Shown: positions 1 through 64,000 of the stretch, piece by piece
Numbering within the stretch: the first letter of the stretch is position 1
How the letters are laid out: the number at the start of each line of letters is the position of its first letter
NCBI GenBank assembly: GCA_041651455.1
Contig: JBAZJG010000006.1
Coordinates: 25,409 to 89,408, forward strand
DNA from: Candidatus Omnitrophota bacterium
GTDB taxonomy: Bacteria; Omnitrophota; Gorgyraeia; Pluralincolimonadales; Pluralincolimonadaceae
Length of the DNA: 64,000 nt
Direction of reading: 5' to 3'
The notes under the pieces: generated by a model
What the model was told of the DNA's origin: nothing
Database searches by the model: none
The model's input: the letters and a program-made list of their open reading frames with translations, nothing else
Made by a program: the position numbers and the translations under genes

Positions 1-326
1 GTCCCGAGCTCGGCGGCTATCGACGCGCCGACCCTTCCCGCGACGACAAGCGCGGTAAGCACGGGCCCGAGTTCCCTCGTCAATGAAAGCGCGACGAGGC
101 TCGCTATATAGAGTTTCGCCTCCATCTTCTGCATCTGGTACGCGCTCTGCAGCGCGAGCACCATGCCGGTAAAGAGGCATGTCAGGAACACTATCGGCAG
201 GCTGTCTATGCCCACCTTTACCATCTGCTCCAATATTGGCTTGCGCTTGAACGGCGGCATGAACGTCCAGAAGACCGTCCTGACCGCAAGGACCGTGATG
301 CCCCCGGCGTAATGCAGGAAACTCAT
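1..326 (-). CDS. mlaE: MlaE/YrbE-family ABC transporter permease, N-terminal part (gene continues beyond window start)
   Basis: Reverse-complement of 1..326 reads from ATG at 326-324: MSFLHYAGGITVLAVRTVFWTFMPPFKRKPILEQMVKVGIDSLPIVFLTCLFTGMVLALQSAYQ..., typical MlaE N-terminus. Not in the ORF track because it runs off the edge. Confidence 0.5.
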   Translation of the reverse strand, partial: MSFLHYAGGITVLAVRTVFWTFMPPFKRKPILEQMVKVGIDSLPIVFLTCLFTGMVLALQSAYQMQKMEAKLYIASLVALSLTRELGPVLTALVVAGRVGASIAAELG

Positions 327-366
327 GAACCGCTCGCCAAGATGTGTGATCCATCCGCTCATTTCG

Positions 367-2163
367 TCAGAACCTCACTTTGTGCTCAACACCGACAAAC
401 TCGTCGTCTTCCTTCATCCTGACCTTCAGGTTAGCCGGCGCACCGAGCTTATACTCGAGTTCCATCTCATCGGTGCCGGGCCTGTACTGCTCTCCGTTCT
501 GCGCTTCGTACGTCTTGAAATTGACCCTGAACTGCTCATTAAGGTTAGCGCCCGTGACGTATTCATCCCCGACCGGCGTCTTCGTCACTGCGGCACCCTC
601 CCAGACCACCGACTGGCCCGACCTTATCTCTATATTGTTGAACACGCGCGGAGTGCCTATATCCGCCGTATTTATGCTCCCTTCCAGCGTCAGTGCCTCC
701 CCATCAGTATAAACTTTTGAATCGATAAATTCAAGTCTAGATCCTCTTCCCTTTACGTTGACCTCCGCCGAGTTATAACCGATCACGCTAATGTTCCCGT
801 TAAAGAATTCGAGTTGGGCGTTGATGTCCATCTGCTTGCCGAGTTCTCCGCGGATATACAGGTCGCCGATGACCGTCCCCGAAAGCAGGCCCCTGTCTGT
901 AATGAGGTCCATGAGCCCGCCGAGCTGCGCGCCCTTGAACTTCATGTGGACATCGAGGTCATTCCTGCCTGCCAGGGAGACCGAGGCGTTCATTATCATC
1001 ACATCGCCGTAATTTACGCCTGTCAGCTTCAGGCGGCCGTCCCTGATCTCGAACGCGCCCCTGACTTCCCTGATAGGATCGTAGTTTATTATCGACCCGG
1101 ACGTGCAAAAATCCCCGTTTATCGATACGAGGCCGCCGTCCGCCCCGTAATTCAGCCTGCCGTTTATCTTATAATTGGACATCAGGTCAATGCCGAACGC
1201 CTTGAGGTGGTTCGCGTTGACCTCGAGCGTGAAATCCGGGAGTTTCGAGAAGTCGCCCGATATCCCGAGCCTGCTGACCTCCCCCATGGCGGTCGCGTTT
1301 CCCTTGTCATCCTCGGGGAAAAGGTCGAAATTGAATCCCTTTCCGGCAGTTTGCAACAGGCCGTTAAGCATGGTATTCTGCCCGAACCTGAAATTGTTGA
1401 AAACGACCGCCCCTTCGGACGTCTCGATATTCCCGGCGAAATTAGTGTTCATGCGGTCGAGCGCGTCGAATGACCCGTGGACGAATATCTTGTCCATCAT
1501 GCCTTCGAGCTTTGCCCTTAACGTATATCCGCGGCCCCTGATCGTGCCCTCGAGCATTACGGCCGAACGGTCTACCGGGAACTTTATCATGCCTCGGCCG
1601 GAAAATTCCTGTCCGAAAATATCCGCGCTTATGCTGCCCGACTCGATACCGCTTTCGCTGATCTTAAAATTCCCTGTGACCGCGTCTATTACCCGCATCT
1701 TCCGGGGATTGTAGAACGTCCCGTCCCTGACCGATATCACGGCCCCTTCCCAGGACTGCTCGAAGATCTTCGGTATGAGGTACTTAATGTCCTTTTCCGG
1801 AAAATACACCCCGGGGGAGACAACGGTGATCCTGTCAAGTGAACCATACCTGCCGAGCGCGGCGTCCCAGAGCCGGTAATCGAGCTCTATCGCCTCGGCG
1901 CAGAAGAAGAGCTCCCTGCGGGATTGCGGCTCCGCGGAAGCCGGCAGGAATACCTTCACGTCCTTCAGGACTATCCCGCGGAAGACCCCGCCTTCGAGCC
2001 CGCCTATCTCGCCTTCGAGCCCGATCTTGTCCCTGATCATCTCGAGCGCGGCCGTCTTGAACCCCGAAAAAAACACCCTGCCGTGCAGGTCCAGGAACAA
2101 AAGGGCCGCAAGGATGAGCAATCCCGAGATGACGACGGCCGGGTTAGGCCTGTGCCTCCTCAA
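367..2163 (-). CDS. Hypothetical membrane-anchored beta-rich protein, possibly AsmA/TamB-like
   Basis: 598 aa. N-terminal TM helix, then a long Gly/Asn/Ser/Asp-rich repetitive beta region. Immediately upstream of mlaE on the same strand. Family assignment is a guess. Confidence 0.3.
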   Translation of the reverse strand: MRRHRPNPAVVISGLLILAALLFLDLHGRVFFSGFKTAALEMIRDKIGLEGEIGGLEGGVFRGIVLKDVKVFLPASAEPQSRRELFFCAEAIELDYRLWDAALGRYGSLDRITVVSPGVYFPEKDIKYLIPKIFEQSWEGAVISVRDGTFYNPRKMRVIDAVTGNFKISESGIESGSISADIFGQEFSGRGMIKFPVDRSAVMLEGTIRGRGYTLRAKLEGMMDKIFVHGSFDALDRMNTNFAGNIETSEGAVVFNNFRFGQNTMLNGLLQTAGKGFNFDLFPEDDKGNATAMGEVSRLGISGDFSKLPDFTLEVNANHLKAFGIDLMSNYKINGRLNYGADGGLVSINGDFCTSGSIINYDPIREVRGAFEIRDGRLKLTGVNYGDVMIMNASVSLAGRNDLDVHMKFKGAQLGGLMDLITDRGLLSGTVIGDLYIRGELGKQMDINAQLEFFNGNISVIGYNSAEVNVKGRGSRLEFIDSKVYTDGEALTLEGSINTADIGTPRVFNNIEIRSGQSVVWEGAAVTKTPVGDEYVTGANLNEQFRVNFKTYEAQNGEQYRPGTDEMELEYKLGAPANLKVRMKEDDEFVGVEHKVRF

Positions 2164-2181
2164 ATCCTCTCCGTTCCTACT

Positions 2182-4608
2182 TTATTCGAAGATCAGATGG
2201 TCGACTTTTGCGCCGATCTTAACGGTGCCGCCCCTCTTTATCCTCCCCGAGATTATCTCCTCGGCGAGCGGGTCCTCGAGGAAGCGCTGTATCGTCCTCT
2301 TGATAGGCCGGGCGCCGTATACCGGGTCAAAACCTTTTTCTATAAGGAAATCCGTCGCTTCCTTGTTCAGGTCGATGATTATCTCGTGCTGTTCCTTCAG
2401 GCGGTTCTTCACTTCGGCGACCTCAAGGTCCACGATCTTGTAGAGGTCCTCTTTCGTGAGCGGCCTGAAGACGATTATATCGTCGACCCTGTTAATGAAC
2501 TCGGGCTTGAACGTCTTTTTGACTTCGTCGAGAAGCTTCGTCTTCATCGTCTGGTACGTCATCTCTTCCTTGTCCGACTTGAAGCCGAGAGACCCCTGTT
2601 TCTTGAACGTCTCCGCGCCAATGTTCGAGGTCATGATCAGTACCGTGTTCTTGAAATCGACCCTGCGCCCGAACGAGTCGGTCAGCCGGCCTTCCTCGAG
2701 AACCTGCAGCAGCACGTTGAATACGTCGGGATGCGCCTTCTCAATCTCATCGAGAAGCACTACCGAATACGGGCGGCGGCGGACCTTCTCGGTCAACTGC
2801 CCGCCTTCTTCGTATCCGACGTAACCCGGCGGCGCGCCTACGAGGCGCGAGACGTTGAACTTTTCCATATATTCCGACATGTCGATCTGTATTATCGCGT
2901 CCTCGTCGCCGAAGATCAGCTCCGCGAGCGCTTTCGCGAGCAGCGTCTTGCCGACGCCCGTCGGGCCGAGAAATATGAACGAGCCCGTCGGCCTCTTCGG
3001 GTCCTTCAGGCCGGCGCGCGAGCGCCTGACCGCGTTCGCGATGGCGCCTATCGCCTCGTCCTGGCCCACGACGCGCTGGTGCAGCTGCTCTTCCATCTTC
3101 AGCAGTTTCTCGCTCTCCTTCTCTTCGAGTTTCACTATCGGTATGCCGGTCCATTTCGCGACGATCTCGGCGATATCCTCATCCGTCACGCGCGGGTACG
3201 CCTCCGCCTTCTGCTTCGACCATTCCTTGCGGACCTTCTCGAGCTGGCCCTTCAATTCCCTCTCCTGATCGCGCAGCCCGGCGGCCTTCTCGAAATCCTG
3301 GCCCTTGACCGCGGCTTCCTTCTCTTTCCTGACGTTATCCATCTGCTTCTCGACTTCCTTTATGTCGGGAGGCGTGGTCATCACGTTAAGGCGAGCGCGC
3401 GAACCGGCTTCGTCGATAAGGTCTATCGCCTTGTCCGGCAGGTACCTTCCCGATATGTACTGGTCGGAAAGCTTCGCCGCCGCGATAAGCGATTCGTCGG
3501 TGAACTTGACCTTATGGTGCGCCTCATACTTGTCGCGCAGGCCCTTCAATATCTCTATCGTCTCGTCGACGCTCGGAGGCTCGACCATTATCGTCTGGAA
3601 CCTGCGTTCGAGCGCGGCGTCTTTCTCGATATGCTTTCTGAACTCGTCGAGCGTCGTTGCGCCAATGCACTGTATCTCGCCGCGCGAGAGGGCGGGCTTT
3701 AGTATGTTCGACGCGTCGATAGCGCCTTCCGCGCCACCCGCGCCGACTAGCGTATGCAGCTCGTCTATGAAGATTATTATGTTCTCGGAACGCTTTATCT
3801 CGTCCATCACGGCCTTGATGCGCTCCTCGAACTGCCCCCTGTATTTCGTGCCGGCGACCATCAGCGCGAGGTCGAGTATCACGACCCTCTTGTCGCGCAG
3901 TATCTCAGGGATGTCGCCCTTGATGACTTTTTGCGCGAGCCCTTCGACTATAGCGGTCTTGCCTACGCCCGCCTCGCCGAGAAGCACGGGATTGTTCTTC
4001 GTCCTGCGGGATAATATCTGTATAACGCGCTCTATCTCGTCCTTCCGGCCGATGACCGGGTCTAGCTTTCCTTCGCGCGCGAGCGAGGTAAGGTCGCGGC
4101 CGAACGCGTCCAGGGACGGCGTCTTCGTCTTCGCCTGTGCCTGCTGCTGCGTGAAGCCCGGCGTCGCCGAACCGAGAAGCGACATGACCTCCTGCCTGAC
4201 CTTGTTCAGGTCGAGGCCGAGGTTCGTGAGCACCTGGCTCGCGACACCCTCGCCTTCGCGTATGAGGCCGAGCAGTAGGTGCTCGGTGCCGATATAATTG
4301 TGGCCAAGGTTGCGCGCCTCGTCCGTGGCGAGCTCGATGACCTTCTTCGCCTTAGGAGTAAAAGGGATGTCCCCGGATACGACGGTCGGCGGGCCGGGCT
4401 GGACTATCTTCTCGACTTCGAGGCGTATCGCTTCGAGGCTCAGGCCGAGGTTCTGCAGGACTGCTGCCGCAACTCCCTCGCCTTCTTTTATGAGGCCGAG
4501 CAGTATATGCTCGGTGCCTATGTAATCGTGGTTGAACCTCTTGGCTTCTTCCTTCGCGAGTATTATTACTTTCCTCGCCCTTTCGGTGAACCTAGAGAAC
4601 ATGTTCAT
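2182..4608 (-). CDS. clpC: ATP-dependent Clp protease ATP-binding subunit ClpC
   Basis: 808 aa. Tandem Clp N-domain repeats ([20 protein letters not shown] / [20 protein letters not shown]), two AAA+ modules ([16 protein letters not shown]), UVR motif in the middle. Confidence 0.9.
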
Positions 4609-4622
4609 CGGACCCTGTCTCC

Positions 4623-5684
4623 TTAAGATTGATCTTTTAGATTGAACTTCTCGGAAATAAATTCCGCCCTGACGGCGTCCCTCTCCTCCGCGGACAACTG
4701 CTTGCCTTCCTTCTTCTGCAGGTGCGCGGGCTGTATCCGTATGAAAAGCCCGTTAAGCATATCGCGGTCGACGCCTTTTATTATGCCGAGGTCGGCGCCG
4801 AGCCTTATCGTCGAGAGGAAGTTCAGGGCCTCCTCGGTGCTGATGAGCTTCGCGCTCTTTAGCTCCTCGAGCGAGCGCGTTATCCTGTCCTCGAGCAGTA
4901 ACCGCTGGTTCGCGTAAATCGCGCTGCGGGCCGCGTTCTCCTGCTCTATTATCTGCCTTATTATCCTGCCGAGGTTATCGACCATCTCTTCCTCGGAATT
5001 CCCAAGCGTCACCTGGTTCGATATCTGGAAAAAATTCCCGTATGACTCGGTCCCCTCGCCGAATAGCCCGCGCGTGGTCATGCCGAGCTTGCCTATCGCT
5101 TGTATTATCCTGCCGGCCTGCTTCGTCATCACGAGCGCGGGAAGGTGCACCATGCAGGACGCGCGCAGCCCGGTGCCGATGTTCGTCGGACAGCAGGTCA
5201 GGTAACCGACCTCCGGGGAATACGCGAAATCAAGGAACTGCTCGAGCTCGCCGTCTATCCTTCCGGCGAGCTTCCATGTGTCCTGCAGGTTGAAGCCTGA
5301 CTGCAGGACCTGCACGCGCAGGTGGTCTTCCTCGTTGACCATGATGCTTATGACTTCGCGGTCGCTTATGAGGACCGCCTTATGTTCCGGCCGGAGCGCG
5401 TGCTCCCTGCTGACAAGGTGCCTCTCTATGAGCATCTGTTTTTCGAGGCTGTCGAGCTCGCCCATCCTCAGGAACAGCGCGTCCCTGAAAAAATCGATGC
5501 GCCCGTAGGCGGACTTAAAATCGGATATGACCGCTTCTAGCTGTTCCGCGTCCGCCCAGTGCGGGAACGGGTATTTTTTCAGGTTGCGCGCGAGGCGTAT
5601 GCGCGAGGACATCACGATATCGGAGTTCGGGCCGGAGCCCTTAAGCCACTCCCCCGTGCCCGTCCAGAGATCGCCTAAGGTCAT
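4623..5684 (-). CDS. mcsB: Protein-arginine kinase McsB (ATP:guanido phosphotransferase)
   Basis: 353 aa. Phosphagen-kinase active-site Cys motif [13 protein letters not shown]-terminus [18 protein letters not shown] matches McsB. Confidence 0.85.
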
Positions 5685-6166
5685 TTCTTCTCTCCGGGCT
5701 TATTCTCGAGATCACGTATCAGGTCGCGCAATTTCGCGGCTTCCTCAAACTCTTCCCTGTCTATGGCGAGCTTAAGCTTAAGCTGCAGCGTATGCCGGAG
5801 ATCGGATGATTCCGACTTTTTCGCCTTACCCGTATGCCTGGTCGAGCCGTGGATGCGCTTCAGCAACGGCAGCAGGTTCTCCCTGAAAGCCGTGTAGCAG
5901 TCGGCGCACCCGAACCTGCCTATCTTCTGGAAATCGTTGAACGTCATCCCGCAATTTCCGCACTTAAGCACCGGCCCGCCGCCTGGGCCTTTGGCATCCG
6001 GCTCACTCAATCCGGCCAGGAAATCGGCTATGCTGAAATGCTGCTCCATCTCGATGCCCTTCTTCTTGGCGCAGGCATCGCAGAGCTGGAGCTGCTTGAC
6101 CTCGTCGTTCACGATCTCGGTGAACTCGACCGTCGCATCGTTCTTGCCGCAAACCTGGCAAAGCAT
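5681..6166 (-). CDS. mcsA: McsA, activator of protein-arginine kinase (zinc-finger plus UVR domain)
   Basis: 161 aa. N-terminal CxxC...CxxC pairs (CQVCG, CDAC, CGNCG, CADC) and C-terminal UVR motif (EFEEAAKLRDLIRDLE). Overlaps mcsB start by 4 nt. Confidence 0.75.
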   Translation of the reverse strand: MLCQVCGKNDATVEFTEIVNDEVKQLQLCDACAKKKGIEMEQHFSIADFLAGLSEPDAKGPGGGPVLKCGNCGMTFNDFQKIGRFGCADCYTAFRENLLPLLKRIHGSTRHTGKAKKSESSDLRHTLQLKLKLAIDREEFEEAAKLRDLIRDLENKPGEKK

Positions 6167-7038
6167 CAGAACCTCACGCCGTCGACCTTCGTAAGTTTGT
6201 GGAATTCGCTTATCAGTTTCAGCGTCATCTTGCCGACCTTGCCGTCGCCGATCTTGCGCCTGTCCATCCTGACGACGGGGATTATCTCGGCCGCGGTCCC
6301 GGTCAGGAACATCTCGTCCGCGTTGAAGAGGTCGTACCTTGTAAGGACCTCCTCATGGATCGGGATCTCCTTCAGGTGCGCGATATCGATGACCGCACCG
6401 CGCGTGATACCGCGCAGGACGCCGCTGTGTATCGGCGGCGTGAACAGGGATCCGTTCTTGACGATGAATATGTTGTCTCCGGTGCATTCCGCGACATAAC
6501 CCTCGGAATTGAGCATGACGGCCTCTTCGACGCCCGCGTTTATCGCCTCGACCTTGGCGAGTATATTGTTAAGGTAGTTCAGCGACTTTATCTGCGGGTT
6601 GACCGATTCATGTATGTTCCTCTGCGTCGATATCGTCACGATCTCGAGGCCCTTGTCGTAAAGCTCCTGCGGATACAGCTTGATCTTGTCGGTTATGATG
6701 ATGACCGTAGGTTTCGAGCATTTTCTCGGGTCGAGCCCGAGGTCGCCGATGCCGCGCGTGACGATCAGGCGTATATACGAATCCCTCATCTCGTTCTCTT
6801 TAAGCGTCTTCTTGACCGCCTCGACCATCTCCTCCTTGGACATAGGGATATCGAGCATTATCGCGTGGGCGGACTGGTAGAGCCTGTCGATATGCTCCTT
6901 GCATTTGAATATAAGCCCGTCGTATGTGCGGATGCCCTCGAAGACGCCGTCGCCGTAAAGCAGGCCGTGGTCGAAGACCGAGACCTTCGCGTCCTCCTTA
7001 TTGTAAAACTTCCCGTCGATGTAGATCTTAAGTGCCAT
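6166..7038 (-). CDS. ilvE: Branched-chain amino acid aminotransferase (fold type IV)
   Basis: 290 aa. GDGVFEGIRTYDG, FTPPIHSGVLRGITR, LTGTAAEIIPV align with E. coli IlvE. Confidence 0.75.
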   Translation of the reverse strand: MALKIYIDGKFYNKEDAKVSVFDHGLLYGDGVFEGIRTYDGLIFKCKEHIDRLYQSAHAIMLDIPMSKEEMVEAVKKTLKENEMRDSYIRLIVTRGIGDLGLDPRKCSKPTVIIITDKIKLYPQELYDKGLEIVTISTQRNIHESVNPQIKSLNYLNNILAKVEAINAGVEEAVMLNSEGYVAECTGDNIFIVKNGSLFTPPIHSGVLRGITRGAVIDIAHLKEIPIHEEVLTRYDLFNADEMFLTGTAAEIIPVVRMDRRKIGDGKVGKMTLKLISEFHKLTKVDGVRF

Positions 7039-7055
7039 GATTATCTTCTCCTTGA

Positions 7056-7727
7056 TTATACTATTACTCCGTCCTTTATGTGCACGACCCGGCGGGCCTC
7101 TTCGGCTATGCCGGCGTCGTGGGTCACTATTACCAACGTCATTTTACGCTTTTTATTCAATTCCCACAACAACTCAATTATATTCCTGCCCGTATCGGAA
7201 TCGAGGTTTCCGGTCGGCTCATCGCAGAGCAAAAGCTCCGGCTCGTTGGCCAGCGCCCGCGCGATCGCGACCCTCTGCTGTTCGCCCCCGGAAAGTTGGC
7301 CGGGCTTGTGGCGCATACGGTCGGCGAGCCCTACCGCGGCGATAAGCTCCTCCGCCGCGCCGCGCGCCCTGCCGCGGGCTTTGCCCGCTATGAGCGCCGG
7401 CAGCATCACGTTCTCGACCGCGTCAAATTCCGGCAGCAAATGGTAAAACTGGAAGACGAAACCTATCTTTTCGTTCCTTATCTTCGCGCGCTCGCCGTCG
7501 GAGAGCGAGAATATCTCCCTGCCGCCGAACCTGACCTCTCCCGCCGTCGGCGTATCGAGGCCGCCGAGCAGGTGCAGCAGCGTGCTCTTGCCCGCGCCCG
7601 AAGGCCCGAGCAACGCGAGTACCTCGCCTTTGCCGGCTTTCAGGTCGACGCCCTTCAGGACTTCCAGCATCCTCGTCCCGTTGCGGTATACTTTGCGAAG
7701 GCCTTTTGCCTCTATCATATCATTCAT
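7056..7727 (-). CDS. lolD: Lipoprotein-releasing system ATP-binding protein LolD
   Basis: 223 aa. ABC ATPase Walker A GPSGAGKST, signature LSGGEQQRVAIARAL, Walker B LLLCDEPTGNLD. Adjacent to the LolC/E permease. Confidence 0.8.
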   Translation of the reverse strand: MNDMIEAKGLRKVYRNGTRMLEVLKGVDLKAGKGEVLALLGPSGAGKSTLLHLLGGLDTPTAGEVRFGGREIFSLSDGERAKIRNEKIGFVFQFYHLLPEFDAVENVMLPALIAGKARGRARGAAEELIAAVGLADRMRHKPGQLSGGEQQRVAIARALANEPELLLCDEPTGNLDSDTGRNIIELLWELNKKRKMTLVIVTHDAGIAEEARRVVHIKDGVIV

Positions 7728-8907
7728 ACCTTAAAGCGTCCACGGTATTGAGCCTCGAGGCCTGCCACGCCGGGTAAACACAGGCCAGGAGGCTTACTAC
7801 CAATGCCGCGATGACTATCGCGGCCACATCTCCTGCCTGTATGTCCACCGGGAACCTGTCGATATAATACGTGTCCTTCGGCAATTTTATGAACTGGTAT
7901 TTCTCGAGCAAGTAGCCGAGGCCGAGGCCTCCGGCCACGCCGAGCGCGGTGCCTACCGACCCTATTATGAAACCCTGCAGCGTAAATATCGCCATCACGG
8001 ACCTGCGCGTAGCGCCTATTGATTTCAATATGCCGATATCCCTCGTCTTCTCCATGACCACCATTATGAGCGTGCTCGCTATGTTCAGGCACGCTACCGC
8101 GACTATAAGCGCGAGTATCCAGAACATCGTGACCTTCTCGAGCTTCAGCGCCGCGAACAGGCTCTTATTAAGGTCTATCCAGCTCTTGACGTAATAGGGG
8201 AATTTCAGTTGCTTCTGCAATTCCGCGCGAAGCGACTGCGCCCTGTAGGCGTCGCCTATGCGTATCCCGAGCCCGCCGACCTTCCCTCCCGCGCCGAACA
8301 ACGCCTGCGCGTCCTTCAGGCCGACGAACGTGAGCCCCGAATCATATTCATAATAGCCGGAGTTGAAGATCCCCGCGACCCTGAAATCCTTATCGGTCCC
8401 CTCAGCCGGAGAAATGACCGATACGGTGTCGCCTATCCTGAGGCCGAACCTCGAGGCGAATTCGGAACCTACCAGCATCCCGCCGTTGGCGGCGCCGAGG
8501 ATCGAGCCGGACCTCATGTAATCCTTGACCTTCGAGACCTTCGATTCCTCTTCGGGAACGATGCCCCTGACGACCACGCCCTGCATGCTGCCGCCCACCT
8601 TCGCGAACGCCTGCCCGTCCAGGAAAGGCGCCACCGAGATTATCTCTGGGCTCGCGGCCTTTACCTTAGCGATGGCCCCGGCCGGGTCATCGATGCCTCC
8701 CTCCTGCTCGACGACAAGGTGCGAGTTCGCGCCGATGACCTTTTCGCGCAGCTCGTTATCGAAACCGGACATTACGCCGATGACGACTATAAGCGCGCAG
8801 ACCCCGACCCCGACCCCAAGGACGGATATGAGGCTAATGATGGATATGAATTTCTCTTTTCGCTTCGCGGAAAAATACCTCGAGGCGATCAACAGTTCAT
8901 AACGCAT
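7720..8907 (-). CDS. lolE: Lipoprotein-releasing system permease LolC/LolE (FtsX-like)
   Basis: 395 aa. MacB/FtsX-type N-terminal TM, periplasmic domain, three C-terminal TM helices. Overlaps lolD. Confidence 0.75.
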   Translation of the reverse strand: MRYELLIASRYFSAKRKEKFISIISLISVLGVGVGVCALIVVIGVMSGFDNELREKVIGANSHLVVEQEGGIDDPAGAIAKVKAASPEIISVAPFLDGQAFAKVGGSMQGVVVRGIVPEEESKVSKVKDYMRSGSILGAANGGMLVGSEFASRFGLRIGDTVSVISPAEGTDKDFRVAGIFNSGYYEYDSGLTFVGLKDAQALFGAGGKVGGLGIRIGDAYRAQSLRAELQKQLKFPYYVKSWIDLNKSLFAALKLEKVTMFWILALIVAVACLNIASTLIMVVMEKTRDIGILKSIGATRRSVMAIFTLQGFIIGSVGTALGVAGGLGLGYLLEKYQFIKLPKDTYYIDRFPVDIQAGDVAAIVIAALVVSLLACVYPAWQASRLNTVDALRYE

Positions 8908-8925
8908 ATTTTTAAGATATCTTGG

Positions 8926-10377
8926 TTACTGTTGTTCCGGTTTCAGCTGCGGGAAGAGTATTACGTCCTTGATCGAATCGCAGCCCGCCAGGAGCATCGC
9001 GAGCCTGTCTATTCCTATGCCGAGGCCGCCCGCCGGGGGCATGCCGTATTCGAGAGCGCGAACGAAATCATCGTCTATCGCCTTCGAGCCTGCCGCTGCG
9101 GCCTGTTCCTCGAACCTGGCCTTCTGTTCTATAGGATCGTTCAGCTCCGAATAGGCGTTGGCGAGTTCCTGCCCGTTGATGAAAAGCTCGAACCTCTCGG
9201 TCAGCTCCGGCTCGCCGGGTTTCTTCTTCGACAGCGGGCAGAGCGCGGCCGGGTAATCGATTATGAAGGTCGGCTTCATGAGCTTAGGCTCGACCGTCTT
9301 TTCGAATATCTTGTTCGCGAACTCCTCGTCGATCTTCGCCTCCCTGATGTCGAGGCCCATATCCTTGGCGACCTTCTTGAGGTCTTTCTCTTTCTTATAG
9401 TCAATGCCCGAATATTTCAATATCGCCTCACGGAACGGTATCCTGTCCCACGGAGGCGTAAGGTCGACCGTCTCGCCCGCATCCCCGCGTTTGACGACAT
9501 AGCCGCCGAATAGGTGCTTCGCCGCGTCGGTTATCAGCTCTTCGGTCAGGTTTATCATGTCATCGCAGTTGCCGTATGCCTGGTAGACCTCTATCATCGT
9601 GAACTCGGGATTATGCCTCGGCGATATGCCCTCGTTCCTGAAGTTCCTGTTTATCTCATAGACCCTCTCGAAACCTCCGACGAGCAGCCGTTTCAGGTAG
9701 AGCTCGGGCGCTATCCTCATGTAGAGGTCGATGCCGAGCGCTTCGTGGTGCGTCTTGAACGGTTTCGCGGTCGCGCCGCCGGGCATCGCCTGCATCATAG
9801 GCGTCTCGACTTCCATAAATCCCTTCGCGTCGAGGAAAGACCTTATGCGCGCGATCATCTTTATGCGCAGCTCGAAGACCTTTTTGACGTCGTCGTTGAC
9901 GATAAGGTCGACATACCTCTGGCGGTACCTAATCTCGATATCCTTGAGGCCGTGCCATTTCTCGGGCAGCGGCTTTATCGATTTCGAGAGCATCGTGAAA
10001 TCTTCCGCGTGGACGGTCGGCTCGCCGGTCCTCGTCCTGAAGGCCTTGCCGTGTATCCCGGCTATATCGCCTATATCGATATTCTCGAACGCTATCCTGG
10101 CTTTTTCCGGAAGTTCGGCGGCCTTTATGTAATTCTGGATCTTGCCCGTGGAATCCTTGACATCGATAAAGCATGACTTGCCGTGGGAACGGACGGCCAT
10201 GACCCTGCCGGCGATGGCGACCTTCAGCTCTTTTGCCGCGGCGTCATCGAAATTTTGCAATAACTCATTGATATTTATGGACTTGGCGAATTTCTCCCCG
10301 TAGGGGTTGATCCCGGCAGCCCGTAAATTATCGAGTTTAATTAATCTTTGTTTGATAAGATCGTTTATTTCTTCCAA
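8926..10377 (-). CDS. lysS: Lysine--tRNA ligase (class II)
   Basis: 483 aa. N-terminal OB anticodon-binding domain and class II core motifs (FMEVETPMMQ, GGLGIGIDRLAMLL). Confidence 0.9.
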   Translation of the reverse strand: MEEINDLIKQRLIKLDNLRAAGINPYGEKFAKSININELLQNFDDAAAKELKVAIAGRVMAVRSHGKSCFIDVKDSTGKIQNYIKAAELPEKARIAFENIDIGDIAGIHGKAFRTRTGEPTVHAEDFTMLSKSIKPLPEKWHGLKDIEIRYRQRYVDLIVNDDVKKVFELRIKMIARIRSFLDAKGFMEVETPMMQAMPGGATAKPFKTHHEALGIDLYMRIAPELYLKRLLVGGFERVYEINRNFRNEGISPRHNPEFTMIEVYQAYGNCDDMINLTEELITDAAKHLFGGYVVKRGDAGETVDLTPPWDRIPFREAILKYSGIDYKKEKDLKKVAKDMGLDIREAKIDEEFANKIFEKTVEPKLMKPTFIIDYPAALCPLSKKKPGEPELTERFELFINGQELANAYSELNDPIEQKARFEEQAAAAGSKAIDDDFVRALEYGMPPAGGLGIGIDRLAMLLAGCDSIKDVILFPQLKPEQQ

Positions 10378-11912
10378 TTTTTCCGCCTCAAATTGATATA
10401 ATTATAGATTGAATAAAGGGTTAAGTCAAACAAAAAAACCCCGGCACATACCAAGGCGAAGAGGTCGCCGTATCTAATGTACGGCGTACGGCTCCTCGCC
10501 GGTACTATATTGGCTGTCGCGAAACCGTCCGTGAATATCTTCTTGCCTGAGGCGTCCTGGACGCTCTGAGTTATCCTTCCGTTCCGGTCTATGAAACACG
10601 ACTGCCCGGTATTCGCGGCCCTAACGACATTGAGACGGTTCTCCACCGCGCGGAACACCGACGACTGCGTATGCTGGAAAGGCGCGCCGGTATCCATATA
10701 CCACGCGTCGTTCGTTATGACCACGAGGAACTCCGCGCCCCGCCTCGCAAAACTCCTCGAAAGTTCCGGGAAGACGTCCTCGAAACAGATAAGCACGCCG
10801 AATTTAACGCGGCCCCTCTTCTGTGTCGGTATCTCGAATACCGTGTAATCCTTGCCCGGCGAATAATCTTCGCCCATGTCGTAACGCTTCTTTATGAACG
10901 AAAGGTAAGAGTTGCCGAACGGCACGTATTCCCCGAACGGCACGAGGTGGACCTTGTCGTAGCGCTGTACCAGCTCTCCCGTATTCGATATCAGCACCGC
11001 GCTGTTGTAATAGCGCACGCCCTCAGGCACCTTCTCCGTCTGGGTCCCGACGAGGATATAGGAATCCACCTCTTTCGCGAGCGCCGTTATCCTGTCGCGC
11101 AGCCCTTTCTCAGTCTCGAGGAACCCCGGCACTGATGTCTCGGGCCAGACGATGAGGTCGGGACCATCCTTCGCCGCCTCTTTGGTCAGCGCGATATATT
11201 TGTCGAGTATGCTTCCGGCGAATTTCTCGTCCCATTTCTGCGACTGCGGGATATTTCCCTGTATGACCGACACCTTTACCGGCTCGCCCGCGTTCCGGAT
11301 ATCCTGGACATGATAACCGTATATCATGACCGCTATCATTATTATGACCAGGAGCGCCAAATACCTCGCTTCGGGCTTTTGCCCTTTTATCTTTTTCTTT
11401 ATCTTCGACGATATGATGACGTTCGTGAATATGGCCAGGAACGAGACGCCGTACGCGCCGAAAGTGTCGGCGATCTGTATCATCGGCAGCGTCTCCCACT
11501 GCGTATGGCCCAGGAGCGCCCATCCGAAACCCGTGAAGATGTTGCTCCTGAGGAACTCGATCGCGACCCAGAGGCAGCTGACCAGCAGGGCGAACCTCAG
11601 GCGCGGCTTCGGGAACTGCATCGAAAGCATCTCCGTGCCCAGCGCGAAGAGCCCGAAGAAGACCGCGAGGTAAAGCGTCAGTATTATGATGCCTATTATC
11701 GCGACATACCCGAGCCAGTAGAGCGTGGCGGCGAAGAACAGAAGGCCCGTTATGTAGCCGGTGAAAAACGCCTGCAACGGGCGTTCGCCGCGGATCGCTA
11801 TCAGCATCGGCACGAGCGCGAACCACGCGATATACGACACGTTGAACGCCGGATAAGAGAGCGTCAGCAGTAATGCCGACAATACCGGAAGATATACTAA
11901 GCGCCGCAGCAT
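10365..11912 (-). CDS. lnt: Apolipoprotein N-acyltransferase
   Basis: 515 aa. Multi-TM N-terminus followed by a CN-hydrolase domain ([10 protein letters not shown]..., ICFEDVFPE). Confidence 0.85.
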
Positions 11913-14722
11913 TTTTTATATTTCTTTCCGCTTCCGCACGGGCAGGGGTCGTTCCTGCCGACCTTCGGAGCATCTCTTTCAATAGGCACCTGCCTGGCAT
12001 CCTGGGGCGATGCCTCGGGAAGCTGCCCGCCATGTTCGGCCTCGGGCCGTTGCCCAGCCGCAGTCTGGGCAATTCTCGACGCGAGCGAGCCCATGTCGCG
12101 GTGTATCATCTGCTGCGGCACGGAATCGAAGACGCCCTTCGGTTTCTCCTGGCTTACGACCTGCACCCTGAAGATCAGCTCGAGCGCGTCATCCTGTATG
12201 CTGTTCATCATCTGCTCGAACATCGCGAAACCCTCGTTCTTGTATTCTATAAGCGGGTCCACCTGCCCGTACGCGCGCAGGCCTATGCCTTCCTTGAGGC
12301 CGTCCATCGCGTAGAGGTGTTCCTTCCATTTCGAATCTATCATATCGAGCAATATCGTCTTTTCTATGCGGCGCGCGACGTCCGCGCCGAGCACGAACTC
12401 CCTCTTCTCGTAATGCTTATTGATTATCCCGAGAAGCGCCTCCCTTGCCTGTTCGCGCGAACCCTTGAACAGCTCATCACGCCCGGCCGTGCCTGCGGCT
12501 AAAGCTATGCCGAGTTTCCCGCGGAACCATTCGTCGAGGCCTTTGAAGTCCCATTCGTCGGCGTGGAGCTTCTCTTCCATGAAGCGGCCCATCGCGCCGT
12601 CGAGGCCGTTCTCGACCGCCGCGGCGACGTATTCGCGAAGGTCCTTGCCCTCGAGAACTGAGCGCCTTTCGGCGTAGATGACCTCCCTCTGCTTGTTCAT
12701 GACGTTATCGTACTCGAGAAGCTGCTTCCTGATCTCGAAGTTGTGCGCTTCGACGCGCTTCTGCGCGGTCTCGATAGATCTCGACACTATCGGGTGCTCT
12801 ATCGGCTGGCCTTCTTCCATGCCGAGCTTTTCCATGATGAACTTTATCCTGTCGGAGCCGAATATCCTCATGAGGTCGTCCTCGAGCGAGAGGTAGAACC
12901 TCGACGAGCCGGGGTCTCCCTGGCGCCCGCAGCGGCCGCGCAGCTGGTTGTCTATGCGGCGCGCCTCGTGGCGCTCGGTCCCGAGCACGTGCAGGCCGCC
13001 CGCCTTTACCACCTCGTTATGCTCGGCCTCGACCTTCGACTTGAACTTCGAGAGCATCTCGACTTTTTCTTTCGGATCTATGTCCTTCGGCTCGATGCCC
13101 TTCTGCTTGAAATAATCCAGCGCCATATATTCGGGGTTTCCGCCGAGCAGGATATCGGTCCCGCGGCCGGCCATGTTCGTGGCTATCGTCACGGCCTTGT
13201 AGCGGCCTGCCTGCGCGATGATGCTCGCTTCCATCTCGTGGTATTTCGCGTTCAGGACCTGGTGCGGTATGCCGCGGCGCTGGAGCATATGGCTAAGGCG
13301 CTCGGACTTCTCTATCGATATCGTGCCGACCAGCACCGGCTGGCCCTTCTCGTATAATTGCGCTATCTCGTTGGCCGCGGCCTCGAACTTCTCCTTCTCG
13401 GTCTTGTATATCGAATCGGGGTAGCTCTTCCTGACGAGCGGCTTGTTCGTCGGGACGACGACCACGTCGAGCTTGTATATCTGGCTGAACTCGTTCGCCT
13501 CGGTCGCGGCGGTGCCGGTCATGCCGGCGAGCTTGTCGAACATCCTGAAATAGTTCTGGAACGTGATGGTCGCGAGCGTCTGGTTCTCGCGCTCTATCTT
13601 CACGCCTTCCTTCGCCTCGACCGCCTGGTGGAGTCCGTCGGACCACCTGCGTCCCGGCATCAGGCGACCGGTGAACTCGTCGACTATTATGACCTCGCCG
13701 TCCTTGATGACGTATTCGACGTCGAGCTTGTAAAGTTCCTTCGCGAGCAACGCCTTCTCGACGCAGTGCCTCTCCTCGGCGAACTCCATCGAGTGCATGT
13801 CCTTGATGCCCCACGCCTTGACGACCTTCGCCTCGCCCTGCTCGGTCAGATAGACCGCGTGGCTCTTCTCGTCGACTATGTAATCGCCGGTCTCCTCTTT
13901 CGTCTCCTGGTCCTTTTCGCCCTTCTGCAGGCCCCTGACGATATCGGCGGCCCTGTAATATTTTTCGGTGGATTCCTCGGCCGGGCCGGATATGATAAGC
14001 GGCGTCCTCGCCTCATCGACGAGTATCGAGTCGACCTCATCGACGATGGAATAATGCAGGTTGCGCTGGACCATGTCCTCGAGCCGGTACTTCATGTTAT
14101 CGCGCAGGTAATCGAAACCGAATTCGTTGTTCGTGCCGTACGTTATGTCGCTGCGGTAAGCGGCCTGGCGGTCCCTGTCGTTCATGTCGTGCTGTATCAT
14201 GCCGACGGTCAGCCCGAGGAACTCGAATATCGGGCCCATCCAGTACCTGTCGCGTTTCGCGAGGTAATCGTTGACCGTGACTATGTGCACGCCGAGGCCC
14301 GTGAGCGCGTTCAGGTAAGCCGGCAGCGTCGCGACGAGCGTCTTTCCTTCGCCGGTCGTCATCTCCGCGATCTTGCCCTCGTGCAGCACCATGCCGCCCA
14401 GGAGCTGGACGTCGAAATGGCGCATGCCCGTCGTCCTCCTGCTCGCCTCGCGCACGACGGCGAACGCCTCGGGCAGTATCTCCTCGAGGGCATCCATCTC
14501 GAGCTTGCGCCTTTCGTCCTTGCCCATCGAGGCGAGGTCCTGGCCCTTGAACTTATCCTTGAGCCGCGCGCGGTATTCGTCCGTCTTCGCGCGCAGCTGG
14601 TCGTCCGATAATTTTGAGACCTTCTCCTCGAAGGAATTGACCAGCGCGACCTTCGGCCTCAGCCGCTTGATCTCCCTGTCGTTATGCGTGCCTATTACCG
14701 CCGAAAAAATATTACCGATCAT
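11897..14722 (-). CDS. secA: Preprotein translocase ATPase SecA
   Basis: 941 aa. DEAD-like motor motifs and C-terminal zinc-binding tail [14 protein letters not shown]. Confidence 0.95.
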
Positions 14723-14736
14723 TACGGAGCCATCCT

Positions 14737-15853
14737 CTAGGGGGACACCCTGTTATTTTTACCTGCCGACCATTTTACGTATGCTTCTATCAATTCGTCG
14801 AGTTCGCCGTCAAGCACCTGGTTCGCTTTTCCCGTCTCGAATTCCGTCCTGTGGTCCTTGACCATCATATACGGGTGCAGCACGTAAGAGCGTATCTGGC
14901 TGCCCCACTCTATCTTCTGCTTCTCCGAATACATCGACTTGAGTTTCTCTTCCTGCTCCTGCTGCCTCTTCTCGAAGAGCCGCGCCTTTAGGACCTTCAT
15001 CGCCGAATGCTTGTTCTTCAGCTGGGAGCGCTCGTTCTGGCACTGCACGACGAGCCCCGTCGGTATATGCGTTATCCTGACGGCGGAGTCGGTCGTGTTG
15101 ACGCCCTGGCCTCCCGGCCCCGACGCGCGGTAGACGTCTATCCGCAGCTCTTTCTCGTCGACCTGTATGTCTATGTCGTCCTCGACCTCGGGGATCACAT
15201 CCACCGACGCAAAAGACGTGTGGCGCCTCTTGTTCGAATCGAACGGCGATATCCTGACGAGCCGGTGGACGCCGCGCTCGGACTTGAGATAACCGAACGC
15301 GTAATCTCCCTTCACGAGCATCGTGACGTTCTTCACGCCCGCTTCTTCGCCCGCGAGATAGTCGAGAACTTCCACCTTATAGCCCCTGTTCTGCGCGTAG
15401 CGGACATACATGCGGAAGAGCATCGCGGCCCAGTCGCACGACTCGGTGCCTCCGGCGCCCGCGTTTATCGACAGTATCGCCGCGGACTTGTCGTGCTCGC
15501 CCGAGAATAAAGCGGTAAATTCTATGCCAGCTATCTTCTTCGCGAGGTTTTCGAGGTCGCTCAAAAGCTGGGATACCGAGGCGCTGTCGGACGGCTCCGT
15601 TATGCCCGCGAGCCCGGCGAGGTCATCAAGCTCCCTGGCGGATGCCTCCCACGGCTCAAGCTTCGCCTTAAGGGATTTCATCTCCTGGATGGTCTTGTTG
15701 GCCTTCTGCTGGTCGTCCCAGAAACCCGGGGCGGCCATCCGCTCTTCGTATTCCTTTATCTTCTTCCCGGCGGTATCGAGGTCAAAGATACCTCCGCAGG
15801 TTGGCGAGCGTGGTTTTGGCTTCTTCTATCTTCTTTTTCAGATCTTCTAACAT
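14737..15853 (-). CDS. prfB: Peptide chain release factor 2, requires +1 programmed ribosomal frameshift
   Basis: ORF track gives only 14737..15738 (MAAPGFWDD..., SPF motif, GGQ motif). Upstream on the minus strand, ATG at 15853 encodes [23 protein letters not shown] then in-frame TGA. The site CTT TGA C is preceded by GGAGG, and the +1 frame reads [22 protein letters not shown], colinear with E. coli RF2. Confidence 0.85.
15781..15796 (-). promoter_or_regulatory. prfB: RF2 +1 programmed frameshift site (CTT TGA C) with upstream internal SD-like GGAGG
   Basis: Reverse-complement of 15781..15796 reads GGAGG TAT CTT TGA C. This is the canonical autoregulatory RF2 shift site. Confidence 0.8.
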
Positions 15854-15879
15854 GGGAAAATTATACCAATTCGGGGGGC

Positions 15880-16308
15880 TTAAAACAAGGACAATAAATC
15901 GCTTTTTCCGGCTTTGACCGTCGCGCCGGGGGCTATGCCGTTCTTCGCGAACCATCCGCGGTTGGCCTCGAGCGCGAAGCGGATTTGGCGGGATGCCGAG
16001 ATGACGGGCGTTTCGTCCATCGGCTCCATATCGCGGATCTCGAGGATGACACCCGCGCTGTCTATGAACGCGACCGACAACGGAATGCGCGTGTCTTTCA
16101 TGTACATCATCATCTGCTGCGGCTCCCTGTAAAGGAAGAGCATCCCCTCGTCTTCCCCGAGTTCCCGGCGGTACATAAGGCCCGTCTCCTTCTGCGCCTG
16201 TGTCCTGGCGAGCTCGGCTTTAAGGGCCTTTGGGCCTATCTGCAGGATGGCTATCGGGAGCCCGGCAGAGAATACTTTGCACGGCAGGAGCATTGCGGAA
16301 GCGAGCAC
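15880..16308 (-). CDS. DUF192 domain protein
   Basis: 142 aa. Signal-like N-terminus. Pattern RIPLSVAFIDSAGVILEIRDMEP is typical of DUF192/COG1430. Confidence 0.5.
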   Translation of the reverse strand: MLASAMLLPCKVFSAGLPIAILQIGPKALKAELARTQAQKETGLMYRRELGEDEGMLFLYREPQQMMMYMKDTRIPLSVAFIDSAGVILEIRDMEPMDETPVISASRQIRFALEANRGWFAKNGIAPGATVKAGKSDLLSLF

Positions 16309-16376
16309 AAACAGGGCAAGCCAGCGCTGGAGTGAAATGTTCGGCGTTCTAATATAATATCTTCTAATAGGTAATC

Positions 16377-17477
16377 CTAAAATGAAACGCTTTTTGTTTT
16401 GGTTTTAAGCTTATTGGCTTCTTGCTCGTATTTCTTTGCTTCTTCGATTTTTCCCATTTTCTTGTACATTATAGATAAATGTTCAAAAAGGAACCTTAAA
16501 TATTGACGTCGATCAATTTTACTATTTTCTAATATTTTCTGTGCCCTCAAGTACGACTCCTCTGCTTCCTTAAATCTTCCTCTTACCGAATAAAATCCCC
16601 CTAATGATTCTAGAGAATCGGCCAATTCCGTTTCGGCTTCTATAGTTGCATCTTCGCTGATTTTTAATATCTTTTTTCTATATATTTCTACCTGTTCATA
16701 GTTTCCTTTAAAATAATTAATTTCTGCCATTTTCTCCAGATATTTATTAGTCTTAATGTTATCCCTCCCATATATTTCTTCGCTTAATTGTAACGCTTCT
16801 TCGCAAACAGGTTTTGCTTGGTCATATTTGCTTCGCATTAAATAAAATACTGACAACTCGTAAATCATCTGAAGCGTTTCCGGGTTTTTCGGGCCGCGTA
16901 ATTTCTCAGATAATTCAATTCTTTTCTTAAAAAGATTCTCACCTCGATTATAGTCGCCCTTATAATCGTAAATCTTTCCTAAACCTTCTAATATCTCTCT
17001 AATCTCCCCGTAGTTATCCTGAATATATTCATCTTTGCTCTCATAAATTTTAAGAGCTTTTTCATATAATGGCAATGCTTCGTCGTATTTCTTTTCATTA
17101 TGATAATTCCTTGCCATATAATACAAAATACTGGCTAGCTTAGGGTCACTTGAATCATAGGTATTTTCATATATTACCAGAGCTTTTCTGTATAGAGATT
17201 CGGCTTCTGCGTTTCTTCCCTGGTGATGGTATAGCAATGCGAGGGAATATAAAGCTCCTGCTATTTCCAAGTCTTTGGGTTTAAATTTCCCTTCTGCATA
17301 TTTTAATGCGTTTTCAGCTAATTCAATCCCTTTGGTATAATCTCCTTTCCAATAAGTATTATTTGCTTTAGCAAGCATTTCATCTAATTCTGTTGCATCT
17401 GAAGTTCTATCTGCATAAGCATAAGATACAAAGAACATTGTAAGCAAAGTGACGATTACTATTTTCATATACTTCAT
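16377..17477 (-). CDS. Secreted tetratricopeptide-repeat protein, inside the AT-rich island
   Basis: 366 aa. Signal peptide (cleavage after AYA), then about 7 TPR-like repeats (recurrent A..Y......G.Y..A...Y..AL motifs). GC content is far below the flanks. Confidence 0.6.
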   Translation of the reverse strand: MKYMKIVIVTLLTMFFVSYAYADRTSDATELDEMLAKANNTYWKGDYTKGIELAENALKYAEGKFKPKDLEIAGALYSLALLYHHQGRNAEAESLYRKALVIYENTYDSSDPKLASILYYMARNYHNEKKYDEALPLYEKALKIYESKDEYIQDNYGEIREILEGLGKIYDYKGDYNRGENLFKKRIELSEKLRGPKNPETLQMIYELSVFYLMRSKYDQAKPVCEEALQLSEEIYGRDNIKTNKYLEKMAEINYFKGNYEQVEIYRKKILKISEDATIEAETELADSLESLGGFYSVRGRFKEAEESYLRAQKILENSKIDRRQYLRFLFEHLSIMYKKMGKIEEAKKYEQEANKLKTKTKSVSF

Positions 17478-17562
17478 ACCGTTCTCCTTTTTTCGACGAA
17501 CGATTGAACTCAGCGGCCGAGCCTCCTATAGACATGCTGGCGCGGTCCGCTGGAGTGAAAGG

Positions 17563-18027
17563 TTATCTATATTTATATTTCTTATGCGCCTCATCAATAA
17601 CTTTATCGATTTTTTTGTCGGCCTCTTCTGAACTAATTCCGTCGAGCTTCATAATCATCTTCCTAGTTTTTACCATGGGTATTTCTAATGCAAAAGTATA
17701 AAATACTACGAGCAAAATAAACATACATGTTATTATGACGTAGGCTTTTGCAAGAATATTCTTATTCTTCATTATAAAGGGTAGCGCAATAGCCGCCGCT
17801 GAGCTTAAAACAATAATTGGTAGCAATAATAAAATATATTCTCTAATAAAATGGCTCAAAGAAATGCACATTGTAGTTGGTAGGGGCAACAGAACGCCAA
17901 TCACTGTGTAACGAAATGTGTAATCAGGCACTACCTTTAATAGAATATATAATCCTATTATTGCCGAGATGAGCATGGCGATCAGGGATATGGGGATGAT
18001 TATTTGAGATTTCTTTTCTTTATCCAT
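17563..18027 (-). CDS. Small polytopic membrane protein with charged C-terminal tail, inside the AT-rich island
   Basis: 154 aa. About 4 predicted TM helices, then a Lys/Asp/Glu-rich tail (SSEEADKKIDKVIDEAHKKYKYR). Low GC. Confidence 0.4.
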   Translation of the reverse strand: MDKEKKSQIIIPISLIAMLISAIIGLYILLKVVPDYTFRYTVIGVLLPLPTTMCISLSHFIREYILLLLPIIVLSSAAAIALPFIMKNKNILAKAYVIITCMFILLVVFYTFALEIPMVKTRKMIMKLDGISSEEADKKIDKVIDEAHKKYKYR

Positions 18028-18127
18028 TTTTTATCCTATTTTTACTAGATAACATATAATATACGAATTCGTAGTTTACGGGTTTTTGTACTGCCCTAAT
18101 GTCATTATAAGGCCTAAAATAGAAAGC

Positions 18128-18562
18128 TCACTCCAATTCCTGCCCCAGGTATATCGACGAGCGCGGGGCATGATACGCCAGCATCGCGAGCGAAAACCCG
18201 GCGAAATAAAGCATGTCCTTGATAAAATACCCGTTGAAACGCAGGACGAGCCCGAATATCGCTATGGCCTCCGACAGCGCCCATACGGCAACAAAAACGG
18301 TCAGGGTCCTCTTTATCTCCTCCGGGCTGCCGGGCTTCAGCTTCCCTTTCCTGAGCAGGTCCGTCAGGGCAAATTTCCTCATGGCAACCGATACAACGGC
18401 CATCGCGGCGGATTCGGCGGCGAAGATGGCCATCAGCGGCTTTGGCGCCACCCCTACCTCAGGCATATAGTTGACGGTGACTGTGCATGCTATAAGAAGA
18501 TATAAAAATATGGCCATGACAAACGACGCCCATATTACCCAGAGCATAATGCCGCGGTTCAT
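18128..18562 (-). CDS. Hypothetical membrane protein
   Basis: 144 aa. 4 hydrophobic segments. Overlaps the response-regulator gene by 4 nt. Confidence 0.4.
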   Translation of the reverse strand: MNRGIMLWVIWASFVMAIFLYLLIACTVTVNYMPEVGVAPKPLMAIFAAESAAMAVVSVAMRKFALTDLLRKGKLKPGSPEEIKRTLTVFVAVWALSEAIAIFGLVLRFNGYFIKDMLYFAGFSLAMLAYHAPRSSIYLGQELE

Positions 18563-18939
18563 TCCTTCTCCTTGAACGACAGCACCTTGCGTATCTCCTG
18601 TTTGACCTGCTCGAGGTCGAACGGCTTGGTGAGATAGCCGACTACGCCGAGGTTGTAAGCTTTCTTTATATCGGTATACCCGCCGAGCGCGGAGATGATG
18701 ACTATCGGTATGGCCTGCGTTACGGGGTCCCTGTTCAGCATCTGGCAGACCTCGAACCCGCCGACATCCGGCATCATCAAATCGAGCAGTATCAGGTCGG
18801 GCCCGAAGAGCCGGACTTTCTCGACCACATTCTTCGCGTCATTGAACGCCTCGACCTGGAACTCGCCGCCGGCTTCCAAACTCTTCTTCAGGAAGAACGC
18901 GAAATCCGCCTCGTCGTCGATTATGAGGATCTTATTCAT
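18559..18939 (-). CDS. Stand-alone response-regulator receiver (CheY-like) protein
   Basis: 126 aa. ILIIDDE acidic pocket, LILLDLMMPD phospho-acceptor Asp, conserved Thr/Lys region. No output domain. Confidence 0.8.
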   Translation of the reverse strand: MNKILIIDDEADFAFFLKKSLEAGGEFQVEAFNDAKNVVEKVRLFGPDLILLDLMMPDVGGFEVCQMLNRDPVTQAIPIVIISALGGYTDIKKAYNLGVVGYLTKPFDLEQVKQEIRKVLSFKEKE

Positions 18940-19253
18940 ATGCTCCCTTCCTTTTCAAGTGATAATAACAGCCTCTTCAGGGGGATGCCGTAAGCGTAAC
19001 CGCCTATATCGCCGTCGGAGGCGACGATGCGGTGGCAGGGTATTATAAGAGGCCATGGGTTGCGGTGGAGCGCCTGCGCTACGGCGCGTGTTGCCTTTGG
19101 ATTGCCGATCTTTCCGGCGACCCACGCGTATGTGCGCGTTTCGCCGGATGGTATCTTCATTATGCATTCGTAGACGCTTATCTCGAACGCGGTGCACCCG
19201 TCAAACAGGGCGGACTTTTTTGCGGACTGTGCCTTTCCTTTTTCTTGTTTCAC
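18936..19253 (-). CDS. Single-domain O6-alkylguanine-DNA alkyltransferase (MGMT C-terminal catalytic/DNA-binding domain only)
   Basis: 105 aa. Active-site motif IPCHRIV plus the wHTH region (TRTYAWVAGKIGNPKATRAVAQAL). No Ogt N-terminal domain. Confidence 0.7.
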   Translation of the reverse strand: MKQEKGKAQSAKKSALFDGCTAFEISVYECIMKIPSGETRTYAWVAGKIGNPKATRAVAQALHRNPWPLIIPCHRIVASDGDIGGYAYGIPLKRLLLSLEKEGSI

Positions 19254-20490
19254 CTACCAGCGCCTTTCGCCTTAATATATGGTGGTACCTTATCGCGAAC
19301 CTGTGCGATTCATCGCGGACCCGCTGGATAAGCTGCAGCGCTTTCGATGAAGGCGGCAGCGCTATCGGCAAAGTCCTATCCAAAGTATATATGTGCTCAA
19401 ACACTTTTGCAAGCCCTATCATCGGGATATTCCCCAAACCGAGCGCTTTCGTCTCGATCGCGGCGGAAGAGAGGTGCCCGCGCCCGCCGTCTATCAGTAT
19501 GAGGTCCGGCAGCGCGTCGCCGCGTTTCAGTACCCCGCTGTAACGGCGGCGGACTATCTCGCGCATCATCGCGTAGTCGTCCTGCCCTTCCACCTCTTTT
19601 ATCCTGAACATCCTGTAATTCGGCTTGTCCGGGCGGCCGTCCCTGAACGAGACCATCGAGCCGCAGGCGCTCTCACCCTTGATGTTCGAGATGTCGAACG
19701 CCTCTATCCGCCACGGCAGCGACTTCATCCCGAGGACCTCTGCCAGTTCGGAGAGCCCCTGCGCGCCCGACGCGGCCCCCGGCCTCTTATGGACCGCCGT
19801 GCTAAGCGCCTCTATCTGGTTGCGGGCCTCCGCCGCTTCCTCGAACCGCTTATCGGCGGAATATTCCTTCATCCTGGCGGTCAGCCGCTTGATAAGCTCG
19901 CCCTTCTTCCCCTCGATGAAGAGTATCACGTCCTTGATCCTGCCGGCGTAATCCTCTTTCGATATCTTCCCCTCGCACGGCGCGGAACAAAGCCCGAGGT
20001 CGTCGTAGACGCACGCCCTCTTGGGTAATTTAATACACGTCCGGAACATGAATATGCGGCGTATTGCCTTGACCGCCTCATGCAAAAGCGCCGCGTCGGT
20101 ATACGGCCCGAAATATATCGAGCCGTCGCTCTTTTTGCCGCGCGCTACCATCACGCGCGGGAAGTCGTCGGACATGGTTATCTTGATGAGCGGGTATGTC
20201 TTGCTGTCACGGAGTTCGACGTTGTATTTCGGCTGGTATTCCTTGATGAGGTTGGATTCGTAGAGCAGCGCCTCGGCTTCCGTAGCGGTCGTAACAATAC
20301 TTATGTCGCGTATCTTCCCTACAAGCGCTTCTATCCTCGGGCCGTGGTCTTTCGAGCGCTGGAAATACGAGCGGACCCTGTTGCGCAGCGAGGATGCCTT
20401 GCCGACGTACAGGACCTTCCCGTCGCCGTCCTTGAATATATAGACGCCCGGCTGCAGCGGGAGGCCGCTTACCTTCTCCTTGAGATCCAT
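19201..20490 (-). CDS. uvrC: UvrC-like excinuclease lacking the C-terminal (HhH)2 domain
   Basis: 429 aa. GIY-YIG nuclease (GVYIFKDGDGKVLYVGKASSLRNRVRSYF), UVR motif, Endo-V-like region (ILIDGGRGHL ... RVRDESHRFAI), then terminates. The 3' end overlaps the MGMT gene by 53 nt in another frame. Confidence 0.7.
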   Translation of the reverse strand: MDLKEKVSGLPLQPGVYIFKDGDGKVLYVGKASSLRNRVRSYFQRSKDHGPRIEALVGKIRDISIVTTATEAEALLYESNLIKEYQPKYNVELRDSKTYPLIKITMSDDFPRVMVARGKKSDGSIYFGPYTDAALLHEAVKAIRRIFMFRTCIKLPKRACVYDDLGLCSAPCEGKISKEDYAGRIKDVILFIEGKKGELIKRLTARMKEYSADKRFEEAAEARNQIEALSTAVHKRPGAASGAQGLSELAEVLGMKSLPWRIEAFDISNIKGESACGSMVSFRDGRPDKPNYRMFRIKEVEGQDDYAMMREIVRRRYSGVLKRGDALPDLILIDGGRGHLSSAAIETKALGLGNIPMIGLAKVFEHIYTLDRTLPIALPPSSKALQLIQRVRDESHRFAIRYHHILRRKALVGETRKRKGTVRKKVRPV

Positions 20491-22016
20491 TTTACCGCAC
20501 CCTTGAATTCTTCTACCTTCAGGACGACGCAGGCGGCAAGGAATACCGCGATGCCGGCGGTAACCATTACCGCGACCTTCGCGACGGGGCGCATCATCAT
20601 ATTCGCGTCGAGCAGCAGCAATACGGCCGCCATGGCGGCGGAGGCCGCCAATACACGCATGAACGAATCTATCACCGGCCCGGCGCCGAGATACCCTATC
20701 TTCTTACCGAGCATCGAGAAGAGCATGAAAAAGTTCGCGATGCTCGCGAGCGATGTGGCCAACGCGAGACCGCCGACCTTCAGCGGGAACATCAACGCGA
20801 CATTCAATATGATATTTATTACGAGCGCGGCGGCCGCGGCCTTTACCGGCGTCTTCGTGTCCTTAAGCGAATAGAACGCCGAGACGAGTATCTTGACCCC
20901 GGCATAAGCGAAAAGCCCTATGGAATAAAAGAGCAGCGCGTTCGCGGTTATCTGCGTCGAATAGCTGTCGAACGAGCCCCTTTCGAAGAGCGCGCGGACT
21001 ATCGGCCGGGCAAGCACGATCAACCCGACGGACGAAGGCACCGTTATGAAGAATACCGAGCGCAGCGAGAAAGAGAGCGTCTGCTTGAACTTTTCGATGT
21101 CCTCCTTTGCCGCATGCTCCGACATCGTAGGAAGCATCGCCTGCGAGAAGGCCGTCCCGAATATCGCGAGCGGCAGCATCCACAACCTGTTCGAGTAATA
21201 TATAGCGGCGATGGCCCCTTCGCCGACTATAGAGGAAAGCGAAGCGAGTATAGTATTGACGAAGACGTTCACCTGGTAGATGCTGGCACCCAGCACGCGC
21301 GGGACGAGCAGGCGGCCGACCTCCGCGGCACCCGGATGCCTGAACCTGTCGAGACGCGGGAACGCGAGGCCCCTTGAAGCAAGCTGCGGCACCTGGACCA
21401 GCAGCTGCAGCACCCCTCCGGCGAGCACGCCTAACGCGAGGCCCATGATGGGCACCTGCATCACCGGGCAGAGCCATAACGCAGCCGCAATGAAGACGAT
21501 GTTCCAGAGCGGCTGGCTGAACGCCGACGCCCCGAAGAGCTTCAGCGAGTTCAGGATGCCGGTCGTATAGGCGGTCAGCCCGACGAGGAATATATAGGGG
21601 AACATCCAGCGGGTAAGCTCCACTGTAATGCGGAACTTTTCGGGGTCCTTTACGAAACCAGGCGCTATCAGCGCGACTATCGCCGGGGTGAAGACCATGC
21701 CGAGCGCCGTTATCGCCGCAAGGACGACTATCATTACGTTGAGCAGTGCCTGCGCGAGCCCCCAGAACTCCTCTTTGGTCTTCTTTACGGCATAGGAGCT
21801 CAAGACCGGCACGAAAGCGGCATTGGCGGCACCCTCACCGACGAGGTCGCGGAGCATGTTCGGTATCCTGAAAGCGACGACGAACGCCTGCAGGGGCACC
21901 GAGGTGCCGAACACCGCGGCTATAATTATGTCTCGGACGAAGCCGAGGATACGGCTCGCCGATATGCCCAGGCCGATGATCCCGGCCGATTTTGCCAGCG
22001 ATTTATGAGTTGACAT
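20469..22016 (-). CDS. murJ: Lipid II flippase MurJ/MviN
   Basis: 515 aa. N-terminus SAGIIGLGISASRILGFVRDIIIAAVFG and 14-TM MOP-superfamily pattern. Confidence 0.85.
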   Translation of the reverse strand: MSTHKSLAKSAGIIGLGISASRILGFVRDIIIAAVFGTSVPLQAFVVAFRIPNMLRDLVGEGAANAAFVPVLSSYAVKKTKEEFWGLAQALLNVMIVVLAAITALGMVFTPAIVALIAPGFVKDPEKFRITVELTRWMFPYIFLVGLTAYTTGILNSLKLFGASAFSQPLWNIVFIAAALWLCPVMQVPIMGLALGVLAGGVLQLLVQVPQLASRGLAFPRLDRFRHPGAAEVGRLLVPRVLGASIYQVNVFVNTILASLSSIVGEGAIAAIYYSNRLWMLPLAIFGTAFSQAMLPTMSEHAAKEDIEKFKQTLSFSLRSVFFITVPSSVGLIVLARPIVRALFERGSFDSYSTQITANALLFYSIGLFAYAGVKILVSAFYSLKDTKTPVKAAAAALVINIILNVALMFPLKVGGLALATSLASIANFFMLFSMLGKKIGYLGAGPVIDSFMRVLAASAAMAAVLLLLDANMMMRPVAKVAVMVTAGIAVFLAACVVLKVEEFKGAVKWISRRR

Positions 22017-22070
22017 TTTATGCCTTATATGGTATTTTTACATAACCGTAACTTGAAAGGAGAAACACAG

Positions 22071-22334
22071 TTGCCAAATCTACCAAATGCCGCAAAAAGA
22101 ATACGCCAGGACAAGAAAAGGCGCGAAAGAAACGATAAAGTCGAGTCCGAAATAAAGAGCCTCGCGAAGAAGTTCGTAATGGCGCTTGCCGCCAAGAAGA
22201 ACGACGAAGCAAAAAAGCTCGGACTTTCTCTCGTATCGAAGCTCGACAGGGCCCGTTCCAAGGGCATCATCCACAGGAACACCGTGTCGCGCAAGAGAGC
22301 CCGCATCCTATCCAAGATCGCTAAGATCAGATAG
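22071..22334 (+). CDS. rpsT: 30S ribosomal protein S20
   Basis: Track ORF 22020..22334 starts upstream. The S20 N-terminus (LPNAAKRIRQDKKRRERN) begins at TTG 22071, which lies 10 nt after AAGGAG (22055-22060). About 87 aa. Gene-symbol confidence is also 0.8. Confidence 0.8.
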   Translation: MPNLPNAAKRIRQDKKRRERNDKVESEIKSLAKKFVMALAAKKNDEAKKLGLSLVSKLDRARSKGIIHRNTVSRKRARILSKIAKIR

Positions 22335-23198
22335 CCTTATCACAAGAGATTCCAGGATAACTTTCTTATCGAGGTCCCTTGTCTTCACGTCGCGGTCTGC
22401 CTTCGAAAGGAAGGCGAAGCACTCTTTCAGCCATGCCGTCGCGCGCTGGGACCGGCCCATCAACCTGGCTTTCCGCTTCAGCGCCGCGCCGATAGCCCCG
22501 ATTATGCTCTCCGGCTTGGTGGAATCCCTTAACAGGCCCGACAACAGCAACAATGCGCGGGCCTTATTGCCTGCGCACATCGCGTCGGTCATCTCGAAGA
22601 CGCTCTCTTCTAGCGACCTTCCGACGAGGTTCTCGACGTCCTTCTTCTCTATTACTTTCCTGTCTCCGGTATAATTAGCGAGTTTCTCCACGGCCATCCG
22701 GACGTATCCGATGTCGTTCCCTATCTTGCCGGTCAACAGGTCTATCGAATCCCCGCCTATCTGCTTGCCGTAAAGCGACGCCCTCTCGCTTATATAGCGC
22801 TTGAGGTCCGCGCCTTCGGGGCTTGAGAAATTCTTCACTTTCGCATATTGGGACAGCCCCGACAGGAAAGGATCGTCCGCGGCTTCCTTCGGGCTCATAT
22901 CCGCGGTTATCACGAGTACCGTGCTCTCGAACCCGTCTTTCGCGTATTCCGCTACGGGCCCTTTGGCTTCCTTCGGCAGTTTTTCGGCATTTTTTATGAC
23001 AACGAAACGTTTGGGGCTCAGGAACGGCTGGGTATTGACCGCGTCCTGGAATCCCTGGGGATCGAACTGGTCGGAGTAGAATACGGAAAAATTTAGGTCG
23101 GCGTCGCCGCCGGAGAGGGTCTGTTTCTTGAGTTCTTCGAGGGCTTCCCCTTTAAGGGCGTTCTCTCTTCCTAGAAAAAGGTATACTAAACCGGGCAT
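22308..23198 (-). CDS. holA: DNA polymerase III delta subunit
   Basis: 296 aa. Clamp-loader delta-like N-terminal region. Supported by conserved lptE-holA synteny. 3' end overlaps the rpsT 3' end (convergent). Confidence 0.6.
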   Translation of the reverse strand: MPGLVYLFLGRENALKGEALEELKKQTLSGGDADLNFSVFYSDQFDPQGFQDAVNTQPFLSPKRFVVIKNAEKLPKEAKGPVAEYAKDGFESTVLVITADMSPKEAADDPFLSGLSQYAKVKNFSSPEGADLKRYISERASLYGKQIGGDSIDLLTGKIGNDIGYVRMAVEKLANYTGDRKVIEKKDVENLVGRSLEESVFEMTDAMCAGNKARALLLLSGLLRDSTKPESIIGAIGAALKRKARLMGRSQRATAWLKECFAFLSKADRDVKTRDLDKKVILESLVIRLSDLSDLG

Positions 23199-23207
23199 CT
23201 GAAGGCC

Positions 23208-23762
23208 CTACCAATCCTCAACGGTCCTTTCAACGATCCTGTCCGCCAGGTCTTCTACCGCCTCGTTTATCGCAGTGTCTTCCGACTTGGCCTTCGGCCC
23301 GGTCAGCGCGTATTCCTGGAAACCGACGAAACCGTTCTCGGTCCAGGCCGTCTTGGCATTTACAACATCCTCAAGCGATATATTCACTATGATATTCGCC
23401 CTGTATTCCTCGACGTTCTCGCTGCGCTGGTCGTACCTCAAGGGCTGCTTGTCATAATTTATCAATGCGCCCGTCAATATGAGGTCCGCCTGGTCCTCGT
23501 CCGAGACCACCTTGAGGTAGCCGTCTACCATGAACCTGTTGATCACCGCGTTCGTGACCTTGACTTCCATGCCCGGACGGTAGAGCCGGTAGGGGTTCTT
23601 GTCGGAAAGGTCGGAACTGATGTTCAGGTCTACCTTGTTCTCGAACGGCTTGATGAATATCCTTGTCGCTTTACTGTACGCGAGCGAGCGCGTCGAATAG
23701 CCGCAGCCCGCTACCGATGCCGCCAGGATAAACGCCGTTAACGCGAGGGATATCTTCTTCAT
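23208..23762 (-). CDS. lptE: LPS-assembly lipoprotein LptE
   Basis: 184 aa. Lipobox VAGC. Size and position immediately upstream of holA match the conserved leuS-lptE-holA arrangement. Confidence 0.5.
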   Translation of the reverse strand: MKKISLALTAFILAASVAGCGYSTRSLAYSKATRIFIKPFENKVDLNISSDLSDKNPYRLYRPGMEVKVTNAVINRFMVDGYLKVVSDEDQADLILTGALINYDKQPLRYDQRSENVEEYRANIIVNISLEDVVNAKTAWTENGFVGFQEYALTGPKAKSEDTAINEAVEDLADRIVERTVEDW

Positions 23763-24715
23763 TTTTTCTTCTTCTTTTCTATTATGTCGAGCCGTTCCTG
23801 CGCCTTCTTCGCGGTCTCCGTATCGGGCAGGGTATCGACGATGCTCCTATAATATACCTCGGCCGACTTGTACTGCCCCTGCCTCCAGTAGAAATCCGCG
23901 ATGTTATAATCGCTCTGCGCCTTCTTCTCCCTCAGCGACTGGCGCATCTTGTCGGCTTCGCCGGTCAGGTTCGATTCGGGGTGGCGTTTTGAAAAATCCT
24001 CTATCTCCTGCAGCGCCGAATCCGTCTCGGACTGGTCGTAGCTCGGTTTCAGCGACGCCTGCGAGGCGCAAAGCCCCACCTGGAAGTTCGCTTCCTCCGC
24101 AAGCTTGCTCTCGGGATGCTCGTCGACGAGTTTCTGGAAAGTCAGGCGCGCCTGCTGGAAATCTCCGGCCTTCTTGTAGCATTCGCCCATCTTATACAGC
24201 GCCTGGTCCGCGAACTTCCCGTAAGGCGCGTTATCGATGACCTTCTGGTACATCTCTATCGCCCTGTACACCGACGGGAAAGTCGGTATGCCCCAGAGCC
24301 GGACCTTCTCGCCGAGGTAAAATTTGTTCGCTATCCCATACTGCAGCTCTATCATCTCGTCGAGCCTCTTCGAGAAAGGGTATGTCTCCACGGCCTTCTG
24401 GTAGGCGTTGAAGGCCTGCTCATACTCCTCGAGGCCCTCGTAGGACTTGCCGGCAAAATACTGCCCTTCCGCCGAAAGTTCCGCCTGCGGGTAATAGCGC
24501 ACGAGCTTCTGGAACTCTTCAGCGGCCTTCTTGTAATCCTTCGATTCGTAAAATTTCATGGCCCAGTCGAACTGTTCCTGCGGCGTGTCCTTGACGGCCC
24601 ACTTCGGATTTATCCAGGTTCCCGTCTGCGGGGTCCATATCCAGTAGGCACAGGCGTACTGCAGCGGCAACAGTACAGCAACCGCAGTTAATATAATAAA
24701 AAAATATCTTCTCAT
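23759..24715 (-). CDS. bamD: BamD/YfiO-like TPR outer-membrane assembly lipoprotein
   Basis: 318 aa. N-terminal signal, TPR-like helical repeats (FYESKDYKKAAEEFQKLVRYYPQAELSAEGQYFAGKSY...). Overlaps lptE start by 4 nt. Confidence 0.5.
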   Translation of the reverse strand: MRRYFFIILTAVAVLLPLQYACAYWIWTPQTGTWINPKWAVKDTPQEQFDWAMKFYESKDYKKAAEEFQKLVRYYPQAELSAEGQYFAGKSYEGLEEYEQAFNAYQKAVETYPFSKRLDEMIELQYGIANKFYLGEKVRLWGIPTFPSVYRAIEMYQKVIDNAPYGKFADQALYKMGECYKKAGDFQQARLTFQKLVDEHPESKLAEEANFQVGLCASQASLKPSYDQSETDSALQEIEDFSKRHPESNLTGEADKMRQSLREKKAQSDYNIADFYWRQGQYKSAEVYYRSIVDTLPDTETAKKAQERLDIIEKKKKK

Positions 24716-24745
24716 AGACGTTTCGCCTTCCGGGTTATAGCGGGT

Positions 24746-25108
24746 TTACTGCTTGAGGACGGACCTTTCGACAAAATCACATATGCTGCGCCTGTCTTCG
24801 TCGGGCATGTCGACAAACTCGACCCCGACTTCATACTGTTCTCCGTAAGGGCGCTTGCGGACCCATGCCACCTTCGAGACCACCCTGACGGGTTTCGGGG
24901 TGGAGGGCACCGCAATATCCAGGACGAGCCTCGTAAATACGGATATGAACTCATTTACGAGCATCCTTATGCCGCCCGTGGAAATATCCCTGGAGATGGC
25001 GCTTATGACGGAACCGTTGGCCTGGCGTATTCCCCTGTACTGGACCGACATGGCCGTGTTGATCCGCTCATACTGCCTTCTTTCAGGGAAATCTGACTTA
25101 GATTGCAT
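24746..25108 (-). CDS. PilZ domain protein (c-di-GMP binding)
   Basis: PilZ motifs RRQYER and DISTGG. Track ORF starts at 25198 (alternative start). ATG at 25108 (MQSKSDF...) is preceded by AGGGGG and avoids overlap with comEC. Confidence 0.6.
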   Translation of the reverse strand: MQSKSDFPERRQYERINTAMSVQYRGIRQANGSVISAISRDISTGGIRMLVNEFISVFTRLVLDIAVPSTPKPVRVVSKVAWVRKRPYGEQYEVGVEFVDMPDEDRRSICDFVERSVLKQ

Positions 25109-25157
25109 AGAGCGCCCCCTAATCATAGATGATTTTATACCCCGGAAGCACCTTTTG

Positions 25158-27551
25158 TCAACGTGAAATTTTACGGCTACTTTTGAAATTGCCCACAATA
25201 AGTCCTTTACCGTCCGTAGACGCGAATACCGCGCCGTCCTCGTTCGTCCTGTATACCTTTATGCCTTTGGAGACCATCAGGCCCTGCATCTTTACCGAGG
25301 CCTCCTCTTCCCTTTGGGCCCTGCCCTGCGATATGACGGCGTATCCGGGCTTTGCGGCCTCTATGGACGCTTCCGCCTCTTCGCTAAGCTTCTGTCCGTG
25401 GTGCGGAAGCATCAGAAGGCCTGACCTTGCGGCATCCGGATATCCGATGAATACCTCCGATATCAACCCGCTGCCGATATCCCCGCAAAACAGGAACTTC
25501 CCTTCGCCAAACTTGATGCCAAGAGCGACCGACTTATCGTTGGCGGATACCGATCTATCGGACGCGCGGCCTTCGCAAGGGTTGAGGCAGGTAATATCCA
25601 CGCCCGCCACGCCGGTTATCGAATCCCCCCGCTTTAATATATGGCGCGGGATACGACGCGCTGTAACTGCCTTTTCAAATGACCTGTATAACCCGGTGCC
25701 CGACCCGGCGCCGCTTTCGAATATGTTCCTTACTGCGACGCCTTCGAGCACGGCGGACAGTCCTCCGACATGATCGGCATCGGGATGAGTCAGCACGACG
25801 GCGTCGAGCACCTGCACGCCTCTGCTCCTGAGGAACGGCAGCACGACACTCCTGCCGGCATCCCAATCTTCCCCTCCGCCCGAACCGCCGTCTATAAGCA
25901 TATTGCCTCCGCCGGGAAATTCCAGGAAGACGGAATCTCCGTGGCCCACGTCGAGGAATGTGGCGCGCAGTTGCTTATTGACGGGAGCCAGCGCGTTTGT
26001 CCATATGATGATATCCGCCGTTATGAGCGCCGCGGCAATGATCTTGGCTCCCCTTATCTTAAGCCGCTCCCTTTGCGTATAGGCGATTATAAATATATAG
26101 TATGCGACGACGGCGTATACCGGAGGCTCCGGAAGGTAAAAATGGCCGAACGGGACCTTCGCGAGCAGGCCGTTCGCGCGGAAGAGAACTTCGCAGAGGA
26201 ACCATACGGATGCCGCGAATACATTCCCGACGGAAGGCAGTATGAGGCCGAATAATATGAACGGCGCGGCGGCCGCGGTTATCGCGAACGAAAGCGGCAC
26301 CGCTATAAGGTTCGCGGCGATCGCGACCGGCGTCACTATATTGAAATACGCCAGTATAAGCGGAGCGACTCCCGCCCATGCGGCCAGCGAGACCATACAT
26401 CCCTGCACCGCGTAGTTGCGAAGCTTTGCCTTGGGGACAAGTTCCTGCATCAGCGGGACAAAATACAAAAGCGACGCCACTGACAGGAACGACAGCTGGA
26501 ACCCGATATCGAATAATGCGGCGGGGTCGAAACCGAGTATTATTATCGCCGCAAGCCCCAGGGAGTTCCAGAGCGAAGCGTCCCTGCCGATGAGCAGGCC
26601 GGCGAGTATCGCGACGGACATGACCGTAGCCCTGCCCACGGAAGGCGTCCCGCCCGTAAGCACCGCGTAAAACATGAGCAGCGCTATAGCGGCGCAGTAA
26701 CCGGCTTTCCTCGGTATCCTGAGCATCCCGAATACCAACAGCATAAGGAAAGCGATGAGCCCGACATTAAGCCCGCTTATCGCGAGCAGGTGTACGGTCC
26801 CGGTCTTCATGAAATCATCGTTGAGGCCGTCGCTGACCCCCTGCCTCTGCCCAAGAAGGATGGCAATAAGAAAATTACCGGCGTCCCCGTCGGGGAAATT
26901 CGCGGATATAAGCCCGCTTATCCTCGCCCTTGTCTTGTAGGCATAGTTTACTAACGGGTTCATTTTGCCCGCCCCGTCGATGAATTCCATATCCTTCGCG
27001 TTCGCCGACAGCGATGAAAATATGCGGTGCCTCTCGAGGTATTTTGCGTAATCGAACTCTCCGGGATTCCCGGGCCCGCGGGGCTTCGACAGTTTTCCGT
27101 ACAGGGCAATACTGTCCCCGTAAGATACCTTCTTCTTAGGGCTGCCGACGACGGAGATCTTCACTTTACCCGAGACGCGGGCTTTTATATCGCCGCGCCG
27201 CAATTCATGCGCTTCGAGGATGAAATTTGTCCTGGGTTCGCCGTAAAAGGTCTTCGTTACCGAAGGGTCGTCCGCCACGTTCCCTTCGAGGAGGACCTCT
27301 TCGGGATGCGAGGGGGTAAAATCCCTTATGTGGCCGGCAGGCAGGGCCTGGTTTACGCCCAGAAGCATGCATCCGATGAAAAAGAATGCCGCGGAAAGCG
27401 CTAAAAACGAAGCGCCCGCCCTTTTAATGAGGGCGGCTGATATCGCGAGGAAAAGGACGGTGAGCCCCGCAGAAAACAATACGGGGATCCGGATAATGCT
27501 TGCTATCCAGATCCCCGCAGATAGGTAAACCGCTATCCAGGTTAAAGGCAT
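25158..27551 (-). CDS. comEC: DNA internalization competence protein ComEC/Rec2 (with metallo-beta-lactamase domain)
   Basis: 797 aa. Competence membrane domain followed by an MBL fold (HGDSVFLEFPGGGNMLIDGG, HPDADHVGG). Confidence 0.85.
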   Translation of the reverse strand: MPLTWIAVYLSAGIWIASIIRIPVLFSAGLTVLFLAISAALIKRAGASFLALSAAFFFIGCMLLGVNQALPAGHIRDFTPSHPEEVLLEGNVADDPSVTKTFYGEPRTNFILEAHELRRGDIKARVSGKVKISVVGSPKKKVSYGDSIALYGKLSKPRGPGNPGEFDYAKYLERHRIFSSLSANAKDMEFIDGAGKMNPLVNYAYKTRARISGLISANFPDGDAGNFLIAILLGQRQGVSDGLNDDFMKTGTVHLLAISGLNVGLIAFLMLLVFGMLRIPRKAGYCAAIALLMFYAVLTGGTPSVGRATVMSVAILAGLLIGRDASLWNSLGLAAIIILGFDPAALFDIGFQLSFLSVASLLYFVPLMQELVPKAKLRNYAVQGCMVSLAAWAGVAPLILAYFNIVTPVAIAANLIAVPLSFAITAAAAPFILFGLILPSVGNVFAASVWFLCEVLFRANGLLAKVPFGHFYLPEPPVYAVVAYYIFIIAYTQRERLKIRGAKIIAAALITADIIIWTNALAPVNKQLRATFLDVGHGDSVFLEFPGGGNMLIDGGSGGGEDWDAGRSVVLPFLRSRGVQVLDAVVLTHPDADHVGGLSAVLEGVAVRNIFESGAGSGTGLYRSFEKAVTARRIPRHILKRGDSITGVAGVDITCLNPCEGRASDRSVSANDKSVALGIKFGEGKFLFCGDIGSGLISEVFIGYPDAARSGLLMLPHHGQKLSEEAEASIEAAKPGYAVISQGRAQREEEASVKMQGLMVSKGIKVYRTNEDGAVFASTDGKGLIVGNFKSSRKISR

Positions 27552-27557
27552 TCCGGC

Positions 27558-28502
27558 TTACTTTGCCGGGGCTGCCTCGGCCTTAGGCGCAGGCGGCATC
27601 AAAAGGTCCTTGTGTATGATAACCTTGTTCTTGTCCTTCAGGTCTTTAAGTATCTGCTCGAAACGCTCTTTCTGCTTGTCGGCCAGCAGCATCTGCTTGA
27701 GCTGGTCCTTGACATCGTCGAAGGAGAGCAGTTTCTCCGGCTGCTTTTCCGTGACCTTGATTATATGGTATCCGAACTGTGACTTGACGACCCCGCTTAC
27801 CTGTCCTGCCTGCAGCGCGAAAGCGGCGTTCTCGAACTCGGGGACCGTCTGTCCCTTGCCGATAAGGCCCAACTCCCCGCCCTTCTCCTTGCTCGGGCAC
27901 GTCGACTTCTCCTTGGCCAGCGCGGCAAAATCGGCGCCGCCGTTGAGCTTCGCGAGTACGTCGTTCGCTTCGGCTTCGGTCTCGACCAATATATGGGAGA
28001 CCTTTATCTTCTCGGATTCCTTGAACTTATCCTTGTTCGCCTCGTAATATTTCTTGGCGTCCTCATCGCTGACGACGACCTTATCCTCTATCTCCCTGCG
28101 CAGGAACTCCTTGATTATTATCTCTTTCCTGGCTTCCTCTATCTGTTTCTGCACCGCGGCGTCCTTATCGAGGTTGAGCTTCGCGGCCTCGTTATATAAC
28201 AGTTTCTGGTTTATGACACTTTCCGCGAACATGTCCTTGTGCTCTTCCGCCATCGGCTGGTACTGTTCGGGTATCTCCTTTATCATCCCGTTTATCTCTT
28301 CGAGAGTGATCTTCTCGCTGCCTATCTCTACGACTACCGTCCCGGTTTTCGCCCCGGAAGGTGCGCATGCGGAAGTTCCCGCCGGCTGCGGCTTTGCGGC
28401 CTCGGTTGTGGCCGTCTCCGGCTTCGGCGAAGCGCAGCACCCGGCTAATACGACTGCGGCAAAAACCGCCAAAATCACGGCAAAATACCTTGTCCTATGC
28501 AT
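27558..28502 (-). CDS. Parvulin-type peptidyl-prolyl isomerase lipoprotein (PrsA/SurA-like)
   Basis: 314 aa. Lipobox LAGC, chaperone-like N-domain, parvulin core (KVSHILVETEAEANDV..., SQFGYHIIKV). Confidence 0.7.
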   Translation of the reverse strand: MHRTRYFAVILAVFAAVVLAGCCASPKPETATTEAAKPQPAGTSACAPSGAKTGTVVVEIGSEKITLEEINGMIKEIPEQYQPMAEEHKDMFAESVINQKLLYNEAAKLNLDKDAAVQKQIEEARKEIIIKEFLRREIEDKVVVSDEDAKKYYEANKDKFKESEKIKVSHILVETEAEANDVLAKLNGGADFAALAKEKSTCPSKEKGGELGLIGKGQTVPEFENAAFALQAGQVSGVVKSQFGYHIIKVTEKQPEKLLSFDDVKDQLKQMLLADKQKERFEQILKDLKDKNKVIIHKDLLMPPAPKAEAAPAK

Positions 28503-28573
28503 CTTGCTGCTCCTTTCGTGTTGTTTACTTTAGGTATCAAAAACAAGGATTAAGTTTACCACAGAATCCTACG

Positions 28574-28927
28574 CTATTCAAGGACGATAAGGTCCTTTAT
28601 CTTCCCGTATGTCTTGGGCCCGATGCCCTCTACCTTCATTATATCTTCCTTAAGCAGGTACAGCCCCTTTGCGCCCCGGTAATTGACTATCCTTTCCGCC
28701 GTCTTTGGCCCGATATACGGCAATGAAGCTATTTTTGCCGCATCGGCGGTATTGATATTCACGGGCCCGGTCCCCGAGGAAGCGGCGCGGGCAGCGGCCT
28801 CGCCCGGGACTACTTTCAGTTCCGGACGGGCGACGTAGGTCCTGAACGCGATGACCGCGAGGCCCAATACGGCGAACACCCCAAGGGCAATAAGGACTTT
28901 CCTCTCCTGCGCGGTCAGGTCAAGCAA
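28574..28927 (-). CDS. comEA: Competence protein ComEA (helix-hairpin-helix DNA-binding)
   Basis: 117 aa. N-terminal TM, then the HhH pair (VNINTADAAKIASLPYIGPKTAERIV ... KVEGIGPKTYGKI). Confidence 0.8.
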   Translation of the reverse strand: MLDLTAQERKVLIALGVFAVLGLAVIAFRTYVARPELKVVPGEAAARAASSGTGPVNINTADAAKIASLPYIGPKTAERIVNYRGAKGLYLLKEDIMKVEGIGPKTYGKIKDLIVLE

Positions 28928-31321
28928 CTATGCTAACGAGCCTCTTCGGTACGACGACGATGTTCTTGACGGGCTTGCCCTCGAGCCATTGCTTCACTTT
29001 TTCGTCCGACAGGGCCAGCTCCTTAAGTTTCTCGTCGCTGATGTCGTTGGGGACTTCCACTTTCGAACGGACCTTGCCGTTCACCTGGATGACTATAGTG
29101 ATATTCTCGTCGACGAGCATCTTCGGGTCGAACTTCGGCCAGCCGGCCTTTAGGACGCTCTCCTTATTGCCGAGCGACTGCCATATCTCCTCGCAGAAAT
29201 GCGGGGCGATCGGGGACAGTATCAGCACAAGCGACGAATATACTTCCTTGTCCGCGCCGGACTGGTAGATCGCGTTGACGAGCTCCATCATCGAGGCGAT
29301 AGCCGTATTGAACTTGAACTCGCCTATATCATCCGTGACCTTTTTTATCGTCCTGTGCGTGAGGCGCACCAGCGCAGGGTCGGCTTTCTCCTTGAGGTTC
29401 TCCTGTATACGCCATACGCGCGTGAGGAACCTGAACGCGCCCTCGGTGCCCCGTTCTTCCCACTCGAGTTCGGTCTCGGGCGGCGCCGCGAAAAGTATGA
29501 AGAGGCGCATCGTATCCGCGCCGTATTTCGCGATTATCTCGTCGGGATCGACGATATTCCCGCGCGACTTCGACATGACCTCGCCGTCCTTCAATACCAT
29601 TCCCTGGGTGAGGAGCTTCCTGAATGGCTCCTCGAAATCCAGCATGCCGATGTCTTTCAGGAATTTCGTGAAGAACCTCGAGTACAGAAGATGCAAAACG
29701 GCATGTTCGATGCCGCCGATATACTGGTCGACCGGCATCCAGTATTCTACATCGGCTTTTGAGAAAGCCGATGTGACATCACGGGGCGAGCAGAACCTGA
29801 GGAAATACCACGACGAGTCTATGAACGTCGCCATCGTGTCCGTCTCGCGTTTCGCCGCGCCGCCGCACTTCGGGCACCTCGTATCAGTAAATTCCTTTAC
29901 CTGAGAGAGCGGGCTCCCGCCCTTTCCCGTGAATTCCACGTTCTTCGGCAGGACGACCGGCAGGTCCTTTTCGGGGACCGGGACGACACCGCATTTCGCG
30001 CAATATATGACGGGTATGGGGGTCCCCCAATAGCGCTGGCGCGATATGAGCCAGTCGCGCAGGCGCCAGTTGACGGTGCGCTTGCCGATGCCCGTCTTAT
30101 CCATCCACTCCGCTATCTTCTTCTTGCCTTCCGCGTTCGTAAGGCCGTCGAACTGCGCCGAATTCACCTGGATGCCGTCTTCTTCGTAGGCCTCGGCCAT
30201 CTTATCCGCCGTGAGGTCCCCGCCTTGCCCCTCCCGAGAGGCAGGCCGGATGACGACGCGCATAGGCAGCCCGTGTTCCTTCGCGAACAGGAAATCCCTT
30301 TGGTCATGCGTAGGCACGGCCATTATCGCCCCCGTGCCGTATTCCATCAGGACGTAATCGGCGACCCATATCTGCACGGCCTCGTTATTGACGGGATTCA
30401 CCGCGTAGGCGCCGGTAAAGAAGCCCTCTTTCTTGACGTCGGCCGCGACGCGGACGACCTTGCTCTCCTTAGATACCTTATCTATGAACTGCAGGACCTG
30501 CTTCTCCTGCGGTTTTCCTTTTATGAGCCCCTTGACGAGAGGATGCTCGGGCGCGAGCACCACATAGGTACAGCCGAATATCGTGTCCTGGCGTGTCGTG
30601 AATACGGGTATCGTCTCGCCTGAAGCTTTTTCCTTGAAGAAGATCTCAACGCCCTCGCTCTTGCCTATCCAGTTCTTCTGCATCGTGATGACGCGCTCCG
30701 GCCAGTCCTTTAACCCGGCAAGATCGTCGAGCAATCTTTCTTTATAATCGGTTATCTTTATGAACCATTGGTCCAGCTCTTTTTGTTGGACCATGGACTT
30801 ACAGCGCCAGCATTTCCCGTCGATGACCTCCTCGTTAGCGAGGGTCGTCTCGCAATCGGGGCACCAGTTGACCACGGACGCCTTCTTGTACGCGAGCCCC
30901 TTCTCCATCATCTTCAGGAAAATCCACTGGTTCCAGCGGTAATAGTCCGGCAGGCAGGTCGAGACCTCGCGGTCCCAGTCGTAGGATAGGCCCATCTTCT
31001 TAAGCTGTTTCCTCATATTATCGATGCAGCTTAATGTCCAGGCCTCGGGATGGCTCTTGTTCTTGATGGCCGCGTTCTCCGCCGGCTGGCCGAACGCGTC
31101 GTATCCCATCGGGTGCAGGACGTTGTATCCCTGCATGATCTTCACGCGCGCGGCGACATCGCCTATCGTGTAATTGCGGACATGGCCCATATGGATGCGG
31201 CCCGAAGGGTACGGGAACATCTCGAGCAGGTAATACTTCTTCTTCGACGGGTCGGTCTTGACCCTGAATATCCCGCTATCCTGCCAATACCTCTGCCACT
31301 TCTCTTCTATCTGCCTGAAAT
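28920..31321 (-). CDS. leuS: Leucine--tRNA ligase
   Basis: Track ORF (to 31487) has an Arg-rich 55-aa leader that is unlikely to be real. The LeuS N-terminus (NYDFRQIEEKWQRYW, HMGHVRNY) begins at TTG 31321, preceded by GAGGAAG, which also removes the overlap with nfo. KMSKS and editing-domain motifs are present. Confidence 0.85.
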
Positions 31322-31327
31322 CGTAGT

Positions 31328-32170
31328 TCAATACTTCCTCATCTTCCTGACGGCCGCTAGGTTCGCCTTGTCGGACTTCTCGGTCTCCTTCGGCGTCTCG
31401 AGTATGAACGCGCAATCCCTGAACTCCGGGCGGTTTACGATGCGCTTCATGCCTTCGGCGCCGATCTTGCCCTTGCCGATGTGCCAATGCCTGTCGTTAT
31501 GGGAACCGATCTCGCTCATCGAATCGTTGAAATGTATGACCTTTATCCTATCAAGCCCTACGGTAGAATCAATATATTTAAGCAGTTTTTCAAGCCCGGG
31601 TTTCGATCTCAGATCGAAACCCGCCTCGAACGTATGCGCGGTGTCGAGGCAAACGCCGACCTTGCCTTTGGGTTTCGCGTTATTTATTATCTCCTCGATA
31701 TCCTCGAACCTCGAGCCGATGGAATCCCCCCCGCCGGCGGTGTTCTCGAGCAGTATCATCAGCTTCGGCTTCGCCTTCTCTATTGCCTCGTTTAGGCCCT
31801 TCGAGAACCGGGCTATGCCGTAATCACGGCCCTTTTCCTTAGGACTGCCCAGGTGCGTCACGAAATAATCCGCCCCTATCATGTCGGCGCGCTTTATGTC
31901 CTCTATGTATGCGTCGACCGACTTGCGCCACAGGTGATCATCGGGCGAGCACATGTTTATCAGGTACGGGATATGGACGACTACCGGCGAGATGCCCTTT
32001 GCCTTTCGGCGCCTCTTAAATTCTTCGGCGTCTGCCGGGTCGAGCTCGAGCGCTTCCCACCCGCGCGGGTTGCGGCTGAAGATCTGGAACGTATTGCAGC
32101 CGAGCGCCGCGGCCCTGTCGACCGCCTCATAGATATGCCCGGCTATGGATACATGAACGCCGAGTTTCAT
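31328..32170 (-). CDS. nfo: Endonuclease IV (AP endonuclease, xylose-isomerase-like TIM barrel)
   Basis: 280 aa. Metal-binding motifs (HxPYLINMCS, VTHLGS, LENTAGGG, HFNDS). Good colinearity with Nfo. Confidence 0.85.
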   Translation of the reverse strand: MKLGVHVSIAGHIYEAVDRAAALGCNTFQIFSRNPRGWEALELDPADAEEFKRRRKAKGISPVVVHIPYLINMCSPDDHLWRKSVDAYIEDIKRADMIGADYFVTHLGSPKEKGRDYGIARFSKGLNEAIEKAKPKLMILLENTAGGGDSIGSRFEDIEEIINNAKPKGKVGVCLDTAHTFEAGFDLRSKPGLEKLLKYIDSTVGLDRIKVIHFNDSMSEIGSHNDRHWHIGKGKIGAEGMKRIVNRPEFRDCAFILETPKETEKSDKANLAAVRKMRKY

Positions 32171-32188
32171 AGGCCTCCCGGAAAGAAA

Positions 32189-32264
32189 TGGTGGAGCTGA
32201 GGGGGATCGAACCCCTTACCTCCTGCATGCCATGCAGGCGCTCTCCCAGGTGAGCTACAGCCCC
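32189..32264 (-). tRNA. tRNA-Ala (anticodon GGC)
   Basis: 76 nt. Minus strand reads GGGGCTGTAGCTCACCTGGGAGAGCGCCTGCATGGCATGCAGGAGGTAAGGGGTTCGATCCCCCTCAGCTCCACCA. Full cloverleaf with G3:U70 identity pair, T-loop TTCGATC and encoded CCA. Lies 19 nt upstream of nfo on the same strand. Confidence 0.85.
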
Positions 32265-32304
32265 ACAATTTTGGCGATATTTTTCCTTAGCCAAAATTGT
32301 GGGG
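32261..32304 (-). repeat. Perfect 15-bp inverted repeat (hairpin) overlapping the first 4 nt of tRNA-Ala
   Basis: 32261-32275 ccccacaattttggc and 32290-32304 gccaaaattgtgggg are exact reverse complements, separated by a 14-nt loop. Sits in the leader of the tRNA-Ala/nfo/leuS transcript. Confidence 0.7.
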
Positions 32305-32371
32305 CGTCGGCCCATTGCTTTTTCTATCATAAGGGGCCAGCCCCTGCTTAGTTGGCTAAGTAAGGATTAAA

Positions 32372-32400
32372 ATAATACCACTTCTTTGCCCCGCCGTCAA
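32372..32400 (-). promoter_or_regulatory. Candidate sigma70 promoter for the tRNA-Ala/nfo/leuS transcription unit
   Basis: Minus strand reads TTGACG (32400-32395), 17-nt spacer, TATTAT (32377-32372). Confidence 0.45.
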
Positions 32401-32414
32401 CCGTCCAGTTGTCA

Positions 32415-32443
32415 TTGACAATGCCCCCTCCGGATGGTATATT
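32415..32443 (+). promoter_or_regulatory. Candidate sigma70 promoter for the nfeD/SPFH/tRNA-Leu unit
   Basis: TTGACA (32415-32420), 17 nt, TATATT (32438-32443). About 44 nt later comes GAAGGAGG, then ATG at 32487. Confidence 0.5.
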
Positions 32444-32486
32444 TTACCAGAGTCGTCTCTGGAGAGTAAAAACGAAGGAGGTTCTC

Positions 32487-33098
32487 ATGCTTGAAGGATT
32501 ATTGGCCGGGTTAAAGGACCCGAATATCGTCTACCTGCTTCTCGTGATCGGCTTTTACGGGATACTGTTCGAGATCGCGACACCCGGCGTGTCCGTTGGC
32601 GGGGTCATAGGCGTTGCGGGGCTTGTCCTTGCCTTCGTAGGCATGAACTCGCTGCCGGTCAACTATACGGGCCTGATCCTGATGCTGTTGAGCTTCGTCT
32701 TCTTCGTCCTGGACGTGAAGACGCCGACGCACGGGATACTGACCGTATGCGGCATACTCGCGCTGACCATCGGCTCGCTTATACTGTTCAAGGCGGACCC
32801 GCAGTTCACGAGCTTATCAAAGGCGCTGATAGCGGCGATAGTCATCAGCACGACAGCCCTGATGGTATTTGTCCTGCCGCTTATAATCAAGGCCCAGAAA
32901 CGCAGGGCATCGTCCGGGATCGAAAGCCTGGCCGACGCGACTGGGGAGGCAAAAACCGACCTCTCGCCGAAGGGCGTCGTCCACGTAAAGGGCGAGGAAT
33001 GGTACGCCGAATCGCTCGAGGGAACGATCAAGGCGGGGGAAAAAATAAAGATAAGATCGGTTGACGGACTGGTAGTTAAAGTAGAGAAAGTGAGGTAA
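32487..33098 (+). CDS. NfeD-family membrane protein (short form, C-terminal OB-fold)
   Basis: Multi-TM N-terminus and C-terminal OB beta-barrel (GVVHVKGEEWYAESLEGTIKAGEKIKIRSVDGLVVKVEKV). Start at ATG 32487 after GAAGGAGG. Classic pairing with the downstream SPFH gene. Confidence 0.7.
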   Translation: MLEGLLAGLKDPNIVYLLLVIGFYGILFEIATPGVSVGGVIGVAGLVLAFVGMNSLPVNYTGLILMLLSFVFFVLDVKTPTHGILTVCGILALTIGSLILFKADPQFTSLSKALIAAIVISTTALMVFVLPLIIKAQKRRASSGIESLADATGEAKTDLSPKGVVHVKGEEWYAESLEGTIKAGEKIKIRSVDGLVVKVEKVR

Positions 33099-33101
33099 GA
33101 T

Positions 33102-33965
33102 ATGGCTATTACGGGTTTTGTGCTTTTCTTTATCCTTATAGTAGGCCTGATAATCCTGTCGAACTCGATAAAGATCGTCAGGGAATACAAGCGCCTCGTC
33201 GTTTTCCGCCTCGGCCGTTCAATAGGGCAGCGCGGACCCGGCATCGTCTTCCTGATACCGATAATAGACCAGGCGATAAGCGTCGACCTGCGCGAGCTCT
33301 TCCTCGAGATACCGCAGCAGACCTGCATCACGAAGGATAACGCGCCGATATCGATCGACTTCCTTATATACTGGAAGGTCATAGACCCCGACCTCAGCGT
33401 CATAAAGGTCGGTAATTTTGCCGCGGCGTCGCAGGGTATCGCGACAACGACATTAAGGGCCGTCGTAGGCGATATCGCGCTCGACGAAGTCCTTTCGAAA
33501 CGCGAACAGATAAACCAGATACTGCGCCAGAAACTCGATGAAGTGACCGAGCGCTGGGGCGTGAAGGTAACTACGGTCGAGATCCGAGAGATCATGCCGC
33601 CCAAGGACGTATCCGACGCTATGATCAAGCAGATGTCCGCCGAGAGGACCCGCCGCGCCGTGATAATCGAGGCGGAAGGCACGAAGGCCGCTGCGATAAC
33701 CGTGGCCGAAGGCCAGAAACAGTCGGAGATACTCAAGGCCGAGGGCGACAGGCAGGCGGCTATACTAAGGGCGGAAGGTTTCGCGCTCGCCTTGGACAAG
33801 ATATTCTCGGTCGCGAAAGGCGTCGACTCGAAGACATTATCCCTTCAGTACCTCGAAACATTGAAGGCGCTGGGCCAGAGCCCCGCTACGAAGTATATCT
33901 TCCCGATGGAGTTCATGAACCTTCTTGAGCCGTTCGTGAAGAATACTAAAGAGGCGATGAAATAA
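33102..33965 (+). CDS. SPFH/band-7 (stomatin/prohibitin-like) membrane protein
   Basis: 287 aa. N-terminal TM and SPFH core (IKIVREYKRLVVFRLGR..., coiled-coil EAEGTKAAAITVAEGQKQSEILKAEGDRQAAILRAEG). Confidence 0.85.
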   Translation: MAITGFVLFFILIVGLIILSNSIKIVREYKRLVVFRLGRSIGQRGPGIVFLIPIIDQAISVDLRELFLEIPQQTCITKDNAPISIDFLIYWKVIDPDLSVIKVGNFAAASQGIATTTLRAVVGDIALDEVLSKREQINQILRQKLDEVTERWGVKVTTVEIREIMPPKDVSDAMIKQMSAERTRRAVIIEAEGTKAAAITVAEGQKQSEILKAEGDRQAAILRAEGFALALDKIFSVAKGVDSKTLSLQYLETLKALGQSPATKYIFPMEFMNLLEPFVKNTKEAMK

Positions 33966-33971
33966 GCTATT

Positions 33972-34058
33972 GCCGGGGTGTTGGAACTGGCATACAAGTC
34001 AGTCTCAAAAACTGATGTCCGTAAGGGCATGAGGGTTCAACTCCCTCCCCCGGCACCA
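33972..34058 (+). tRNA. tRNA-Leu (anticodon CAA), class II with long variable arm
   Basis: 87 nt: GCCGGGGTGTTGGAACTGGCATACAAGTCAGTCTCAAAAACTGATGTCCGTAAGGGCATGAGGGTTCAACTCCCTCCCCCGGCACCA. 7-bp acceptor, 3-bp D-stem (class II), anticodon loop CTCAAAA, T-loop TTCAACT, encoded CCA. Lies 7 nt after the SPFH stop. Confidence 0.8.
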
Positions 34059-36316
34059 TTTAACCCGCCTGATATTTTATTAGGCGGGTTTTGGCCTTTA
34101 TCATCCGTGCCGCCGCTGTCCTTCCTGATCTTCTCCTCCATCTTCGCAATCTTCTCTTTTAATTCGACCATCCTTAATTCCCTGTTGATCGCGACCTTAT
34201 TCATTATCTCGAACTCGGCGACCTTCCTCTTCAGTTCATCCTCCATCTTCATGCGTTCGGTTATATCGTGGACGATGAATTGCAGCAGCCTCTTTTTCCC
34301 GAACAGTATAGAGCTGCTGAAGATCTCCACATCGCGGACCTGCCCGCCTGCGATCTGGTGGCGGGCTTTTATATATTTCATGGCCCCGGAGTCGACGAAA
34401 GGCTTCACCTTCAGGGCCTCCTTTCCCGGGACGGGATCCAGCTGCATCGCGTGCATATCGCACAGTTTTTCGCGTGGATAACCGTAAAATTCCGCCGCGG
34501 AGTGGTTGGCGTCTATTATGCGGTCGTCCTCGGGATCTATAAGCAGCATTACGGAAGAATTATCCGTGAATTGTTTCCTGTAGGATTCTTCGCTTGCCCT
34601 GAGTTCTTCCGTGCGCTGCAACACCTGCTCTTCCAGCGCGGCACGGCGGCCCGACAAAAAGATTATGAACAACACCGACAACGCGGTAAACGCAATACCG
34701 GTTGCGCTTGTCAGCCACCCTGCCCATTCCGGATAAAGCATCCTGAATCCGGCTCCCTCACGGGCCAGCACGGCATACGTCTTGCCGAAAGCAAAAACAG
34801 GCATTACGATCGCTGCCTTGGGATCGGGGTTCGCGTGTCCATGGGACATGGACGCAAGAAGCATATCCGGCGAACCCTCCTTCATCTCGTACAGGTCGAT
34901 GAGCACAGAAGAATGTTCCGCAAACGGTTCATCGGATATATATTTTTTAAGCAGCGTTTCGATGACCACGGAAGCCGAGGAAAATCCGCGAAGGTTCTTG
35001 CTACCGTTACCATCGTAGACCGGACGAAACACGACAATCCCCCTCTTGCCGTCCTTTGTATTTACCAGGGTAACGGCGTCCGTGCCCGTTACCAGCCCTG
35101 TCCGTGCCGCGCTCTCGAACGCTTTCCTGCGGAACGGATCTGAGCCGACATCAAACCCCAAAGCGCGATCGTTCCCGGAAAGGGGTTCTACATAACATAT
35201 CGGGTAATATTCGCTCTTGTTCTCAGCAGGAACGGGCTCGCCTGCGGCATCATGCTGCCACAATGCAAAACCTGCCTGCCCTCCGGACCTGATCTGCCGG
35301 ACAAAAACCTCCCGGTCCTTCTCGGGCACCCTGGGTATCCATGCCCATGCCTGCACGACATAATTCCTTCTCAGGAAACCGGCATATTCGTTAAATTCTT
35401 TAAGGTCAAGCACCGGACGGCTCTCTATGAATCGGGAGAAACCCTCAAGATAATCATCGCGAATGTCTGTTATTGCCTGCGTAAAACCGAAGGCTTTTGA
35501 TGCCGCCAACTGGCTGAACGCATCCTTGTGATCATATGTTTCATTGATGTGCGCTACATATGCCGCGGTCAATGTAATGGCCAGGCCGAACGCAGCGGCA
35601 ATGATCGCATCCGCATTACGCAGTATGCTTCCGCGTCCTTCCGGAGCGGTCCGGGAACGCTTAAAGACCAAGATGGAAGAGCCCGCCAGCACCAGTAATA
35701 ATAGTAGGGTAATAATGACCGGGAATATCGAAGCGCGCGCGATATCCGCTTTCCAGCCCTTCGCCTCGAAATCTATGCCTATAATGATCGCGGTCTTTCC
35801 CGTTTGCGGGTCAAGGACAGGCGCGAACGCGCTGATAAACGTGCCGAACTCGTCCGTGTATGGCCCCAAAACCAGCGGTGAACCGGAAGCAAAAACACGC
35901 AGCAGTTCGGACGGAGGCCTTTCGTAGGTTTCTCCCGGCACAGAAGACCGCGGGTCTTTCACGTCGATATTTTCAGGGCCGAAAAAGATCTTTCCTTCCC
36001 GCATCATCATGCTGTATATTCCGAGGAAACGGTCTTCCGTTCCGAATGAGGATTTAACCGCGGGGCTGTAAGCGATCATCTGGGAACGCAATCTCTGGAA
36101 AACGTGGCTATCTTTATCAGCGAGGGAAAATGTCAGGGCGTTCGCCTGTTCAATGCTGACCTGCCGGCCTATCGCCACTGCCTGCAACATCAACCGGTTA
36201 CGCATATACCTATCGGTATGTGCCGCCGTCCATTGCGTGAGGGCGGTTCCTGCAATGATAATGACAGCCGAACAGGCTGCGATAAATAACCAGGCAGGCT
36301 TCTTCTTCATGGACAA
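34037..36316 (-). CDS. 4-TM sensor protein with two periplasmic domains (second is CHASE-like) and a cytoplasmic PAS plus coiled-coil, no kinase or other output domain
   Basis: 759 aa. TM at about aa 9-29, 207-228, 247-266 and 523-545. CHASE-like hallmark YYPICYVEP. PAS (SVMLLIDPEDDRIIDANHSAAEFYGYPREKL ... LLQFIVHDITERMK). No H-box, ATPase, GGDEF or other effector domain. Last ~22 codons lie antisense to tRNA-Leu and its terminator. Confidence 0.65.
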   Translation of the reverse strand: MSMKKKPAWLFIAACSAVIIIAGTALTQWTAAHTDRYMRNRLMLQAVAIGRQVSIEQANALTFSLADKDSHVFQRLRSQMIAYSPAVKSSFGTEDRFLGIYSMMMREGKIFFGPENIDVKDPRSSVPGETYERPPSELLRVFASGSPLVLGPYTDEFGTFISAFAPVLDPQTGKTAIIIGIDFEAKGWKADIARASIFPVIITLLLLLVLAGSSILVFKRSRTAPEGRGSILRNADAIIAAAFGLAITLTAAYVAHINETYDHKDAFSQLAASKAFGFTQAITDIRDDYLEGFSRFIESRPVLDLKEFNEYAGFLRRNYVVQAWAWIPRVPEKDREVFVRQIRSGGQAGFALWQHDAAGEPVPAENKSEYYPICYVEPLSGNDRALGFDVGSDPFRRKAFESAARTGLVTGTDAVTLVNTKDGKRGIVVFRPVYDGNGSKNLRGFSSASVVIETLLKKYISDEPFAEHSSVLIDLYEMKEGSPDMLLASMSHGHANPDPKAAIVMPVFAFGKTYAVLAREGAGFRMLYPEWAGWLTSATGIAFTALSVLFIIFLSGRRAALEEQVLQRTEELRASEESYRKQFTDNSSVMLLIDPEDDRIIDANHSAAEFYGYPREKLCDMHAMQLDPVPGKEALKVKPFVDSGAMKYIKARHQIAGGQVRDVEIFSSSILFGKKRLLQFIVHDITERMKMEDELKRKVAEFEIMNKVAINRELRMVELKEKIAKMEEKIRKDSGGTDDKGQNPPNKISGGLNGAGGGS
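34063..34094 (+). terminator. Rho-independent terminator after tRNA-Leu
   Basis: acccgcct-(gatattttatt)-aggcgggt followed by TTTTGG. The stem and loop are also translated as the C-terminal tail of the minus-strand sensor CDS. Confidence 0.6.
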
Positions 36317-36320
36317 CCTC

Positions 36321-38312
36321 CTAAACCCTTATAGGAAGTATGACTACCGGTATCCCCTCGTGGTAGAACTTGCGCTGCATTGAAAAGACGGTGTAGTTAT
36401 GGAGCAGCCTGGTTAGGAACGTCTCTTTCGGGAAGACGATCTGGCCGCCAAAGAAAACGGCCTGGGGGTACTTCTCTGTCAGCTTAAGCGCGAGGACCGA
36501 GGCCTCCTGCACCACGTCGGTGCCAAGGGCGAATATTCCTTCGGCATGATAACCGTGTTCCCCGACGAATTTCACATACCTGTCTATCTCGCTTTTCGCA
36601 TGGGCTTCCAGCTTATCAAGCTCTTCCGCCCCTTTAAAATTGCCGGCGTCTATTACGCCTATCTGCAGGAAAACAAAATTCTTGAATGAATCCCCGAACA
36701 ACCTGAATATATTGAACAGGGTGTGTAATCCCGTCCCGTTGAAACCGTTGACGAGCAGGACCGCCGTCTTCGCCTCAGGGTCGAACTCGCCCTTCTCCTT
36801 CTTTGTTATGCCCGGGATATTCTCCGCACTTGAAAAACCGGCCGCCATGACAAGGCTGTCAAGGCGCTTCAGCAGTTTCGCGGTGTTATCGTAATGCCTC
36901 TTTATCCCGATGACAAAGAGGACCAGCGTGCCGGTGACGAAAAGCGTTATCCACCCGCCTTCGTTGAATTTTATTATAGTTACCGACAACAATATGAATA
37001 CCGTCAGCGCCAGGCCGATACCGTTGACCGCAAGCTTCCTGCGCCAGTGGTCCAGCCTTTTGCGGTTGCTCCACCAGTACCGCACCATGCCCATCTGCGA
37101 GAGAAGGAACGTTATGAAAACGTTAATACTATAAAGGACGACGAGCAGCGCCACAGAACCGTGTGTCGCGAGCATCATTATCAGGGCGGCGACTCCCATT
37201 ATCATCACGCCGTTCTGCGTGACAAAACGGTCGCTCAACGTAGCGAACCTCGACGGGACCCACCTGTCGAGCGCCATGTTCGCGAGTATCCTCGGGCCGC
37301 CGACAAAACCCGTCTGCGCGGCGACGAACAACAACAGCGCTTCGGAGACCAGCGTTATCAGGATGAACGGCACTCCCCAGGCCTTGCTCCACGGGGCGGT
37401 CATGCTCTCCAGCAATACGGCATTTATCGTCTTGCCTTCCTGAAACTGTACCCTGTAGAGGATGTACGCCAGCATTAGGCCAAGGACCGTTACGGCAAGT
37501 GATATCGCCATATAATTCATCGTGCGCTTGGCCGTCTGGACCCTCGGCTCGCGCAGCATAGGCAGCGAATTGCTCACGGCCTCGATACCGGTATAGGTAC
37601 CGGCACCCATGCTGTATGCCCTCATCACGAGCAGCACCATGCCCATCATCCCCAATTCCGCCGACGTCGTATAAAGGTCCGCCTTCGTCGCCGACACGAC
37701 CTCCGGGAAATTCATCATATGGGTCACGAGCGCATAGAGGATAAGGAACGCGTGGGTTACCACGAAGGTCAGGAATATGGGCATGAGGACCGAGACCGAC
37801 TCCTTTATGCCCCTGAGGTTCAGGACTATAAGGAAAAACACCACCGCGGAAGCGAAGACTAGCTTATACGGAAGATAGCCGGCCGGAAGGAAGCTGAACA
37901 GCGCGTCCGCGCCGCTCGCGACGGAAACGGTGATAGTAAGGACATAATCTATAAGGAGCGCGCATCCCGATACCATACCGGTTCGCGGCGAAAGGAGCTT
38001 GCTTGCTACAAGGTATCCGCCGCCGCCCGACGGGAATACCTCTATAAGCTGCGAATAGCTCGCGCTTATCACGAAGATCGTTATAGCGGTCGCCAGCGCG
38101 ACGAAGATCCCGAGGTACATATGGCCCTGCAAGGCGACAAAGGCCTCCTGCGGGCCGTAGCATGAGGAAGAAAGCCCGTCCGCGCCGATCCCTATCCACG
38201 CGAAAAAAGCTATAAGCGATATCTTGTGGAAGAGCTGGGTATCATGCGGGTCGTGCGCGCCGCCGATCACTATATCCTTCAGCCTCTTTCCAATGCTTGA
38301 TTTAGGTGCCAT
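36321..38312 (-). CDS. APC-superfamily transporter resembling the KimA (YdaO) K+/H+ symporter, with C-terminal cytoplasmic domain
   Basis: 663 aa. Long matches to B. subtilis KimA: FPSGGGGYLVASKLL vs YPQGGGAYIVSKENL, LLIDYVLTITVSVASGADAL vs LLVDYILTVAVSISAGTDAI, LNLRGIKESVSVL vs LNLRGLSESASIL, TGIEAVSNSLPMLREPRVQTAKRT vs TGVEAISNAIPAFKNPPARNAART. Confidence 0.55.
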   Translation of the reverse strand: MAPKSSIGKRLKDIVIGGAHDPHDTQLFHKISLIAFFAWIGIGADGLSSSCYGPQEAFVALQGHMYLGIFVALATAITIFVISASYSQLIEVFPSGGGGYLVASKLLSPRTGMVSGCALLIDYVLTITVSVASGADALFSFLPAGYLPYKLVFASAVVFFLIVLNLRGIKESVSVLMPIFLTFVVTHAFLILYALVTHMMNFPEVVSATKADLYTTSAELGMMGMVLLVMRAYSMGAGTYTGIEAVSNSLPMLREPRVQTAKRTMNYMAISLAVTVLGLMLAYILYRVQFQEGKTINAVLLESMTAPWSKAWGVPFILITLVSEALLLFVAAQTGFVGGPRILANMALDRWVPSRFATLSDRFVTQNGVMIMGVAALIMMLATHGSVALLVVLYSINVFITFLLSQMGMVRYWWSNRKRLDHWRRKLAVNGIGLALTVFILLSVTIIKFNEGGWITLFVTGTLVLFVIGIKRHYDNTAKLLKRLDSLVMAAGFSSAENIPGITKKEKGEFDPEAKTAVLLVNGFNGTGLHTLFNIFRLFGDSFKNFVFLQIGVIDAGNFKGAEELDKLEAHAKSEIDRYVKFVGEHGYHAEGIFALGTDVVQEASVLALKLTEKYPQAVFFGGQIVFPKETFLTRLLHNYTVFSMQRKFYHEGIPVVILPIRV

Positions 38313-38315
38313 GCA

Positions 38316-39539
38316 TTAGCTCCTCACTGACCTGATATCATACCACATATAGGCAAATATAGGAACGGCAAGGAGCTCTATGCCTATAGTTATCCCGATC
38401 AAAAGCGGGAGGGAGATATCATACAGTATGCCCATGAGCGAGGCGCCGATGAACATCGCCACCCCGTAGACCGTATTAAAGATGCCGTATCCGGTCCCCC
38501 TCTTTTTTATCGGGGTGAGGTCCGCGATCGCCGACTTCATTATCGTCTCGTGTATGCCCATCACGACGCCCCATAGCAGGATGCTTACCGCGACGAGGGC
38601 TATATTAGCCGAGAACGCGAACAGCGGTATCACTGCCGAAAGGACCGGGATAGTGATCAGTGTCAGCAGGCCCGCCCTCTCGTTCCCGCTCCTGTGCTTC
38701 ATGACATCATAGGCCTTGCCTATGGCAAGGGCGGCTATGCCGTCGACCGCCATCGCTATCGAGTAGAAGAGCGGTATCTGCGCGTCGCTGAGTATTCCTT
38801 TAGCCTTAAAATGGTACCCGAGCAGCGCGAAATTCACGAAACCTACCGTGGCGACCAGCGTGAACGCCGTATATATCCAGAATACCTTCGATAATTTATC
38901 CGGCTCGGGCGGCCTGTTGAGCGCGACTTCCAGCTTCTCGGGGTCCGGCACGCGCAGGTATGCGAAAAATACGCATGCCATTACCAGAAGGAACGGGATC
39001 CAGAAGAGCCTGTAGCCCGCCTGGTATTTCTCGATATCGGTCTGGGTATTCCCGACCATCATGAAAAGCGCCATGAATATCAACGGGCCGGTCAACGCGC
39101 CGAGCTGGTCCATGAATTCCGAAAGGCCGAAACCGAAACCCGTCCCTACCTGTTTTGACGCCTGGGATACGATCGTATCGCGCGCGGGAGCCCTGAGGGC
39201 CTTACCGAAACGCTCGAGGACGATAAAGAGCGCGGCGACCTGCCAAACCCCGGTCAGCGACAGCATGGGGACGGTAGCGAGCATTCCGTACCCTATGAAC
39301 GTGAAGAGCCAGTATGCCCTTGTCTTGTCGGCAAAATATCCCGACAGCAGGCGAATAGCATAACCGATGAATTCCCCGAGTCCTGCGATGAAACCGACCG
39401 TCGCTGCGCTGACGCCGAGCGTCTTCAGGTACGGGCCGTTCACGCTGCGGGCGCCTTCGTAAACCACGTCTCCGAAAAGGCTCACGAGCCCGAAAAGGAT
39501 GATAAGGTTCATTGCGGCTTTTTTATTGCTATCCGTCAT
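38316..39539 (-). CDS. Major facilitator superfamily transporter
   Basis: 407 aa. 12 predicted TM helices with MFS-type loop motifs. Confidence 0.7.
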   Translation of the reverse strand: MTDSNKKAAMNLIILFGLVSLFGDVVYEGARSVNGPYLKTLGVSAATVGFIAGLGEFIGYAIRLLSGYFADKTRAYWLFTFIGYGMLATVPMLSLTGVWQVAALFIVLERFGKALRAPARDTIVSQASKQVGTGFGFGLSEFMDQLGALTGPLIFMALFMMVGNTQTDIEKYQAGYRLFWIPFLLVMACVFFAYLRVPDPEKLEVALNRPPEPDKLSKVFWIYTAFTLVATVGFVNFALLGYHFKAKGILSDAQIPLFYSIAMAVDGIAALAIGKAYDVMKHRSGNERAGLLTLITIPVLSAVIPLFAFSANIALVAVSILLWGVVMGIHETIMKSAIADLTPIKKRGTGYGIFNTVYGVAMFIGASLMGILYDISLPLLIGITIGIELLAVPIFAYMWYDIRSVRS

Positions 39540-40324
39540 TGCCTCTCCGCTTTCTCAAGAACATCGGCCCTTCCGCCTTCAAGGGCGGCCGAATAAAACT
39601 CCTTATCGCCCGGCAAAAAGGCCGAAAAACGCGGCGTATGATCGATCTCGACCGTCGCGCGCCCTGCCGTCCGGAAGTCCAGCAGGTGCCCTCCCGTATT
39701 CCTTCCCTCCGTGATAAAATGCATATGGTATCCCGGAAGGTTGAATCCACCGGCATAACCGGGGCACCTGAAACCCACGACGGTTCCTTTTATATCCTTT
39801 AACTCAAATACCGTCTGTCCTTTTACCGCCTCAGATAACGGGACATACGGCTTCTTCTGCGGCGGGACGCTTCTCATTTTCACATAATCGAAACGGCCTT
39901 CGATCTTTACGGCATAGAATATATTCTTCGTAGGCAGGAGCGTATCGATGTATTCCTGGAGCTGCTTCATATCCATCGGCTTGTCGAGGGAAACGAGCTT
40001 GTCTATCTCGAAGAATGTCACCACTGAGAACGGGGTCTTCGCGGTATCGGGAACGGGATAAGCGAGCCCGTCGGACTTCACCTGGAAGAATTCGCCGTCT
40101 ATCGCCACCATCTCCCCGTCGAGGGCGTTGAACGTCCCTATGCCGAAATCCCCGTGTTTCTTCAGCTCACTAAAAGTCGTTTCGCCGTCGTAGATGCCTC
40201 CGGAGAGTGCGTTGAGAGTGGAGACCTGGAAGAGGACGTCCTTCTCTCCGCCTGAGCCCGAACAACCCGCCGCCGCGACGCAAACGGCGGCTATCGCCGA
40301 TAACAGGAACGGTATTTTATTCAT
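39536..40324 (-). CDS. alsD: Alpha-acetolactate decarboxylase with lipoprotein signal peptide
   Basis: 262 aa. Lipobox AAGC. Core FQVSTLNALSGGIYDGETTFSELKKHGDFGIGTFNALDGEMVAIDGEFFQ matches ALDC signature regions. Confidence 0.75.
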   Translation of the reverse strand: MNKIPFLLSAIAAVCVAAAGCSGSGGEKDVLFQVSTLNALSGGIYDGETTFSELKKHGDFGIGTFNALDGEMVAIDGEFFQVKSDGLAYPVPDTAKTPFSVVTFFEIDKLVSLDKPMDMKQLQEYIDTLLPTKNIFYAVKIEGRFDYVKMRSVPPQKKPYVPLSEAVKGQTVFELKDIKGTVVGFRCPGYAGGFNLPGYHMHFITEGRNTGGHLLDFRTAGRATVEIDHTPRFSAFLPGDKEFYSAALEGGRADVLEKAERQ

Positions 40325-40629
40325 GCGATCAGTTCGAACGCCTTCGTGACTTCCATGCCGGCGGTTATCCCGAGTTCCGCGGCCTTCTTATTCACTTTCG
40401 ATATCCTGCGGTTAGGGAAACGTTCGAGCGTGCCTATAGGGTTGTCCGGCGTGCTCTCGACCATCGCCGCGGCCGCGTTGAACCTGTCTATCGCCTCGAG
40501 GTCGAAGACGCCGCAGACGAGGAAACCCTTCTTCCCGGTCACCATCAATATGCTGAACCCCGGCCATTTGACCTGGACCCCTTCCACAAGGCCGTTCTTC
40601 GTCTCGTATGACCTGGTTACCGTTTCCAT
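40321..40629 (-). CDS. Small conserved protein, possibly DUF1805/YunC-like
   Basis: 102 aa. Family recalled from memory, not verified. Overlaps both neighbouring genes. Confidence 0.3.
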   Translation of the reverse strand: METVTRSYETKNGLVEGVQVKWPGFSILMVTGKKGFLVCGVFDLEAIDRFNAAAAMVESTPDNPIGTLERFPNRRISKVNKKAAELGITAGMEVTKAFELIA

Positions 40630-41096
40630 CTTGACGATACCTCCTTCTCATGCTCGTGGCGGTGTTTCGCGTCCATCGAGATTATCAAGGTCCGTATACC
40701 CTCGCTCTCCGATACCCATTTGAGCCCGAGTATAAGCGCCGCTACCAGGAACTGCGCGAAATATTTCGGCGCGGTGAACGACAGCGTGAACGCCATTATC
40801 GTGGCGGCAAGCCAGATATAACTCTGCATCCTCTTCTTCCCCGTATCCATCTTCGCAAGGCCTTTCGCTTTTTCCCTTAATTTTACCGGCGTATCCGCGA
40901 GCCCGCCTCCCGCGAGCATGCTTTCGGCCGTATGCGCCGCCCTGATATTCTCAAGGCATGCCGCGCAGGACGAAGCGTGCTCTTCAAGGCGGTCCTTCTC
41001 CCACGGGGCCATTGCGCCGGCTATATACCTGGCCAGCACCGCCTCATCTGGGCATGTTTCCTTTGCTTCGCGAAGGCTGCCTATGCTCTTTTCCAT
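40617..41096 (-). CDS. Zinc-binding anti-sigma factor (HxxxCxxC) with one TM helix
   Basis: 159 aa. ZAS motif HASSCAAC preceded by a Cys (CPDEAV). TM segment YIWLAATIMAFTLSF. Immediately downstream of the ECF sigma gene, 2-nt gap. Confidence 0.6.
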   Translation of the reverse strand: MEKSIGSLREAKETCPDEAVLARYIAGAMAPWEKDRLEEHASSCAACLENIRAAHTAESMLAGGGLADTPVKLREKAKGLAKMDTGKKRMQSYIWLAATIMAFTLSFTAPKYFAQFLVAALILGLKWVSESEGIRTLIISMDAKHRHEHEKEVSSRWKR

Positions 41097-41097
41097 A

Positions 41098-41721
41098 TTA
41101 TAGTAGACGCTTCTTTTCGAGTTTTTCTTTCAGGTTCTTTTTCGCCCGCGCGACCGTCGTGGAGACCGTGTTTACCGGGAGCTCCAGGGCTGCGGCTATC
41201 TCCGCATGCTTCATCCCGTGCAGCAGGCTCATCCCGGCAACCATCCTCTCCTTCGGATTGAGCCCTTCTATCGCCGAAGCCAGTTCCGCCCGGGCCTCGT
41301 TCAGCTGCGCCTGCCTGTCCGGGCCGTCCGCGCCGGAAGGCAGGACCTCCTCGAGCGTCCTCCCGTCATCGTCTTTGCATATCTGTTCATATAAAGACAC
41401 GGAAGACGGAGGGCTCTGCCTCCTCGCCCTCCTGAAATATTCTATGGCCGCGTTGCCCGCAACCATCGCGAGCCATCCCGCGACCTTACCGGGGTCCCTG
41501 AGCTGGCTTAACTTGCCGCCTGCCCATAAAGCGACAAAGACATCCTGGTGGATGTCGTTGATGTCTTCCTCGCTATGATCATATCCGTAACGCCTGAGCC
41601 GGTCGCGTATGGCCCAGTAGACCACCTTCGAATACCTTTCGACGAACGCATCCCACGACTTCCTGTCCTTGTTTATGCAACCGAGCACAAGCTCTTCGGG
41701 ATGATCGTTACGGTCCATCAC
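41098..41721 (-). CDS. ECF (sigma-70 family, group 4) RNA polymerase sigma factor
   Basis: 207 aa. Region 2 (DINDIHQDVFVALW, VAGWLAMVAGNAAIEYFRRARR) and region 4 HTH (MSLLHGMKHAEIAAALELPVNTVSTTVARAKKNLKEKL). Confidence 0.8.
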   Translation of the reverse strand: MMDRNDHPEELVLGCINKDRKSWDAFVERYSKVVYWAIRDRLRRYGYDHSEEDINDIHQDVFVALWAGGKLSQLRDPGKVAGWLAMVAGNAAIEYFRRARRQSPPSSVSLYEQICKDDDGRTLEEVLPSGADGPDRQAQLNEARAELASAIEGLNPKERMVAGMSLLHGMKHAEIAAALELPVNTVSTTVARAKKNLKEKLEKKRLL

Positions 41722-42332
41722 TCTTTCGGCATTATCTTTTCTTCGAAGGCCTTGGCCGTCACCGGCATCGTATCCCTGAATATCTTGAGCAGGGCCTTCG
41801 CATATTCGCGTATCTCCGGCTGTGCCCCCTTATCGAGGCGCAGCTTCAGGAAGTTCATCAGGGAACGCGCATTGACGGTCCAGTAATAAAGGGTGTATAT
41901 GGAAAGCGGCAGTACGCCGCGCGCCTGTTCGCGTTTTATCCCTGACGATACCATCGATTCATAGGCGTCGAAAGCGTCGTTTATCGACTTCTTGTATTTC
42001 AGGAGCGCTTCTCCCGACAGGCTCCCGGGCGTGTAGAAATCCCTTTTCGCGAGGCAATAGCGCAGCGACATCTCGTTATACGTGCCGATGCGGTGGCGTA
42101 TCCACTGGCGCGCGACGAAAATCGGGCATTTGACGTCGAAACGAAAATAGGCATGCTCGAAAGGCGTGCCGTGGTCTTTTATTATCAGGTGCCTTATCAG
42201 CTTAGCATCCGCATCTGCACCTTGCGGCTCGCTCATGTAGCAGCGGCGCGCGCTTTCTATGACGGCCTTGTCCCCGCCCATCGAATCGACGAGCGCGACG
42301 TAACCGTTATCGAGGACTTTTATCTGCTGCAT
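41718..42332 (-). CDS. thyX: FAD-dependent thymidylate synthase ThyX
   Basis: 204 aa. ThyX signature RHR...S (ARQWIRHRIGTYNEMSLRY). Overlaps the sigma factor start (ATGA). Confidence 0.85.
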   Translation of the reverse strand: MQQIKVLDNGYVALVDSMGGDKAVIESARRCYMSEPQGADADAKLIRHLIIKDHGTPFEHAYFRFDVKCPIFVARQWIRHRIGTYNEMSLRYCLAKRDFYTPGSLSGEALLKYKKSINDAFDAYESMVSSGIKREQARGVLPLSIYTLYYWTVNARSLMNFLKLRLDKGAQPEIREYAKALLKIFRDTMPVTAKAFEEKIMPKE

Positions 42333-42468
42333 CTTTCTTGGCTTTTTCTTTCTTCTCGTAGCATTCGGGGCAGTTATACATCGGCTTCGCCAGCGTCCTG
42401 TCGTAGCCGGCAGCCACGACGACCCTCTTTACTTCAGGGACTTCACGTCCGCAGGTATCGCATTTCAT
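42307..42468 (-). CDS. Unannotated small zinc-ribbon protein (53 aa, two CxxC pairs)
   Basis: Minus strand: ATG at 42468-42466, 7 nt after GGAGGAG. Encodes MKCDTCGREVPEVKRVVVAAGYDRTLAKPMYNCPECYEKKEKAKKDAADKSPR, stop TAA at 42309-42307. Overlaps the thyX start (42332) by about 25 nt in another frame. Too short for the ORF track. Confidence 0.5.
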   Translation of the reverse strand: MKCDTCGREVPEVKRVVVAAGYDRTLAKPMYNCPECYEKKEKAKKDAADKSPR

Positions 42469-42489
42469 CTGTTCTCCTCCGGTTTGATG

Positions 42490-42518
42490 ATTCTATCAAT
42501 ATGCGGCGCCTTTTTCAA
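42490..42518 (-). promoter_or_regulatory. Near-consensus sigma70 promoter for the zinc-ribbon/thyX/ECF-sigma operon
   Basis: Minus strand reads TTGAAA (42518-42513), 17-nt spacer, TAGAAT (42495-42490), then GGAGGAG and ATG at 42468. Confidence 0.55.
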
Positions 42519-42521
42519 CCG

Positions 42522-43349
42522 CTATTTAGGCCGGCGCGCGACAAAAGCCAGGAATACCGCTATTACTATTAACCCTATTATGACCATCATGACCGACGAG
42601 AAAGACAGCGCCAAGGCCGGGGCGGGTGCAGCGAAGACCGCTATGCCCCATTCGCTCGGGTCGGCGTAAACATTCTTCGTCCCGTACCAGGTAAACTGCA
42701 GTTCCCTCTTGTGCGTATCGGCGTCGTCCACCGAGATATCGAAATCTATCTTCCTGCCTACTTCGGGTTTGAACCCGCCGAGGGCCTTGAAGGGTATCTT
42801 CGACTCGATTATGTAGCCCTTGTCCCACCTTACCGAGGCGACCTCTATGCCGCCGACATAATCATCCCGGCGCCATACCCATTCTCCCGCCTTGATATCC
42901 TTTTCGTTGCCGGGGCTTATGCCGATCTGGTAGTCCTTCTTCCCGAAGAACATCCTCTTCGGGTCGGCCTTATCGTCGAGCCCGAGCATTATCTCTAACG
43001 CGTCGCCGTCCCAGATGTCCGGGCCCTCCTTGCTGTTGTCGAAAGGCACGTCATCGGTGACCTTAGCCGCCACATACAGAGCGTCGTCATCCCATAGCAT
43101 GTAGATATCGGCGCTGAGGTCTTCCTTGCCGGACCATACGTTATACATGAGTATTTCGTAGGATTGTTTGTCCATCCTTATGGTATAACCGGGGTATTTG
43201 CTAAGGTCGCAGTCGACCTTTACCGGTTTTGAGGCCTTATGGATGCGGACTTCGGGTTTCGGTAACGGCTTATCCTGCGCCTGGCACTGCTGGGGGGGAA
43301 CGGAAAATAAAAAAAGGGCTGCTGCCGCGAGCGGTAATAGCTTTTTCAT
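42522..43349 (-). CDS. CBM9-like carbohydrate-binding domain protein with signal peptide and C-terminal TM anchor
   Basis: 275 aa. CBM9-like core (DIYMLWDDDALYVAAKVTDDVPFDNSKEGPDIWDGDALEIMLGLD). C-terminal hydrophobic helix plus RRPK. Confidence 0.55.
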   Translation of the reverse strand: MKKLLPLAAAALFLFSVPPQQCQAQDKPLPKPEVRIHKASKPVKVDCDLSKYPGYTIRMDKQSYEILMYNVWSGKEDLSADIYMLWDDDALYVAAKVTDDVPFDNSKEGPDIWDGDALEIMLGLDDKADPKRMFFGKKDYQIGISPGNEKDIKAGEWVWRRDDYVGGIEVASVRWDKGYIIESKIPFKALGGFKPEVGRKIDFDISVDDADTHKRELQFTWYGTKNVYADPSEWGIAVFAAPAPALALSFSSVMMVIIGLIVIAVFLAFVARRPK

Positions 43350-43367
43350 CTGGACCTCCGGGATTTT

Positions 43368-45722
43368 CTATATTCTACCAGAAATCCTCTGGGGAATCCA
43401 GTGGGGATGTGCCTCGTCAAGCGGCTCACCGTTCACGAGGACCTTACCTTTCGAGACCCTGATATCATATTCCTTCCCGCGGAAGGAACGCTTCATCGCG
43501 AACCCGTCCCATGAAGAAGGGAGCCGCGGGTCCACCGTCAGGCCGTCGAGCGTCGCCCGGACACCGAGTATCCAGTCGGTAAAAGCACGGAACATCCACG
43601 CGGACGTCCCGGTAAGCCACGAATGGCTCCCGCGCCCGAATTGCGGGTGGTCGGGCCCGAAGAGGAACTGGCTGTAGACATACGGCTCGACCCTGTAGGT
43701 CTCCGCGCCCGCCCTTTTCGCGGCGACCGCAGGTAGCAGCTTGTGGTAATAGTCGAACGCCCTGTCCGCGCGGCCGAGCATCGCCTCGGCGATCACCGCC
43801 CAGGTATTAGCATGGCAGAATATCGCGCCGTTCTCCTTTATGCCCGCCGGATAGTTTATCAGGGAGCCGATATCGTCCGGGCCGCTCGTATAGGAGGGCC
43901 AGCATATCCTGATGCCGAGGTCCGTATCGAGGTACTTCTTGACGGCATCCATGCATCTGATGCCGCGCGCGCGGTCCGCAACACCGCTTAGCACCGCCCA
44001 GCTCTGCGTATTTATATGTATCTTCCCCTCCTCGCATTCCTTCGAGCCGACGGGCCGCCCGTCGTCGGTAAAAGCCCGTATATACCATTCGCCGTCCCAG
44101 GAGGTCTCGTTTATCCGTTTCTTCATGCCGTTGTATATCTTCGTGAAGTTTTTCGCGTCCCCGGTCTTCTCCATCTCTCCGGCAAGTTCGGCCATCTGCT
44201 TCGCGACATAGCAAAGGAACATCGCGACCCATACCGATTCGCCCCTGCCTTTCCTGTCTATGTCGTTAAGGCAGTCGTTCCAGTCCGCGTAGAACATCCT
44301 CGGCAGGCCGTGCGGCCCGCAATTCGCGAGCGTATAATTCACCGCGCGGACCATATGTTCGTATATCGTCCCGTCCGTCCCCTCGATATATGGCGACTTG
44401 TCCTCGAGTATGGAGTAATCGCCGGTCTCGCAGATATACGAGTATACGGCCGGGATGATCCAGAGATGGTCGTCGGAATATTTCTTCGGTTCGCCGGTCC
44501 CGACCGTCGGGTAGAAGAGATGGTACGCGTGCCCGTCCGCGTACATGTTCTTCGCGAGCAGTTTTATCTTCTCCTTCACCTGCGGCGCTATCGCGTGGAC
44601 GACGCCGAGAGTGTCCTGGCTCGTGTCCCTGAAGCCGATGCCGCGGCCGGTGCCGGTGTTGTACATGAGCGACGCGTAACGCGACCAGTCGAACGTGGTC
44701 CTCGACTGGTACTGGTTCCATATATTTATGTTCGCGTTGACCACGGGGTCCGGCGTCTCGACCCTCAGTTTCGACGTATATTCTTCCCAGTACCCTTTGA
44801 CGCGCTCCAGCTCATGCGCGACATGGCTCTCGTCCGAGTATTTCCGCAATATCCTGTCCGGGGTCAGCTTGTTCTCATACGCGTCGACGCCGAGGACGAC
44901 CGTTACCGCCTTCCGCTCCCCGGGCTTGAGCTCAAGGCGCGCCGAGAGCGCGCCGATAACATTCCCGCCGGTGACCTTTGAACCTTTGTGCCTGCCGGAC
45001 TTCATCGCTTCCGGGTTCGTCTCGCTGCGGTACCTGCCGATGAATGCCTCCCTCTCGCAGTCGTAGCCGCGTATCTCGAGGTTCGTGACCGCGAAGTACG
45101 CGCGCGAGAAGTTGCGCTTGAAGTACCCCTTCTTCTTATTGTAGAAGGAATAGTATATCGCCTTGTCGCGGCTGTCGTATTCGGCGACCGAGAAATAGTG
45201 GAGGTTCGGGTGGAACATGAACTCTTCCGACGCGTCGAAGAGCGCAAACTCCACGTAAGGCGTAACCGTTATAGACCGCGCCCGCTTGCCGGCGTTCGTT
45301 ACCTCCACGGACCATACTTCGAGGTTGTCGTCCAGCGGCACGAAATACGTGACCTCGCTGGTTATCTTTTCGTTCTCGGAGGATATCTTAGTATACCCGA
45401 GCCCGTGCCTGCACTCCCATGCGTCCGGAGCCCTGCAGACGGGCTGCCACCCGGAGGACCAGTATTCTCCCGTATCATCGTCCCTAAGGTATACGTACCT
45501 GCCGGGCCTGTCGAGGGGCACGTTGTTGTACCTGTACCTGGTTATGCGCTGGTACTTCGGGTCTTCGAAAAAACTGTATCCGCCGCCTGTCTGCGATATA
45601 AGCGCCGCATACCTGCCGTTGCAGAGGTAATTTATCCACGGCGTAGGGGTATCGAACCTGTTTATTATGAACTCCTTCCTGTCCCTCGAAAAACCGCCGT
45701 AATCCATATCGATGCCTTTCAT
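43368..45722 (-). CDS. Glycoside hydrolase family 94 (cellobiose/cellodextrin-type phosphorylase, formerly GT36)
   Basis: 784 aa. N-terminal beta-sandwich, (alpha/alpha)6 barrel, size and motif layout typical of GH94 (WINYLCNGRYAALISQTGGGYSF, YHLFYP, FCHANTWAV). Likely true start at the second ATG (45707). Confidence 0.7.
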   Translation of the reverse strand: MKGIDMDYGGFSRDRKEFIINRFDTPTPWINYLCNGRYAALISQTGGGYSFFEDPKYQRITRYRYNNVPLDRPGRYVYLRDDDTGEYWSSGWQPVCRAPDAWECRHGLGYTKISSENEKITSEVTYFVPLDDNLEVWSVEVTNAGKRARSITVTPYVEFALFDASEEFMFHPNLHYFSVAEYDSRDKAIYYSFYNKKKGYFKRNFSRAYFAVTNLEIRGYDCEREAFIGRYRSETNPEAMKSGRHKGSKVTGGNVIGALSARLELKPGERKAVTVVLGVDAYENKLTPDRILRKYSDESHVAHELERVKGYWEEYTSKLRVETPDPVVNANINIWNQYQSRTTFDWSRYASLMYNTGTGRGIGFRDTSQDTLGVVHAIAPQVKEKIKLLAKNMYADGHAYHLFYPTVGTGEPKKYSDDHLWIIPAVYSYICETGDYSILEDKSPYIEGTDGTIYEHMVRAVNYTLANCGPHGLPRMFYADWNDCLNDIDRKGRGESVWVAMFLCYVAKQMAELAGEMEKTGDAKNFTKIYNGMKKRINETSWDGEWYIRAFTDDGRPVGSKECEEGKIHINTQSWAVLSGVADRARGIRCMDAVKKYLDTDLGIRICWPSYTSGPDDIGSLINYPAGIKENGAIFCHANTWAVIAEAMLGRADRAFDYYHKLLPAVAAKRAGAETYRVEPYVYSQFLFGPDHPQFGRGSHSWLTGTSAWMFRAFTDWILGVRATLDGLTVDPRLPSSWDGFAMKRSFRGKEYDIRVSKGKVLVNGEPLDEAHPHWIPQRISGRI

Positions 45723-45726
45723 ATAT

Positions 45727-45739
45727 ACTGGTTGTATAC
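45727..45739. promoter_or_regulatory. Operator-like inverted repeat TGGT-N5-ACCA (site A) upstream of GH94
   Basis: actgg tt gtatacca at 45725-45739. Lies 3-20 nt upstream of the GH94 start codons and 25 nt downstream of the stop of the GntR/LacI-type regulator. Confidence 0.45.
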
Positions 45740-45763
45740 CATAGTTATCAAAAAAAATAACCT

Positions 45764-46903
45764 TTATTTCGGTTTCGCGCTCGATCCCCTTACAACGAGG
45801 TCGACGGGTATAACTTCTTTCGTCGCGATATTTATCCGCCCCTCGATCCTGTCTATTAGCTTCTTCAGCGCTATCGAGCCCATCTCCTCCTTCGGCACGT
45901 TAACGGTGGTCAGCGGGGGCGTAGAGAGCGCGGCCCATTCTATATTGTCGAAACCGACGATAGATATGTCGCGCGGTATCGAAAGGCCGCTCTTTTCGCG
46001 TATGGCTTTCATCGCGCCCATGGCCGCCTCGTCGTTGATCGCGAAGACCGCGGTAGGGAGAGGGTTCTTCTTCAATATCTTCTCCATCGCCTTATACCCT
46101 TCCTCGACCATGTAATAGCCTTCTATGACGAGGTTGTCGTCGTATTTGATCCCGGCCTCCTGGAGGGCCGCCTTATAACCCTCGAGCCTGCCTATCGACG
46201 CGGGCTGGTCCTGCAGCGGGGCGCGTATCATCGCGATACGTTTGTGGCCGAGGTCGGTAAGGTGCTTCACGGCCAGGTATCCGCCGTTCCTGTTGTCGGG
46301 TATGACCGAATCTATCGCGGGCTTCGAGATCTCGTTATCTACGAGGACGAGCGGGAATTTCTTGTCGTAGAGGCTCAGGACCGTCGTGCGGTCGAGCCCC
46401 CCTATGACGATGATGCCGTCTACGTTGTTCTCCATCGCCCATCTCGCGATATCGCGCTCATCCTTGACCGAGGTCACGAAATTGAACGAGAGCGTGCATC
46501 CCATCCTCAGGGCTTCCTTCTGCATCATCGAGAATATGCCGACGTAGTAAGGGCTCAATATGGGAGATTGCGAGGTCGGGTTGAGGCGCCTCAGGATACA
46601 CGCGACGTTCTTGCGCCTCGACTGGCGCTTCATCGATGAAAAGGCATGGGCTTTCTGCAGTCCTTCCGCGTCCGAGACGAACGTCCCGGTGCCGGGTACG
46701 GAATACAGAAAGCCCTCCCTTATCAATTGCGCGATGCCGCGCCTTAATGTGATGCGGTTGATCCCGTGCTCCTTGCTCAGGATGCGTTCCGAAGGTATCG
46801 GTTCCCCGGGCTTGAACTGGCCGGCCTGGACCTGCTTGCGCAGTATATCGGCGAATTGCTGGTAGAAGAACTTTCCGCTCGACTTGTCCACCTTCGGGCT
46901 CAC
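45764..46903 (-). CDS. Transcriptional regulator with GntR-type wHTH N-terminus and LacI/PBP-type sugar-binding C-terminal domain
   Basis: 379 aa. GntR HTH (FYQQFADILRKQVQAGQFKPGEPIPSERILSKEHGINRITLRRGIAQLIREGFLYSVPGTGTFV), then a periplasmic-binding-protein-like type 1 fold (DGIIVIGG, LVLVDN, IGFDNIEWAA). Confidence 0.75.
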   Translation of the reverse strand: MSPKVDKSSGKFFYQQFADILRKQVQAGQFKPGEPIPSERILSKEHGINRITLRRGIAQLIREGFLYSVPGTGTFVSDAEGLQKAHAFSSMKRQSRRKNVACILRRLNPTSQSPILSPYYVGIFSMMQKEALRMGCTLSFNFVTSVKDERDIARWAMENNVDGIIVIGGLDRTTVLSLYDKKFPLVLVDNEISKPAIDSVIPDNRNGGYLAVKHLTDLGHKRIAMIRAPLQDQPASIGRLEGYKAALQEAGIKYDDNLVIEGYYMVEEGYKAMEKILKKNPLPTAVFAINDEAAMGAMKAIREKSGLSIPRDISIVGFDNIEWAALSTPPLTTVNVPKEEMGSIALKKLIDRIEGRINIATKEVIPVDLVVRGSSAKPK

Positions 46904-46915
46904 GGGACCCTCCTG

Positions 46916-47539
46916 TTATTTGATATCGACGACCTTAAGCTCGTCGATATGTATCGTGACGGATTTCTTGCCCTTGTTATATGCCGGGCCGACCGCGAAC
47001 TTGATCTCTTTAAGCTCGGCCGGGTTGAAATCTATGCCGGTAACCATCTTGCTGTTGTTCGCGTCCCAGTACTGCCCCTTCTTGGGATAGGCGGTGAACG
47101 GTATGACCACCTTCTGCCACTCCTTGGTAGTCCTGACGAAGTTCGGGGTAGCCATGACACCTATCTCCGTCTTGTTGCCGTCGCTGTCGTCCGCGTCTAT
47201 GAGTATGACCTCGAAGTTCTCCCCGCCTTCCGCACCTTTCACCCAGAACTCTATGCCGGGTTTCTTATACTGTGTAAGGTCCGCGAGCGGATAATGCCCC
47301 ACCGCCGCGCCGGACCACTGCGTGCAGTCAAGCGTCGCCGTAAGGCAGGCGTCTCCCGACTTTGCGCCGGACTTGTTGATCTCGAACTCCGTGCCTCCTC
47401 CGTATACGTATTTATACTGGCCGTTCGATTCGTCTATCACGTCGATGTAATAATCTACCGTCTCGGCCTGCGCAAGCCTCGCTGCGCCTACAAGCGCCAA
47501 ACCGCACAAGAACATTACCGCAAACACCCTCTTTCCCAT
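46916..47539 (-). CDS. Secreted beta-sandwich (CBM-like) protein
   Basis: Track ORF starts at TTG 47584. ATG at 47539 (MGKRVFAVMF..., after AAAGGGGG) gives a signal peptide. The C-terminal module resembles the PEP-CTERM protein and the four tandem paralogs. Confidence 0.45.
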   Translation of the reverse strand: MGKRVFAVMFLCGLALVGAARLAQAETVDYYIDVIDESNGQYKYVYGGGTEFEINKSGAKSGDACLTATLDCTQWSGAAVGHYPLADLTQYKKPGIEFWVKGAEGGENFEVILIDADDSDGNKTEIGVMATPNFVRTTKEWQKVVIPFTAYPKKGQYWDANNSKMVTGIDFNPAELKEIKFAVGPAYNKGKKSVTIHIDELKVVDIK

Positions 47540-47541
47540 CT

Positions 47542-49266
47542 TTACTGCCCCCTTTCTTTGAATACGACAAAGCCCCACTGGCAAGGTTCCTCATAAAATC
47601 TCTCGTCCCCCGAGAGGACCATCTGAGTGTGCCTGTCCTTCGTGTCCGAATCGTTCAATGCCGCGTTGAAGCTGACCTTCATGCCGGGCGACGGTACAAA
47701 GTCCTGCGAGAATGACTTCCACGGCACCACCGCCTCGACAATATACCCGCCGGCTGCGCCCTCCGGCTTATATACCGCCGACTGCACTCCTTCGACCCTG
47801 TTCTTCAACTGCCATGACCATCTCTGCGGGATCACTTCTTTCCTGTTGCCGGTACTGAAACCGATCTGGTAATCCGCCGCGTCGAAAGCCATCCTGTTCG
47901 GGTCGGCCTCAGGGTCGAGGCTGAACGCGATCTCGAAACTGTCGCCGTTCCATATCGCGTCGCCGCGCTTATCGTTGATGAAGGGCTTGTCGTCCTTTAC
48001 TTTTGCCGCGACATAAAGGTTCGCCTCGTCCCACATCAGGTATACTTCCGCGCTTATATCGTCGGGGCCTTTCCAGATATCCTGGCCCATGATCACGTTC
48101 CTCTTGTCGCTTATCACGACCGGCACAACATCCGCCCATTCGGAGAGGTCGCCGTCCGCCGTGACGGGTGCGGCCGCCTTTATAATCTCGATCACCGGCC
48201 TTGCGTATTCCGCCTGCGGGGCCGGCCTGAGTTCCGCCGTGACGCCCTCCGGAAGGCTGAACCCTTTCAGCAGTTTGGAAAAATACACGGGGTCGCTCTT
48301 GAAATACGGGTCGGATACCGCTTCCGAGAACGCCTTGAGTATATCATTTTTCCCGTGAAGCCGCCAGTCGCATTCCTTCTTTATATTAAACCACACAATT
48401 GCTTTTACGCGCGGGAATTTTTGCCTGAGCGCAACAAAGGCGTCTTTTATCCATTGTATCTTGTCGCCGCCGGCATCGCCCGAGGCGAACTCGCCTATCA
48501 TTATCGGTTTACCGGGATATTTTTCCGTCAGCTGCTTATAGCGCTTCGCGAAAATCTTCTCGAACGGGTTCCAGCGGCTCCACTTCTCGGCCGTGCCCCA
48601 GTTATAACCGTCTATAGATACCCAGTCGACGTAGTTGTCCCCCGGGTAGTAATTGCTGTAGGTGTTCCACTGGGTCCACGGCACCTCGGTATCCATGACG
48701 CACCAGACCCATATCGCGTTATCGGCGCCGACCTCTTTAAAGAGGTCGTATACGTGGCGCCACGCCTTAATGTACTTCTTCGGGTCCTTATCGTTCTGGG
48801 CGCCGGACCACGGGTACCAGTTGCCGTCCATCTCGTGGCCCATACGAAGGAAATACGAGGTCCCGAGTCTCTTTCCGCGCTTAGCGAATGTCCTTATATA
48901 TTCGTCGTATTGCCCGTTGATTATGTTATCAAGGTAGATTATGTCCTTGCCGTCCTTCTTTATCCAGGGTTCCCATGTGACGTGGGGTATCGCGCCGTAA
49001 TCGACGATAGCCTTGCAGTCCTCCAGCGGAAAGATCTTCTGCCAATCGATGTAGAACATCACGGAGCCGGACTTCTTGTTTGTGGCGGCGTCGAAACGGT
49101 TTATCGGCGCGATGCGTATGGGGGTGTTCTCCATGAATATGCCCCACAGGCAGCCTTCGGGGATGTCCTGCGCCGCGGGGTCCGCTGCCGCGCAATCCGC
49201 CCTTCCGCAGGAGGCGAAAAGCGCGATGGACAGGAATAACGGTATCATGGCCGGTATCAATCTCAT
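47542..49266 (-). CDS. Glycoside hydrolase family 26 (beta-mannanase-like) with C-terminal CBM9-like module
   Basis: 574 aa. Signal peptide. GH26-type TIM barrel (MFYIDWQ, RMGHEMDGNWYPWSG, WVWCVMDTEVPWTQ, WFNIKKECDWRL). C-terminal CBM9-like segment (EVYLMWDEANLYVAAKVKDDKPFINDKRGDAIWNGDSFEIAFSLD). Confidence 0.65.
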   Translation of the reverse strand: MRLIPAMIPLFLSIALFASCGRADCAAADPAAQDIPEGCLWGIFMENTPIRIAPINRFDAATNKKSGSVMFYIDWQKIFPLEDCKAIVDYGAIPHVTWEPWIKKDGKDIIYLDNIINGQYDEYIRTFAKRGKRLGTSYFLRMGHEMDGNWYPWSGAQNDKDPKKYIKAWRHVYDLFKEVGADNAIWVWCVMDTEVPWTQWNTYSNYYPGDNYVDWVSIDGYNWGTAEKWSRWNPFEKIFAKRYKQLTEKYPGKPIMIGEFASGDAGGDKIQWIKDAFVALRQKFPRVKAIVWFNIKKECDWRLHGKNDILKAFSEAVSDPYFKSDPVYFSKLLKGFSLPEGVTAELRPAPQAEYARPVIEIIKAAAPVTADGDLSEWADVVPVVISDKRNVIMGQDIWKGPDDISAEVYLMWDEANLYVAAKVKDDKPFINDKRGDAIWNGDSFEIAFSLDPEADPNRMAFDAADYQIGFSTGNRKEVIPQRWSWQLKNRVEGVQSAVYKPEGAAGGYIVEAVVPWKSFSQDFVPSPGMKVSFNAALNDSDTKDRHTQMVLSGDERFYEEPCQWGFVVFKERGQ

Positions 49267-49282
49267 TGGTTTACCTTTCTAT

Positions 49283-49297
49283 ACAGGTAGTATACCA
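49283..49297. promoter_or_regulatory. Operator-like motif (site C) upstream of the GH26 gene
   Basis: acagg ta gtatacca at 49283-49297, in the 55-nt gap upstream of the GH26 start (49266). Confidence 0.4.
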
Positions 49298-49321
49298 CAT
49301 CATTCGTAAATTGCAAATATT

Positions 49322-50041
49322 TTACATCGCCCTGCCGGCGCGCAGGGAAGCGGTATATGCTCCGCATCTCTTATATCCGGCCCAGGCCTTGCCGCTTACC
49401 TTCGGGTCGGGGTCTATCTCCGAGACTATAAGATAGCACATCATGGCCGCCTGCCCGTATTCCGCACGGTCGGGCCCGTCGCAGGCCTTCGAAAGGCCCT
49501 CGTAGTACTTCGCCGCCTCGAGATAATTCCTTGATGCCTGTTTCTTCTCGTCGCCTGTCTTCGAACGCAGGCCCGCAATTATACCTTCCGCGCTGCCGCC
49601 CGGCTCGATGCCCGGCAGCCTCAGCTGGCCCGCCAGGCCGCCGTTGCACAGCGCAATGCCCTTTTCTGCCAGCGTCTCCATGCCTTCCGGAGGGCTGTAT
49701 CCCTCCGCTTCCGCGCCTGCCCGCGCCCGGCAGGCGATGCCTTCACTGGCGCACCCTTTTACGACCTCAAAACATCCCCTTGCGAGGATGAAGTACCTGC
49801 TCTTCTTCAACGGTATATCATGCTCTTTTGCGCGCTTCATGAGCTTCTCCGCAAGATCCAGGTATGCCCTGCAGCATGACTCGCGCTCCTGCCTGTCCTC
49901 GATACGGCTTATCCTGCCTACCGCGATCTTCACGTCGGGATCGCAGTTCGGCATGAATATGCCGTCATCGGCCGCGCAGGCCCCGAAACTTAACATTGCC
50001 GCAAACGCTAATACGAAGCTCTTCATCCGGCACCTCCTCAT
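49322..50041 (-). CDS. Hypothetical secreted Cys-rich protein
   Basis: 239 aa. Signal peptide and about 14 Cys. No recognisable family. Start overlaps the stop of the GspK-like gene by 4 nt. Confidence 0.35.
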   Translation of the reverse strand: MRRCRMKSFVLAFAAMLSFGACAADDGIFMPNCDPDVKIAVGRISRIEDRQERESCCRAYLDLAEKLMKRAKEHDIPLKKSRYFILARGCFEVVKGCASEGIACRARAGAEAEGYSPPEGMETLAEKGIALCNGGLAGQLRLPGIEPGGSAEGIIAGLRSKTGDEKKQASRNYLEAAKYYEGLSKACDGPDRAEYGQAAMMCYLIVSEIDPDPKVSGKAWAGYKRCGAYTASLRAGRAM

Positions 50042-52185
50042 TGCCAGTAGACGATCTGCGCCCTTGGCATGAACGATACGGTAACATCCTCAAGGACCGC
50101 GGTCTCGCTATACCAGGGTTTTGTCGCCGCCAGCGCGTTATCGTTGGAAATGAAATTCGCCCTGTACTGTATCGAGGACGCCGCCGGCGAGGTGATCCCG
50201 CCGCCGGCCCCCGGCGCCTGCCACGTATTGCCGCCGTCAACGCTTGTGAGCAGGTCAACCCTTTCCGAGGCCGCATTTGCCGTGGACGGGACGGTTACGG
50301 TTCCCGCGATCGAACCCCAGGCCGCGACGGCGCCGGTGCCGTTCGGGGCCGACACATAATAGCCGTCCTGCGGTATTATCCTGACATTGTCGAAAGCCGG
50401 CAGGTGGTATTCCCCGTATAACCTCATGAGCCCGGCCGCGTTCGTCCCGCTGCCGTTTATATTCGAGAAAGTGTAATTGCCTTCCTGCATCCTGCCCGAG
50501 GAAGCATTGCAATAAGCCCAATATATCCTGTTCTGGCATACCACGCGCAGCGTCTTGCGCAGGACATAGGGCTCCGAATAATTGGCCCATGAAGGGCTAG
50601 CCCATATATGCAGCATCCCGGTATGGGGCAGGGGCCCCGGGTCCACGCCGTACGCAACGCCCTGCTGCATGTCCTCAAGGTAATAGCTCGCGTCCCCGGC
50701 GCTCGTCCTCTTGAAGACGATCCTGCCTACGTCGTTCTGGAACCTGAAAGCGTATAATGCGGGGTTTGTTATGGGGTACTCGTAATCGATCGGCTCCATA
50801 GCGTCCCACCAGAACCTCATGCGCATGTCATAGGTCCTTATCTTGTCGTCTATATACACCTGCGCGCTGTGGTTAGTCCACATCCATCTCGGGGAAGCCT
50901 CTAAGCCGAGGTCGCAGGTCGGCCATAATTTCGTATTATCGGAGGTCTCCGTGTCGTACTGCCCAATGACCGTCGTGTTCCATATCCCGTCCCTCGGGTT
51001 CCATTCGTTATTCGTCCAGTCGGTCTGCTGGCCGACATTGCCGTCTATATTCTCGGTGAAATTGTCCCAGAACCCCGCCTTTATCGAGTTCTTTATTACG
51101 TCGTAATCCGTTACAGCGGCACCGTTCCAGTCCTGGTCGGACCTTACCGGGCAGCTGTCCATGAAATTCACCCGGACCATCTCCCCGTTCGACATATCCC
51201 CCTCCCCCGCGCCGGAGGCCCAGTTGTCGTTGCGCCATACCCGGGCGAACTGGCCCTTTGTCGTCTCGTTCCATATATCGAAAATTTTTATTACCGCATG
51301 GGCCTGCCTTGACGCAACGGCGATCCCCGCGATATTCCTCACGGTCCCCGACGACGTCATTTCATAATAACCGCCGGAATTGAAGCAGAACTCCGTCGAA
51401 TAGGCCGCCGGCTTCGTCCTGTTCGGGTTCGCGCCGTCCTTTACTTCCCTTCTCTCCGCAGGGTTCAGCCCGATATAATTGTCAATGAACGCGTCGAACT
51501 GCTGCCAGCCGGTGAACGGCCGCGCGGCGATGATCGCCTGCGCAAGGCCCTGCGACTTCGCGTCGCTGTTTACGAGGCTGCGGAGCACCGCCCGCAGGAC
51601 GGGTTCCGAAGACGTGTTGATATTGACCGGCGCCCTTTCCTCCGTCGTGGTATCGTCAGGCAGGAAAGTATTCCGGTCCTTATAACCGTATAATGTGACA
51701 TATTCCTTTATCGAGTCGTATTTGGCGGCGCTTATGCCCGCCCTGATCTTTATCTCTTCCTTTGTGGTATACGGGGCGTTATCCACGACAGCCTGGCACT
51801 CTATGGAAGTCAGCGGGTTGCCCAGGGCTGTGTTAAGGTTTTGCATCATCTGGCCGATCCTGCTGTTTTCGGTATTGTTCACGTTTATCTGCCTCGCGCA
51901 ATCTATCACCGTGACCGTATAGCCGCCTTCAGAATAACCGGAATACCATGCTTCCGAAGACGTATCGAAAGCGGTATTCGCGGCCCCTTCCGGGCCGTTT
52001 TTGAGCTCGGCTATGGCCTTGGCGATCCCGGCTTCCGCGAGGTACCTCGCCTTTAAGCCCCTTGAGTAGTTCACGGCCTCCTTGCCGGCCAAAAGCATGT
52101 TCACGGCAAAGGTCGTGCCTATGAGCGCCATCAGCGATAACACGCCCACCACGAGTATCAGCGCCACGCCTTTCTTACCGCGCAT
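50038..52185 (-). CDS. GspK-like minor pseudopilin N-terminal region fused to a ~450-aa Trp/Asn/Tyr-rich extension
   Basis: Likely start ATG 52185 (MRGKKGVALILVVGVLSLMALIGTTFAVNM). GspK-type N-terminus without Glu+5. HhH-like region (SEPVLRAVLRSLVNSDAKSQGLAQAIIAARPFTGWQQFDAF), then a long aromatic-rich C-terminal region. No other T2SS or type IV pilus genes in the window. Confidence 0.45.
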   Translation of the reverse strand: MRGKKGVALILVVGVLSLMALIGTTFAVNMLLAGKEAVNYSRGLKARYLAEAGIAKAIAELKNGPEGAANTAFDTSSEAWYSGYSEGGYTVTVIDCARQINVNNTENSRIGQMMQNLNTALGNPLTSIECQAVVDNAPYTTKEEIKIRAGISAAKYDSIKEYVTLYGYKDRNTFLPDDTTTEERAPVNINTSSEPVLRAVLRSLVNSDAKSQGLAQAIIAARPFTGWQQFDAFIDNYIGLNPAERREVKDGANPNRTKPAAYSTEFCFNSGGYYEMTSSGTVRNIAGIAVASRQAHAVIKIFDIWNETTKGQFARVWRNDNWASGAGEGDMSNGEMVRVNFMDSCPVRSDQDWNGAAVTDYDVIKNSIKAGFWDNFTENIDGNVGQQTDWTNNEWNPRDGIWNTTVIGQYDTETSDNTKLWPTCDLGLEASPRWMWTNHSAQVYIDDKIRTYDMRMRFWWDAMEPIDYEYPITNPALYAFRFQNDVGRIVFKRTSAGDASYYLEDMQQGVAYGVDPGPLPHTGMLHIWASPSWANYSEPYVLRKTLRVVCQNRIYWAYCNASSGRMQEGNYTFSNINGSGTNAAGLMRLYGEYHLPAFDNVRIIPQDGYYVSAPNGTGAVAAWGSIAGTVTVPSTANAASERVDLLTSVDGGNTWQAPGAGGGITSPAASSIQYRANFISNDNALAATKPWYSETAVLEDVTVSFMPRAQIVYWQ

Positions 52186-52288
52186 CTTATCCCCGCCTGT
52201 AAATAGTTTAGGGAGGCCTGAGAGTTGGGGGACTGCATTACTATCAGACCTCCCCAAACGAACTGGGTTGTCTATACTTAGAAGCGGA

Positions 52289-52933
52289 TCACTTCTTCCT
52301 TCTGGAGGCCGCTAACATCCCGACTAAACCCGAGCCGAGAAGCAGCAGGCTTGCCGGTTCCGGTACCGCCTGGATGTCATCGACGCCGAAGTCTACGCTG
52401 CCTCCGGGTGCGGTGCCGCCGCATGCCACGACCAGGTTGATCTGCTTGAGGTCGCCGGTCCATACGTCATCGCCGGTCCCCGCGTTCTGGTCGACAAAGT
52501 TCGCGAAAGGCAGCGATATCGTCTTCCAGCCCGTCCAATCGACGGGCGTGTAGGTCGGAGAGCCGTAATAGCCGCCCGCGAATACATCGCCGTCGTTCTC
52601 GTACAGCTCATACTTGATCGTGCCGTAGCTGCCGTCTCCCTTCACGCTGACGACCAAGTCTGACAGGCCCGACCAGTTCTGCGGTTTGTAATTTCCCCAT
52701 CCGCCCAAATACCAGTTGCCGTTCACATCGGTGCCGTTAAGCCTTAGGTAATTACCGCTGGGCCCTCCCGCAACCGTGGCCTCCGAAAGCTCTCCCGTAT
52801 CCTGGAATCCGTAAGAACCGGAAGGCAGGGCCGGAGGAGTCGAGGTCTCAAAATCCTCCCAGGTTGCAGCCGAAACGCCTGATGCGAACAGGAGGGACAC
52901 AGCCAAAACGACTAAAATAGAGAATCTCTTCAT
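52289..52933 (-). CDS. PEP-CTERM sorting-signal protein with secreted beta-sandwich (CBM-like) domain
   Basis: 214 aa. Signal peptide. C-terminus VPEPASLLLLGSGLVGMLAASRRKK is a textbook PEP-CTERM exosortase signal. Confidence 0.8.
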   Translation of the reverse strand: MKRFSILVVLAVSLLFASGVSAATWEDFETSTPPALPSGSYGFQDTGELSEATVAGGPSGNYLRLNGTDVNGNWYLGGWGNYKPQNWSGLSDLVVSVKGDGSYGTIKYELYENDGDVFAGGYYGSPTYTPVDWTGWKTISLPFANFVDQNAGTGDDVWTGDLKQINLVVACGGTAPGGSVDFGVDDIQAVPEPASLLLLGSGLVGMLAASRRKK

Positions 52934-52977
52934 TATTCTTTTTCACCCCCTTCCCGTCACCATCTCCCCATATATAT

Positions 52978-52992
52978 ACTGGACGTATACCA
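52978..52992. promoter_or_regulatory. Operator-like motif (site B) inside a larger AT-rich palindrome upstream of the PEP-CTERM gene
   Basis: actgg ac gtatacca at 52978-52992. Embedded in atatatatactggacgtataccagtataatatatat. Lies 45 nt upstream of the PEP-CTERM protein start (52933). Confidence 0.45.
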
Positions 52993-53063
52993 GTATAATA
53001 TATATCGGGCATAAGTCAAGGGTAAATATTTGTTAATTTTGGGTGCGTATTACGGCAGGAACT

Positions 53064-53846
53064 TTACCACTTGTTATCGAGCGGCTTGTTGATCCATTCC
53101 CTGAAGGTGGTCCTTCCCTCTATCGCGCTCTCTATCTTGCCCATCCTCTCGCCTACGTAAGGGTGGGTCTTGAAGTAGGAATATGGCCTTATATCGTTCT
53201 TCTTCTCCCTCTTCATCGTCTCCATGAAGGTCATCACGCCGTGCGGGTCATACCCCGCTTCCTTCGTATAAAGGACTGCGCGCTTGTCCGCCTCGAACTC
53301 ATCCTCGCGGGAATACGAGGCCATAAGGGAGGTTATTGCGAGGTCGGTCGCCCGTGCGGCATTGCCCCCCTGCGTCGCAGCGACAAGTATCATCGCTATG
53401 CTGGCCACGGAGCTCTGCTGTAGCTTCTTCATGTGGTGGCGCGCGGCAATATGCCCGATCTCATGCGCTATTACGCCGGCGAGTTCGTCGTCGTTCTTGC
53501 AGACATCGATGAGGCCCGAGAAGACATAGACCCATCCGCCCGGCAGGGATACGGCGTTGATATCGTCGACGGCCAGCACCTTGAAATGGTATATGAGCTC
53601 CTTGCGGTCGCAGTACTTGGCGAGCCTTTGGCCTATAAGCTCGACCCTCTCCTGGGCGTGTTTGTCGGGATCCAGCCTATATACGGCCTCGACCTTCTTT
53701 GCGATAGAATCGCCCATCTCCATCTCCTTTTCAGGGGAGACGATGATGTTCTCGTCCTTCCCGGTAACCATGTTGTATTCTGCCGGGCAGTCCGCCGCAA
53801 CGGATAAGAAACATATAATCGCCGCAAAACACGCTATCCTCGCCAT
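53064..53846 (-). CDS. M48-family zinc metalloprotease (HtpX/BepA-like)
   Basis: 260 aa. Signal peptide and HExxH motif VIAHEIGHIAARH with downstream Glu. Confidence 0.75.
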   Translation of the reverse strand: MARIACFAAIICFLSVAADCPAEYNMVTGKDENIIVSPEKEMEMGDSIAKKVEAVYRLDPDKHAQERVELIGQRLAKYCDRKELIYHFKVLAVDDINAVSLPGGWVYVFSGLIDVCKNDDELAGVIAHEIGHIAARHHMKKLQQSSVASIAMILVAATQGGNAARATDLAITSLMASYSREDEFEADKRAVLYTKEAGYDPHGVMTFMETMKREKKNDIRPYSYFKTHPYVGERMGKIESAIEGRTTFREWINKPLDNKW

Positions 53847-53863
53847 GCGGATAAATTATCATA

Positions 53864-53892
53864 TTGAAAAATGGAAGTAAAGCACTTATAAT
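53864..53892 (+). promoter_or_regulatory. Consensus sigma70 promoter (TTGAAA-17-TATAAT) predicting a leaderless mRNA
   Basis: TTGAAA 53864-53869, 17 nt, TATAAT 53887-53892. ATG of the downstream gene at 53899 (7 nt after the -10). No SD. Confidence 0.5.
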
Positions 53893-53898
53893 ACCCCT

Positions 53899-54375
53899 AT
53901 GAACAAGACGATCTGCCTCGTGCTCGCTGCGGCCGCATCGGCCTTTTGCCTCCAGGGCTGTTCGCAACAGCAACACAAGAAAGAGGCCATAGCGACGATC
54001 GGCAGCTACTCCCTATACAGGGACGATTTCATGTCCGAGCTTGCGTTATACCCTCCGGAATACCTCCAAAAGGTCACGAAAGAACAGGTCCTCGACGGGA
54101 TAATACAGAAGAAGGTGCTGCTTCTGGAGGCCCAGCGCCGCGGGCTTGACAAGGAGCCTCAGTTCATGAAGATGGTCGAACGCTTCTGGGAACAGAGCCT
54201 GCTTCGCTCGCTGCTGGACGAAAGGTCCGAAGAGATACTCTCGGAGATACCGGAAGCGGACAAGGACCGGAACATAAAGGCCGGCGAAGCGCTGAGGTCA
54301 TGGATCGAGGAGCTGGAGAAAAAGACCCCCGTTGAGATCAACGCCGATGCCCTGGAGAAGATAACCATAAAATGA
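53899..54375 (+). CDS. Lipoprotein with SurA-N-like chaperone fold
   Basis: 158 aa. Lipobox LQGC. Helical domain reminiscent of the SurA/PpiD N-terminal region. Confidence 0.45.
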   Translation: MNKTICLVLAAAASAFCLQGCSQQQHKKEAIATIGSYSLYRDDFMSELALYPPEYLQKVTKEQVLDGIIQKKVLLLEAQRRGLDKEPQFMKMVERFWEQSLLRSLLDERSEEILSEIPEADKDRNIKAGEALRSWIEELEKKTPVEINADALEKITIK

Positions 54376-55547
54376 AGACGACCGGCAGCCAGAACCGCAG
54401 ACGCAACTACTTCATTAAAAAAGGTTTCCAGGCAAGCTTCATCGTGAAATTCTGCCTTCTGCTCATACTGGCATGCCTTATAATGTCGTTCGTATCCTAC
54501 CTTTTCATGGGAAATACGTCCACGGCGAGCTTCGAGAACCTCCGCTTTACCGTCAAGAGTACATCCGATTTCATGATGCCGATACTTATATCTAGCGGAA
54601 TAACGGCCGTGGTCCTCGTCAGCATAGCCACGATAGTCATAGTCCTCTTCATATCCCACAGGATAGCGGGGCCGCTCTTCCGTCTCGAGAAATCACTGGA
54701 AGAGCTGGGAGAGGGCGACCTGACCGTGGATGTCCACCTGAGGCAGGCGGACGAGATCAAGGCGCTCGCCGACACCCTAAACAAGACGATGAAGAACCTG
54801 AAGGAGCCGATAGCGGCGTCTAAAGCGAAGGCGGAAGAGCTCGAGGCCGAGGTCGCCTCCCTGAGGGAGATGCTCAGGAAAAAGGGCCTTTCCGACAACG
54901 ATATAGAAAAGGCTGTCGGGCCGGCGGAAAACAAGGTCCGGCAGATAAAACGCGGCCTCTCTTTCTTTAAGATATGCTCGATATTGGCGTTCGCCGTTAT
55001 GTTGGCATGCGCTTCGGTCAGCGCCGCGCATGCGAGCATCACTGCCGAAGGGACATTCACGGACGGCAGCGACTGGACGGCGATCGACAGTATCTTTTGC
55101 ACGATCTTTTTCAAGCATGACGTGGACATAAGGAAAGTCAACAACAGGATCGACACATATAAGATAGATTTCGGCCTTACCGAAAAACCCTCCCGCGCCT
55201 CGAATGATACCGAAGGGGAGATCGCCTATAAGTTCGACCTTATATTCTTCAAGGTCCAGGAGATCCTCGACATGAGGCCAAAGGGCCTGCACCTGAACGT
55301 CCGGATTTATAAGGGGCAGGACGACCTCGACAGGATATATATGGAGATCTTCGACCAGAATAATAATTTTATCGCATATTACATCTTCAAGCTTAATTCG
55401 CTCTTCATGAGCGAGGAGAAGATATCGGCCAACGTGATGGCCCACGAGATAGCCCACTGCATCGTCGACCATTATTTCTCGGTGATCCCTCCCACAAAGG
55501 TCGCCGAGATGATCGCGCAATACGCCGACGCACATCTAAGAGAATAA
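54372..55547 (+). CDS. Membrane protein with 2 TM plus HAMP plus coiled-coil, then an internal signal-peptide-like segment and a C-terminal HExxH-containing domain
   Basis: 391 aa. TM1 and TM2, HAMP (SHRIAGPLFRLEKSLEELGEGDLTVDVHLRQADEIKALADTLN), coiled-coil. At about aa 195 a K-h-region-AHA segment (KICSILAFAVMLACASVSAAHA). Then about 185 aa ending in MAHEIAHCIVDH. Start overlaps the upstream gene stop (ATGA). Confidence 0.5.
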   Translation: MKTTGSQNRRRNYFIKKGFQASFIVKFCLLLILACLIMSFVSYLFMGNTSTASFENLRFTVKSTSDFMMPILISSGITAVVLVSIATIVIVLFISHRIAGPLFRLEKSLEELGEGDLTVDVHLRQADEIKALADTLNKTMKNLKEPIAASKAKAEELEAEVASLREMLRKKGLSDNDIEKAVGPAENKVRQIKRGLSFFKICSILAFAVMLACASVSAAHASITAEGTFTDGSDWTAIDSIFCTIFFKHDVDIRKVNNRIDTYKIDFGLTEKPSRASNDTEGEIAYKFDLIFFKVQEILDMRPKGLHLNVRIYKGQDDLDRIYMEIFDQNNNFIAYYIFKLNSLFMSEEKISANVMAHEIAHCIVDHYFSVIPPTKVAEMIAQYADAHLRE

Positions 55548-55570
55548 GGATTGACGGAGCCATGCACAAA

Positions 55571-55607
55571 GGGGACACCCTGCTTTATGCAGGATGTCCC
55601 CTTTTTT
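55571..55607 (+). terminator. Rho-independent terminator (bidirectional candidate) between convergent genes
   Basis: ggggacaccctgc-(tttat)-gcaggatgtcccc followed by TTTTTT. Flanked by a larger imperfect inverted repeat ggagccat...atggctcc (55556-55648). On the minus strand the same stem is followed by TTTGTG. Confidence 0.6.
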
Positions 55608-55648
55608 ATCATCTTCGAGGGTGTCCCCCCGGAGGATGGCTCCAGTTA

Positions 55649-57037
55649 CTAGTTGGGTTTCTTGCCTACCCTCGGAGGCTCTACTACATCGCAGCCCTTC
55701 GCCCATAATTCCTTGAGGGCGTAGTATGCCTTCTTCGGGATCCTCTTATTGACACCGTTCTCCTTCTCGAGGCTCATGCCGACTATGCCGTACCATTCCT
55801 CGTTCATGTTCATGTGGCCTTCGACCTCGATGTCGAAATAATAGGCGCCGTTCGTCCAGCCGGCTGTCTCATCCTGGACATACCAGCTCGCGGGGTTCGC
55901 GGCATCATGCTTCCACCACTCGTCGTTCCATTCGAATATGCACCCGCCGAGCACTGTGCCCTTGCCGGTCTTGCCGCAGGTGTTCCTGAGAATCTCCTTC
56001 CACTGCGATATAAGGAACTTAACCTGTATATCCTCATCCTCTTTTTTGGTCAGCGCGTTATACCTGTCGCAGCCGAACTCAGTCAGGACTATCGGCTTGC
56101 CGAACCTCTTGTTCGCCTGCTCCCATGTGTTGCCGAAGCTCATGCCCCTGTAGGATATGAGCCCGAGTATGTCTATATCGGGAGTCACCGTGCTGGCAAC
56201 ATCGAGGAAAAAGACCTCGCCGTTGCCCATCGCAACCGGATGGTTCGGGTCAATCTTTTTGATCTCCTTCGCAATGTCGTTAACGAAGCTGTAATACAGT
56301 TTCGCTTTCGCGTTCGCTCTCTCCTTCGGGTCTTCTATGCTGTCGAGCTCGTCGGAACCCCACGGAGCGATCTGGTCGTCGAAACTGTAATTATTCTCGT
56401 TGCCGAGGAGCCAGAAGAGTATCCCGGGCTCGTCCTTATAGGCCTTAACGATACTGAGGACCTCTTCCTTCACCTGCTGCCTGTAGCCCTCATCGGCGTA
56501 GTTAGGCGGCGGTATATCATAGATGCCGAGGTTATGGCCCATTATAGTGCGGATGCCGAACCTGCTGTAGAGGTCGGAAAGGACCTGTTTCGTTTCCTGC
56601 TGGCTCTCTCCCGGCTGGTAGAAACGCACCGTATTTATCGAGGCGTCCTTCATCAGCTGCCCGTCCACAAGCCACGGCTTGGTCGGGTCGCCCCACCAGT
56701 TATAGGTATAATCCTGCCCCGGAGGGACCGGCTGGTAGCAGACGCCCATTACCACATAGGTCTCGCCGTTTACGACAAGACGGAAATGGCCGTTGGGCAT
56801 CTTCTCGACGAACGTCTTCTTGCCCTTTGCCGCGGGTTTTGAGGACATCTTGCTGAAGAGGAAACATCCGCCTATCATGAATGACATCAACAACGCCAGC
56901 AACAATAACAGGTAAAACCCTTTCTTGCCATCCTTGCGCTTGTGGTGATGCGCATGCGCGGTGTGGTGGCCATGGTGATGCGCCCCCTGCCCCGCGTGGT
57001 GCTCGTGATGCTCGTAGCGTAAGTTATGTTGATCCAT
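55649..57037 (-). CDS. GH2-like TIM-barrel glycoside hydrolase (catalytic domain only) with His-rich N-terminus and TM/signal anchor
   Basis: 462 aa. Motifs FWLLGNENNY (acid/base region), VLTEFGCDRYN (nucleophile region), GGCIFEWNDEWWK (compare LacZ GGFVWDWVDQ). N-terminal HHEHHAGQGAHHHGHHTAHAHHH then a hydrophobic anchor. Paralog of 59668..61659. Confidence 0.55.
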   Translation of the reverse strand: MDQHNLRYEHHEHHAGQGAHHHGHHTAHAHHHKRKDGKKGFYLLLLLALLMSFMIGGCFLFSKMSSKPAAKGKKTFVEKMPNGHFRLVVNGETYVVMGVCYQPVPPGQDYTYNWWGDPTKPWLVDGQLMKDASINTVRFYQPGESQQETKQVLSDLYSRFGIRTIMGHNLGIYDIPPPNYADEGYRQQVKEEVLSIVKAYKDEPGILFWLLGNENNYSFDDQIAPWGSDELDSIEDPKERANAKAKLYYSFVNDIAKEIKKIDPNHPVAMGNGEVFFLDVASTVTPDIDILGLISYRGMSFGNTWEQANKRFGKPIVLTEFGCDRYNALTKKEDEDIQVKFLISQWKEILRNTCGKTGKGTVLGGCIFEWNDEWWKHDAANPASWYVQDETAGWTNGAYYFDIEVEGHMNMNEEWYGIVGMSLEKENGVNKRIPKKAYYALKELWAKGCDVVEPPRVGKKPN

Positions 57038-57047
57038 TTTTTATTCT

Positions 57048-57659
57048 TTACTCGTAATAGATATCGTCAAAATAAATCGTGAAACCGTCCGGGTTATCCG
57101 CAGCGCTCGCTGCCCAACAGAACCCGCCCGAAATATAGGTCAGGTCTTTGCCCGTAAGGTCGATGACATATTCCTTCCACTCCGGCGTGAGCGTCAGCGG
57201 CCCGATAGAAGCGGTATCGGTATCCGCGTACTCACCGGTAATGCCTCCTGTCTTTACCTCGGCAAGCACTTCGCCGCCCTTGCCGCCCCTGGCCCAGAAG
57301 ACCAGTTTCTTGGCACCTGTCAGGTCGAAACCGCCCGATTTCATGCCCCAGTTGTTCGCGGGATTCTGCCAGTAGATGCCGCACCAGCCGGCTCCCTGTT
57401 TCTGTTCGCCGGTGCAGGTTATCTTGATGCAGGTCGTACCTTCGTGCGGGTTCTCCTTCCATCCGGTGTCAAGCTTGATATCGCCATAATCGCCCATCCA
57501 GCCGGAGGGGATATAATGGTTATCGCGCGATGACCTGTCGGCATAAACATTGAACTTCTTGAACTCGGCATACGAAACGCCTGCCGCGCTCACTAACAGG
57601 ACTAACGCGGCAATAATTAATACTGACTTTCTCATTACATTACCCTCCTTGTTCTCCAC
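57048..57659 (-). CDS. Tandem paralog 1 of a ~200-aa secreted beta-sandwich (putative carbohydrate-binding) protein
   Basis: 203 aa (probable start M9, MRKSVLII...). Signal peptide. Conserved core EFKKFNVY...NHYIPSGWMGDYGDIKLDTGWK...TTCIKIT...QKQGAGWCGIYWQNPANNWG...FDLTGAKKLVFWARG...GGITGEYADTD...EWKEY.IDLTGKDL..ISGGFCWAASAADNPDGFTIYFDDIYYE. Confidence 0.6.
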   Translation of the reverse strand: MENKEGNVMRKSVLIIAALVLLVSAAGVSYAEFKKFNVYADRSSRDNHYIPSGWMGDYGDIKLDTGWKENPHEGTTCIKITCTGEQKQGAGWCGIYWQNPANNWGMKSGGFDLTGAKKLVFWARGGKGGEVLAEVKTGGITGEYADTDTASIGPLTLTPEWKEYVIDLTGKDLTYISGGFCWAASAADNPDGFTIYFDDIYYE

Positions 57660-57660
57660 T

Positions 57661-58248
57661 TTACTCGTAGATTATATCGTCAAGATATATCGTAAAGCCG
57701 TCCGGGTTAGAGGCGGCATTTGCCACCCAGCAGAAACCTCCCGCTATCGAGGAAAGGTCCTTGCCCGTCAGGTCTATCGAGTATTCCTTCCAATCGGACG
57801 TAAGCGTGATCTCGGACGTGCCGGCGCAATCGCTATCCGCATATTCGCCCGTGATGCCGCCGGTCTTGAACTCGGCTATCTTCTCTCCGCCCTTCGCGCC
57901 CTTCGCCCAGAAGACGAGCTTTGTGGCCCCCTTCAGGTCGAAACCGCCCGGCTGCGTGCCCCAGTTGTTCGGGGGATTCTGCCAGTATACGCCCGCCCAG
58001 CCGGCGCCCTGCTTCTGATCGGCGGTGTATGTCACTTTGATGCAGGTCGTGCCGGAATGCGGCGCATCCTTGCTTCCGGTATCGATCTTGATATCGCCGT
58101 AGTCGCCCATCCATCCCGAAGGAGTGTAATGGTTGTCCCTGGCGGTCTTTTCCGTATATACGTTGAACTTCTTGAATTCGCCGTAAGCCAGTGAAGCGGC
58201 GCCGGTAAAAACAGCCAGCGCAAGCAACAATGCCCCTGCCTTTTTCAT
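57661..58248 (-). CDS. Tandem paralog 2 of secreted beta-sandwich protein
   Basis: 195 aa. Same architecture, about 75% identical to paralog 1. Separated from it by 1 nt. Confidence 0.6.
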   Translation of the reverse strand: MKKAGALLLALAVFTGAASLAYGEFKKFNVYTEKTARDNHYTPSGWMGDYGDIKIDTGSKDAPHSGTTCIKVTYTADQKQGAGWAGVYWQNPPNNWGTQPGGFDLKGATKLVFWAKGAKGGEKIAEFKTGGITGEYADSDCAGTSEITLTSDWKEYSIDLTGKDLSSIAGGFCWVANAASNPDGFTIYLDDIIYE

Positions 58249-58284
58249 CTGCGATCCCCCTTTTTTTCGCGAAGCTGATACGGT

Positions 58285-58890
58285 TTATTGCGCTTTTTCG
58301 AAATATATGTCGTCCAGGTATATCGTGAACCCGTCCGGGTTGTCCGCGGCGCTCGCGGCCCAACAGAACCCGCCCGAAATATGCGAGAGGTTCCTGCCCG
58401 AAAGGTCAATCGAATACTGGTTCCAGTCCTTGGTAAGTACTATATTCTCTATCGTGGCCGTGTCCGAATCGGCGAATTCCCCGGTGATGCCGCCGGTCTT
58501 GAACTCGGCTATTTTTTCCCCGCCCTTCGCGCCCTTCGCCCAGAAGACGAGCCTCGACGCGCCCGTCAGGTCGAAACCGCCCCGCTCATTTCCCCAGTTA
58601 TTCGGGGGATTCTGCCAGTACATCCCGGCCCAACCCGCACCCTGGCTCTGCTCGGCGCTGTAGGTTATCTTGATGCAATTCGCGCCCGAATGGGGCCCGT
58701 CCTTGCATCCGGCATCCAGTTTTATATCCCCGAAATCCCCCATCCATCCGGAAGGAAAGAAATGATTGTCCCTGGCCGTCTTTTCGGTATAGACGTTGAA
58801 CGACTTTGTGTCGGCGCCCGGAGAAGCCGTGCCCGACGGCGCGCACGAAACAATGAACGCGGCCAATATCATGACTGCCGAAAACCTCAT
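58285..58890 (-). CDS. Tandem paralog 3 of secreted beta-sandwich protein
   Basis: 201 aa. Same conserved core. Different N-terminal region (Cys-containing signal, possible lipoprotein: IVSCAPS). Confidence 0.6.
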   Translation of the reverse strand: MRFSAVMILAAFIVSCAPSGTASPGADTKSFNVYTEKTARDNHFFPSGWMGDFGDIKLDAGCKDGPHSGANCIKITYSAEQSQGAGWAGMYWQNPPNNWGNERGGFDLTGASRLVFWAKGAKGGEKIAEFKTGGITGEFADSDTATIENIVLTKDWNQYSIDLSGRNLSHISGGFCWAASAADNPDGFTIYLDDIYFEKAQ

Positions 58891-59038
58891 CTCAAATCCC
58901 CCTTCTACCTTATTAGATGCTCATGGCCCGGGAAAGGTTTACACCTAACACTTTTAAAGAGCCGGCGCTTCTTTTTCAAGAAGCGCCGGGATCCCTGCTT
59001 CTTCGTTTACCTATTATACCCCTTAATTACCCTACGGT

Positions 59039-59650
59039 CTACTCGTAATATATGTCGTCAAAGTAGATCGTGAACCCTTCCGGGTTGTCGGCCGCGCTCG
59101 CCGCGAAGCAGAAACCGCCCGATATATACGAGAGGTCCTTGCCCGTAAGGTCTATCGAATACTCTTTCCATTCCGGCGTCAGCGTCAGAGGGCCTATAGA
59201 CGCGGAATCGGTATCGGCATACTCGCCCGTGATACCGCCCATCTTGACTTCCGCCAATGTGCCTACCTGGGTCTTGGAGATCATCTCTCCGCCCTTCTCG
59301 CCCCTCGCCCAGAAGACAAGCTTCTTGGCGCCGGTCAGGTCGAAACCGCCCGGTTTGCTGCCCCAGTTATTCGCGGGATTCTGCCAGAAGATACCGCACC
59401 AGCCGGCTCCCTGCTTCTGTTCGCCCGTGTAGGTGATCTTTATACAGGTCGTACCCGAATGCGGGTTATCCTTCCATCCCGTATCCAGCTTTATGTCACC
59501 CCAGTCGCCCATCCAACCCGAGGGGATATAATGGTTATCCCTCGCGCTCCTCTCGGAGTAAACGTTGAACTTCTTGAACTCGGCGTACGTGAGGCCGACC
59601 GCGCCGGCAAGTACCGCCAAGGTCACTACCGCCACCACTAACTTCTTCAT
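59039..59650 (-). CDS. Tandem paralog 4 of secreted beta-sandwich protein
   Basis: 203 aa. About 88% identical to paralog 1, with an 8-aa insertion (ISKTQVGTL). Confidence 0.6.
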   Translation of the reverse strand: MKKLVVAVVTLAVLAGAVGLTYAEFKKFNVYSERSARDNHYIPSGWMGDWGDIKLDTGWKDNPHSGTTCIKITYTGEQKQGAGWCGIFWQNPANNWGSKPGGFDLTGAKKLVFWARGEKGGEMISKTQVGTLAEVKMGGITGEYADTDSASIGPLTLTPEWKEYSIDLTGKDLSYISGGFCFAASAADNPEGFTIYFDDIYYE

Positions 59651-59667
59651 TGCTCAACCCCCTTTCG

Positions 59668-61659
59668 TTATTTTGTCCAATTCTCTTTGTACCAGAAGTA
59701 CGCTTTCTTCAGATGCCTCAAGAACGGACTGTCCGCACCGTCTCCCTGGCTTGCGACGCCAAGGTACTCCTCGTGGAGCCATCCATCCGGGAACGGCCCC
59801 CTGAAATTGCCGGGTATCCTTGTCTTTGCCTTGTAATCCCAGCCTTCCCAATCCTGTTTTGCCGGGTCAAGCTGCGGCGGAGGACCGGCCTTCCACCATT
59901 CATCCACCCACTCGAAGCAGACTCCTCCCAGAGCGTTGCCGTATCCGGAGCCCGCCATATTGTATTCGATATCCTCCCAGTTCCCTTTATGGTATTCCGC
60001 CTGCAGTTCCTCGCCCTTCTGCGGGTCATCCTTTATATAAGAAGGGCAGCCGTATTCGGTTATTATCGACGGCCTGTCCGTCATGTCCTTGACGTCTTCC
60101 CAGTAGGTCCTTCCGAACCCGTTCGGCCCGCGGTATACGTTCGCGCCGAAGACGTCCACATCCGGGCAGTGTTTCGCGAAATAGTTCAGGTAGACCGTTT
60201 CGCCGTTGCAGATAGCGACCGGGTGGTTGGGGTCTATCGACTTTATCATCTTCGCGACCTCGTTCACGAACGAATAATACGCGTCCGGCTGCAGCTTCGC
60301 ACGGCAGCCCATTCCGGGCTCGACTTCCGGCGTCCCGGGAAAACCGTAATTGTTCTCGTTGCCGAGGACCCACATCAGTATGTAGGGCTCGTCCTTATAC
60401 TCCGTGACGATCTGGCGGACGCTCTCCATCATCTTTTTCTGGTGCTCCGGATTCGAATAATCCGTACCGCTGTACCAGTCGGCCCCCGAGCCCGCCGCGT
60501 ACATGCCGAGGAAATCCCCCATCAGGTACATGAAACCGTACTTCTCGTACCCTTCTTTCAGCAGGTCCCTGTTCGTGGAATGGTGGTAGAGGCGTATCGT
60601 ATTCACGCCCATATCTTTCATCAGCTGGAAATCTCCGATAACGGCCTCATCCGCGTCCTTCTTGTTGTTCTTGTTGGCGTCGATATATGCGTCGAACGGC
60701 CCGTCCGCCTTCCCGCTGTTGTTGAAATCCGCGGTCATCCAGTCGGTCTGCACGTTGAGCGTACCGTTGTCGGGCGAGAGCCCAACCTTGTTCGGCGAAT
60801 ACGCCATGGCTTTCATCGGGAACGGTTTGCCGTCCACGAGGAGCTGCCAGTGCCCGTTCTCGTACTTGACGAGCTTTACGTGCTCTCCGCCCGCTTTCTT
60901 CACTACCTTGAGCTTGGAAACGTCGACCTTAGCCGGGACCACTTCCCCGGGGCTGACCTTAACCAGCCTGCCCGGGTTTATCATGAACTTGTCGTTGGAT
61001 ATTTCGTTATCGTAGGAATTCTCTATCGTTATCTTCGCGTCAACAAGTTTTATGCCGAGCTCGGGATGCGTCCTTATGAGGTATTCGAGGTCGTTCAGCG
61101 ACATCTTCGATATGTACAGCGGGGTATGCCAGAACGTCCAGCCGACGGACTTCGGGAAATTCACGAGGACCGCATAATGCGCCTTTATGGCCTGCAGCGT
61201 GTAACCGGCTTTCGCGAGCGCTACGGCGGTATAATGCTGTTTCACCCCGGGTTCTTCGCTCGTCGTGGCCCACTTATAGAAGGTGAGGACCTGGTCGTCG
61301 TTGTTGACGAACTCCCACTGGTTGCCGGTAAGCTTGCCGGTGGCCTGGGCTTCCCTGTAACCAGGGTCCTTATATACGCTCGTGCTGGGATATATCCCTT
61401 CGCCGACGGCGGCGGAGAGGCCCTTCCTGTCCTTGATGGTATACTTATATTGCTCGGTGCCGACTTTAGTGAATTCACCGTATTTCGCGTAGTCGACTAT
61501 CTCCTCGGTCCCGGGGTCGAACAGGGGTTTGATCTCAGCCGCAACCGCACCCTTTGATAAAGGACAGGTTAAAAACGTGATTATCAAAACGCATAAAAAA
61601 CACCTTCTAACCCCCATGTAACCCTCCTCAGGATATCGTGAATATGTTAACAGTAACAT
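59668..61659 (-). CDS. GH2-like TIM-barrel glycoside hydrolase with N-terminal accessory beta-sandwich domain(s)
   Basis: 663 aa. Signal peptide. Motifs MWVLGNENNYGFPG, IITEYGCPSY, GGVCFEWVDEWWKAG shared with 55649..57037. Confidence 0.55.
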   Translation of the reverse strand: MLLLTYSRYPEEGYMGVRRCFLCVLIITFLTCPLSKGAVAAEIKPLFDPGTEEIVDYAKYGEFTKVGTEQYKYTIKDRKGLSAAVGEGIYPSTSVYKDPGYREAQATGKLTGNQWEFVNNDDQVLTFYKWATTSEEPGVKQHYTAVALAKAGYTLQAIKAHYAVLVNFPKSVGWTFWHTPLYISKMSLNDLEYLIRTHPELGIKLVDAKITIENSYDNEISNDKFMINPGRLVKVSPGEVVPAKVDVSKLKVVKKAGGEHVKLVKYENGHWQLLVDGKPFPMKAMAYSPNKVGLSPDNGTLNVQTDWMTADFNNSGKADGPFDAYIDANKNNKKDADEAVIGDFQLMKDMGVNTIRLYHHSTNRDLLKEGYEKYGFMYLMGDFLGMYAAGSGADWYSGTDYSNPEHQKKMMESVRQIVTEYKDEPYILMWVLGNENNYGFPGTPEVEPGMGCRAKLQPDAYYSFVNEVAKMIKSIDPNHPVAICNGETVYLNYFAKHCPDVDVFGANVYRGPNGFGRTYWEDVKDMTDRPSIITEYGCPSYIKDDPQKGEELQAEYHKGNWEDIEYNMAGSGYGNALGGVCFEWVDEWWKAGPPPQLDPAKQDWEGWDYKAKTRIPGNFRGPFPDGWLHEEYLGVASQGDGADSPFLRHLKKAYFWYKENWTK

Positions 61660-61714
61660 GCCTTTTGCGCCTATACAATTATACCTTTTAAGCGCATAAA
61701 ATCAATACAAGACG

Positions 61715-64000
61715 CTATTGGCCCGGCCTAAGGACCGCCCTTCCCCAGTACCTCGAATTCCTGTCGTTGTCCTCGGCTCCGTTCCATATCAGCTGGCATT
61801 CCCTGGCGCCCGTACCGTCGGCATCATCAAGAGCCACGTCAAGCGCGAGTTCCCTGCCCGCGGTAAAATCGTCGTACCCGAAGTTTCCGGTCGAGATCCT
61901 CGCTTCGATGATATAGCCAGTCTCGGTCTTCCTGACGGCTATATCGGAATCCTCCGGAGCGGCATTCCTCGTCCCCCTGCCCGACTGTCCGTATATCCAC
62001 ATCGTCTCATTGGCCCCTAACACCGCCTGGAAATCCCTCGAGGAATAACCTTCCTTCGGGAGGTTGTCCGGGTCCGAGCTCAGGAAGAGCTCCAGCGCGT
62101 CGCCGTTCCGGATATTATGGCGTGACCTGCTGTTGACCATCGGCATGTCGTCCTTGATCTCCGCGAGGATGTAAATGTTATCCTCGTCCCAAAGCAGCTT
62201 CACCCTGCCCGACAGGTCCCTGTCGCCCGCGCAATCCCCAGACTTCAATACCGGTTTACCGGCACGTGAGCTGTCCATATATATGACGGAGGCTCCCGAC
62301 CATTCGTCCCCGGCCAGGCCGTCGACCTGCACCCGCTGTGCGGTATGCTTTATTTCATAAGGAGGCCTTTCGTAGACCTTCACTTCCGCCCTGAACTTCT
62401 CCTTGAGCGACTTGTCCTCGGAGACATTTATGTGCTTCAGGCCTACAGCCCTCTTTCCTCCGGCAGTCACGGCAACGGCAAACACCGAAAATATATTGTC
62501 ATCCGTATTATAAGGAAGCGTGAAAGAGGACTTATATGCCCCCCACGCGTTCATCTTTGCGGCAAACCTGTTGGATATGCCGTTCCTCATGTCGTTAATG
62601 GAGTAATATATCGCGGCATTGGATGCGGGAGTCAGGGCAAAGGAGACCCCTGGTTTCTGTCCCGCTTTATACGACTGCTTGTCTGTCTTTATATCCAGCG
62701 CTGATGAAGGGTCATACATATCATTGCGCGAGGCCTTCGAATAGTGCGGCCAGAAATCCAGGAATACCCTGCTCAGGGCCGCGGTGCGCTCCGTCACGCA
62801 TATTCCGGTGGCACCCGCGGCTATCATCCCGTCCAAAAGCTCTAAAGCCTGCGCGCCCCCTATCCCGCTGACGACCATGGGCCTGTCCTTAGCGTAAACA
62901 TCCTTATACCACCTGGCGTAATCGTACGGCATCAGCCCGCCGGTACCGGATTCCGGCGATACGACACCCGCTATGCCGAACACGGGAAGCTGCGGATAAT
63001 CGCAGCGTTCGCCGTAGGATACGGATACCTCCCTGTCCGGGTCCATCGACTTTGCTTCGTGCGCCGCCGCGACCAGCATGTCCCTTGTTTCCGTAAGCCC
63101 GGAGGCCAGTACCGCGGCCGGATCTATGCCCGCCGATATCGTATAATAGAGTATATTCCCGTGCCGGCGCGACCAGCCGGTTATCTGCTGGATCCGCGCG
63201 ATATCAAGGCCCTGTATGACCATAAGGCCGTTCTTTTCCGCGATTATGATGTCCCTCTCGGAAAGGGGGGATACGGCGGCTATCGTATTGAATCCCGCCT
63301 GCCTGATGCGCGCCATGCCATCCTCCACCGACTTCAAAGAAGGCGTATCGAAACGCGGGTCCTGGCCGGGCCTGTAAGGGTCGTACACCACGCCCTTAAC
63401 GAAGAACTTCTTCCCGCCGACATATATCCAGTTCCCGTTTACCGCGACCTCTTCCTTGCGCGACAGGCGCCCGGAAGACTTCGTCATGACCTTGACCTGC
63501 GCCGGCGCGCTTTCATATCCGTCGCTGTATACCGCCGCCACCCCGTACTCGTGAAATCTTTCCGCCGCGGGCGCGCCTTCCGAATAGAACTGGCCGTCCG
63601 TGGCCGCGATCCTCGAACCGTCCCTGTATATTTTATAGTTCAACAGGAACGGATTATCGGAGGAATCCCAATAGAGGAATACCTTCCCGCCCGAAGAAAA
63701 GCCCTTCAGGCCTTCGACTGCGGAATGGCGGACCTCTTTATGGCATGACAATGCCAGATTATCCAGGTAAACTGCCGATGCCTTCTTGCCCTTCACTATG
63801 ACAGACAGCGATTTAATCCTTTTCTGCCCGAAGACACCGTCCCCTTCCGCGCCTTCCCCGCATGATTCGCGGACAAACAGGTCGAAATCATAATAGAAAT
63901 CTTTCCGCCCGTTCCAGACGTTTTTTATCCACGGCGTCCTGTAGCATTCATTATCGCTGTCCGCCGCCATTATTGCGAACTCGTTTCCGGACATATCCCC
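61715..64000 (-). CDS. Multidomain glycoside hydrolase-like protein (TIM-barrel region plus C-terminal CBM9-like module), N-terminus may extend beyond window end
   Basis: At least 759 aa. First in-window Met at 63994, but no upstream stop is visible inside the window. C-terminal CBM9-like segment (VKLLWDEDNIYILAEIKDDMPMVNSRSRHNIRNGDALELFLSSD) similar to 42522 and the GH26 C-terminus. Confidence 0.5.
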   Translation of the reverse strand, partial: GDMSGNEFAIMAADSDNECYRTPWIKNVWNGRKDFYYDFDLFVRESCGEGAEGDGVFGQKRIKSLSVIVKGKKASAVYLDNLALSCHKEVRHSAVEGLKGFSSGGKVFLYWDSSDNPFLLNYKIYRDGSRIAATDGQFYSEGAPAAERFHEYGVAAVYSDGYESAPAQVKVMTKSSGRLSRKEEVAVNGNWIYVGGKKFFVKGVVYDPYRPGQDPRFDTPSLKSVEDGMARIRQAGFNTIAAVSPLSERDIIIAEKNGLMVIQGLDIARIQQITGWSRRHGNILYYTISAGIDPAAVLASGLTETRDMLVAAAHEAKSMDPDREVSVSYGERCDYPQLPVFGIAGVVSPESGTGGLMPYDYARWYKDVYAKDRPMVVSGIGGAQALELLDGMIAAGATGICVTERTAALSRVFLDFWPHYSKASRNDMYDPSSALDIKTDKQSYKAGQKPGVSFALTPASNAAIYYSINDMRNGISNRFAAKMNAWGAYKSSFTLPYNTDDNIFSVFAVAVTAGGKRAVGLKHINVSEDKSLKEKFRAEVKVYERPPYEIKHTAQRVQVDGLAGDEWSGASVIYMDSSRAGKPVLKSGDCAGDRDLSGRVKLLWDEDNIYILAEIKDDMPMVNSRSRHNIRNGDALELFLSSDPDNLPKEGYSSRDFQAVLGANETMWIYGQSGRGTRNAAPEDSDIAVRKTETGYIIEARISTGNFGYDDFTAGRELALDVALDDADGTGARECQLIWNGAEDNDRNSRYWGRAVLRPGQ

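Follow-up and report, generated by a model that had tools for sequence, protein, structure and literature searches.

Sequence comparison points to a remote ClpX zinc-binding-domain relative encoded ahead of thyX in Omnitrophota

On comparative evidence, the small open reading frame that precedes thyX in a 64-kb stretch of a Candidatus Omnitrophota genome (the whole analyzed stretch, hereafter the window) is a real and strongly constrained gene. We refer to it as zr53, and consider it fairly probable that its product is a genuine Cys4 treble-clef relative of the ClpX N-terminal zinc-binding domain (ZBD) that is expressed from its own promoter, is translationally coupled to thyX, and serves as a docking module.

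The 53-residue translation quoted in an earlier note on this DNA is exact, including its CxxC pairs at residues 3–6 and 33–36 (Table 1). By contrast, the description of the gene as unannotated does not hold, because the identical sequence has a public record as a hypothetical protein from a Candidatus Omnitrophota metagenome-assembled genome (GenBank MFA5164824.1). Homologs of zr53 form 63 close clusters (E down to 7e-28), and a search with the family profile extends this to 486 clusters. The frame-conservation check that the earlier note had named as a possible refutation (synonymous versus nonsynonymous change) finds mostly synonymous substitutions in the zr53 frame only—i.e. pS is 0.78 and pN 0.17 across codons 2–41, while both shifted frames have ratios above 1.6 (1.65 and 1.74)—and diversity at the three codon positions is 0.21, 0.14, and 0.56. 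In the thyX clade alone, pN ranges from 0.01 to 0.07 and pS from 0.08 to 0.86. Residues C3, C6, R15, Y22, C33, C36, and K40 are invariant in the family, the C-terminal tail varies across homologs, and the core of the protein is better conserved than ThyX (e.g. 92% versus 76% identity in locus L017). No second copy of zr53 was found within the window.

Table 1. Features of the zr53–thyX region, in coordinates of the window.
Feature	Position	Strand	Details
CBM9-like gene, upstream, same strand	42522..43349	-	53 nt from zr53
Sigma-70-type promoter	42490..42518	-	-35 TTGAAA 42518-42513; 17-nt spacer; -10 TAGAAT 42495-42490
Shine-Dalgarno sequence GGAGGAG	42474..42480	-	5 nt 5' of zr53 ATG
zr53, 53-aa Cys4 zinc-finger mini-protein gene	42307..42468 (stop codon included)	-	Evidence: translation, homologs, pS/pN
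Overlap of zr53 3' end and thyX start	42307..42332	-	26 nt; thyX ATG at 42332
thyX, FAD-dependent thymidylate synthase	41718..42332	-	Pfam Thy1 E 2e-57; TIGR02170 E 3.3e-53
ECF sigma factor gene	41098..41721	-	4-nt (GTG start) or 1-nt (next ATG) overlap with thyX stop
Membrane anti-sigma factor gene, zf-HC2 (ZAS), HxxxCxxC	40617..41096	-	zf-HC2 25.1 bits vs cutoff 22.2; gap +1
DUF1805 protein gene	40321..40629	-	Pfam; junction -13
Alpha-acetolactate decarboxylase gene	39536..40324	-	Junction -4
MFS transporter gene	38316..39539	-	Junction -4
Amino-acid permease family gene	36321..38312	-	Gap +3
CHASE-PAS sensor gene, last cistron	34037..36316	-	Gap +4
tRNA-Leu(CAA), convergent	33972..34058	+	Bounds unit; overlaps last 22 nt of CHASE-PAS ORF

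The promoter had been described as near consensus (TTGAAA-17-TAGAAT), and we concur, as it matches at 10 of 12 positions and carries a TG before the -10 element (the spacer ends in TGA, with the extended -10 TG at 42498–42497). It is the top site in a 10-kb scan, and the motif TTGAAA-N14-TGNTARAAT occurs a single time in the window, even with one mismatch, against 0.01 expected occurrences. The -10 element ends 21 nt before the zr53 ATG, and the GGAGGAG ribosome-binding site reported between them is indeed there. Among 16 thyX-linked loci (15 related loci plus the window), GGAGG precedes zr53 in 12, and GAGG or AGGAG in the remaining four. A promoter of the form TTGAAA/TTGCAA-16/17-TG-TAAAAT is kept in 11 of these loci, window included, and it is retained even where the gene upstream of zr53 varies.

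The same promoter is absent from the close relatives L002, L003, L004, and L008 and from one more distant locus. As such, the status of zr53 as first cistron is conditional on its own, predicted promoter and is not universal in the thyX-linked loci. In addition, no terminator lies between the promoter and the upstream CBM9 and GH94 genes on the same strand, so read-through transcripts from these genes are likely to be made too. A different arrangement is seen at stand-alone loci, where a -35/-10 pair ends 6–11 nt before the ATG, with no Shine-Dalgarno sequence, in 14 of 17 scanned. The position of this pair suggests a separate promoter for the gene at these loci as well, and that in other clades it is apparently leaderless.

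The 3' end of zr53 overlaps the start of thyX in a different frame, as the earlier note had seen. Relative to the zr53 stop, thyX starts at -26 in the window and five other loci, and at -14 or +1 to +6 elsewhere; in the junction sequences compared, GGAGG precedes thyX neither in the window nor in any of the 15 related loci. Because the junction remains within -26 to +6 nt and thyX lacks GGAGG in all 16 loci, the comparison supports the proposed translational coupling of the two genes and its conservation in the clade. Ribosomes ending zr53 would most likely re-initiate on thyX (termination–reinitiation), in which case the strong ribosome-binding site of zr53 would set the level of ThyX translation, and the zr53 promoter would feed a nine-cistron run. 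These operon mechanics are themselves ordinary, as the overlap, the strong Shine-Dalgarno sequence on the first gene, and its lack on the second are shared with other translationally coupled bacterial cistrons. What differs from the usual coupled operon is the upstream cistron, which is a conserved protein also found alone.

Downstream, the overlap of thyX by the ECF sigma gene and the ZAS anti-sigma gene that follows were both correctly described, and the genes after thyX are tightly packed (no gap or overlap exceeds 13 nt). We count five rather than six more genes after the anti-sigma gene—i.e. the unit contains nine cistrons, not ten, over 8,432 nt. The alpha-acetolactate decarboxylase gene is variably present in relatives. 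An Rfam scan of the region returned no riboswitch or other RNA besides the tRNA, and clpX is absent from both the window and the fetched loci.

In the Omnitrophota clade of the window, zr53 lies directly before thyX, the ECF sigma gene, and the anti-sigma gene. Homologs elsewhere have other neighbors. Specifically, 16 of 37 genome loci place the zr gene between pdaD and lplA-gcvPB-gcvPA-gcvH, where it stands alone on the strand opposite to the glycine-cleavage operon, and four of the 37 have the order mfd-zr-plsC. Metagenome neighborhoods, obtained by a scan with a subfamily alignment and with neighbors called by seed-based tblastn, include dciA-zr-rpsP in 57 of 60 rpsP-type loci (in the order dciA-zr-rpsP-KH-rimM-trmD-rplS). 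The arrangement argS-zr-aroK also occurs, with argS and aspS found upstream of zr, as does Se_S_carrier-zr, including glyA-Se_S_carrier-zr with lipA downstream. Of the 15 loci with a PF11823 Se/S-carrier-like gene upstream, 11 show a 14-nt stop/start overlap involving this gene. Given that equally conserved orthologs are found in unrelated housekeeping neighborhoods, a role specific to ThyX is unlikely for zr53. The diversity of these neighborhoods could equally hint at roles in RNA or the ribosome, in replication, or in one-carbon or lipoate metabolism.

Members of the family are stand-alone proteins of 50–70 aa. Among 122 representatives, all but a few measure 41–127 aa and stand alone, and no member of ClpX length (~420 aa) is listed. 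AF2 models of zr53 (pLDDT 78 and 82.7) place the start of a helix at residue 34, just after C33, and predict a treble-clef made of a knuckle, a beta hairpin, and a helix beginning at the second CxxC. A single metal ion, with zinc the likeliest, is most likely bound at C3, C6, C33, and C36. The earlier designation of the protein as a zinc ribbon does not suit the predicted fold, which is a ClpX-like treble-clef and not the classical two-knuckle ribbon.

The relationship with ClpX is suggested by profile comparison. Alignment of the family profile (hhalign) with the PDB-verified E. coli ClpX ZBD gives a probability of 92.5% (P 5e-7), rising to 94.5% with a 4-sequence ClpX ZBD alignment, and P falls as low as 8e-8 across these comparisons. 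The score is 33.3 for the real sequence versus 12.1 +/- 2.5 (maximum 22.2) in 200 shuffles with fixed Cys, and the negative controls reach 1–53%—i.e. the similarity extends beyond Cys spacing. Among sub-threshold Pfam matches, zf-C4_ClpX (PF06689) is the commonest, with 13 of 50 members at E < 1 (best 0.014); zr53 itself scores 13.9 bits (E 0.053) against a gathering threshold of 27. ClpX ZBD chains are also among the top PDB profile matches, at non-significant values (E 0.15–0.9), and a Foldseek search recovered no ClpX ZBD structure, all its matches having E > 0.1. The relationship thus lies under all curated thresholds, and it is the profile comparison that points to a distant kinship between zr53 and the N-terminal zinc-binding domain of ClpX.

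Both proteins share the pattern CxxCGK...EV(R/K)(K/R)hh...P.hYhC.EC. In the ClpX ZBD (PF06689; PDB 1OVX and 2DS5) the second CxxC starts the helix of a treble clef, and the AF2 models predict a similar placement for zr53. The two differ in several respects. For example, zr53 is a protein in its own right, whereas the ClpX domain forms the N-terminal part of an AAA+ unfoldase, and the two CxxC pairs of zr53 are separated by 26 residues, against 18 (18/19) in ClpX, with an 8-residue hairpin insertion (GYDRTLAK). The helix of zr53 is basic and polar, rich in Lys and Glu (YEKKEKAKK), whereas the dimer-interface helix of ClpX is hydrophobic (VDLCNDII), so zr53 may neither dimerize nor bind peptides in the ClpX manner.

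Other families were compared with zr53. Pfam and NCBIfam searches with zr53 and ~30 diverse members found nothing above curated cutoffs, PDB sequence-profile searches with zr53 found nothing significant, and literature searches on Omnitrophota and zinc, thyX and zinc ribbon, and DciA and zinc found no description of the family. The zr53 family is uncurated and has no entry in Pfam, NCBIfam, or the PDB. Three of 50 distant members match DUF7569, with E down to 3e-7, but the window protein reaches only 14.5 bits against a threshold of 27.

The thymidine-kinase TK1 lasso, which gave many weak Foldseek matches, was an attractive candidate given thyX, as TK1 likewise acts in thymidylate metabolism, and it shares with zr53 two CxxC pairs separated by 28–34 residues and an Arg at the ninth position after the second Cys. 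We rejected it (hhalign 53%, Foldseek E ~4); its sequence ending resembles zr53 in vertebrate TK1 only, and the resemblance is treated as coincidence. CsfB, a stand-alone zinc protein of ~50–60 aa with a ClpX-NTD-like treble-clef, acts via protein binding (PMC5890618). CsfB/Gin of Bacillus subtilis is an anti-sigma factor, and zr53 shares an operon with a sigma factor, but this operon already has a ZAS anti-sigma factor, zr53 orthologs occur without a nearby sigma gene, and the two sequences are unrelated (hhalign 1% with the PDB-verified sequence of CsfB, 5N7Y).

IMG labels on 90% cluster members read COG1996 RPC12/RpoP or "uncharacterized Zn finger protein". RpoP/RPC12 is similar to zr53 in its small size and two CxxC pairs; by contrast, the predicted C-terminal helix of zr53 replaces the second beta knuckle, PDB profile searches returned no RpoP/Rpb12 chain at E <= 10, and no such family is among the nine Pfam matches of the window protein at E <= 1. 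Rubredoxin (hhalign 5.5%; not among the Pfam matches listed, which are those of the window protein and the best 25 of 112 families) and DksA/TraR (NCBIfam 13.7 and 13.4 bits versus cutoffs of 96 and 59.7; hhalign 14%) were rejected as well.

By its resemblance to the ClpX domain, zr53 would act as a zinc-stabilized docking module for some conserved component of the housekeeping machinery, recognized through a protein tail or through an acidic or nucleic-acid surface. A different account, with a modest chance of being right, is that zr53 is a small binder of nucleic acid (RNA/ribosome or DNA) that uses its zinc knuckle and basic C-terminal helix, with contacts made by the invariant K40 and a conserved R/K four residues later, and that its placement before thyX merely exploits a strongly expressed housekeeping gene. 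Such a function would suit the net charge of +4 and the surface aromatics Y22, Y31, and Y37, a core more conserved than ThyX, the weak structural likeness to the N-terminal domain of Lsr2 and to small zinc proteins of the ribosome, and a weak NCBIfam match to S26e (E 0.023); neighbors in translation and replication (the dciA/rpsP order, argS and aspS, and mfd upstream) agree with it too. However, every such structural or family match was called non-significant (E > 0.1), no fusion to an RNA- or DNA-binding domain is present among the 122 representatives, and the rpsP synteny may be the conserved gene order of one clade.

We regard it as rather unlikely that zr53 is a detached ClpX zinc-binding-domain paralog that works in trans on regulated proteolysis or sigma-factor control. 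It could be a decoy or adaptor for tails recognized by ClpX, for example that of the co-encoded ZAS anti-sigma factor (its cytoplasmic fragment), or it could inhibit a sigma factor in the manner of CsfB; in a sharper version, ClpX in these genomes could have lost a zinc domain that zr53 supplies.

It is quite unlikely that zr53 handles metal, redox chemistry, or sulfur as a Cys4 protein, be it an Fe(Cys)4 carrier of the rubredoxin type or a protein that works with S/Se carriers, for the benefit of flavin enzymes or those of one-carbon and lipoate metabolism (for example ThyX, the glycine cleavage system, and LipA). This would account for the recurrence of thyX, of lplA-gcvPB-gcvPA-gcvH (16 loci each, window included for thyX), and of glyA-Se_S_carrier-zr/lipA, and for the overlap with the PF11823 Se/S-carrier-like gene; a role in selenium metabolism has been proposed for DUF3343 (PMC5322559). 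The size of zr53 and its CxxCG...CPxC pattern also recall rubredoxin, yet the profile comparison and the listed Pfam matches fail to recover that family, and the predicted long basic helix is unlike it. Moreover, the zr gene is on the opposite strand in the glycine-cleavage context, and the rpsP, aroK, and mfd contexts have no such link. Finally, the tight stop/start junction, the lack of GGAGG before thyX at every linked locus, and a variable C-terminal tail whose sequence the thyX initiation region may influence would fit a translated leader whose translation, and not its product, controls thyX, but this is highly improbable given the strong purifying selection on the peptide, the conservation of the same protein where thyX does not follow, and the retention across phyla of four Cys, R15, Y22, and K40, which no pure leader would preserve.

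Small proteins often go unnoticed or end up labeled "hypothetical", and zr53 defines an uncurated family that sits in housekeeping operons of several phyla (thyX, dciA-rpsP, argS-aroK, and glyA with the S/Se carrier). ThyX, the enzyme encoded after zr53, is essential, yet it is less conserved than the zr53 core. Close relatives with and without the 38-nt promoter module offer a natural contrast for studying how the signals of a small gene are rewired, and the apparently leaderless version in other clades offers a further one in expression signals. If zr53 did act in trans, its 1:1 coupling to thyX, sigma factor, and anti-sigma factor would link both the ECF response and thymidylate synthesis to a single small regulator. 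If the protein is a free-standing relative of the domain with which ClpX recognizes its substrates, it would provide a new handle on proteolysis or sigma-factor control in uncultured Omnitrophota.

The 53-aa Cys4 zinc-finger gene directly before thyX (zr53) is a genuine, conserved gene. Its translation, including the two CxxC pairs, is identical to the one proposed in the earlier note, which considered the ORF unannotated; this holds insofar as it falls below the ORF-length cutoff used there, but a public record of identical sequence exists (GenBank MFA5164824.1, hypothetical protein of a Candidatus Omnitrophota MAG), and in IMG the members of its cluster are called either "RPC12/RpoP" or "uncharacterized Zn finger protein". 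A protein search recovers 63 homologue clusters (40–84 aa, 62–98% identity), a profile search finds 122 family members, nearly all stand-alone (41–127 aa), among 1.84 billion representatives, and a wider family profile reaches 486 clusters, all without a Pfam domain. Residues C3, C6, R15, Y22, C33, C36, and K40 are invariant in the family. Across codons 2–41, in comparisons of the window with 37 genome loci, the frame has a mean pS of 0.78 and a mean pN of 0.17, i.e. a ratio of 0.23, against 1.65 and 1.74 in the two shifted frames, and diversity at codon positions 1/2/3 is 0.21/0.14/0.56; the reading frame is clearly conserved.

The family has no significant match in Pfam, NCBIfam, or PDB sequences. 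AlphaFold2 models of zr53 (mean pLDDT 78 with 27 sequences, 82.7 with 55) show a zinc knuckle and a hairpin, then a helix that starts at residue 34 and is capped by the second CxxC, an arrangement predicted to be a treble clef rather than a zinc ribbon with two knuckles. Foldseek searches with the model against PDB and viral models return nothing at E < 0.1. The commonest sub-threshold Pfam match is zf-C4_ClpX (13 of 50 members), which does not reach the curated threshold for membership of that family, and chains of the ClpX N-terminal zinc-binding domain (ZBD) are among the top, nonsignificant PDB profile matches. With the family profile as query, hhalign aligns the Escherichia coli ClpX ZBD (1OVX residues 14–59, verified sequence) at 92.5% probability (P 5e-7, score 33.3), zr carrying an 8-residue insertion relative to it, and a 4-sequence ClpX ZBD alignment at 94.5% (P 8e-8). 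By comparison, 200 ZBD shuffles with fixed Cys score 12.1 ± 2.5 (maximum 22.2; maximum probability 45.5%). On these values and controls, the stand-alone proteins of this family are probably remote relatives of the ClpX ZBD, although the helix that is hydrophobic in ClpX is basic and polar in zr53. Rejected as relatives on their hhalign probabilities were the TK1 lasso domain (53%, P 1.4e-4; PDB-verified sequences), the DksA zinc finger (14%), rubredoxin (5.5%), and CsfB (1%; PDB-verified).

Our scan, with one genome per species, covers 37 zr loci, most from MAGs labelled Candidatus Omnitrophota, many others labelled "uncultured Planctomycetia", and a few labelled Armatimonadota or Actinomycetota. 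The window's order of zr, thyX, ECF sigma, and anti-sigma genes recurs in 15 of these, usually followed by DUF1805, MFS, and permease genes. In 16 others, zr has no neighbour on its own strand: a pyruvoyl arginine decarboxylase gene diverges from it on one side, and an lplA-gcvPB-gcvPA-gcvH operon converges on it from the other; mfd-zr-plsC accounts for 4 and other contexts for 2. Seven loci (L009, L010, L013, L014, L016, L018, and L027) share a conserved motif, TAATATACGTT...TTTTCAAAGTCAA, in the divergent intergenic region ~40–90 nt upstream of zr, where it probably acts as promoter for the decarboxylase gene, which points the other way.

More distant members occupy further neighbourhoods. 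Among 60 rpsP-type metagenome loci (L058–L130), 57 have the order dciA-zr-rpsP-KH-rimM-trmD-rplS, with dciA immediately upstream of zr; the longer order purD-tsaC-DUF1015-dciA-zr-rpsP-KH-rimM-trmD-rplS is strongly conserved in these loci (e.g. L088 421–6477). Elsewhere zr lies behind aspS, or within tyrA-aroA-aroE-argS-zr-aroK-aroB, where it overlaps aroK by 4 nt (L131 3274–6852); one database protein, P0127 (236 aa), joins the zinc finger to shikimate kinase, either as a true fusion or through a gene call that merged the two. It also follows a PF11823 Se/S-carrier-like gene (formerly DUF3343), usually with a 14-nt stop/start overlap (L041 4775–5192; L051, L053–L057, L059, L060, L062, L075, and L108), in several loci with glyA upstream and transglutaminase, DUF2064, and lipA genes downstream. 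One member (L044, gene 4716–4898) sits on a phage-like contig among small genes and a 5'–3' exonuclease typical of phages. Given these many neighbourhoods, the zr protein is not specific to thyX.

Features of the zr53-led gene run and its flanks (junctions relative to the preceding gene)
Feature	Position	Strand	Remarks
CBM9-like (C-terminal membrane anchor), GH94 glycan phosphorylase, GntR/LacI-type regulator	42522-46903	-	gaps 18 and 41 nt
Promoter -35	42518-42513	-	TTGAAA
Promoter -10	42495-42490	-	TAGAAT; 17-nt spacer ending TGA
Shine-Dalgarno	42480-42474	-	GGAGGAG; 5 nt upstream of ATG
zr53	42307..42468	-	53 codons, ATG at 42468; CxxC at residues 3-6 and 33-36
thyX	41718..42332	-	Thy1 E 2e-57; TIGR02170 E 3e-53
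ECF sigma		-	-4 nt; GTG start
zf-HC2 anti-sigma		-	+1 nt; HxxxCxxC
DUF1805		-	-13 nt
Alpha-acetolactate decarboxylase	39536-40324	-	-4 nt
MFS transporter		-	-4 nt
Amino-acid permease		-	+3 nt
CHASE-PAS sensor	34037-36316	-	+4 nt
tRNA-Leu(CAA)	33972..34058	+	convergent

In the window, zr53 heads a run of nine cistrons, itself included, over 8,432 nt. The tight packing and order reported previously stand, with five further genes after the anti-sigma gene rather than six. The acetolactate decarboxylase gene is present in the syntenic loci L002, L004, and L008, and was not detected in L001, L006, L019–L021, or L025. The run ends against the tRNA gene, which lies antisense to the final 22 nt of the CHASE-PAS reading frame; since Pfam finds only CHASE and PAS in this 759-aa sensor, with no kinase or other output domain, it may be truncated there.

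As first noticed, the zr53 3' end overlaps the thyX start in another frame, by 26 nt. The distance from thyX start to zr stop is −26 nt in the window and five other loci among the 16 that are thyX-linked, −14 nt in one, and +1 to +6 nt in nine. GGAGG never precedes the thyX start in the window or its 15 linked relatives, only purine-rich sequence, and the variable C-terminal tail of the zr protein also serves as the initiation region of thyX. Such a conserved layout supports the proposed translational coupling, which would proceed by termination-reinitiation.

The promoter and Shine-Dalgarno sequence (SD) claimed for zr53 are both there. The promoter is the top-scoring sigma-70-like site of a 10-kb scan, in which such sites show no excess over chance (9 vs 7.4 expected); its extended pattern has a single occurrence across the 64-kb window, also when one mismatch is allowed, against 0.01 expected. 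TTGAAA/TTGCAA, a 16–17-nt spacer, TG, and TAAAAT/TAGAAT recur in 11 of the 16 thyX-linked loci, counting the window, 21–30 nt before the zr ATG and followed by GGAGG or a similar SD, even where the upstream gene differs. The window (within 42469–42521), L001, and more distant relatives have this module of ~38 nt. It is absent from four very close relatives (L002, L003, L004, and L008), where the zr ATG follows the CBM9 stop by 15–20 nt, a recent presence/absence polymorphism of the promoter. L028 lacks it as well. In these five genomes zr must be transcribed from farther upstream. We find no terminator between the zr53 promoter and CBM9/GH94, and the close spacing of the upstream same-strand genes extends the run well past the proposed operon start. 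As such, zr53 is likely the first cistron of one transcript class, but not exclusively. In stand-alone loci, 14 of 17 scanned have a TTGACT-type −35 and a TAAnCT-type −10 ending 6–11 nt before the ATG, without an SD (L009, L011–L014, L016, L018, L024, L027, L030, and L034–L037; glycine-cleavage-type Omnitrophota). This predicts leaderless zr mRNA in these loci, whereas in the thyX-linked clade the gene has a leader and a strong SD. Judged by promoter signals, zr has a promoter of its own in both arrangements.

We propose that the four Cys of zr53 would bind zinc, that the protein would adopt a treble-clef fold homologous to the ClpX domain, and that some conserved partner may use it as a docking module. 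A precedent is the anti-sigma factor CsfB of Bacillus subtilis, which works through protein binding alone (PMC5890618). It too is small, stand-alone, and treble-clef, and folds like the ClpX NTD, albeit without sequence similarity to zr53. Nucleic-acid or ribosome binding remains a rival to docking, as does a metal, redox, or sulfur role tied to one-carbon and lipoate enzymes. A role purely as a translated leader conflicts with how strongly and how broadly the zr53 peptide is under selection.

The operon mechanics (promoter, SD, and overlap coupling) are ordinary, and a public entry for the gene, as hypothetical, already exists. The novelty lies in recognising an uncurated mini-protein family, widely scattered and under very strong constraint, with likely ClpX-domain ancestry, and in the recurring, often overlapping, placement of its genes inside housekeeping operons. 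Specialists are unlikely to be surprised, and small-protein research gains a useful lead in this family.

Follow-up and report, generated by a model that had tools for sequence, protein, structure and literature searches.

Candidate operators shared by three transcription units of a predicted beta-glucan locus in an Omnitrophota bacterium, and the GntR-LacI chimeric regulator encoded among them

A glycan locus of about 10 kb from Candidatus Omnitrophota bacterium carries near-identical short sequences upstream of three of its genes, together with a gene for a putative sugar-responsive regulator, and the question arises whether these sequences are the operators through which this regulator controls the locus. 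The window, that is, the whole stretch of DNA analysed herewith, is 64 kb in length, and the motif scan of the source genome covered these 64 kb. Taking together the motif and how well it is conserved, the promoter-like sequences that it overlaps, the architecture and DNA-contact residues of the regulator, and the beta-glucan character of the enzymes, we consider it probable (about 0.7) that the three sequences are operators of a locus-encoded, autoregulated and sugar-released repressor of three transcription units.

The gene string proposed in the first-pass annotation of this DNA was confirmed by Pfam, which gave PEP-CTERM plus CBM11, T2SSK-like, GH26 plus CBM9, CBM30/11, GntR plus Peripla_BP, GH94 and CBM9 for the genes listed below in three predicted units, A to C.

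52289..52933, minus strand: unit A gene 1, secreted CBM11-like protein with PEP-CTERM anchor (Pfam)
52206..52259, minus strand: hairpin with 16-bp stem, between the PEP-CTERM and GspK-like genes
50038..52185, minus strand: unit A gene 2, GspK-like minor pseudopilin (Pfam), probable start ATG 52185 (MRGKKGVALIL...)
49322..50041, minus strand: unit A gene 3, 239-aa Cys-rich secreted protein
47542..49266, minus strand: unit B gene 1, GH26 (Lic26A-type beta-1,3-1,4-glucanase-like) plus CBM9 (Pfam, PDB)
46916..47584, minus strand: unit B gene 2, CBM30/CBM11-like protein (Pfam)
45764..46903, minus strand: regulator, 379 aa, GTG start, GntR wHTH at residues 14-76 and LacI/PBP-type sensor at 117-375 (Pfam)
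43368..45707, minus strand: unit C gene 1, GH94 phosphorylase, cellobiose-phosphorylase-like (Pfam, PDB)
42522..43349, minus strand: unit C gene 2, CBM9 protein with C-terminal transmembrane helix, end of the locus

The Cys-rich protein gave no family match, and a protein of 235-290 aa occupies the same position in the related loci L001, L006 and L009. The hairpin region (131 nt) folds at -42 kcal/mol (z = -2.0). In L005, L006 and L009, too, the orthologous gene is followed by a comparable hairpin, and the element is probably a partial terminator or an mRNA stabiliser. The next operon past the locus end has its own predicted promoter (42518-42490), and elsewhere in the window lie housekeeping genes and, at 55.6-64 kb, a second cluster of glycoside-hydrolase (GH) genes.

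The substrate had been read as mannan, and this assignment has to be replaced. The best PDB matches of the GH26 protein are to the GH26 module of C. thermocellum endoglucanase H (E 5e-52 over about 270 residues), while mannanases in PDB match at E about 1e-4 or weaker, and by its nearest characterised relatives the enzyme is lichenase-like, of Lic26A type, and not mannanase-like. The GH94 protein matches cellobiose phosphorylases in PDB at E 1e-180 with the alignment running from residue 6, and its translation probably begins at the second ATG (45707), which agrees with the start called in L001. A Lic26A-type GH26 next to CBM11/CBM30 and a cellobiose phosphorylase of GH94 indicates beta-glucan as the substrate, and with a GH26 that is lichenase-like, manno-oligosaccharides are unlikely effectors.

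The pattern ACWGGNNGTATACCA was found exactly three times in the 64-kb window, on the plus strand at 45727-45741, 49283-49297 and 52978-52992, and not at all in 100 dinucleotide-preserving shuffles. Of the three 15-mers pointed out at first pass, the latter two had been placed correctly and the first (given as 45725-45739) was 2 nt off. Read on the minus strand of the genes, the shared block is longer, an 18-mer TGGTATACNNCCWGTATA at 45724-45741, 49280-49297 and 52975-52992, which has no further match in the 64-kb window at up to two mismatches; the three matches in the window with 3 mismatches are all located in coding sequence. All three sites lie in non-coding gaps of the minus-strand gene string, as had been noticed before, and non-coding DNA makes up roughly 6% of the window. 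The distance from site to start codon is 16 nt for GH94 (probable ATG 45707), 13 nt for GH26/CBM9 (start 49266) and 41 nt for PEP-CTERM/CBM11 (start 52933).

The core of the motif is an imperfect 13-bp dyad, TGGTAT-N-nnACC(A/T), with TGG-N7-CC(A/T) in all three sites and GG kept in both halves of each, in agreement with the GntR-family operator signature NyGTNxACNy or TNG-Nx-CN(A/T) and with the GntR-type dyad suggested at first pass; the spacing of x = 7 falls between the 6 and 8 of AraR (PMC3592433). The 18-mer is asymmetric and has a weak right half-site, which departs from an ideal ATACCA at 2-3 positions; a further half-site-like GTATA is located 11 bp downstream of the first half-site. 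For the GntR family, palindromes accompanied by an additional half-site at 7-12 nt have been described, as have TGGTATAW repeats for NanR (PMC4494728). The candidate operators and the promoter predicted for unit A are as follows.

52992..53019, minus strand: predicted promoter of unit A, -35 TTGACT 53019-53014, 16-nt spacer, -10 TATACT 52997-52992
52975..52997, minus strand: candidate operator O3, 18-mer TGGTATACGTCCAGTATA at 52975-52992
49280..49297, minus strand: candidate operator O2, TGGTATACTACCTGTATA
45724..45741, minus strand: candidate operator O1, TGGTATACAACCAGTATA, located in the gap of 41 nt that separates the regulator stop from GH94

In the consensus scan the candidate operators overlap sigma-70-type promoters, as repressor operators would, spanning about -15/-7 to +3/+11 of the predicted promoters. 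The unit A promoter matches the consensus at 10 of 12 positions, both of its hexamers, TTGACT as well as TATACT, are kept in L001, L005, L012, L013 and L018, and the last base of its -10 hexamer is the first base of O3, which extends to a 23-bp dyad, TATACTGG-TATACGT-CCAGTATA. O2 encloses the extended -10 TG-G-TATACT (49297-49289) of a predicted promoter TTTGCA-17-TATACT (49317-49289), and O1 encloses an extended -10-like TGGTATACA, for which promoter prediction gave no clear -35.

The regulator belongs to the GntR family by its match to PF00392 (E 1.5e-13, residues 14-76, above the gathering score), and its residues 117-375 match Peripla_BP_3, Peripla_BP_1 and Peripla_BP_4, so that the fusion of a GntR wHTH to a LacI-type sugar-binding domain, recognised at first pass, stands. 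This is the architecture by which the AraR subfamily is defined, a GalR/LacI-fold effector domain C-terminal to a GntR DNA-binding domain (DBD) (PMC4494728). The nearest DBD in PDB is that of NagR/YvoA (3e-14, 56 bits), followed by the AraR N-terminal domain (6e-10, 42 bits); for the C-terminal domain (CTD) the best match is PurR (2e-39), the AraR CTD matching at 1.5e-19, and the sensor scores 139 bits to PurR/RbsR/CcpA versus 74 bits to the AraR CTD. No NCBIfam equivalog reaches its cut-off with this protein. In NagR, Arg38, Arg48 and Gly69 read the GG of TGGT (PMC4333415), and their counterparts R40, R50 and G71 do not vary among 11 regulator orthologues.

Phylogenetic footprinting of the orthologous loci gave 17-18 invariant columns of 18 in the motif versus 48-58% in flanking non-coding DNA. 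Six orthologous loci have an identical O3, and in L005 it matches at 17/18 (flanks about 48% invariant); O2 is 18/18 in L001, L019 and L020 and 17/18 in L013 (flanks 58%); for O1, L001, L019 and L020 have the identical sequence and L002 a match of 17/18, there upstream of CBM30-GH26-GH94. Thus all three are exact in L001 and L020 (regulator 91% identical), L019 keeps sites 1 and 2, and L005 and L002 (74%) have single sites. Where the locus encodes a regulator orthologue at 74% identity or more, there are 14 motif matches in 139 kb, all in promoter regions and none in coding sequence, while loci without a close orthologue contain one in 136 kb, a chance match picked by the pattern scan itself. 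In a scan of the genome collection (596 Gb) with a strict pattern, matched by O3-type sites only, 5 of 7 matches were the O3 site of Omnitrophota MAGs. The first-pass annotation had held that absence from orthologous loci, or equal frequency inside genes, would speak against the motif, and on both counts the outcome is in its favour, in variant form for the more distant loci. With orthologues of 57-60% identity, a collinear variant, GTATACCAGTAGACTACCAGAATA, precedes the same genes and lies at changing distances from the -35, and the regulator promoters carry TGGTAT-N-ATACC-like dyads (L003 TGGTATTATACCG, L002 TGGTATAATACCC, L006 TGGTAGTATACCA). The variant reads as a direct, not inverted, repeat of ACCAG, to which a rigid dimer could not adapt. 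Site conservation is not universal: in L005 the GH94 gene is preceded by no recognisable site, and the CBM30 gene by only a weak one, TGATATAATACCT.

From these observations we infer binding of the regulator to the sites, repression, and the nature of the effector in the following way. The repressor would be a chimera of a GntR winged-helix DBD and a LacI/PBP-type sugar sensor, of AraR-like architecture, in which the two arginines conserved with NagR would read the GG of each half-site. O3 would control unit A with the PEP-CTERM CBM11 protein, the GspK-like pseudopilin and the Cys-rich protein; O2 would control unit B with the Lic26A-like GH26, the CBM30 protein and, as the last gene of this unit, the regulator, which would therefore autoregulate; and O1 would control unit C with the GH94 cellobiose-type phosphorylase and the CBM9 membrane protein. 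Since each operator sits on a sigma-70-type promoter, a bound dimer would exclude RNA polymerase, and a breakdown product of beta-glucan, cellobiose or a related oligosaccharide, would bind the sensor domain and release the repressor.

The link between protein and site is indirect and 64 kb of the genome is in view, and plain LacI regulators are encoded at other Omnitrophota glycan loci; the sites might thus be genuine operators of another transcription factor encoded elsewhere, such as a global carbon regulator, with the local chimera binding other DNA. We regard this as unlikely, because the motif tracks the regulator orthologue and changes form as the regulator diverges, dyads of the same type lie on the regulator's own promoter where it forms a separate unit, the TGGT half-site is what the conserved Arg/Arg/Gly of this type of DBD reads, and no operator site is found in the window outside the locus, the neighbouring GH cluster included.

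The left half of the motif, TGGTATA, reads the same as the consensus for an extended -10 in these genomes and occurs at unrelated promoters (15860 in the window, L023, L003), so that the motif is part promoter and part operator, and some of the similarity and conservation of the sites is due to the promoter and not to the operator. It could even be that the whole shared word is promoter architecture, an extended -10 (TGGTATACW) plus the conserved start-site region of three strong promoters, with no dedicated factor: TGGTATAAT, TGGTATATT and TGGTATACT are present at other predicted promoters of the window and related contigs, and TATAC(A/T) is the sole plausible -10 hexamer in O1 and O2. At O3, however, the upstream TATACT, preceded at 16 nt by a proper -35, takes the role of the -10, and the in-motif TGGTATACG lacks the T at -7, yet is conserved. 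Moreover, the downstream CNNCCWGTATA, which is missing at other promoters, is offset differently from the -10 in O3 as compared with O1 and O2, and the variant motif in L006 and L009 ranges from over the -10 to about +10/+35, which makes this explanation improbable. A translational or stability element in the mRNA leader, near the ribosome-binding site, would account for sites 13-41 nt from start codons and for the short and fairly constant Shine-Dalgarno distance in all variants, but is highly improbable, as O1 and O2 lie mostly upstream of any plausible transcription start, the motif regions fold no better than shuffles (z -0.6 to -0.7) and match no Rfam family, and in L022 CTGGTA repeats are oriented oppositely relative to the gene, which favours a site at the DNA level.

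As an operator-repressor pair, the system resembles AraR of Bacillus subtilis, in which an N-terminal GntR winged helix is likewise joined to a C-terminal LacI/GalR-type sugar-binding domain, and which is a sugar-released, autoregulated repressor with several operators of variable spacing, TNG-Nx-CN(A/T), on carbohydrate-regulon promoters (PMC3592433, PMC4494728). It is not an AraR orthologue, an assignment that we rejected: the operator is TGGTATACNNCCWGTATA and not ATTTGTACGTACAAAT, the targets are beta-glucan and not arabinose genes, and, as the sensor is nearer PurR/RbsR/CcpA and the DBD nearer NagR than the AraR domains, the chimera may be a fusion independent of AraR. Membership of the HutC subfamily (NagR/YvoA, DasR) was also rejected; the DBD is NagR-like, with the Arg/Arg/Gly contacts conserved, but in place of the UTRA/chorismate-lyase-like effector domain, for which there is no match, the C-terminus has the periplasmic-binding-protein fold. 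The NagR/DasR dre sites are TGGT...ACCA dyads, naturally imperfect, with full GG in one half only (PMC4333415); their core is 12 bp (TGGT-N4-ACCA), compared with 13 bp (TGGT-N5-ACCA) plus a 3' GTATA here. NanR of Escherichia coli is a GntR-family repressor whose TGGTATAW-repeat operator resembles the left half-site (cited in PMC4494728). It differs in being of FadR type with an all-helical effector domain, and in having direct repeats and sialic-acid genes as targets. The LacI-family CebR/CelR are cellobiose-released repressors on promoters of beta-glucan or cellulose utilisation genes, and would be functional analogues, with a LacI-type HTH instead of a GntR winged helix and a different palindrome.

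The proposed switch is of a textbook kind, in which a sugar-sensing repressor encoded nearby acts at operators on the promoters it controls; more interesting is the link of unusual surface proteins to sugar harvesting, by the predicted co-regulation of the PEP-CTERM binder and the GspK-like pseudopilin. The shared operator is the best available evidence that these two proteins work with the lichenase and the cellobiose phosphorylase. The N-terminal half of the pseudopilin (AlphaFold model, pLDDT 74) resembles XcpX/GspK (6utu_C, E 7e-7), its C-terminus bears a beta-sandwich extension of about 400 aa, and the C-terminal half shows weak lectin/CBM66 likeness in the model; full-length homologues fill the GspK slot in complete T2SS/T4P-like operons. 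The three-gene head of binder, pseudopilin and small protein recurs at other Omnitrophota glycan loci, with mannan-binding PEP-CTERM proteins, GH113/GH130, an ABC transporter and a LacI regulator. [quoted passage not shown]

To our knowledge, gene regulation in the uncultured Omnitrophota is essentially undescribed, and a defined 18-bp site with a 379-aa regulator offers a testable entry point. The substrate call for the locus is corrected from mannan to beta-glucan, and a vague annotation as surface protein gives way to a specific hypothesis for beta-glucan capture by very small cells; if true, the module would be a pseudopilus-based counterpart, in Omnitrophota, of polysaccharide-utilisation loci.

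The pattern ACWGGNNGTATACCA, proposed in the first-pass annotation for three near-identical sites, was found to have exactly three exact matches in the 64-kb window (45727-45741, 49283-49297 and 52978-52992) and none in 100 dinucleotide-preserving shuffles of it. The three-site motif is thereby confirmed, only the coordinates of the first site having been 2 nt off, and the accompanying gene calls were, every one, confirmed by Pfam. Read on the (-) strand of the genes, the common block is the 18-mer TGGTATACNNCCWGTATA. Its three copies, the candidate operators O1-O3, and the second glycan cluster of the window are as follows.

45724-45741, (-) strand: O1 18-mer, 16 nt upstream of the probable GH94 start (ATG 45707)
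49280-49297, (-) strand: O2 18-mer, 13 nt upstream of the GH26/CBM9 start (49266)
52975-52992, (-) strand: O3 18-mer, 41 nt upstream of the PEP-CTERM/CBM11 start (52933)
55649-63994, (-) strand: second glycan cluster, motif absent

At up to 2 mismatches the 18-mer gave no extra matches in the window beyond these three sites, and at 3 mismatches three matches, all within genes; the other approximately 50 genes of the window, including housekeeping genes and the second glycoside-hydrolase cluster (55.6-64 kb), carry no site. This second cluster encodes two GH2_C/TIM-barrel hydrolase-like proteins, a 759-aa CBM9 protein and four tandem paralogues of about 200 aa (57048-59650), which have no Pfam match and have in common a repeated ...YWQNP... 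segment (ACTGGCAGAATCCC at 57359, 57972 and 58605).

The source genome was covered over 64 kb; a Candidatus Omnitrophota MAG encodes a protein 100% identical to the regulator of the glycan locus. In the three closest loci (L001, L019 and L020; regulator identity 91-97%) the sites are kept base for base and the nearby non-coding DNA has drifted: all three sites remain exact in L001 and L020, and sites 1 and 2 in L019, with 17-18 of the 18 motif columns invariant in the alignments versus 48-58% of the flanking columns. At 74% identity one site is left in each locus, before the PEP-CTERM gene in L005, in which GH94 is preceded by no site, and as AGGTATACAACCAGTATA before CBM30-GH26-GH94 in L002. 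Upstream of the same genes, both in L002 and in the loci whose regulator is 57-58% identical (L006-L011), stands GTATACCAGTAGACTACCAGAATA, which is identical in five places though the flanks diverge, and which aligns with O3 without gaps at 17/24 positions, the common core being GTAKAC-NN-CCAG-WATA. As a control, the 18-mer was counted at up to 2 mismatches 14 times in 139 kb of loci with a close regulator orthologue and once in 136 kb of other loci, the single case being a chance match pre-selected by the pattern scan. Absence from orthologous loci and equal frequency in coding DNA had been named at first as observations that would speak against the motif; the retention at orthologous loci and the control count, which in the loci compared shows no such equal frequency, both favour it. 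When the species-representative genomes (596 Gb) were scanned with a strict pattern covering both motif forms, matched by O3-type sites only, 7 matches were obtained (7 loci returned), 5 of them the orthologous O3 in Omnitrophota-type contigs; a metagenome scan with the regulator profile returned 5 loci. Beside paralogous regulators of about 45% identity (L003 350-1468 and L023), no recognisable site of this type was found. A contig near-identical to the window in the stretch compared around O3 (L016, CAZYUB010000010.1) was deposited as 'uncultured Planctomycetia bacterium' and the proteins of the window are labelled Candidatus Omnitrophota, so one of the two labels is probably wrong.

The regulator of 379 aa is indeed a GntR/LacI chimera as first read: Pfam places a winged helix of GntR type at residues 14-76 and a domain of LacI/PBP type at 117-375. 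Within the GntR family, this combination is what sets apart the minor AraR subfamily (PMC4494728). The protein is no orthologue of AraR itself, since both domains score better to other proteins: the sensor domain to PurR, RbsR and CcpA (139 bits versus 74 for the AraR C-terminal domain), and the DNA-binding domain to NagR/YvoA (3e-14 versus 6e-10 for the AraR N-terminal domain). No NCBIfam equivalog reached the cut-off for the regulator. In NagR, the guanines of the TGGT half-site are read by Arg38 and Arg48 and the wing is anchored by Gly69 (PMC4333415); R40, R50 and G71 of the regulator align with these residues, and none of the 11 orthologues, the most distant of them 56% identical, differs at any of the three; conservation across the helix-turn-helix far exceeds that of the rest of the protein. 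GG is kept in both halves at all three sites, as TGG on one strand and CC(A/T) on the other; this arrangement, TGG-N7-CC(A/T), conforms to the signature TNG-Nx-CN(A/T) derived from GntR structures, in agreement with the GntR-type inverted-repeat character noted earlier. The spacing x takes the value 5 in FadR and, in two AraR operators, 6 or 8; AraR monomers tolerate altered spacing (PMC3592433). An additional GTATA lies 11 bp after the first half-site, as is the habit of GntR palindromes, for which a weaker extra half-site 7-12 nt away is documented, and the NanR operator consists of TGGTATAW repeats (PMC4494728).

A perfect palindrome was rejected: a long dyad with 8-bp arms is present in O3 only, and O1 and O2 have in common just TGG/CC(A/T), so that the 18-mer is not simply a palindrome. 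At up to 2 mismatches, the idealised dyad TGGTAT-N-ATACCA occurs 12 times in 181 kb, and 10 of these matches lie in promoter regions; as it matches the sites of the window only moderately, this dyad was retained as a working model. Where the regulator forms a unit by itself, dyads near to the idealised form lie on the promoter of that unit:

L003, TGGTATTATACCG
L002, TGGTATAATACCC
L006, TGGTAGTATACCA

We propose that a sugar-released, autoregulated repressor would occlude the promoters of three units, namely unit A (PEP-CTERM CBM11 protein, GspK-like protein and Cys-rich protein), unit B (GH26/CBM9, CBM30 protein and the regulator itself) and unit C (GH94 and CBM9 membrane protein). The probability of such promoter occlusion by the local regulator is put at about 0.7, binding, sign of regulation and effector being predicted. 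The first-pass interpretation is supported herewith, with corrections, and a chimera of AraR architecture with GntR-type operators on its target promoters, as predicted here from sequence, is an already known kind of switch. Counted against the repressor, beside the 64-kb coverage of the source genome, were three points: the 18-mer is asymmetric with a weak right half, L005 lacks the GH94 site, and the distant variant GTATACCAGTAGACTACCAGAATA reads as a direct repeat of ACCAG, which would call for DNA-binding domains on flexible tethers, such as are described for AraR. Beside these points stands the alternative that the 18-mer is an operator for an unlinked factor, which we consider unlikely; the residues aligned with the guanine-reading arginines of NagR are kept in the regulator of the locus itself.

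The similarity of the three sites could also come from promoter sequence only. The consensus scan predicted a promoter TTGACT-16-TATACT, with its -10 ending on the first base of O3, and, inside O2, a promoter TTTGCA-17-TATACT whose -10 is extended by a TG; within O1, TGGTATACA is an extended -10 to which no clear -35 belongs. Since TGGTATAAT, TGGTATATT and TGGTATACT were found at unrelated predicted promoters of the window and related contigs, the leftmost third of the motif doubles as the extended -10 consensus found locally, and the sites are similar in part because they are promoters. The remainder is not promoter-derived, as indicated by the TGGTATACG copy in O3, which is conserved although it cannot be a -10 (the T at -7 is missing, and 24 nt separate it from the -35), by the register of CNNCCWGTATA relative to the -10, which differs between O3 and O1/O2, and by the position of the distant variant, anywhere from over the -10 to about +10/+35; a promoter-only origin is thus quite unlikely. 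A promoter for an ECF sigma factor (gene at 41098-41721) was rejected, the sites carrying sigma-70-type -35/-10 hexamers. The related CTGGTA repeats of L022, in opposite orientation to the gene, the leaders of the three sites, folding no better than shuffles, and Rfam, with no family in the window except two tRNAs, argue for a candidate DNA-level protein-binding site, and an RNA element, rejected on the latter two results, is very improbable.

Promoter-like sequences were also observed at two other genes of the window:

14737-15853, (-) strand: prfB (RF2; PCRF and RF-1 domains)
42307-42468, (-) strand: 53-aa ORF with two CxxC pairs (MKCDTCGRE...NCPECYEK)

The first ATG of prfB, a gene with the classical site for programmed +1 frameshifting (GGAGG..CTTTGAC, near 15782-15790), lies just 6 nt after a TGGTATAAT extended -10 (15860-15868), and this suggests a leaderless or near-leaderless transcript. 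The 53-aa ORF has its own promoter-like TTGAAA-17-TAGAAT (42518-42490), and a called gene of about 53 aa directly follows the glycan locus also in L001, L002 and L005.

The effector of the proposed repressor was considered from the enzymes of the locus. The closest solved relative of the GH26 module is that of C. thermocellum endoglucanase H (E 5e-52), which we take to be the lichenase Lic26A, versus about 1e-4 for mannanases; the module is not mannanase-like. Cellobiose phosphorylases align with GH94 over its full length (E 1e-180), and CBM11 and CBM30 bind beta-1,4/beta-1,3-1,4-glucans. Taken together, the locus looks like a mixed-linkage beta-glucan and cellobiose system, with cellobiose or a related gluco-oligosaccharide as the likeliest effector and manno-oligosaccharides unlikely. 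Mannan or cellulose, read from the GH26 name alone, was set aside in favour of beta-1,3-1,4/beta-1,4-glucan, and beta-1,2-glucan is unsupported for the window, GH94 scoring 4e-124 to the GH94 domain of cyclic beta-1,2-glucan synthase versus 1e-180. In two orthologous loci at 58% identity, a GH162 protein of 1039 aa (beta-1,2-glucanase family; L009 14434-17553 and L011 10841-13960) follows the CBM30-GH26-CBM30 unit and GH94 is absent, so that the glycan specificity of the locus may differ between lineages.

Unit A opens with surface proteins, and for the GspK-like one, as for GH94, the longest ORF probably starts too far upstream:

43368-45722, (-) strand: GH94, longest ORF
50038-52257, (-) strand: GspK-like protein, longest ORF
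50038-52933, (-) strand: window copy of a recurring head module (PEP-CTERM glycan-binding protein; orphan GspK-like protein, 700-840 aa; accessory protein, about 250-360 aa)

The most likely starts are the second ATG (45707) for GH94 and, for the GspK-like protein, ATG 52185 (MRGKKGVALIL...) instead of TTG 52257, which leaves a non-coding gap of about 100 nt where the first-pass annotation had coding sequence. Between the PEP-CTERM and GspK-like genes is a strong hairpin with a 16-bp stem (52206-52259, (-) strand); L005, L006 and L009 have comparable hairpins 3' of the orthologous PEP-CTERM gene. By terminating transcription in part, the hairpin may keep the ratio of binder to pseudopilin high. 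In the AlphaFold model of the GspK-like protein (pLDDT 74), the N-terminal half matches the minor pseudopilin XcpX/GspK (6utu_C, E 7e-7), and the C-terminal beta-sandwich gives weak lectin/CBM66/DUF1080-like matches at most. Its approximately 66 homologues, all from Omnitrophota where the source is named, have the N-terminal half in common and a variable C-terminal half (Laminin_G_3 or PA14 possible). Some take the place of GspK in complete T2SS/T4P-like operons of the form GspE-F-G-H-I-J-[K]-PilM...secretin (L024 and L025). Others are orphans that stand at the head of various glycan loci, immediately downstream of a PEP-CTERM glycan-binding protein (L026 and two more places). One orphan locus combines a PEP-CTERM protein with mannan-binding domains, GH113, GH130, an ABC transporter and a LacI regulator, and the remaining ones carry ABC transporters with DUF5060, GH2 or GH116 genes. 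A full-text literature search found no description of this head-module arrangement. The common operator of the window counts as one line of evidence that a substrate-specific capture module recurs in Omnitrophota, a broader reading considered rather doubtful. The motif together with the regulator makes gene regulation and glycan capture accessible to experiment in a phylum that is uncultured.

What the first reader, a model, noticed from the sequence alone, without database searches (positions are those of the whole stretch)
55649..61659. Four tandem paralogous genes for ~200-aa secreted beta-sandwich proteins sandwiched between two GH2-like hydrolase paralogs
Genes 57048..57659, 57661..58248, 58285..58890 and 59039..59650 encode the same domain. 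Paralogs 1 and 4 are about 88% identical, and 2 and 3 about 75%. Each has its own signal peptide. The conserved core has many Trp/Gly (NHYIPSGWMGDYGDIKLDTGWK ... QKQGAGWCGIYWQNPANNWG ... GGFCWAASAADNPDGFTIYFDDIYYE). The array is flanked by two paralogous catalytic-domain-only GH2-like enzymes (55649..57037 and 59668..61659). A distantly similar module ends the PEP-CTERM protein (52289..52933) and the protein at 46916..47539. The layout resembles a set of surface glycan-binding proteins (functionally like SusE/F or detached CBMs) expanded by recent tandem duplication. The near-identical DNA repeats should also make this a recombination and copy-number-variation hotspot. No family name could be assigned from memory.
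Basis: partly seen in the sequence, partly recalled or inferred. Interest (0 to 1): 0.7.

Follow-up and report, generated by a model that had tools for sequence, protein, structure and literature searches.

The report
Unnamed glucan-binding-like module gene array
Four neighbouring genes in a Candidatus Omnitrophota genome encode small exported proteins with the fold of a carbohydrate-binding module; they belong to a large unnamed family that usually sits beside, or is fused to, beta-glucan-cutting enzymes, so they are most likely detached sugar-binding helpers and not a recent or unstable duplication.

Summary
The four paralogous genes and the two flanking paralogous hydrolases are real. P1 more likely starts at ATG 57635. 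Mature-domain identities are 90% (P1/P4) and 75% (P2/P3).

Elsewhere the module is fused to GH17, to GH158-like domains and to a lichenase-type GH26. In 54 of 78 loci from other species, a homologue of the flanking enzymes lies within 6 kb. Those enzymes are clan GH-A barrels nearest to GH157 and GH158, both endo-beta-1,3-glucanase families, not true GH2.

So the "detached glycan-binding module" reading is supported, with beta-glucan as the probable ligand. The [quoted passage not shown] reading is refuted:
- DNA identity is 72-79%.
- dS is at least 1.05 for every pair.
- Paralog types are shared across species.
- The array is collinear without gaps in independent assemblies.

This is a candidate new CBM family, still untested biochemically.

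The parts
59039..59650 (-). P4: 203-aa exported protein, signal peptide plus one copy of the unnamed CBM-like module (P1/P4 paralog type); has an 8-aa insertion, SKTQVGTL
   Evidence: ORF; family HMM E=1e-107; alignment; clade
58285..58890 (-). P3: 201-aa paralog with a lipobox (FIVSC|APSGTASPG linker), probable lipoprotein; P3 paralog type
   Evidence: ORF; lipobox conserved in 4 close orthologues; clade shared with other genomes
57661..58248 (-). P2: 195-aa paralog with signal peptide (..LAYG|EFKKF); this is the protein modelled; P2 paralog type
57048..57635 (-). P1: 195-aa paralog. Start corrected to ATG 57635; the ORF is open back to GTG 57659
   Evidence: RBS AAGGAGGG upstream of ATG 57635; public gene calls give 195 aa
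59668..61659 (-). GHb: 663-aa exported clan GH-A glycosidase. N-terminal helical region plus 8-strand beta-sandwich, then a TIM barrel with invariant N434/E435 (acid/base) and E535 (nucleophile)
55649..57037 (-). GHa: 462-aa paralog of GHb with a His-rich N-terminal tail, one transmembrane helix, then the GH-A barrel (NENNY and TEFG motifs)
   Evidence: 31% identity to GHb, E=4e-56; GH158 3e-5; Pfam GH2_C and GH72, weak
61715..63994 (-). GHc: upstream gene, cut by the window end (1026-1038 aa in public contigs). CBM11-like N-terminus (outside the window), a GH-A barrel with a GH157 sequence hit, and a C-terminal CBM9
   Evidence: Pfam CBM9 2e-23; PDB 9fz9/9g4n (GH157) 7e-9; full-length gene calls
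58962..58989 (-). GC-rich hairpin just downstream of P4 (CCGGCGCUUCUU-GAAAA-AGAAGCGCCGG) with a weak U tract; a possible attenuator inside the operon. Function not shown
   Evidence: fold; sequence
47542..49266 (-). Same locus: GH26 of the lichenase type plus CBM9
   Evidence: PDB C. thermocellum Lic26A (2bv9) E=5e-52; Pfam
46916..47584 (-). Same locus: detached CBM30/CBM11-like exported protein, the only window protein with detectable distant similarity to the module
   Evidence: Pfam CBM30 1.5e-11 and CBM_11 4e-7; hhalign to the module profile, probability 91%
43368..45722 (-). Same locus: GH94 cellobiose-phosphorylase-like enzyme, the cytoplasmic end of a beta-glucan pathway
   Evidence: PDB cellobiose phosphorylase E=8e-180; Pfam GH94
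45764..46903 (-). Same locus: GntR-HTH plus LacI-type sugar-binding transcription regulator
   Evidence: Pfam
52289..52933 (-). Same locus: PEP-CTERM protein with a CBM11-type domain. No direct sequence similarity to the module
   Evidence: Pfam CBM_11 5e-9 and PEP-CTERM 5e-7; hhalign negative

Best explanation
P1-P4 are non-catalytic, exported carbohydrate-binding proteins. Each consists of a single beta-jelly-roll module from a large, so far unnamed family on the edge of CBM11/CBM30.

They are most likely co-expressed with three clan GH-A glycanases (GHc, GHb, GHa), whose nearest characterised relatives are the endo-beta-1,3-glucanase families GH157 and GH158. The proposed mechanism has three steps:
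1. The modules bind a beta-glucan (beta-1,3 or mixed-linkage beta-1,3-1,4) outside the cytoplasm. P3 is probably tethered by a lipid anchor, and P1, P2 and P4 are soluble.
2. By holding or concentrating the polymer and its fragments next to the glucanases, they do what a covalently attached CBM does in the fused relatives.
3. The rest of the locus finishes the pathway: a lichenase-type GH26, a GH94 cellobiose-type phosphorylase and a sugar-responsive regulator.

The four copies are old, functionally maintained paralog types, not recent duplicates. They probably differ in anchoring and in fine specificity.

Shown: fold, family size, fusions, synteny, age of the duplications, purifying selection. 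Inferred: ligand identity, cellular location, co-transcription, cooperative action.
For: Fold:
- AlphaFold pLDDT 91, pTM 0.81, all-beta.

Link to CBM11/30:
- hhalign to the window's CBM30/11-type protein gives probability 91%.
- One true family member, P0151 residues 441-594, is itself hit by Pfam CBM_11 at 39 bits against a cutoff of 27.

It behaves like a CBM:
- It occurs 1-8 times per protein in multi-domain relatives.
- It is fused to GH17 in 15 of 53 scanned relatives. That domain is a true GH17 (beta-1,3-glucanosyltransferase 4wtp, E=1e-31).
- It is fused to homologues of GHa/GHb (P0148, P0246, P0204, P0151, P0192).
- It is fused to a GH26 that is 38% identical to the window's lichenase-type GH26 (P0205).

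Synteny:
- 54 of 78 loci from other species have a GHa/GHb homologue within 6 kb.
- 53 of those are on the same strand, 47 lie within 300 nt, and 32 have two or more such hydrolase ORFs.

Enzymes:
- The catalytic N-E and E residues align with BuGH158 N136/E137/E220 and are invariant in 43 homologues.
- Both families are endo-beta-1,3-glucanases (PMC7157763, PMC10229575, PMC10637969).

Maintenance: dN/dS is 0.06-0.16.
Against: - No binding experiment exists for any member of the family, so the ligand is inferred only from association.
- The structural match is spread evenly over many CBM families at 14-21% identity, so it says nothing about specificity.
- GHa and GHb are only distantly related to GH158 (E=1e-13 and 3e-5 over part of the barrel). 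GHb also has a different domain order, so its substrate could differ.
- P1, P2 and P4 have ordinary signal peptides and GHa is anchored in the inner membrane. In a diderm cell that would place them in the periplasm unless a secretion system exports them.
- In Endomicrobia the tandem module genes sit next to a protein of about 910 aa with an OmpA domain and near a type II/IV secretion ATPase, not next to glycosidases.
- No sugar transporter was found beside the array.
Confidence: 0.6

Rival explanations
1. Self-glycan or envelope role. The modules are lectin-like envelope or matrix proteins that bind the cell's own beta-glucan (capsule, exopolysaccharide or periplasmic glucan). The neighbouring GH-A enzymes act as remodelling hydrolases or transglycosylases rather than as nutrient-releasing enzymes.
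For: - In Endomicrobia, 2-4 tandem module genes lie directly downstream of an OmpA-domain protein of about 910 aa and near a T2SSE/MshEN ATPase.
- A PEP-CTERM protein and a GspK-like pseudopilin lie about 5 kb away in the window.
- GHa and its relatives give weak GH72 glucanosyltransferase hits.
- The closest solved relative of the fused GH17 is a transglycosylase.
- The plain signal peptides and the membrane-anchored GHa fit a periplasmic site.
Against: - No glucan synthase (GT2) or exosortase was found among the window ORFs scanned.
- The locus carries catabolic genes: GH94 phosphorylase, lichenase-type GH26 and a sugar-responsive regulator.
- The module is also fused to cohesin/dockerin and secreted multi-domain enzymes, which are typical of extracellular polymer degradation.
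Confidence: 0.2
2. Host or prey attachment. The cassette is part of the surface machinery by which ultra-small, possibly epibiotic or predatory Omnitrophota recognise and breach the glycan envelope of another cell. The modules would act as adhesins and the GH-A enzymes as wall-cutting effectors.
For: - Preprints on Omnitrophota report 'GH2 catalytic-domain' hydrolases and type II/IV secretion genes as the recurrent neighbours of giant surface proteins, and read them as cell-wall attack (10.64898/2026.06.07.730766; 10.1101/2023.11.21.568195, listed).
- The module occurs in very long multi-domain proteins with beta-helix/NosD, PKD and cohesin/dockerin domains (P0148, 2917 aa; P0149).
Against: - Nothing in this window ties the array to a giant protein or to a complete secretion or pilus system.
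- The adjoining GH94, GH26 and regulator genes point to sugar catabolism.
- The family is equally common in gut Endomicrobia.
Confidence: 0.1
3. The module does not bind carbohydrate. It is a generic beta-sandwich used for protein-protein contacts or as a spacer, and its resemblance to CBMs is fold-level only.
For: - There are weak sub-threshold hits to the 'choice-of-anchor J' domain of unknown function.
Against: - The conserved core is unusually rich in Trp, Tyr and Asn, as in glycan-binding clefts.
- The fusion partners and gene neighbours are predominantly glycoside hydrolases.
Confidence: 0.07

Closest known systems
CBM11 (founding member from C. thermocellum Lic26A-Cel5E, PDB 1v0a; Pfam PF03425)
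   Same: - One family member is recognised by the Pfam CBM_11 model above threshold.
- Like CBM11, the module can be attached to a lichenase-type GH26 (P0205).
- The window itself holds a Lic26A-like GH26.
   Different: - None of the four paralogs hits the CBM_11 model, even at E<=1.
- The conserved motifs (PSGWMGD, WAGxYWQNPxNNWG, GGFxW, YLDDI) are specific to the family.
- Here the module is a free-standing gene product, in four tandem copies.
- The ligand is untested.
CBM30 (PDB 2c24; Pfam PF21582) and CBM8 (PDB 7t7z)
   Same: - 4 of 53 multi-domain relatives have a Pfam CBM30 hit.
- The profile of the module aligns with the window's CBM30-type protein at 91% probability.
   Different: - There is no sequence-model match for P1-P4.
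- Identity to the solved structures is only 14-21%.
Surface glycan-binding proteins of Bacteroidota beta-glucan utilisation loci (SGBP-B, SusE/F-positioned; e.g. PDB 7kwb, PMC7157763)
   Same: - Non-catalytic glycan-binding proteins encoded next to the endo-glucanases (GH16/GH158) of a dedicated locus.
- P3 carries a lipoprotein signal, as SGBPs do.
   Different: - No SusC/SusD pair or TonB-dependent transporter was found in the window.
- Three of the four proteins lack a lipid anchor.
- Each has a single domain rather than a multi-domain stalk.
- The phyla differ (Omnitrophota and Elusimicrobiota).
GH158 and GH157 endo-beta-1,3-glucanases (BuGH158 6pal, GH158(Pro) 9oro, Labilibaculum GH157 9fz9), for the flanking enzymes
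   Same: - Clan GH-A TIM barrel.
- Best PDB sequence hits for GHb and GHa are GH158, and for GHc it is GH157.
- The catalytic Asn-Glu and Glu residues are conserved and aligned.
   Different: - Similarity covers only part of the barrel, at 21-27% identity.
- GHb has its beta-sandwich before the barrel and no C-terminal Ig-like domain, unlike BuGH158.
- Activity is untested.

Membership tests
Carbohydrate-binding module (general CAZy sense) | Discrete, independently folding module | tested here: met
   Confident single-domain beta-jelly-roll model, pLDDT 91. It occurs as separable repeats of about 170 aa, 1-8 per protein.
Carbohydrate-binding module (general CAZy sense) | Found appended to carbohydrate-active enzymes | tested here: met
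   Fused to GH17 (15 of 53), to GH158-like barrels and to GH26 (P0205).
Carbohydrate-binding module (general CAZy sense) | Demonstrated carbohydrate-binding activity | not testable with these tools
   No solved structure or characterised protein is a sequence relative, and no paper contains the family motifs SGWMGD or YWQNP.
CBM11 (Pfam PF03425) | Significant match to the family sequence model | tested here: not met
   P1-P4 give no CBM_11 hit at E<=1. Only a divergent relative (P0151 446-540) passes the threshold.
CBM11 (Pfam PF03425) | Beta-jelly-roll fold superposable on CtCBM11 | tested here: met
   [not shown]
CBM30 (Pfam PF21582) | Significant match to the family sequence model | tested here: not met
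   No hit for P1-P4. 4 of 53 multi-domain relatives have a CBM30 hit, and whether it overlaps the module was not checked.
Bacteroidota-type SGBP (SusE/F-like) | Lipoprotein signal peptide for surface tethering | tested here: inconclusive
   A lipobox pattern is present in P3 and its close orthologues only. P1, P2 and P4 have xYA|EF-type cleavage sites. This rests on a pattern rule only; no dedicated predictor was available.
Bacteroidota-type SGBP (SusE/F-like) | Encoded in a locus with a SusC/SusD transporter pair | tested here: not met
   Pfam scans of the window's larger ORFs found no TonB-dependent receptor or SusD.
GH2 (flanking enzymes) | GH2 TIM-barrel domain match | tested here: met
   PF02836 scores 49.9 bits for GHb and 23.5 bits for GHa, against a cutoff of 21. 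The matches are partial.
GH2 (flanking enzymes) | N-terminal GH2 sugar-binding and Ig-like domains | tested here: not met
   No PF02837 or PF00703 hit. All NCBIfam GH2 equivalog scores are far below their cutoffs.
GH158 (flanking enzymes) | Sequence similarity to characterised GH158 members | tested here: inconclusive
   GH158 gives the best PDB hits, but they are weak and partial: GHb 1e-13 and 5e-8 over about 140 aa, GHa 3e-5.
GH158 (flanking enzymes) | Catalytic Asn-Glu (acid/base) and Glu (nucleophile) as in BuGH158 N136/E137/E220 | tested here: met
   The alignment places GHb N434/E435 and E535 on these residues. They are invariant in 43 homologues.
GH158 (flanking enzymes) | TIM barrel followed by a C-terminal Ig-like domain | tested here: not met
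   In the GHb model the 8-strand beta-sandwich (residues about 203-286) comes before the barrel, and nothing Ig-like follows it (architecture of BuGH158 from PMC7157763).
GH157 (flanking enzymes) | Closest structural relative; sequence similarity | tested here: inconclusive
   [not shown]

The most novel reading that the evidence does not exclude
The module plus GH157/158-like cassette is not a feeding system. It is surface recognition-and-cutting gear of ultra-small Omnitrophota, and in another form of Endomicrobia, where it is tied to an OmpA-anchored envelope protein and type II/IV secretion. The modules would act as adhesins for a beta-glucan-like polymer on another cell's envelope, or as components of a previously undescribed lectin layer on the outer membrane.
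Probability: 0.12. Interest if true: 0.7.

Novelty: new variant of a known kind. Interest (0 to 1): 0.45.

Why it matters
If binding is confirmed, this would define a new and very large carbohydrate-binding module family: about 3,200 clusters at 50% identity, in hundreds of species of uncultivated Omnitrophota and Elusimicrobiota. No current Pfam or NCBIfam model names it.

It would also re-label the abundant 'GH2 / beta-glucuronidase' genes of these phyla as GH157/158-like beta-glucanases. That changes how their role in carbon turnover is read in digesters, groundwater, sediments, termite guts and rumen.

The four conserved paralog types, one lipid-anchored and three soluble, offer a simple system for asking why bacteria outside Bacteroidota keep several detached binding modules beside one set of enzymes.

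Tried and rejected
- **Sequence-model searches.** Pfam and NCBIfam scans of P1-P4 gave only noise or sub-threshold 'choice-of-anchor J' hits. A profile search of PDB sequences gave nothing meaningful (best E=0.41).
- **Similarity to the PEP-CTERM protein.** The first comparison aligned only the signal peptides.
- **AFDB fold search.** The library was not available.
- **Recent duplication or gene conversion.** Rejected from dS of at least 1.05, a longest exact DNA match of 33 nt, the cross-species paralog clades and gap-free collinearity between assemblies.
- **Mannan as the target.** It looks less likely because this GH26 matches the lichenase Lic26A at 5e-52 and mannanase-type GH26 entries only at about 1e-7.
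- **Promoter and terminator scan.** It gave counts close to those from shuffled sequence, so it was not used as evidence.
- **Literature searches.** Searches for the family motifs and for PDB codes 9FZ9/9G4N found nothing relevant. The 'CBM11' search mostly returned CBM112, an unrelated Bacteroidota mannan-binding family.
- **Self-made glucan reading.** I looked for a glucan synthase or exosortase near the array to support it, and found none in the window.

Full report
**1. What is in the sequence**

ORF listing confirms four minus-strand genes at 57048-57659, 57661-58248, 58285-58890 and 59039-59650 (P1 to P4). They lie between two larger minus-strand genes, 55649-57037 (GHa, 462 aa) and 59668-61659 (GHb, 663 aa).

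The four proteins align over their whole length with 76% mean column identity. A family HMM finds exactly these four in the six-frame translation of the window, at E 1e-104 to 1e-108. The next ORF scores E=0.003.

Full-length identities are 84% for P1/P4 and 70% for P2/P3.

P1 most likely starts at ATG 57635. An AAGGAGGG ribosome-binding site lies 8 nt upstream of it, public gene calls give 195 aa, and the extra eight residues have no counterpart in the paralogs.

P1, P2 and P4 have a hydrophobic N-terminus ending in xYA/G followed by EFKKF. P3 instead has FIVSC followed by a Pro/Ser/Gly linker. This is a lipobox pattern, and it is kept in its four closest orthologues. These are pattern-based inferences, because no signal-peptide predictor was available.

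GHa and GHb are paralogs: 31% identity over about 430 residues, E=4e-56.

**2. The duplications are old and the array is stable**

- DNA identity between the paralogs is 72-79%, and the longest exact shared stretch is 33 nt.
- Nei-Gojobori estimates over the mature domains give dS of 1.05-1.71 for every pair, including P1/P4 (1.22). dN/dS is 0.06-0.16.
- In a neighbour-joining tree with paralogs from other contigs, the window's genes fall into three clades: P3-type, P2-type and P1/P4-type. Each clade also contains genes from several other genomes.
- A contig whose P2-type protein (P0024) is 72% identical to P2 has the same order: hydrolase, four modules, hydrolase. Three species-representative genomes show four-gene arrays flanked the same way (L005, L010, L012).
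- The entire 6,011-bp segment is collinear with zero gaps in two independent assemblies, at 99.7% and 98.3% identity. It is collinear at 90.6% and 83.4% in two further species.

The 'recent tandem duplication' and 'near-identical repeats, recombination hotspot' parts of the finding are therefore refuted. Copy number does differ between distant species, from 1 to 4 within 12 kb.

**3. What the module is**

P1-P4 hit nothing in Pfam. In NCBIfam they give only sub-threshold matches to the uncharacterised 'choice-of-anchor J' domain. A profile search of all PDB sequences gave no meaningful match.

The family is nevertheless very large:
- A word-indexed search returned 1,201 homologues. All are unnamed and without Pfam domains, and most named sources are Candidatus Omnitrophota.
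- An exhaustive profile search found 3,180 clusters at 50% identity (2,290 at E<=1e-10).
- Among the best 150 of those, 66 proteins carry 2-8 copies, in proteins of up to 2,917 aa.
- A scan of species-representative genomes confirmed at least 561 loci. They come from Omnitrophota, MAGs labelled Planctomycetia, Endomicrobia and other Elusimicrobiota, Eisenbacteria and Caldiserica.

At the sequence-profile level, the family aligns with the window's own CBM30/CBM11-type protein (46916-47584) at 91% probability. One true family member, P0151 residues 441-594, is itself hit by Pfam CBM_11 above threshold.

The family therefore sits at the edge of the CBM11/CBM30 group of jelly-roll modules, but no existing model captures it. 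The PEP-CTERM protein (52289-52933) also has a CBM_11-type domain, yet it shows no direct similarity to the module.

**4. What it travels with**

Of 53 multi-domain relatives scanned, 15 carry a GH17 domain. For one of them, the domain matches the beta-1,3-glucanosyltransferase 4wtp at E=1e-31.

Five relatives contain a domain homologous to GHa/GHb (P0148, P0246, P0204, P0151, P0192). P0205 is a GH26 that is 38% identical to the window's GH26, with the module at its C-terminus. Others carry beta-helix/NosD, PKD, and cohesin plus dockerin domains.

In the 78 loci from other species:
- 54 have a GHa/GHb homologue within 6 kb of the module gene.
- In 53 of those it is on the same strand, in 47 it lies within 300 nt, and 32 loci have two or more such hydrolase ORFs.
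- 36 of the 78 loci have two or more tandem module genes.

These loci are the 80 best matches, so close relatives are over-represented. Even so, the linkage spans several phyla.

**5. What the flanking enzymes are**

Pfam gives partial GH2 TIM-barrel hits plus weak GH72 hits. Public records call the family 'GH2 TIM barrel-domain containing protein' or 'beta-glucuronidase'.

Against PDB sequences, the best matches are GH158 enzymes: 9oro at 1e-13 and BuGH158 (6pal) at 5e-8 for GHb, and 9oro at 3e-5 for GHa. The alignment puts GHb's LGNENNY and ITEYG motifs on BuGH158's N136/E137 and E220 (residue roles from PMC7157763). N434, E435 and E535 are invariant in 43 homologues.

The upstream gene GHc is cut by the window end. 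It also hits the GH157 entry by sequence (7e-9), and it carries CBM9 plus, in the full-length public gene, CBM11.

GH157 and GH158 are both endo-beta-1,3-glucanase families (PMC10637969; PMC10229575; PMC7157763). So the enzymes are clan GH-A retaining glycosidases nearest to the beta-1,3-glucanase families. They are too distant, and differ too much in domain order, to be filed in either family.

**6. The wider locus**

Downstream on the same strand lie:
- an M48 peptidase;
- the PEP-CTERM CBM11-type protein and a GspK-like pseudopilin;
- a GH26+CBM9 whose best PDB match is the C. thermocellum lichenase Lic26A (5e-52), the enzyme that carries the founding CBM11;
- the CBM30/11-like protein;
- a GntR/LacI-type regulator and a GH94 that matches cellobiose phosphorylases at 8e-180;
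- a CBM9-only protein.

No SusC/SusD, sugar ABC transporter, glucan synthase or exosortase was found among the ORFs scanned. BamD-like and Lnt genes elsewhere in the window indicate a diderm envelope with lipoproteins.

**7. Best explanation**

P1-P4 are detached, exported glycan-binding modules that serve the neighbouring GH157/158-like glucanases in trans. This is the same job the module does in cis in the fused relatives. The probable ligand is a beta-1,3 or mixed-linkage beta-glucan.

The lipid-anchored P3 type and the soluble P2 and P1/P4 types have been kept apart under purifying selection since before these species diverged. That argues for distinct roles, in anchoring and in fine specificity, rather than for redundancy or dosage.

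Fold, family size, fusions, synteny and evolutionary age are shown. Ligand, location and cooperation with the enzymes are inferred. Confidence is about 0.6.

**8. Rivals and loose ends**

In Endomicrobia loci without a GH158-like neighbour, 2-4 tandem module genes follow a protein of about 910 aa with a C-terminal OmpA domain, and lie a few kb from a T2SSE/MshEN ATPase. A further pair of loci has a single module gene beside an alpha-glucan phosphorylase.

Together with the plain signal peptides, the membrane-anchored GHa and the weak GH72/GH17 transglycosylase affinities, this keeps two rival readings open. One is an envelope or self-glucan role (about 0.2). The other is a host or prey attachment role, as proposed for Omnitrophota 'GH2' genes and secretion systems in two preprints (about 0.1). 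A purely non-lectin role is unlikely (about 0.07).

**9. Novelty and score**

The kind of thing is known: a beta-jelly-roll CBM, and detached glycan-binding proteins beside glucanases. What is new:
- It is an unnamed, uncharacterised family of very wide distribution.
- Its organisation as conserved tandem paralog types is distinctive.
- Its tight linkage to an equally uncharacterised GH-A lineage in candidate phyla has not been described.

I could not check CAZy or dbCAN directly, so an existing CAZy assignment cannot be excluded.

A specialist would see this as a solid lead for a new CBM family, and as a correction of current annotation, rather than as a surprise. Interest is 0.45.

Noticed in passing
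window 56930-57037 (N-terminus of GHa, minus strand): GHa begins with a very His-rich stretch (MDQHNLRYEHHEHHAGQGAHHHGHHTAHAHHHKRK), followed by a single transmembrane helix. This is an unusual, possibly metal-binding cytoplasmic tail on a membrane-anchored glycosidase.
   Followed up: no
window 58962-58989 (minus strand), in the 148-nt gap between P4 and P3: A perfect 11-bp GC-rich hairpin sits right after the P4 stop codon, with only a weak U tract. It could be a partial terminator or an RNA-stability element that sets different expression levels for P4 and P3-P1. The fold of the whole gap is no more stable than shuffled sequence (z = -1.3).
   Followed up: partly
window about 60760-61530 (GHb residues about 45-300): GHb and its homologues share a strongly conserved N-terminal region that matches no Pfam family. 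It consists of a helical bundle plus an 8-strand beta-sandwich, with pLDDT mostly above 90. Its function is unknown.
   Followed up: partly
L049:3106-8557, L061:251-12074, L077, L046 (Endomicrobia/Elusimicrobiota loci): Here 2-4 tandem module genes lie directly downstream of a protein of about 910 aa with a C-terminal OmpA domain, plus a second protein of about 923 aa with no Pfam match. A T2SSE/MshEN secretion or pilus ATPase is nearby. This is a second recurrent context with no glycoside hydrolase.
   Followed up: partly
window 42522-43349, 46916-47584, 52289-52933, 57048-59650: The 43-64 kb stretch encodes seven free-standing CBM-type exported proteins: one CBM9-only, one CBM30/11-like, one PEP-CTERM CBM11-type and P1-P4. 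That is an unusual density of detached binding modules for a bacterium outside Bacteroidota.
   Followed up: partly
window 59668-61659 and its homologues P0271-P0390: Public records name this enzyme family 'GH2 TIM barrel-domain containing protein' or 'beta-glucuronidase', and a 2026 Omnitrophota preprint counts such genes as GH2. The nearest characterised relatives are the GH157 and GH158 beta-1,3-glucanases, so those annotations are probably misleading.
   Followed up: yes
window 16001-18000: GC content drops to 0.39, against 0.53-0.59 elsewhere, around a TPR-repeat protein gene (16377-17477). This may be a foreign insertion.
   Followed up: no
window 59039-59650 (P4): P4 and its orthologue P0051 carry an 8-residue insertion (SKTQVGTL) just after the conserved KGGE motif. 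It is absent from the other paralogs.
   Followed up: no
window 50038-52257: A 739-aa protein with only a weak, partial match to the type II secretion minor pseudopilin GspK lies next to the PEP-CTERM protein. It is much longer than a normal GspK, and it is conserved at this position in the related contigs L001 and L002.
   Followed up: no
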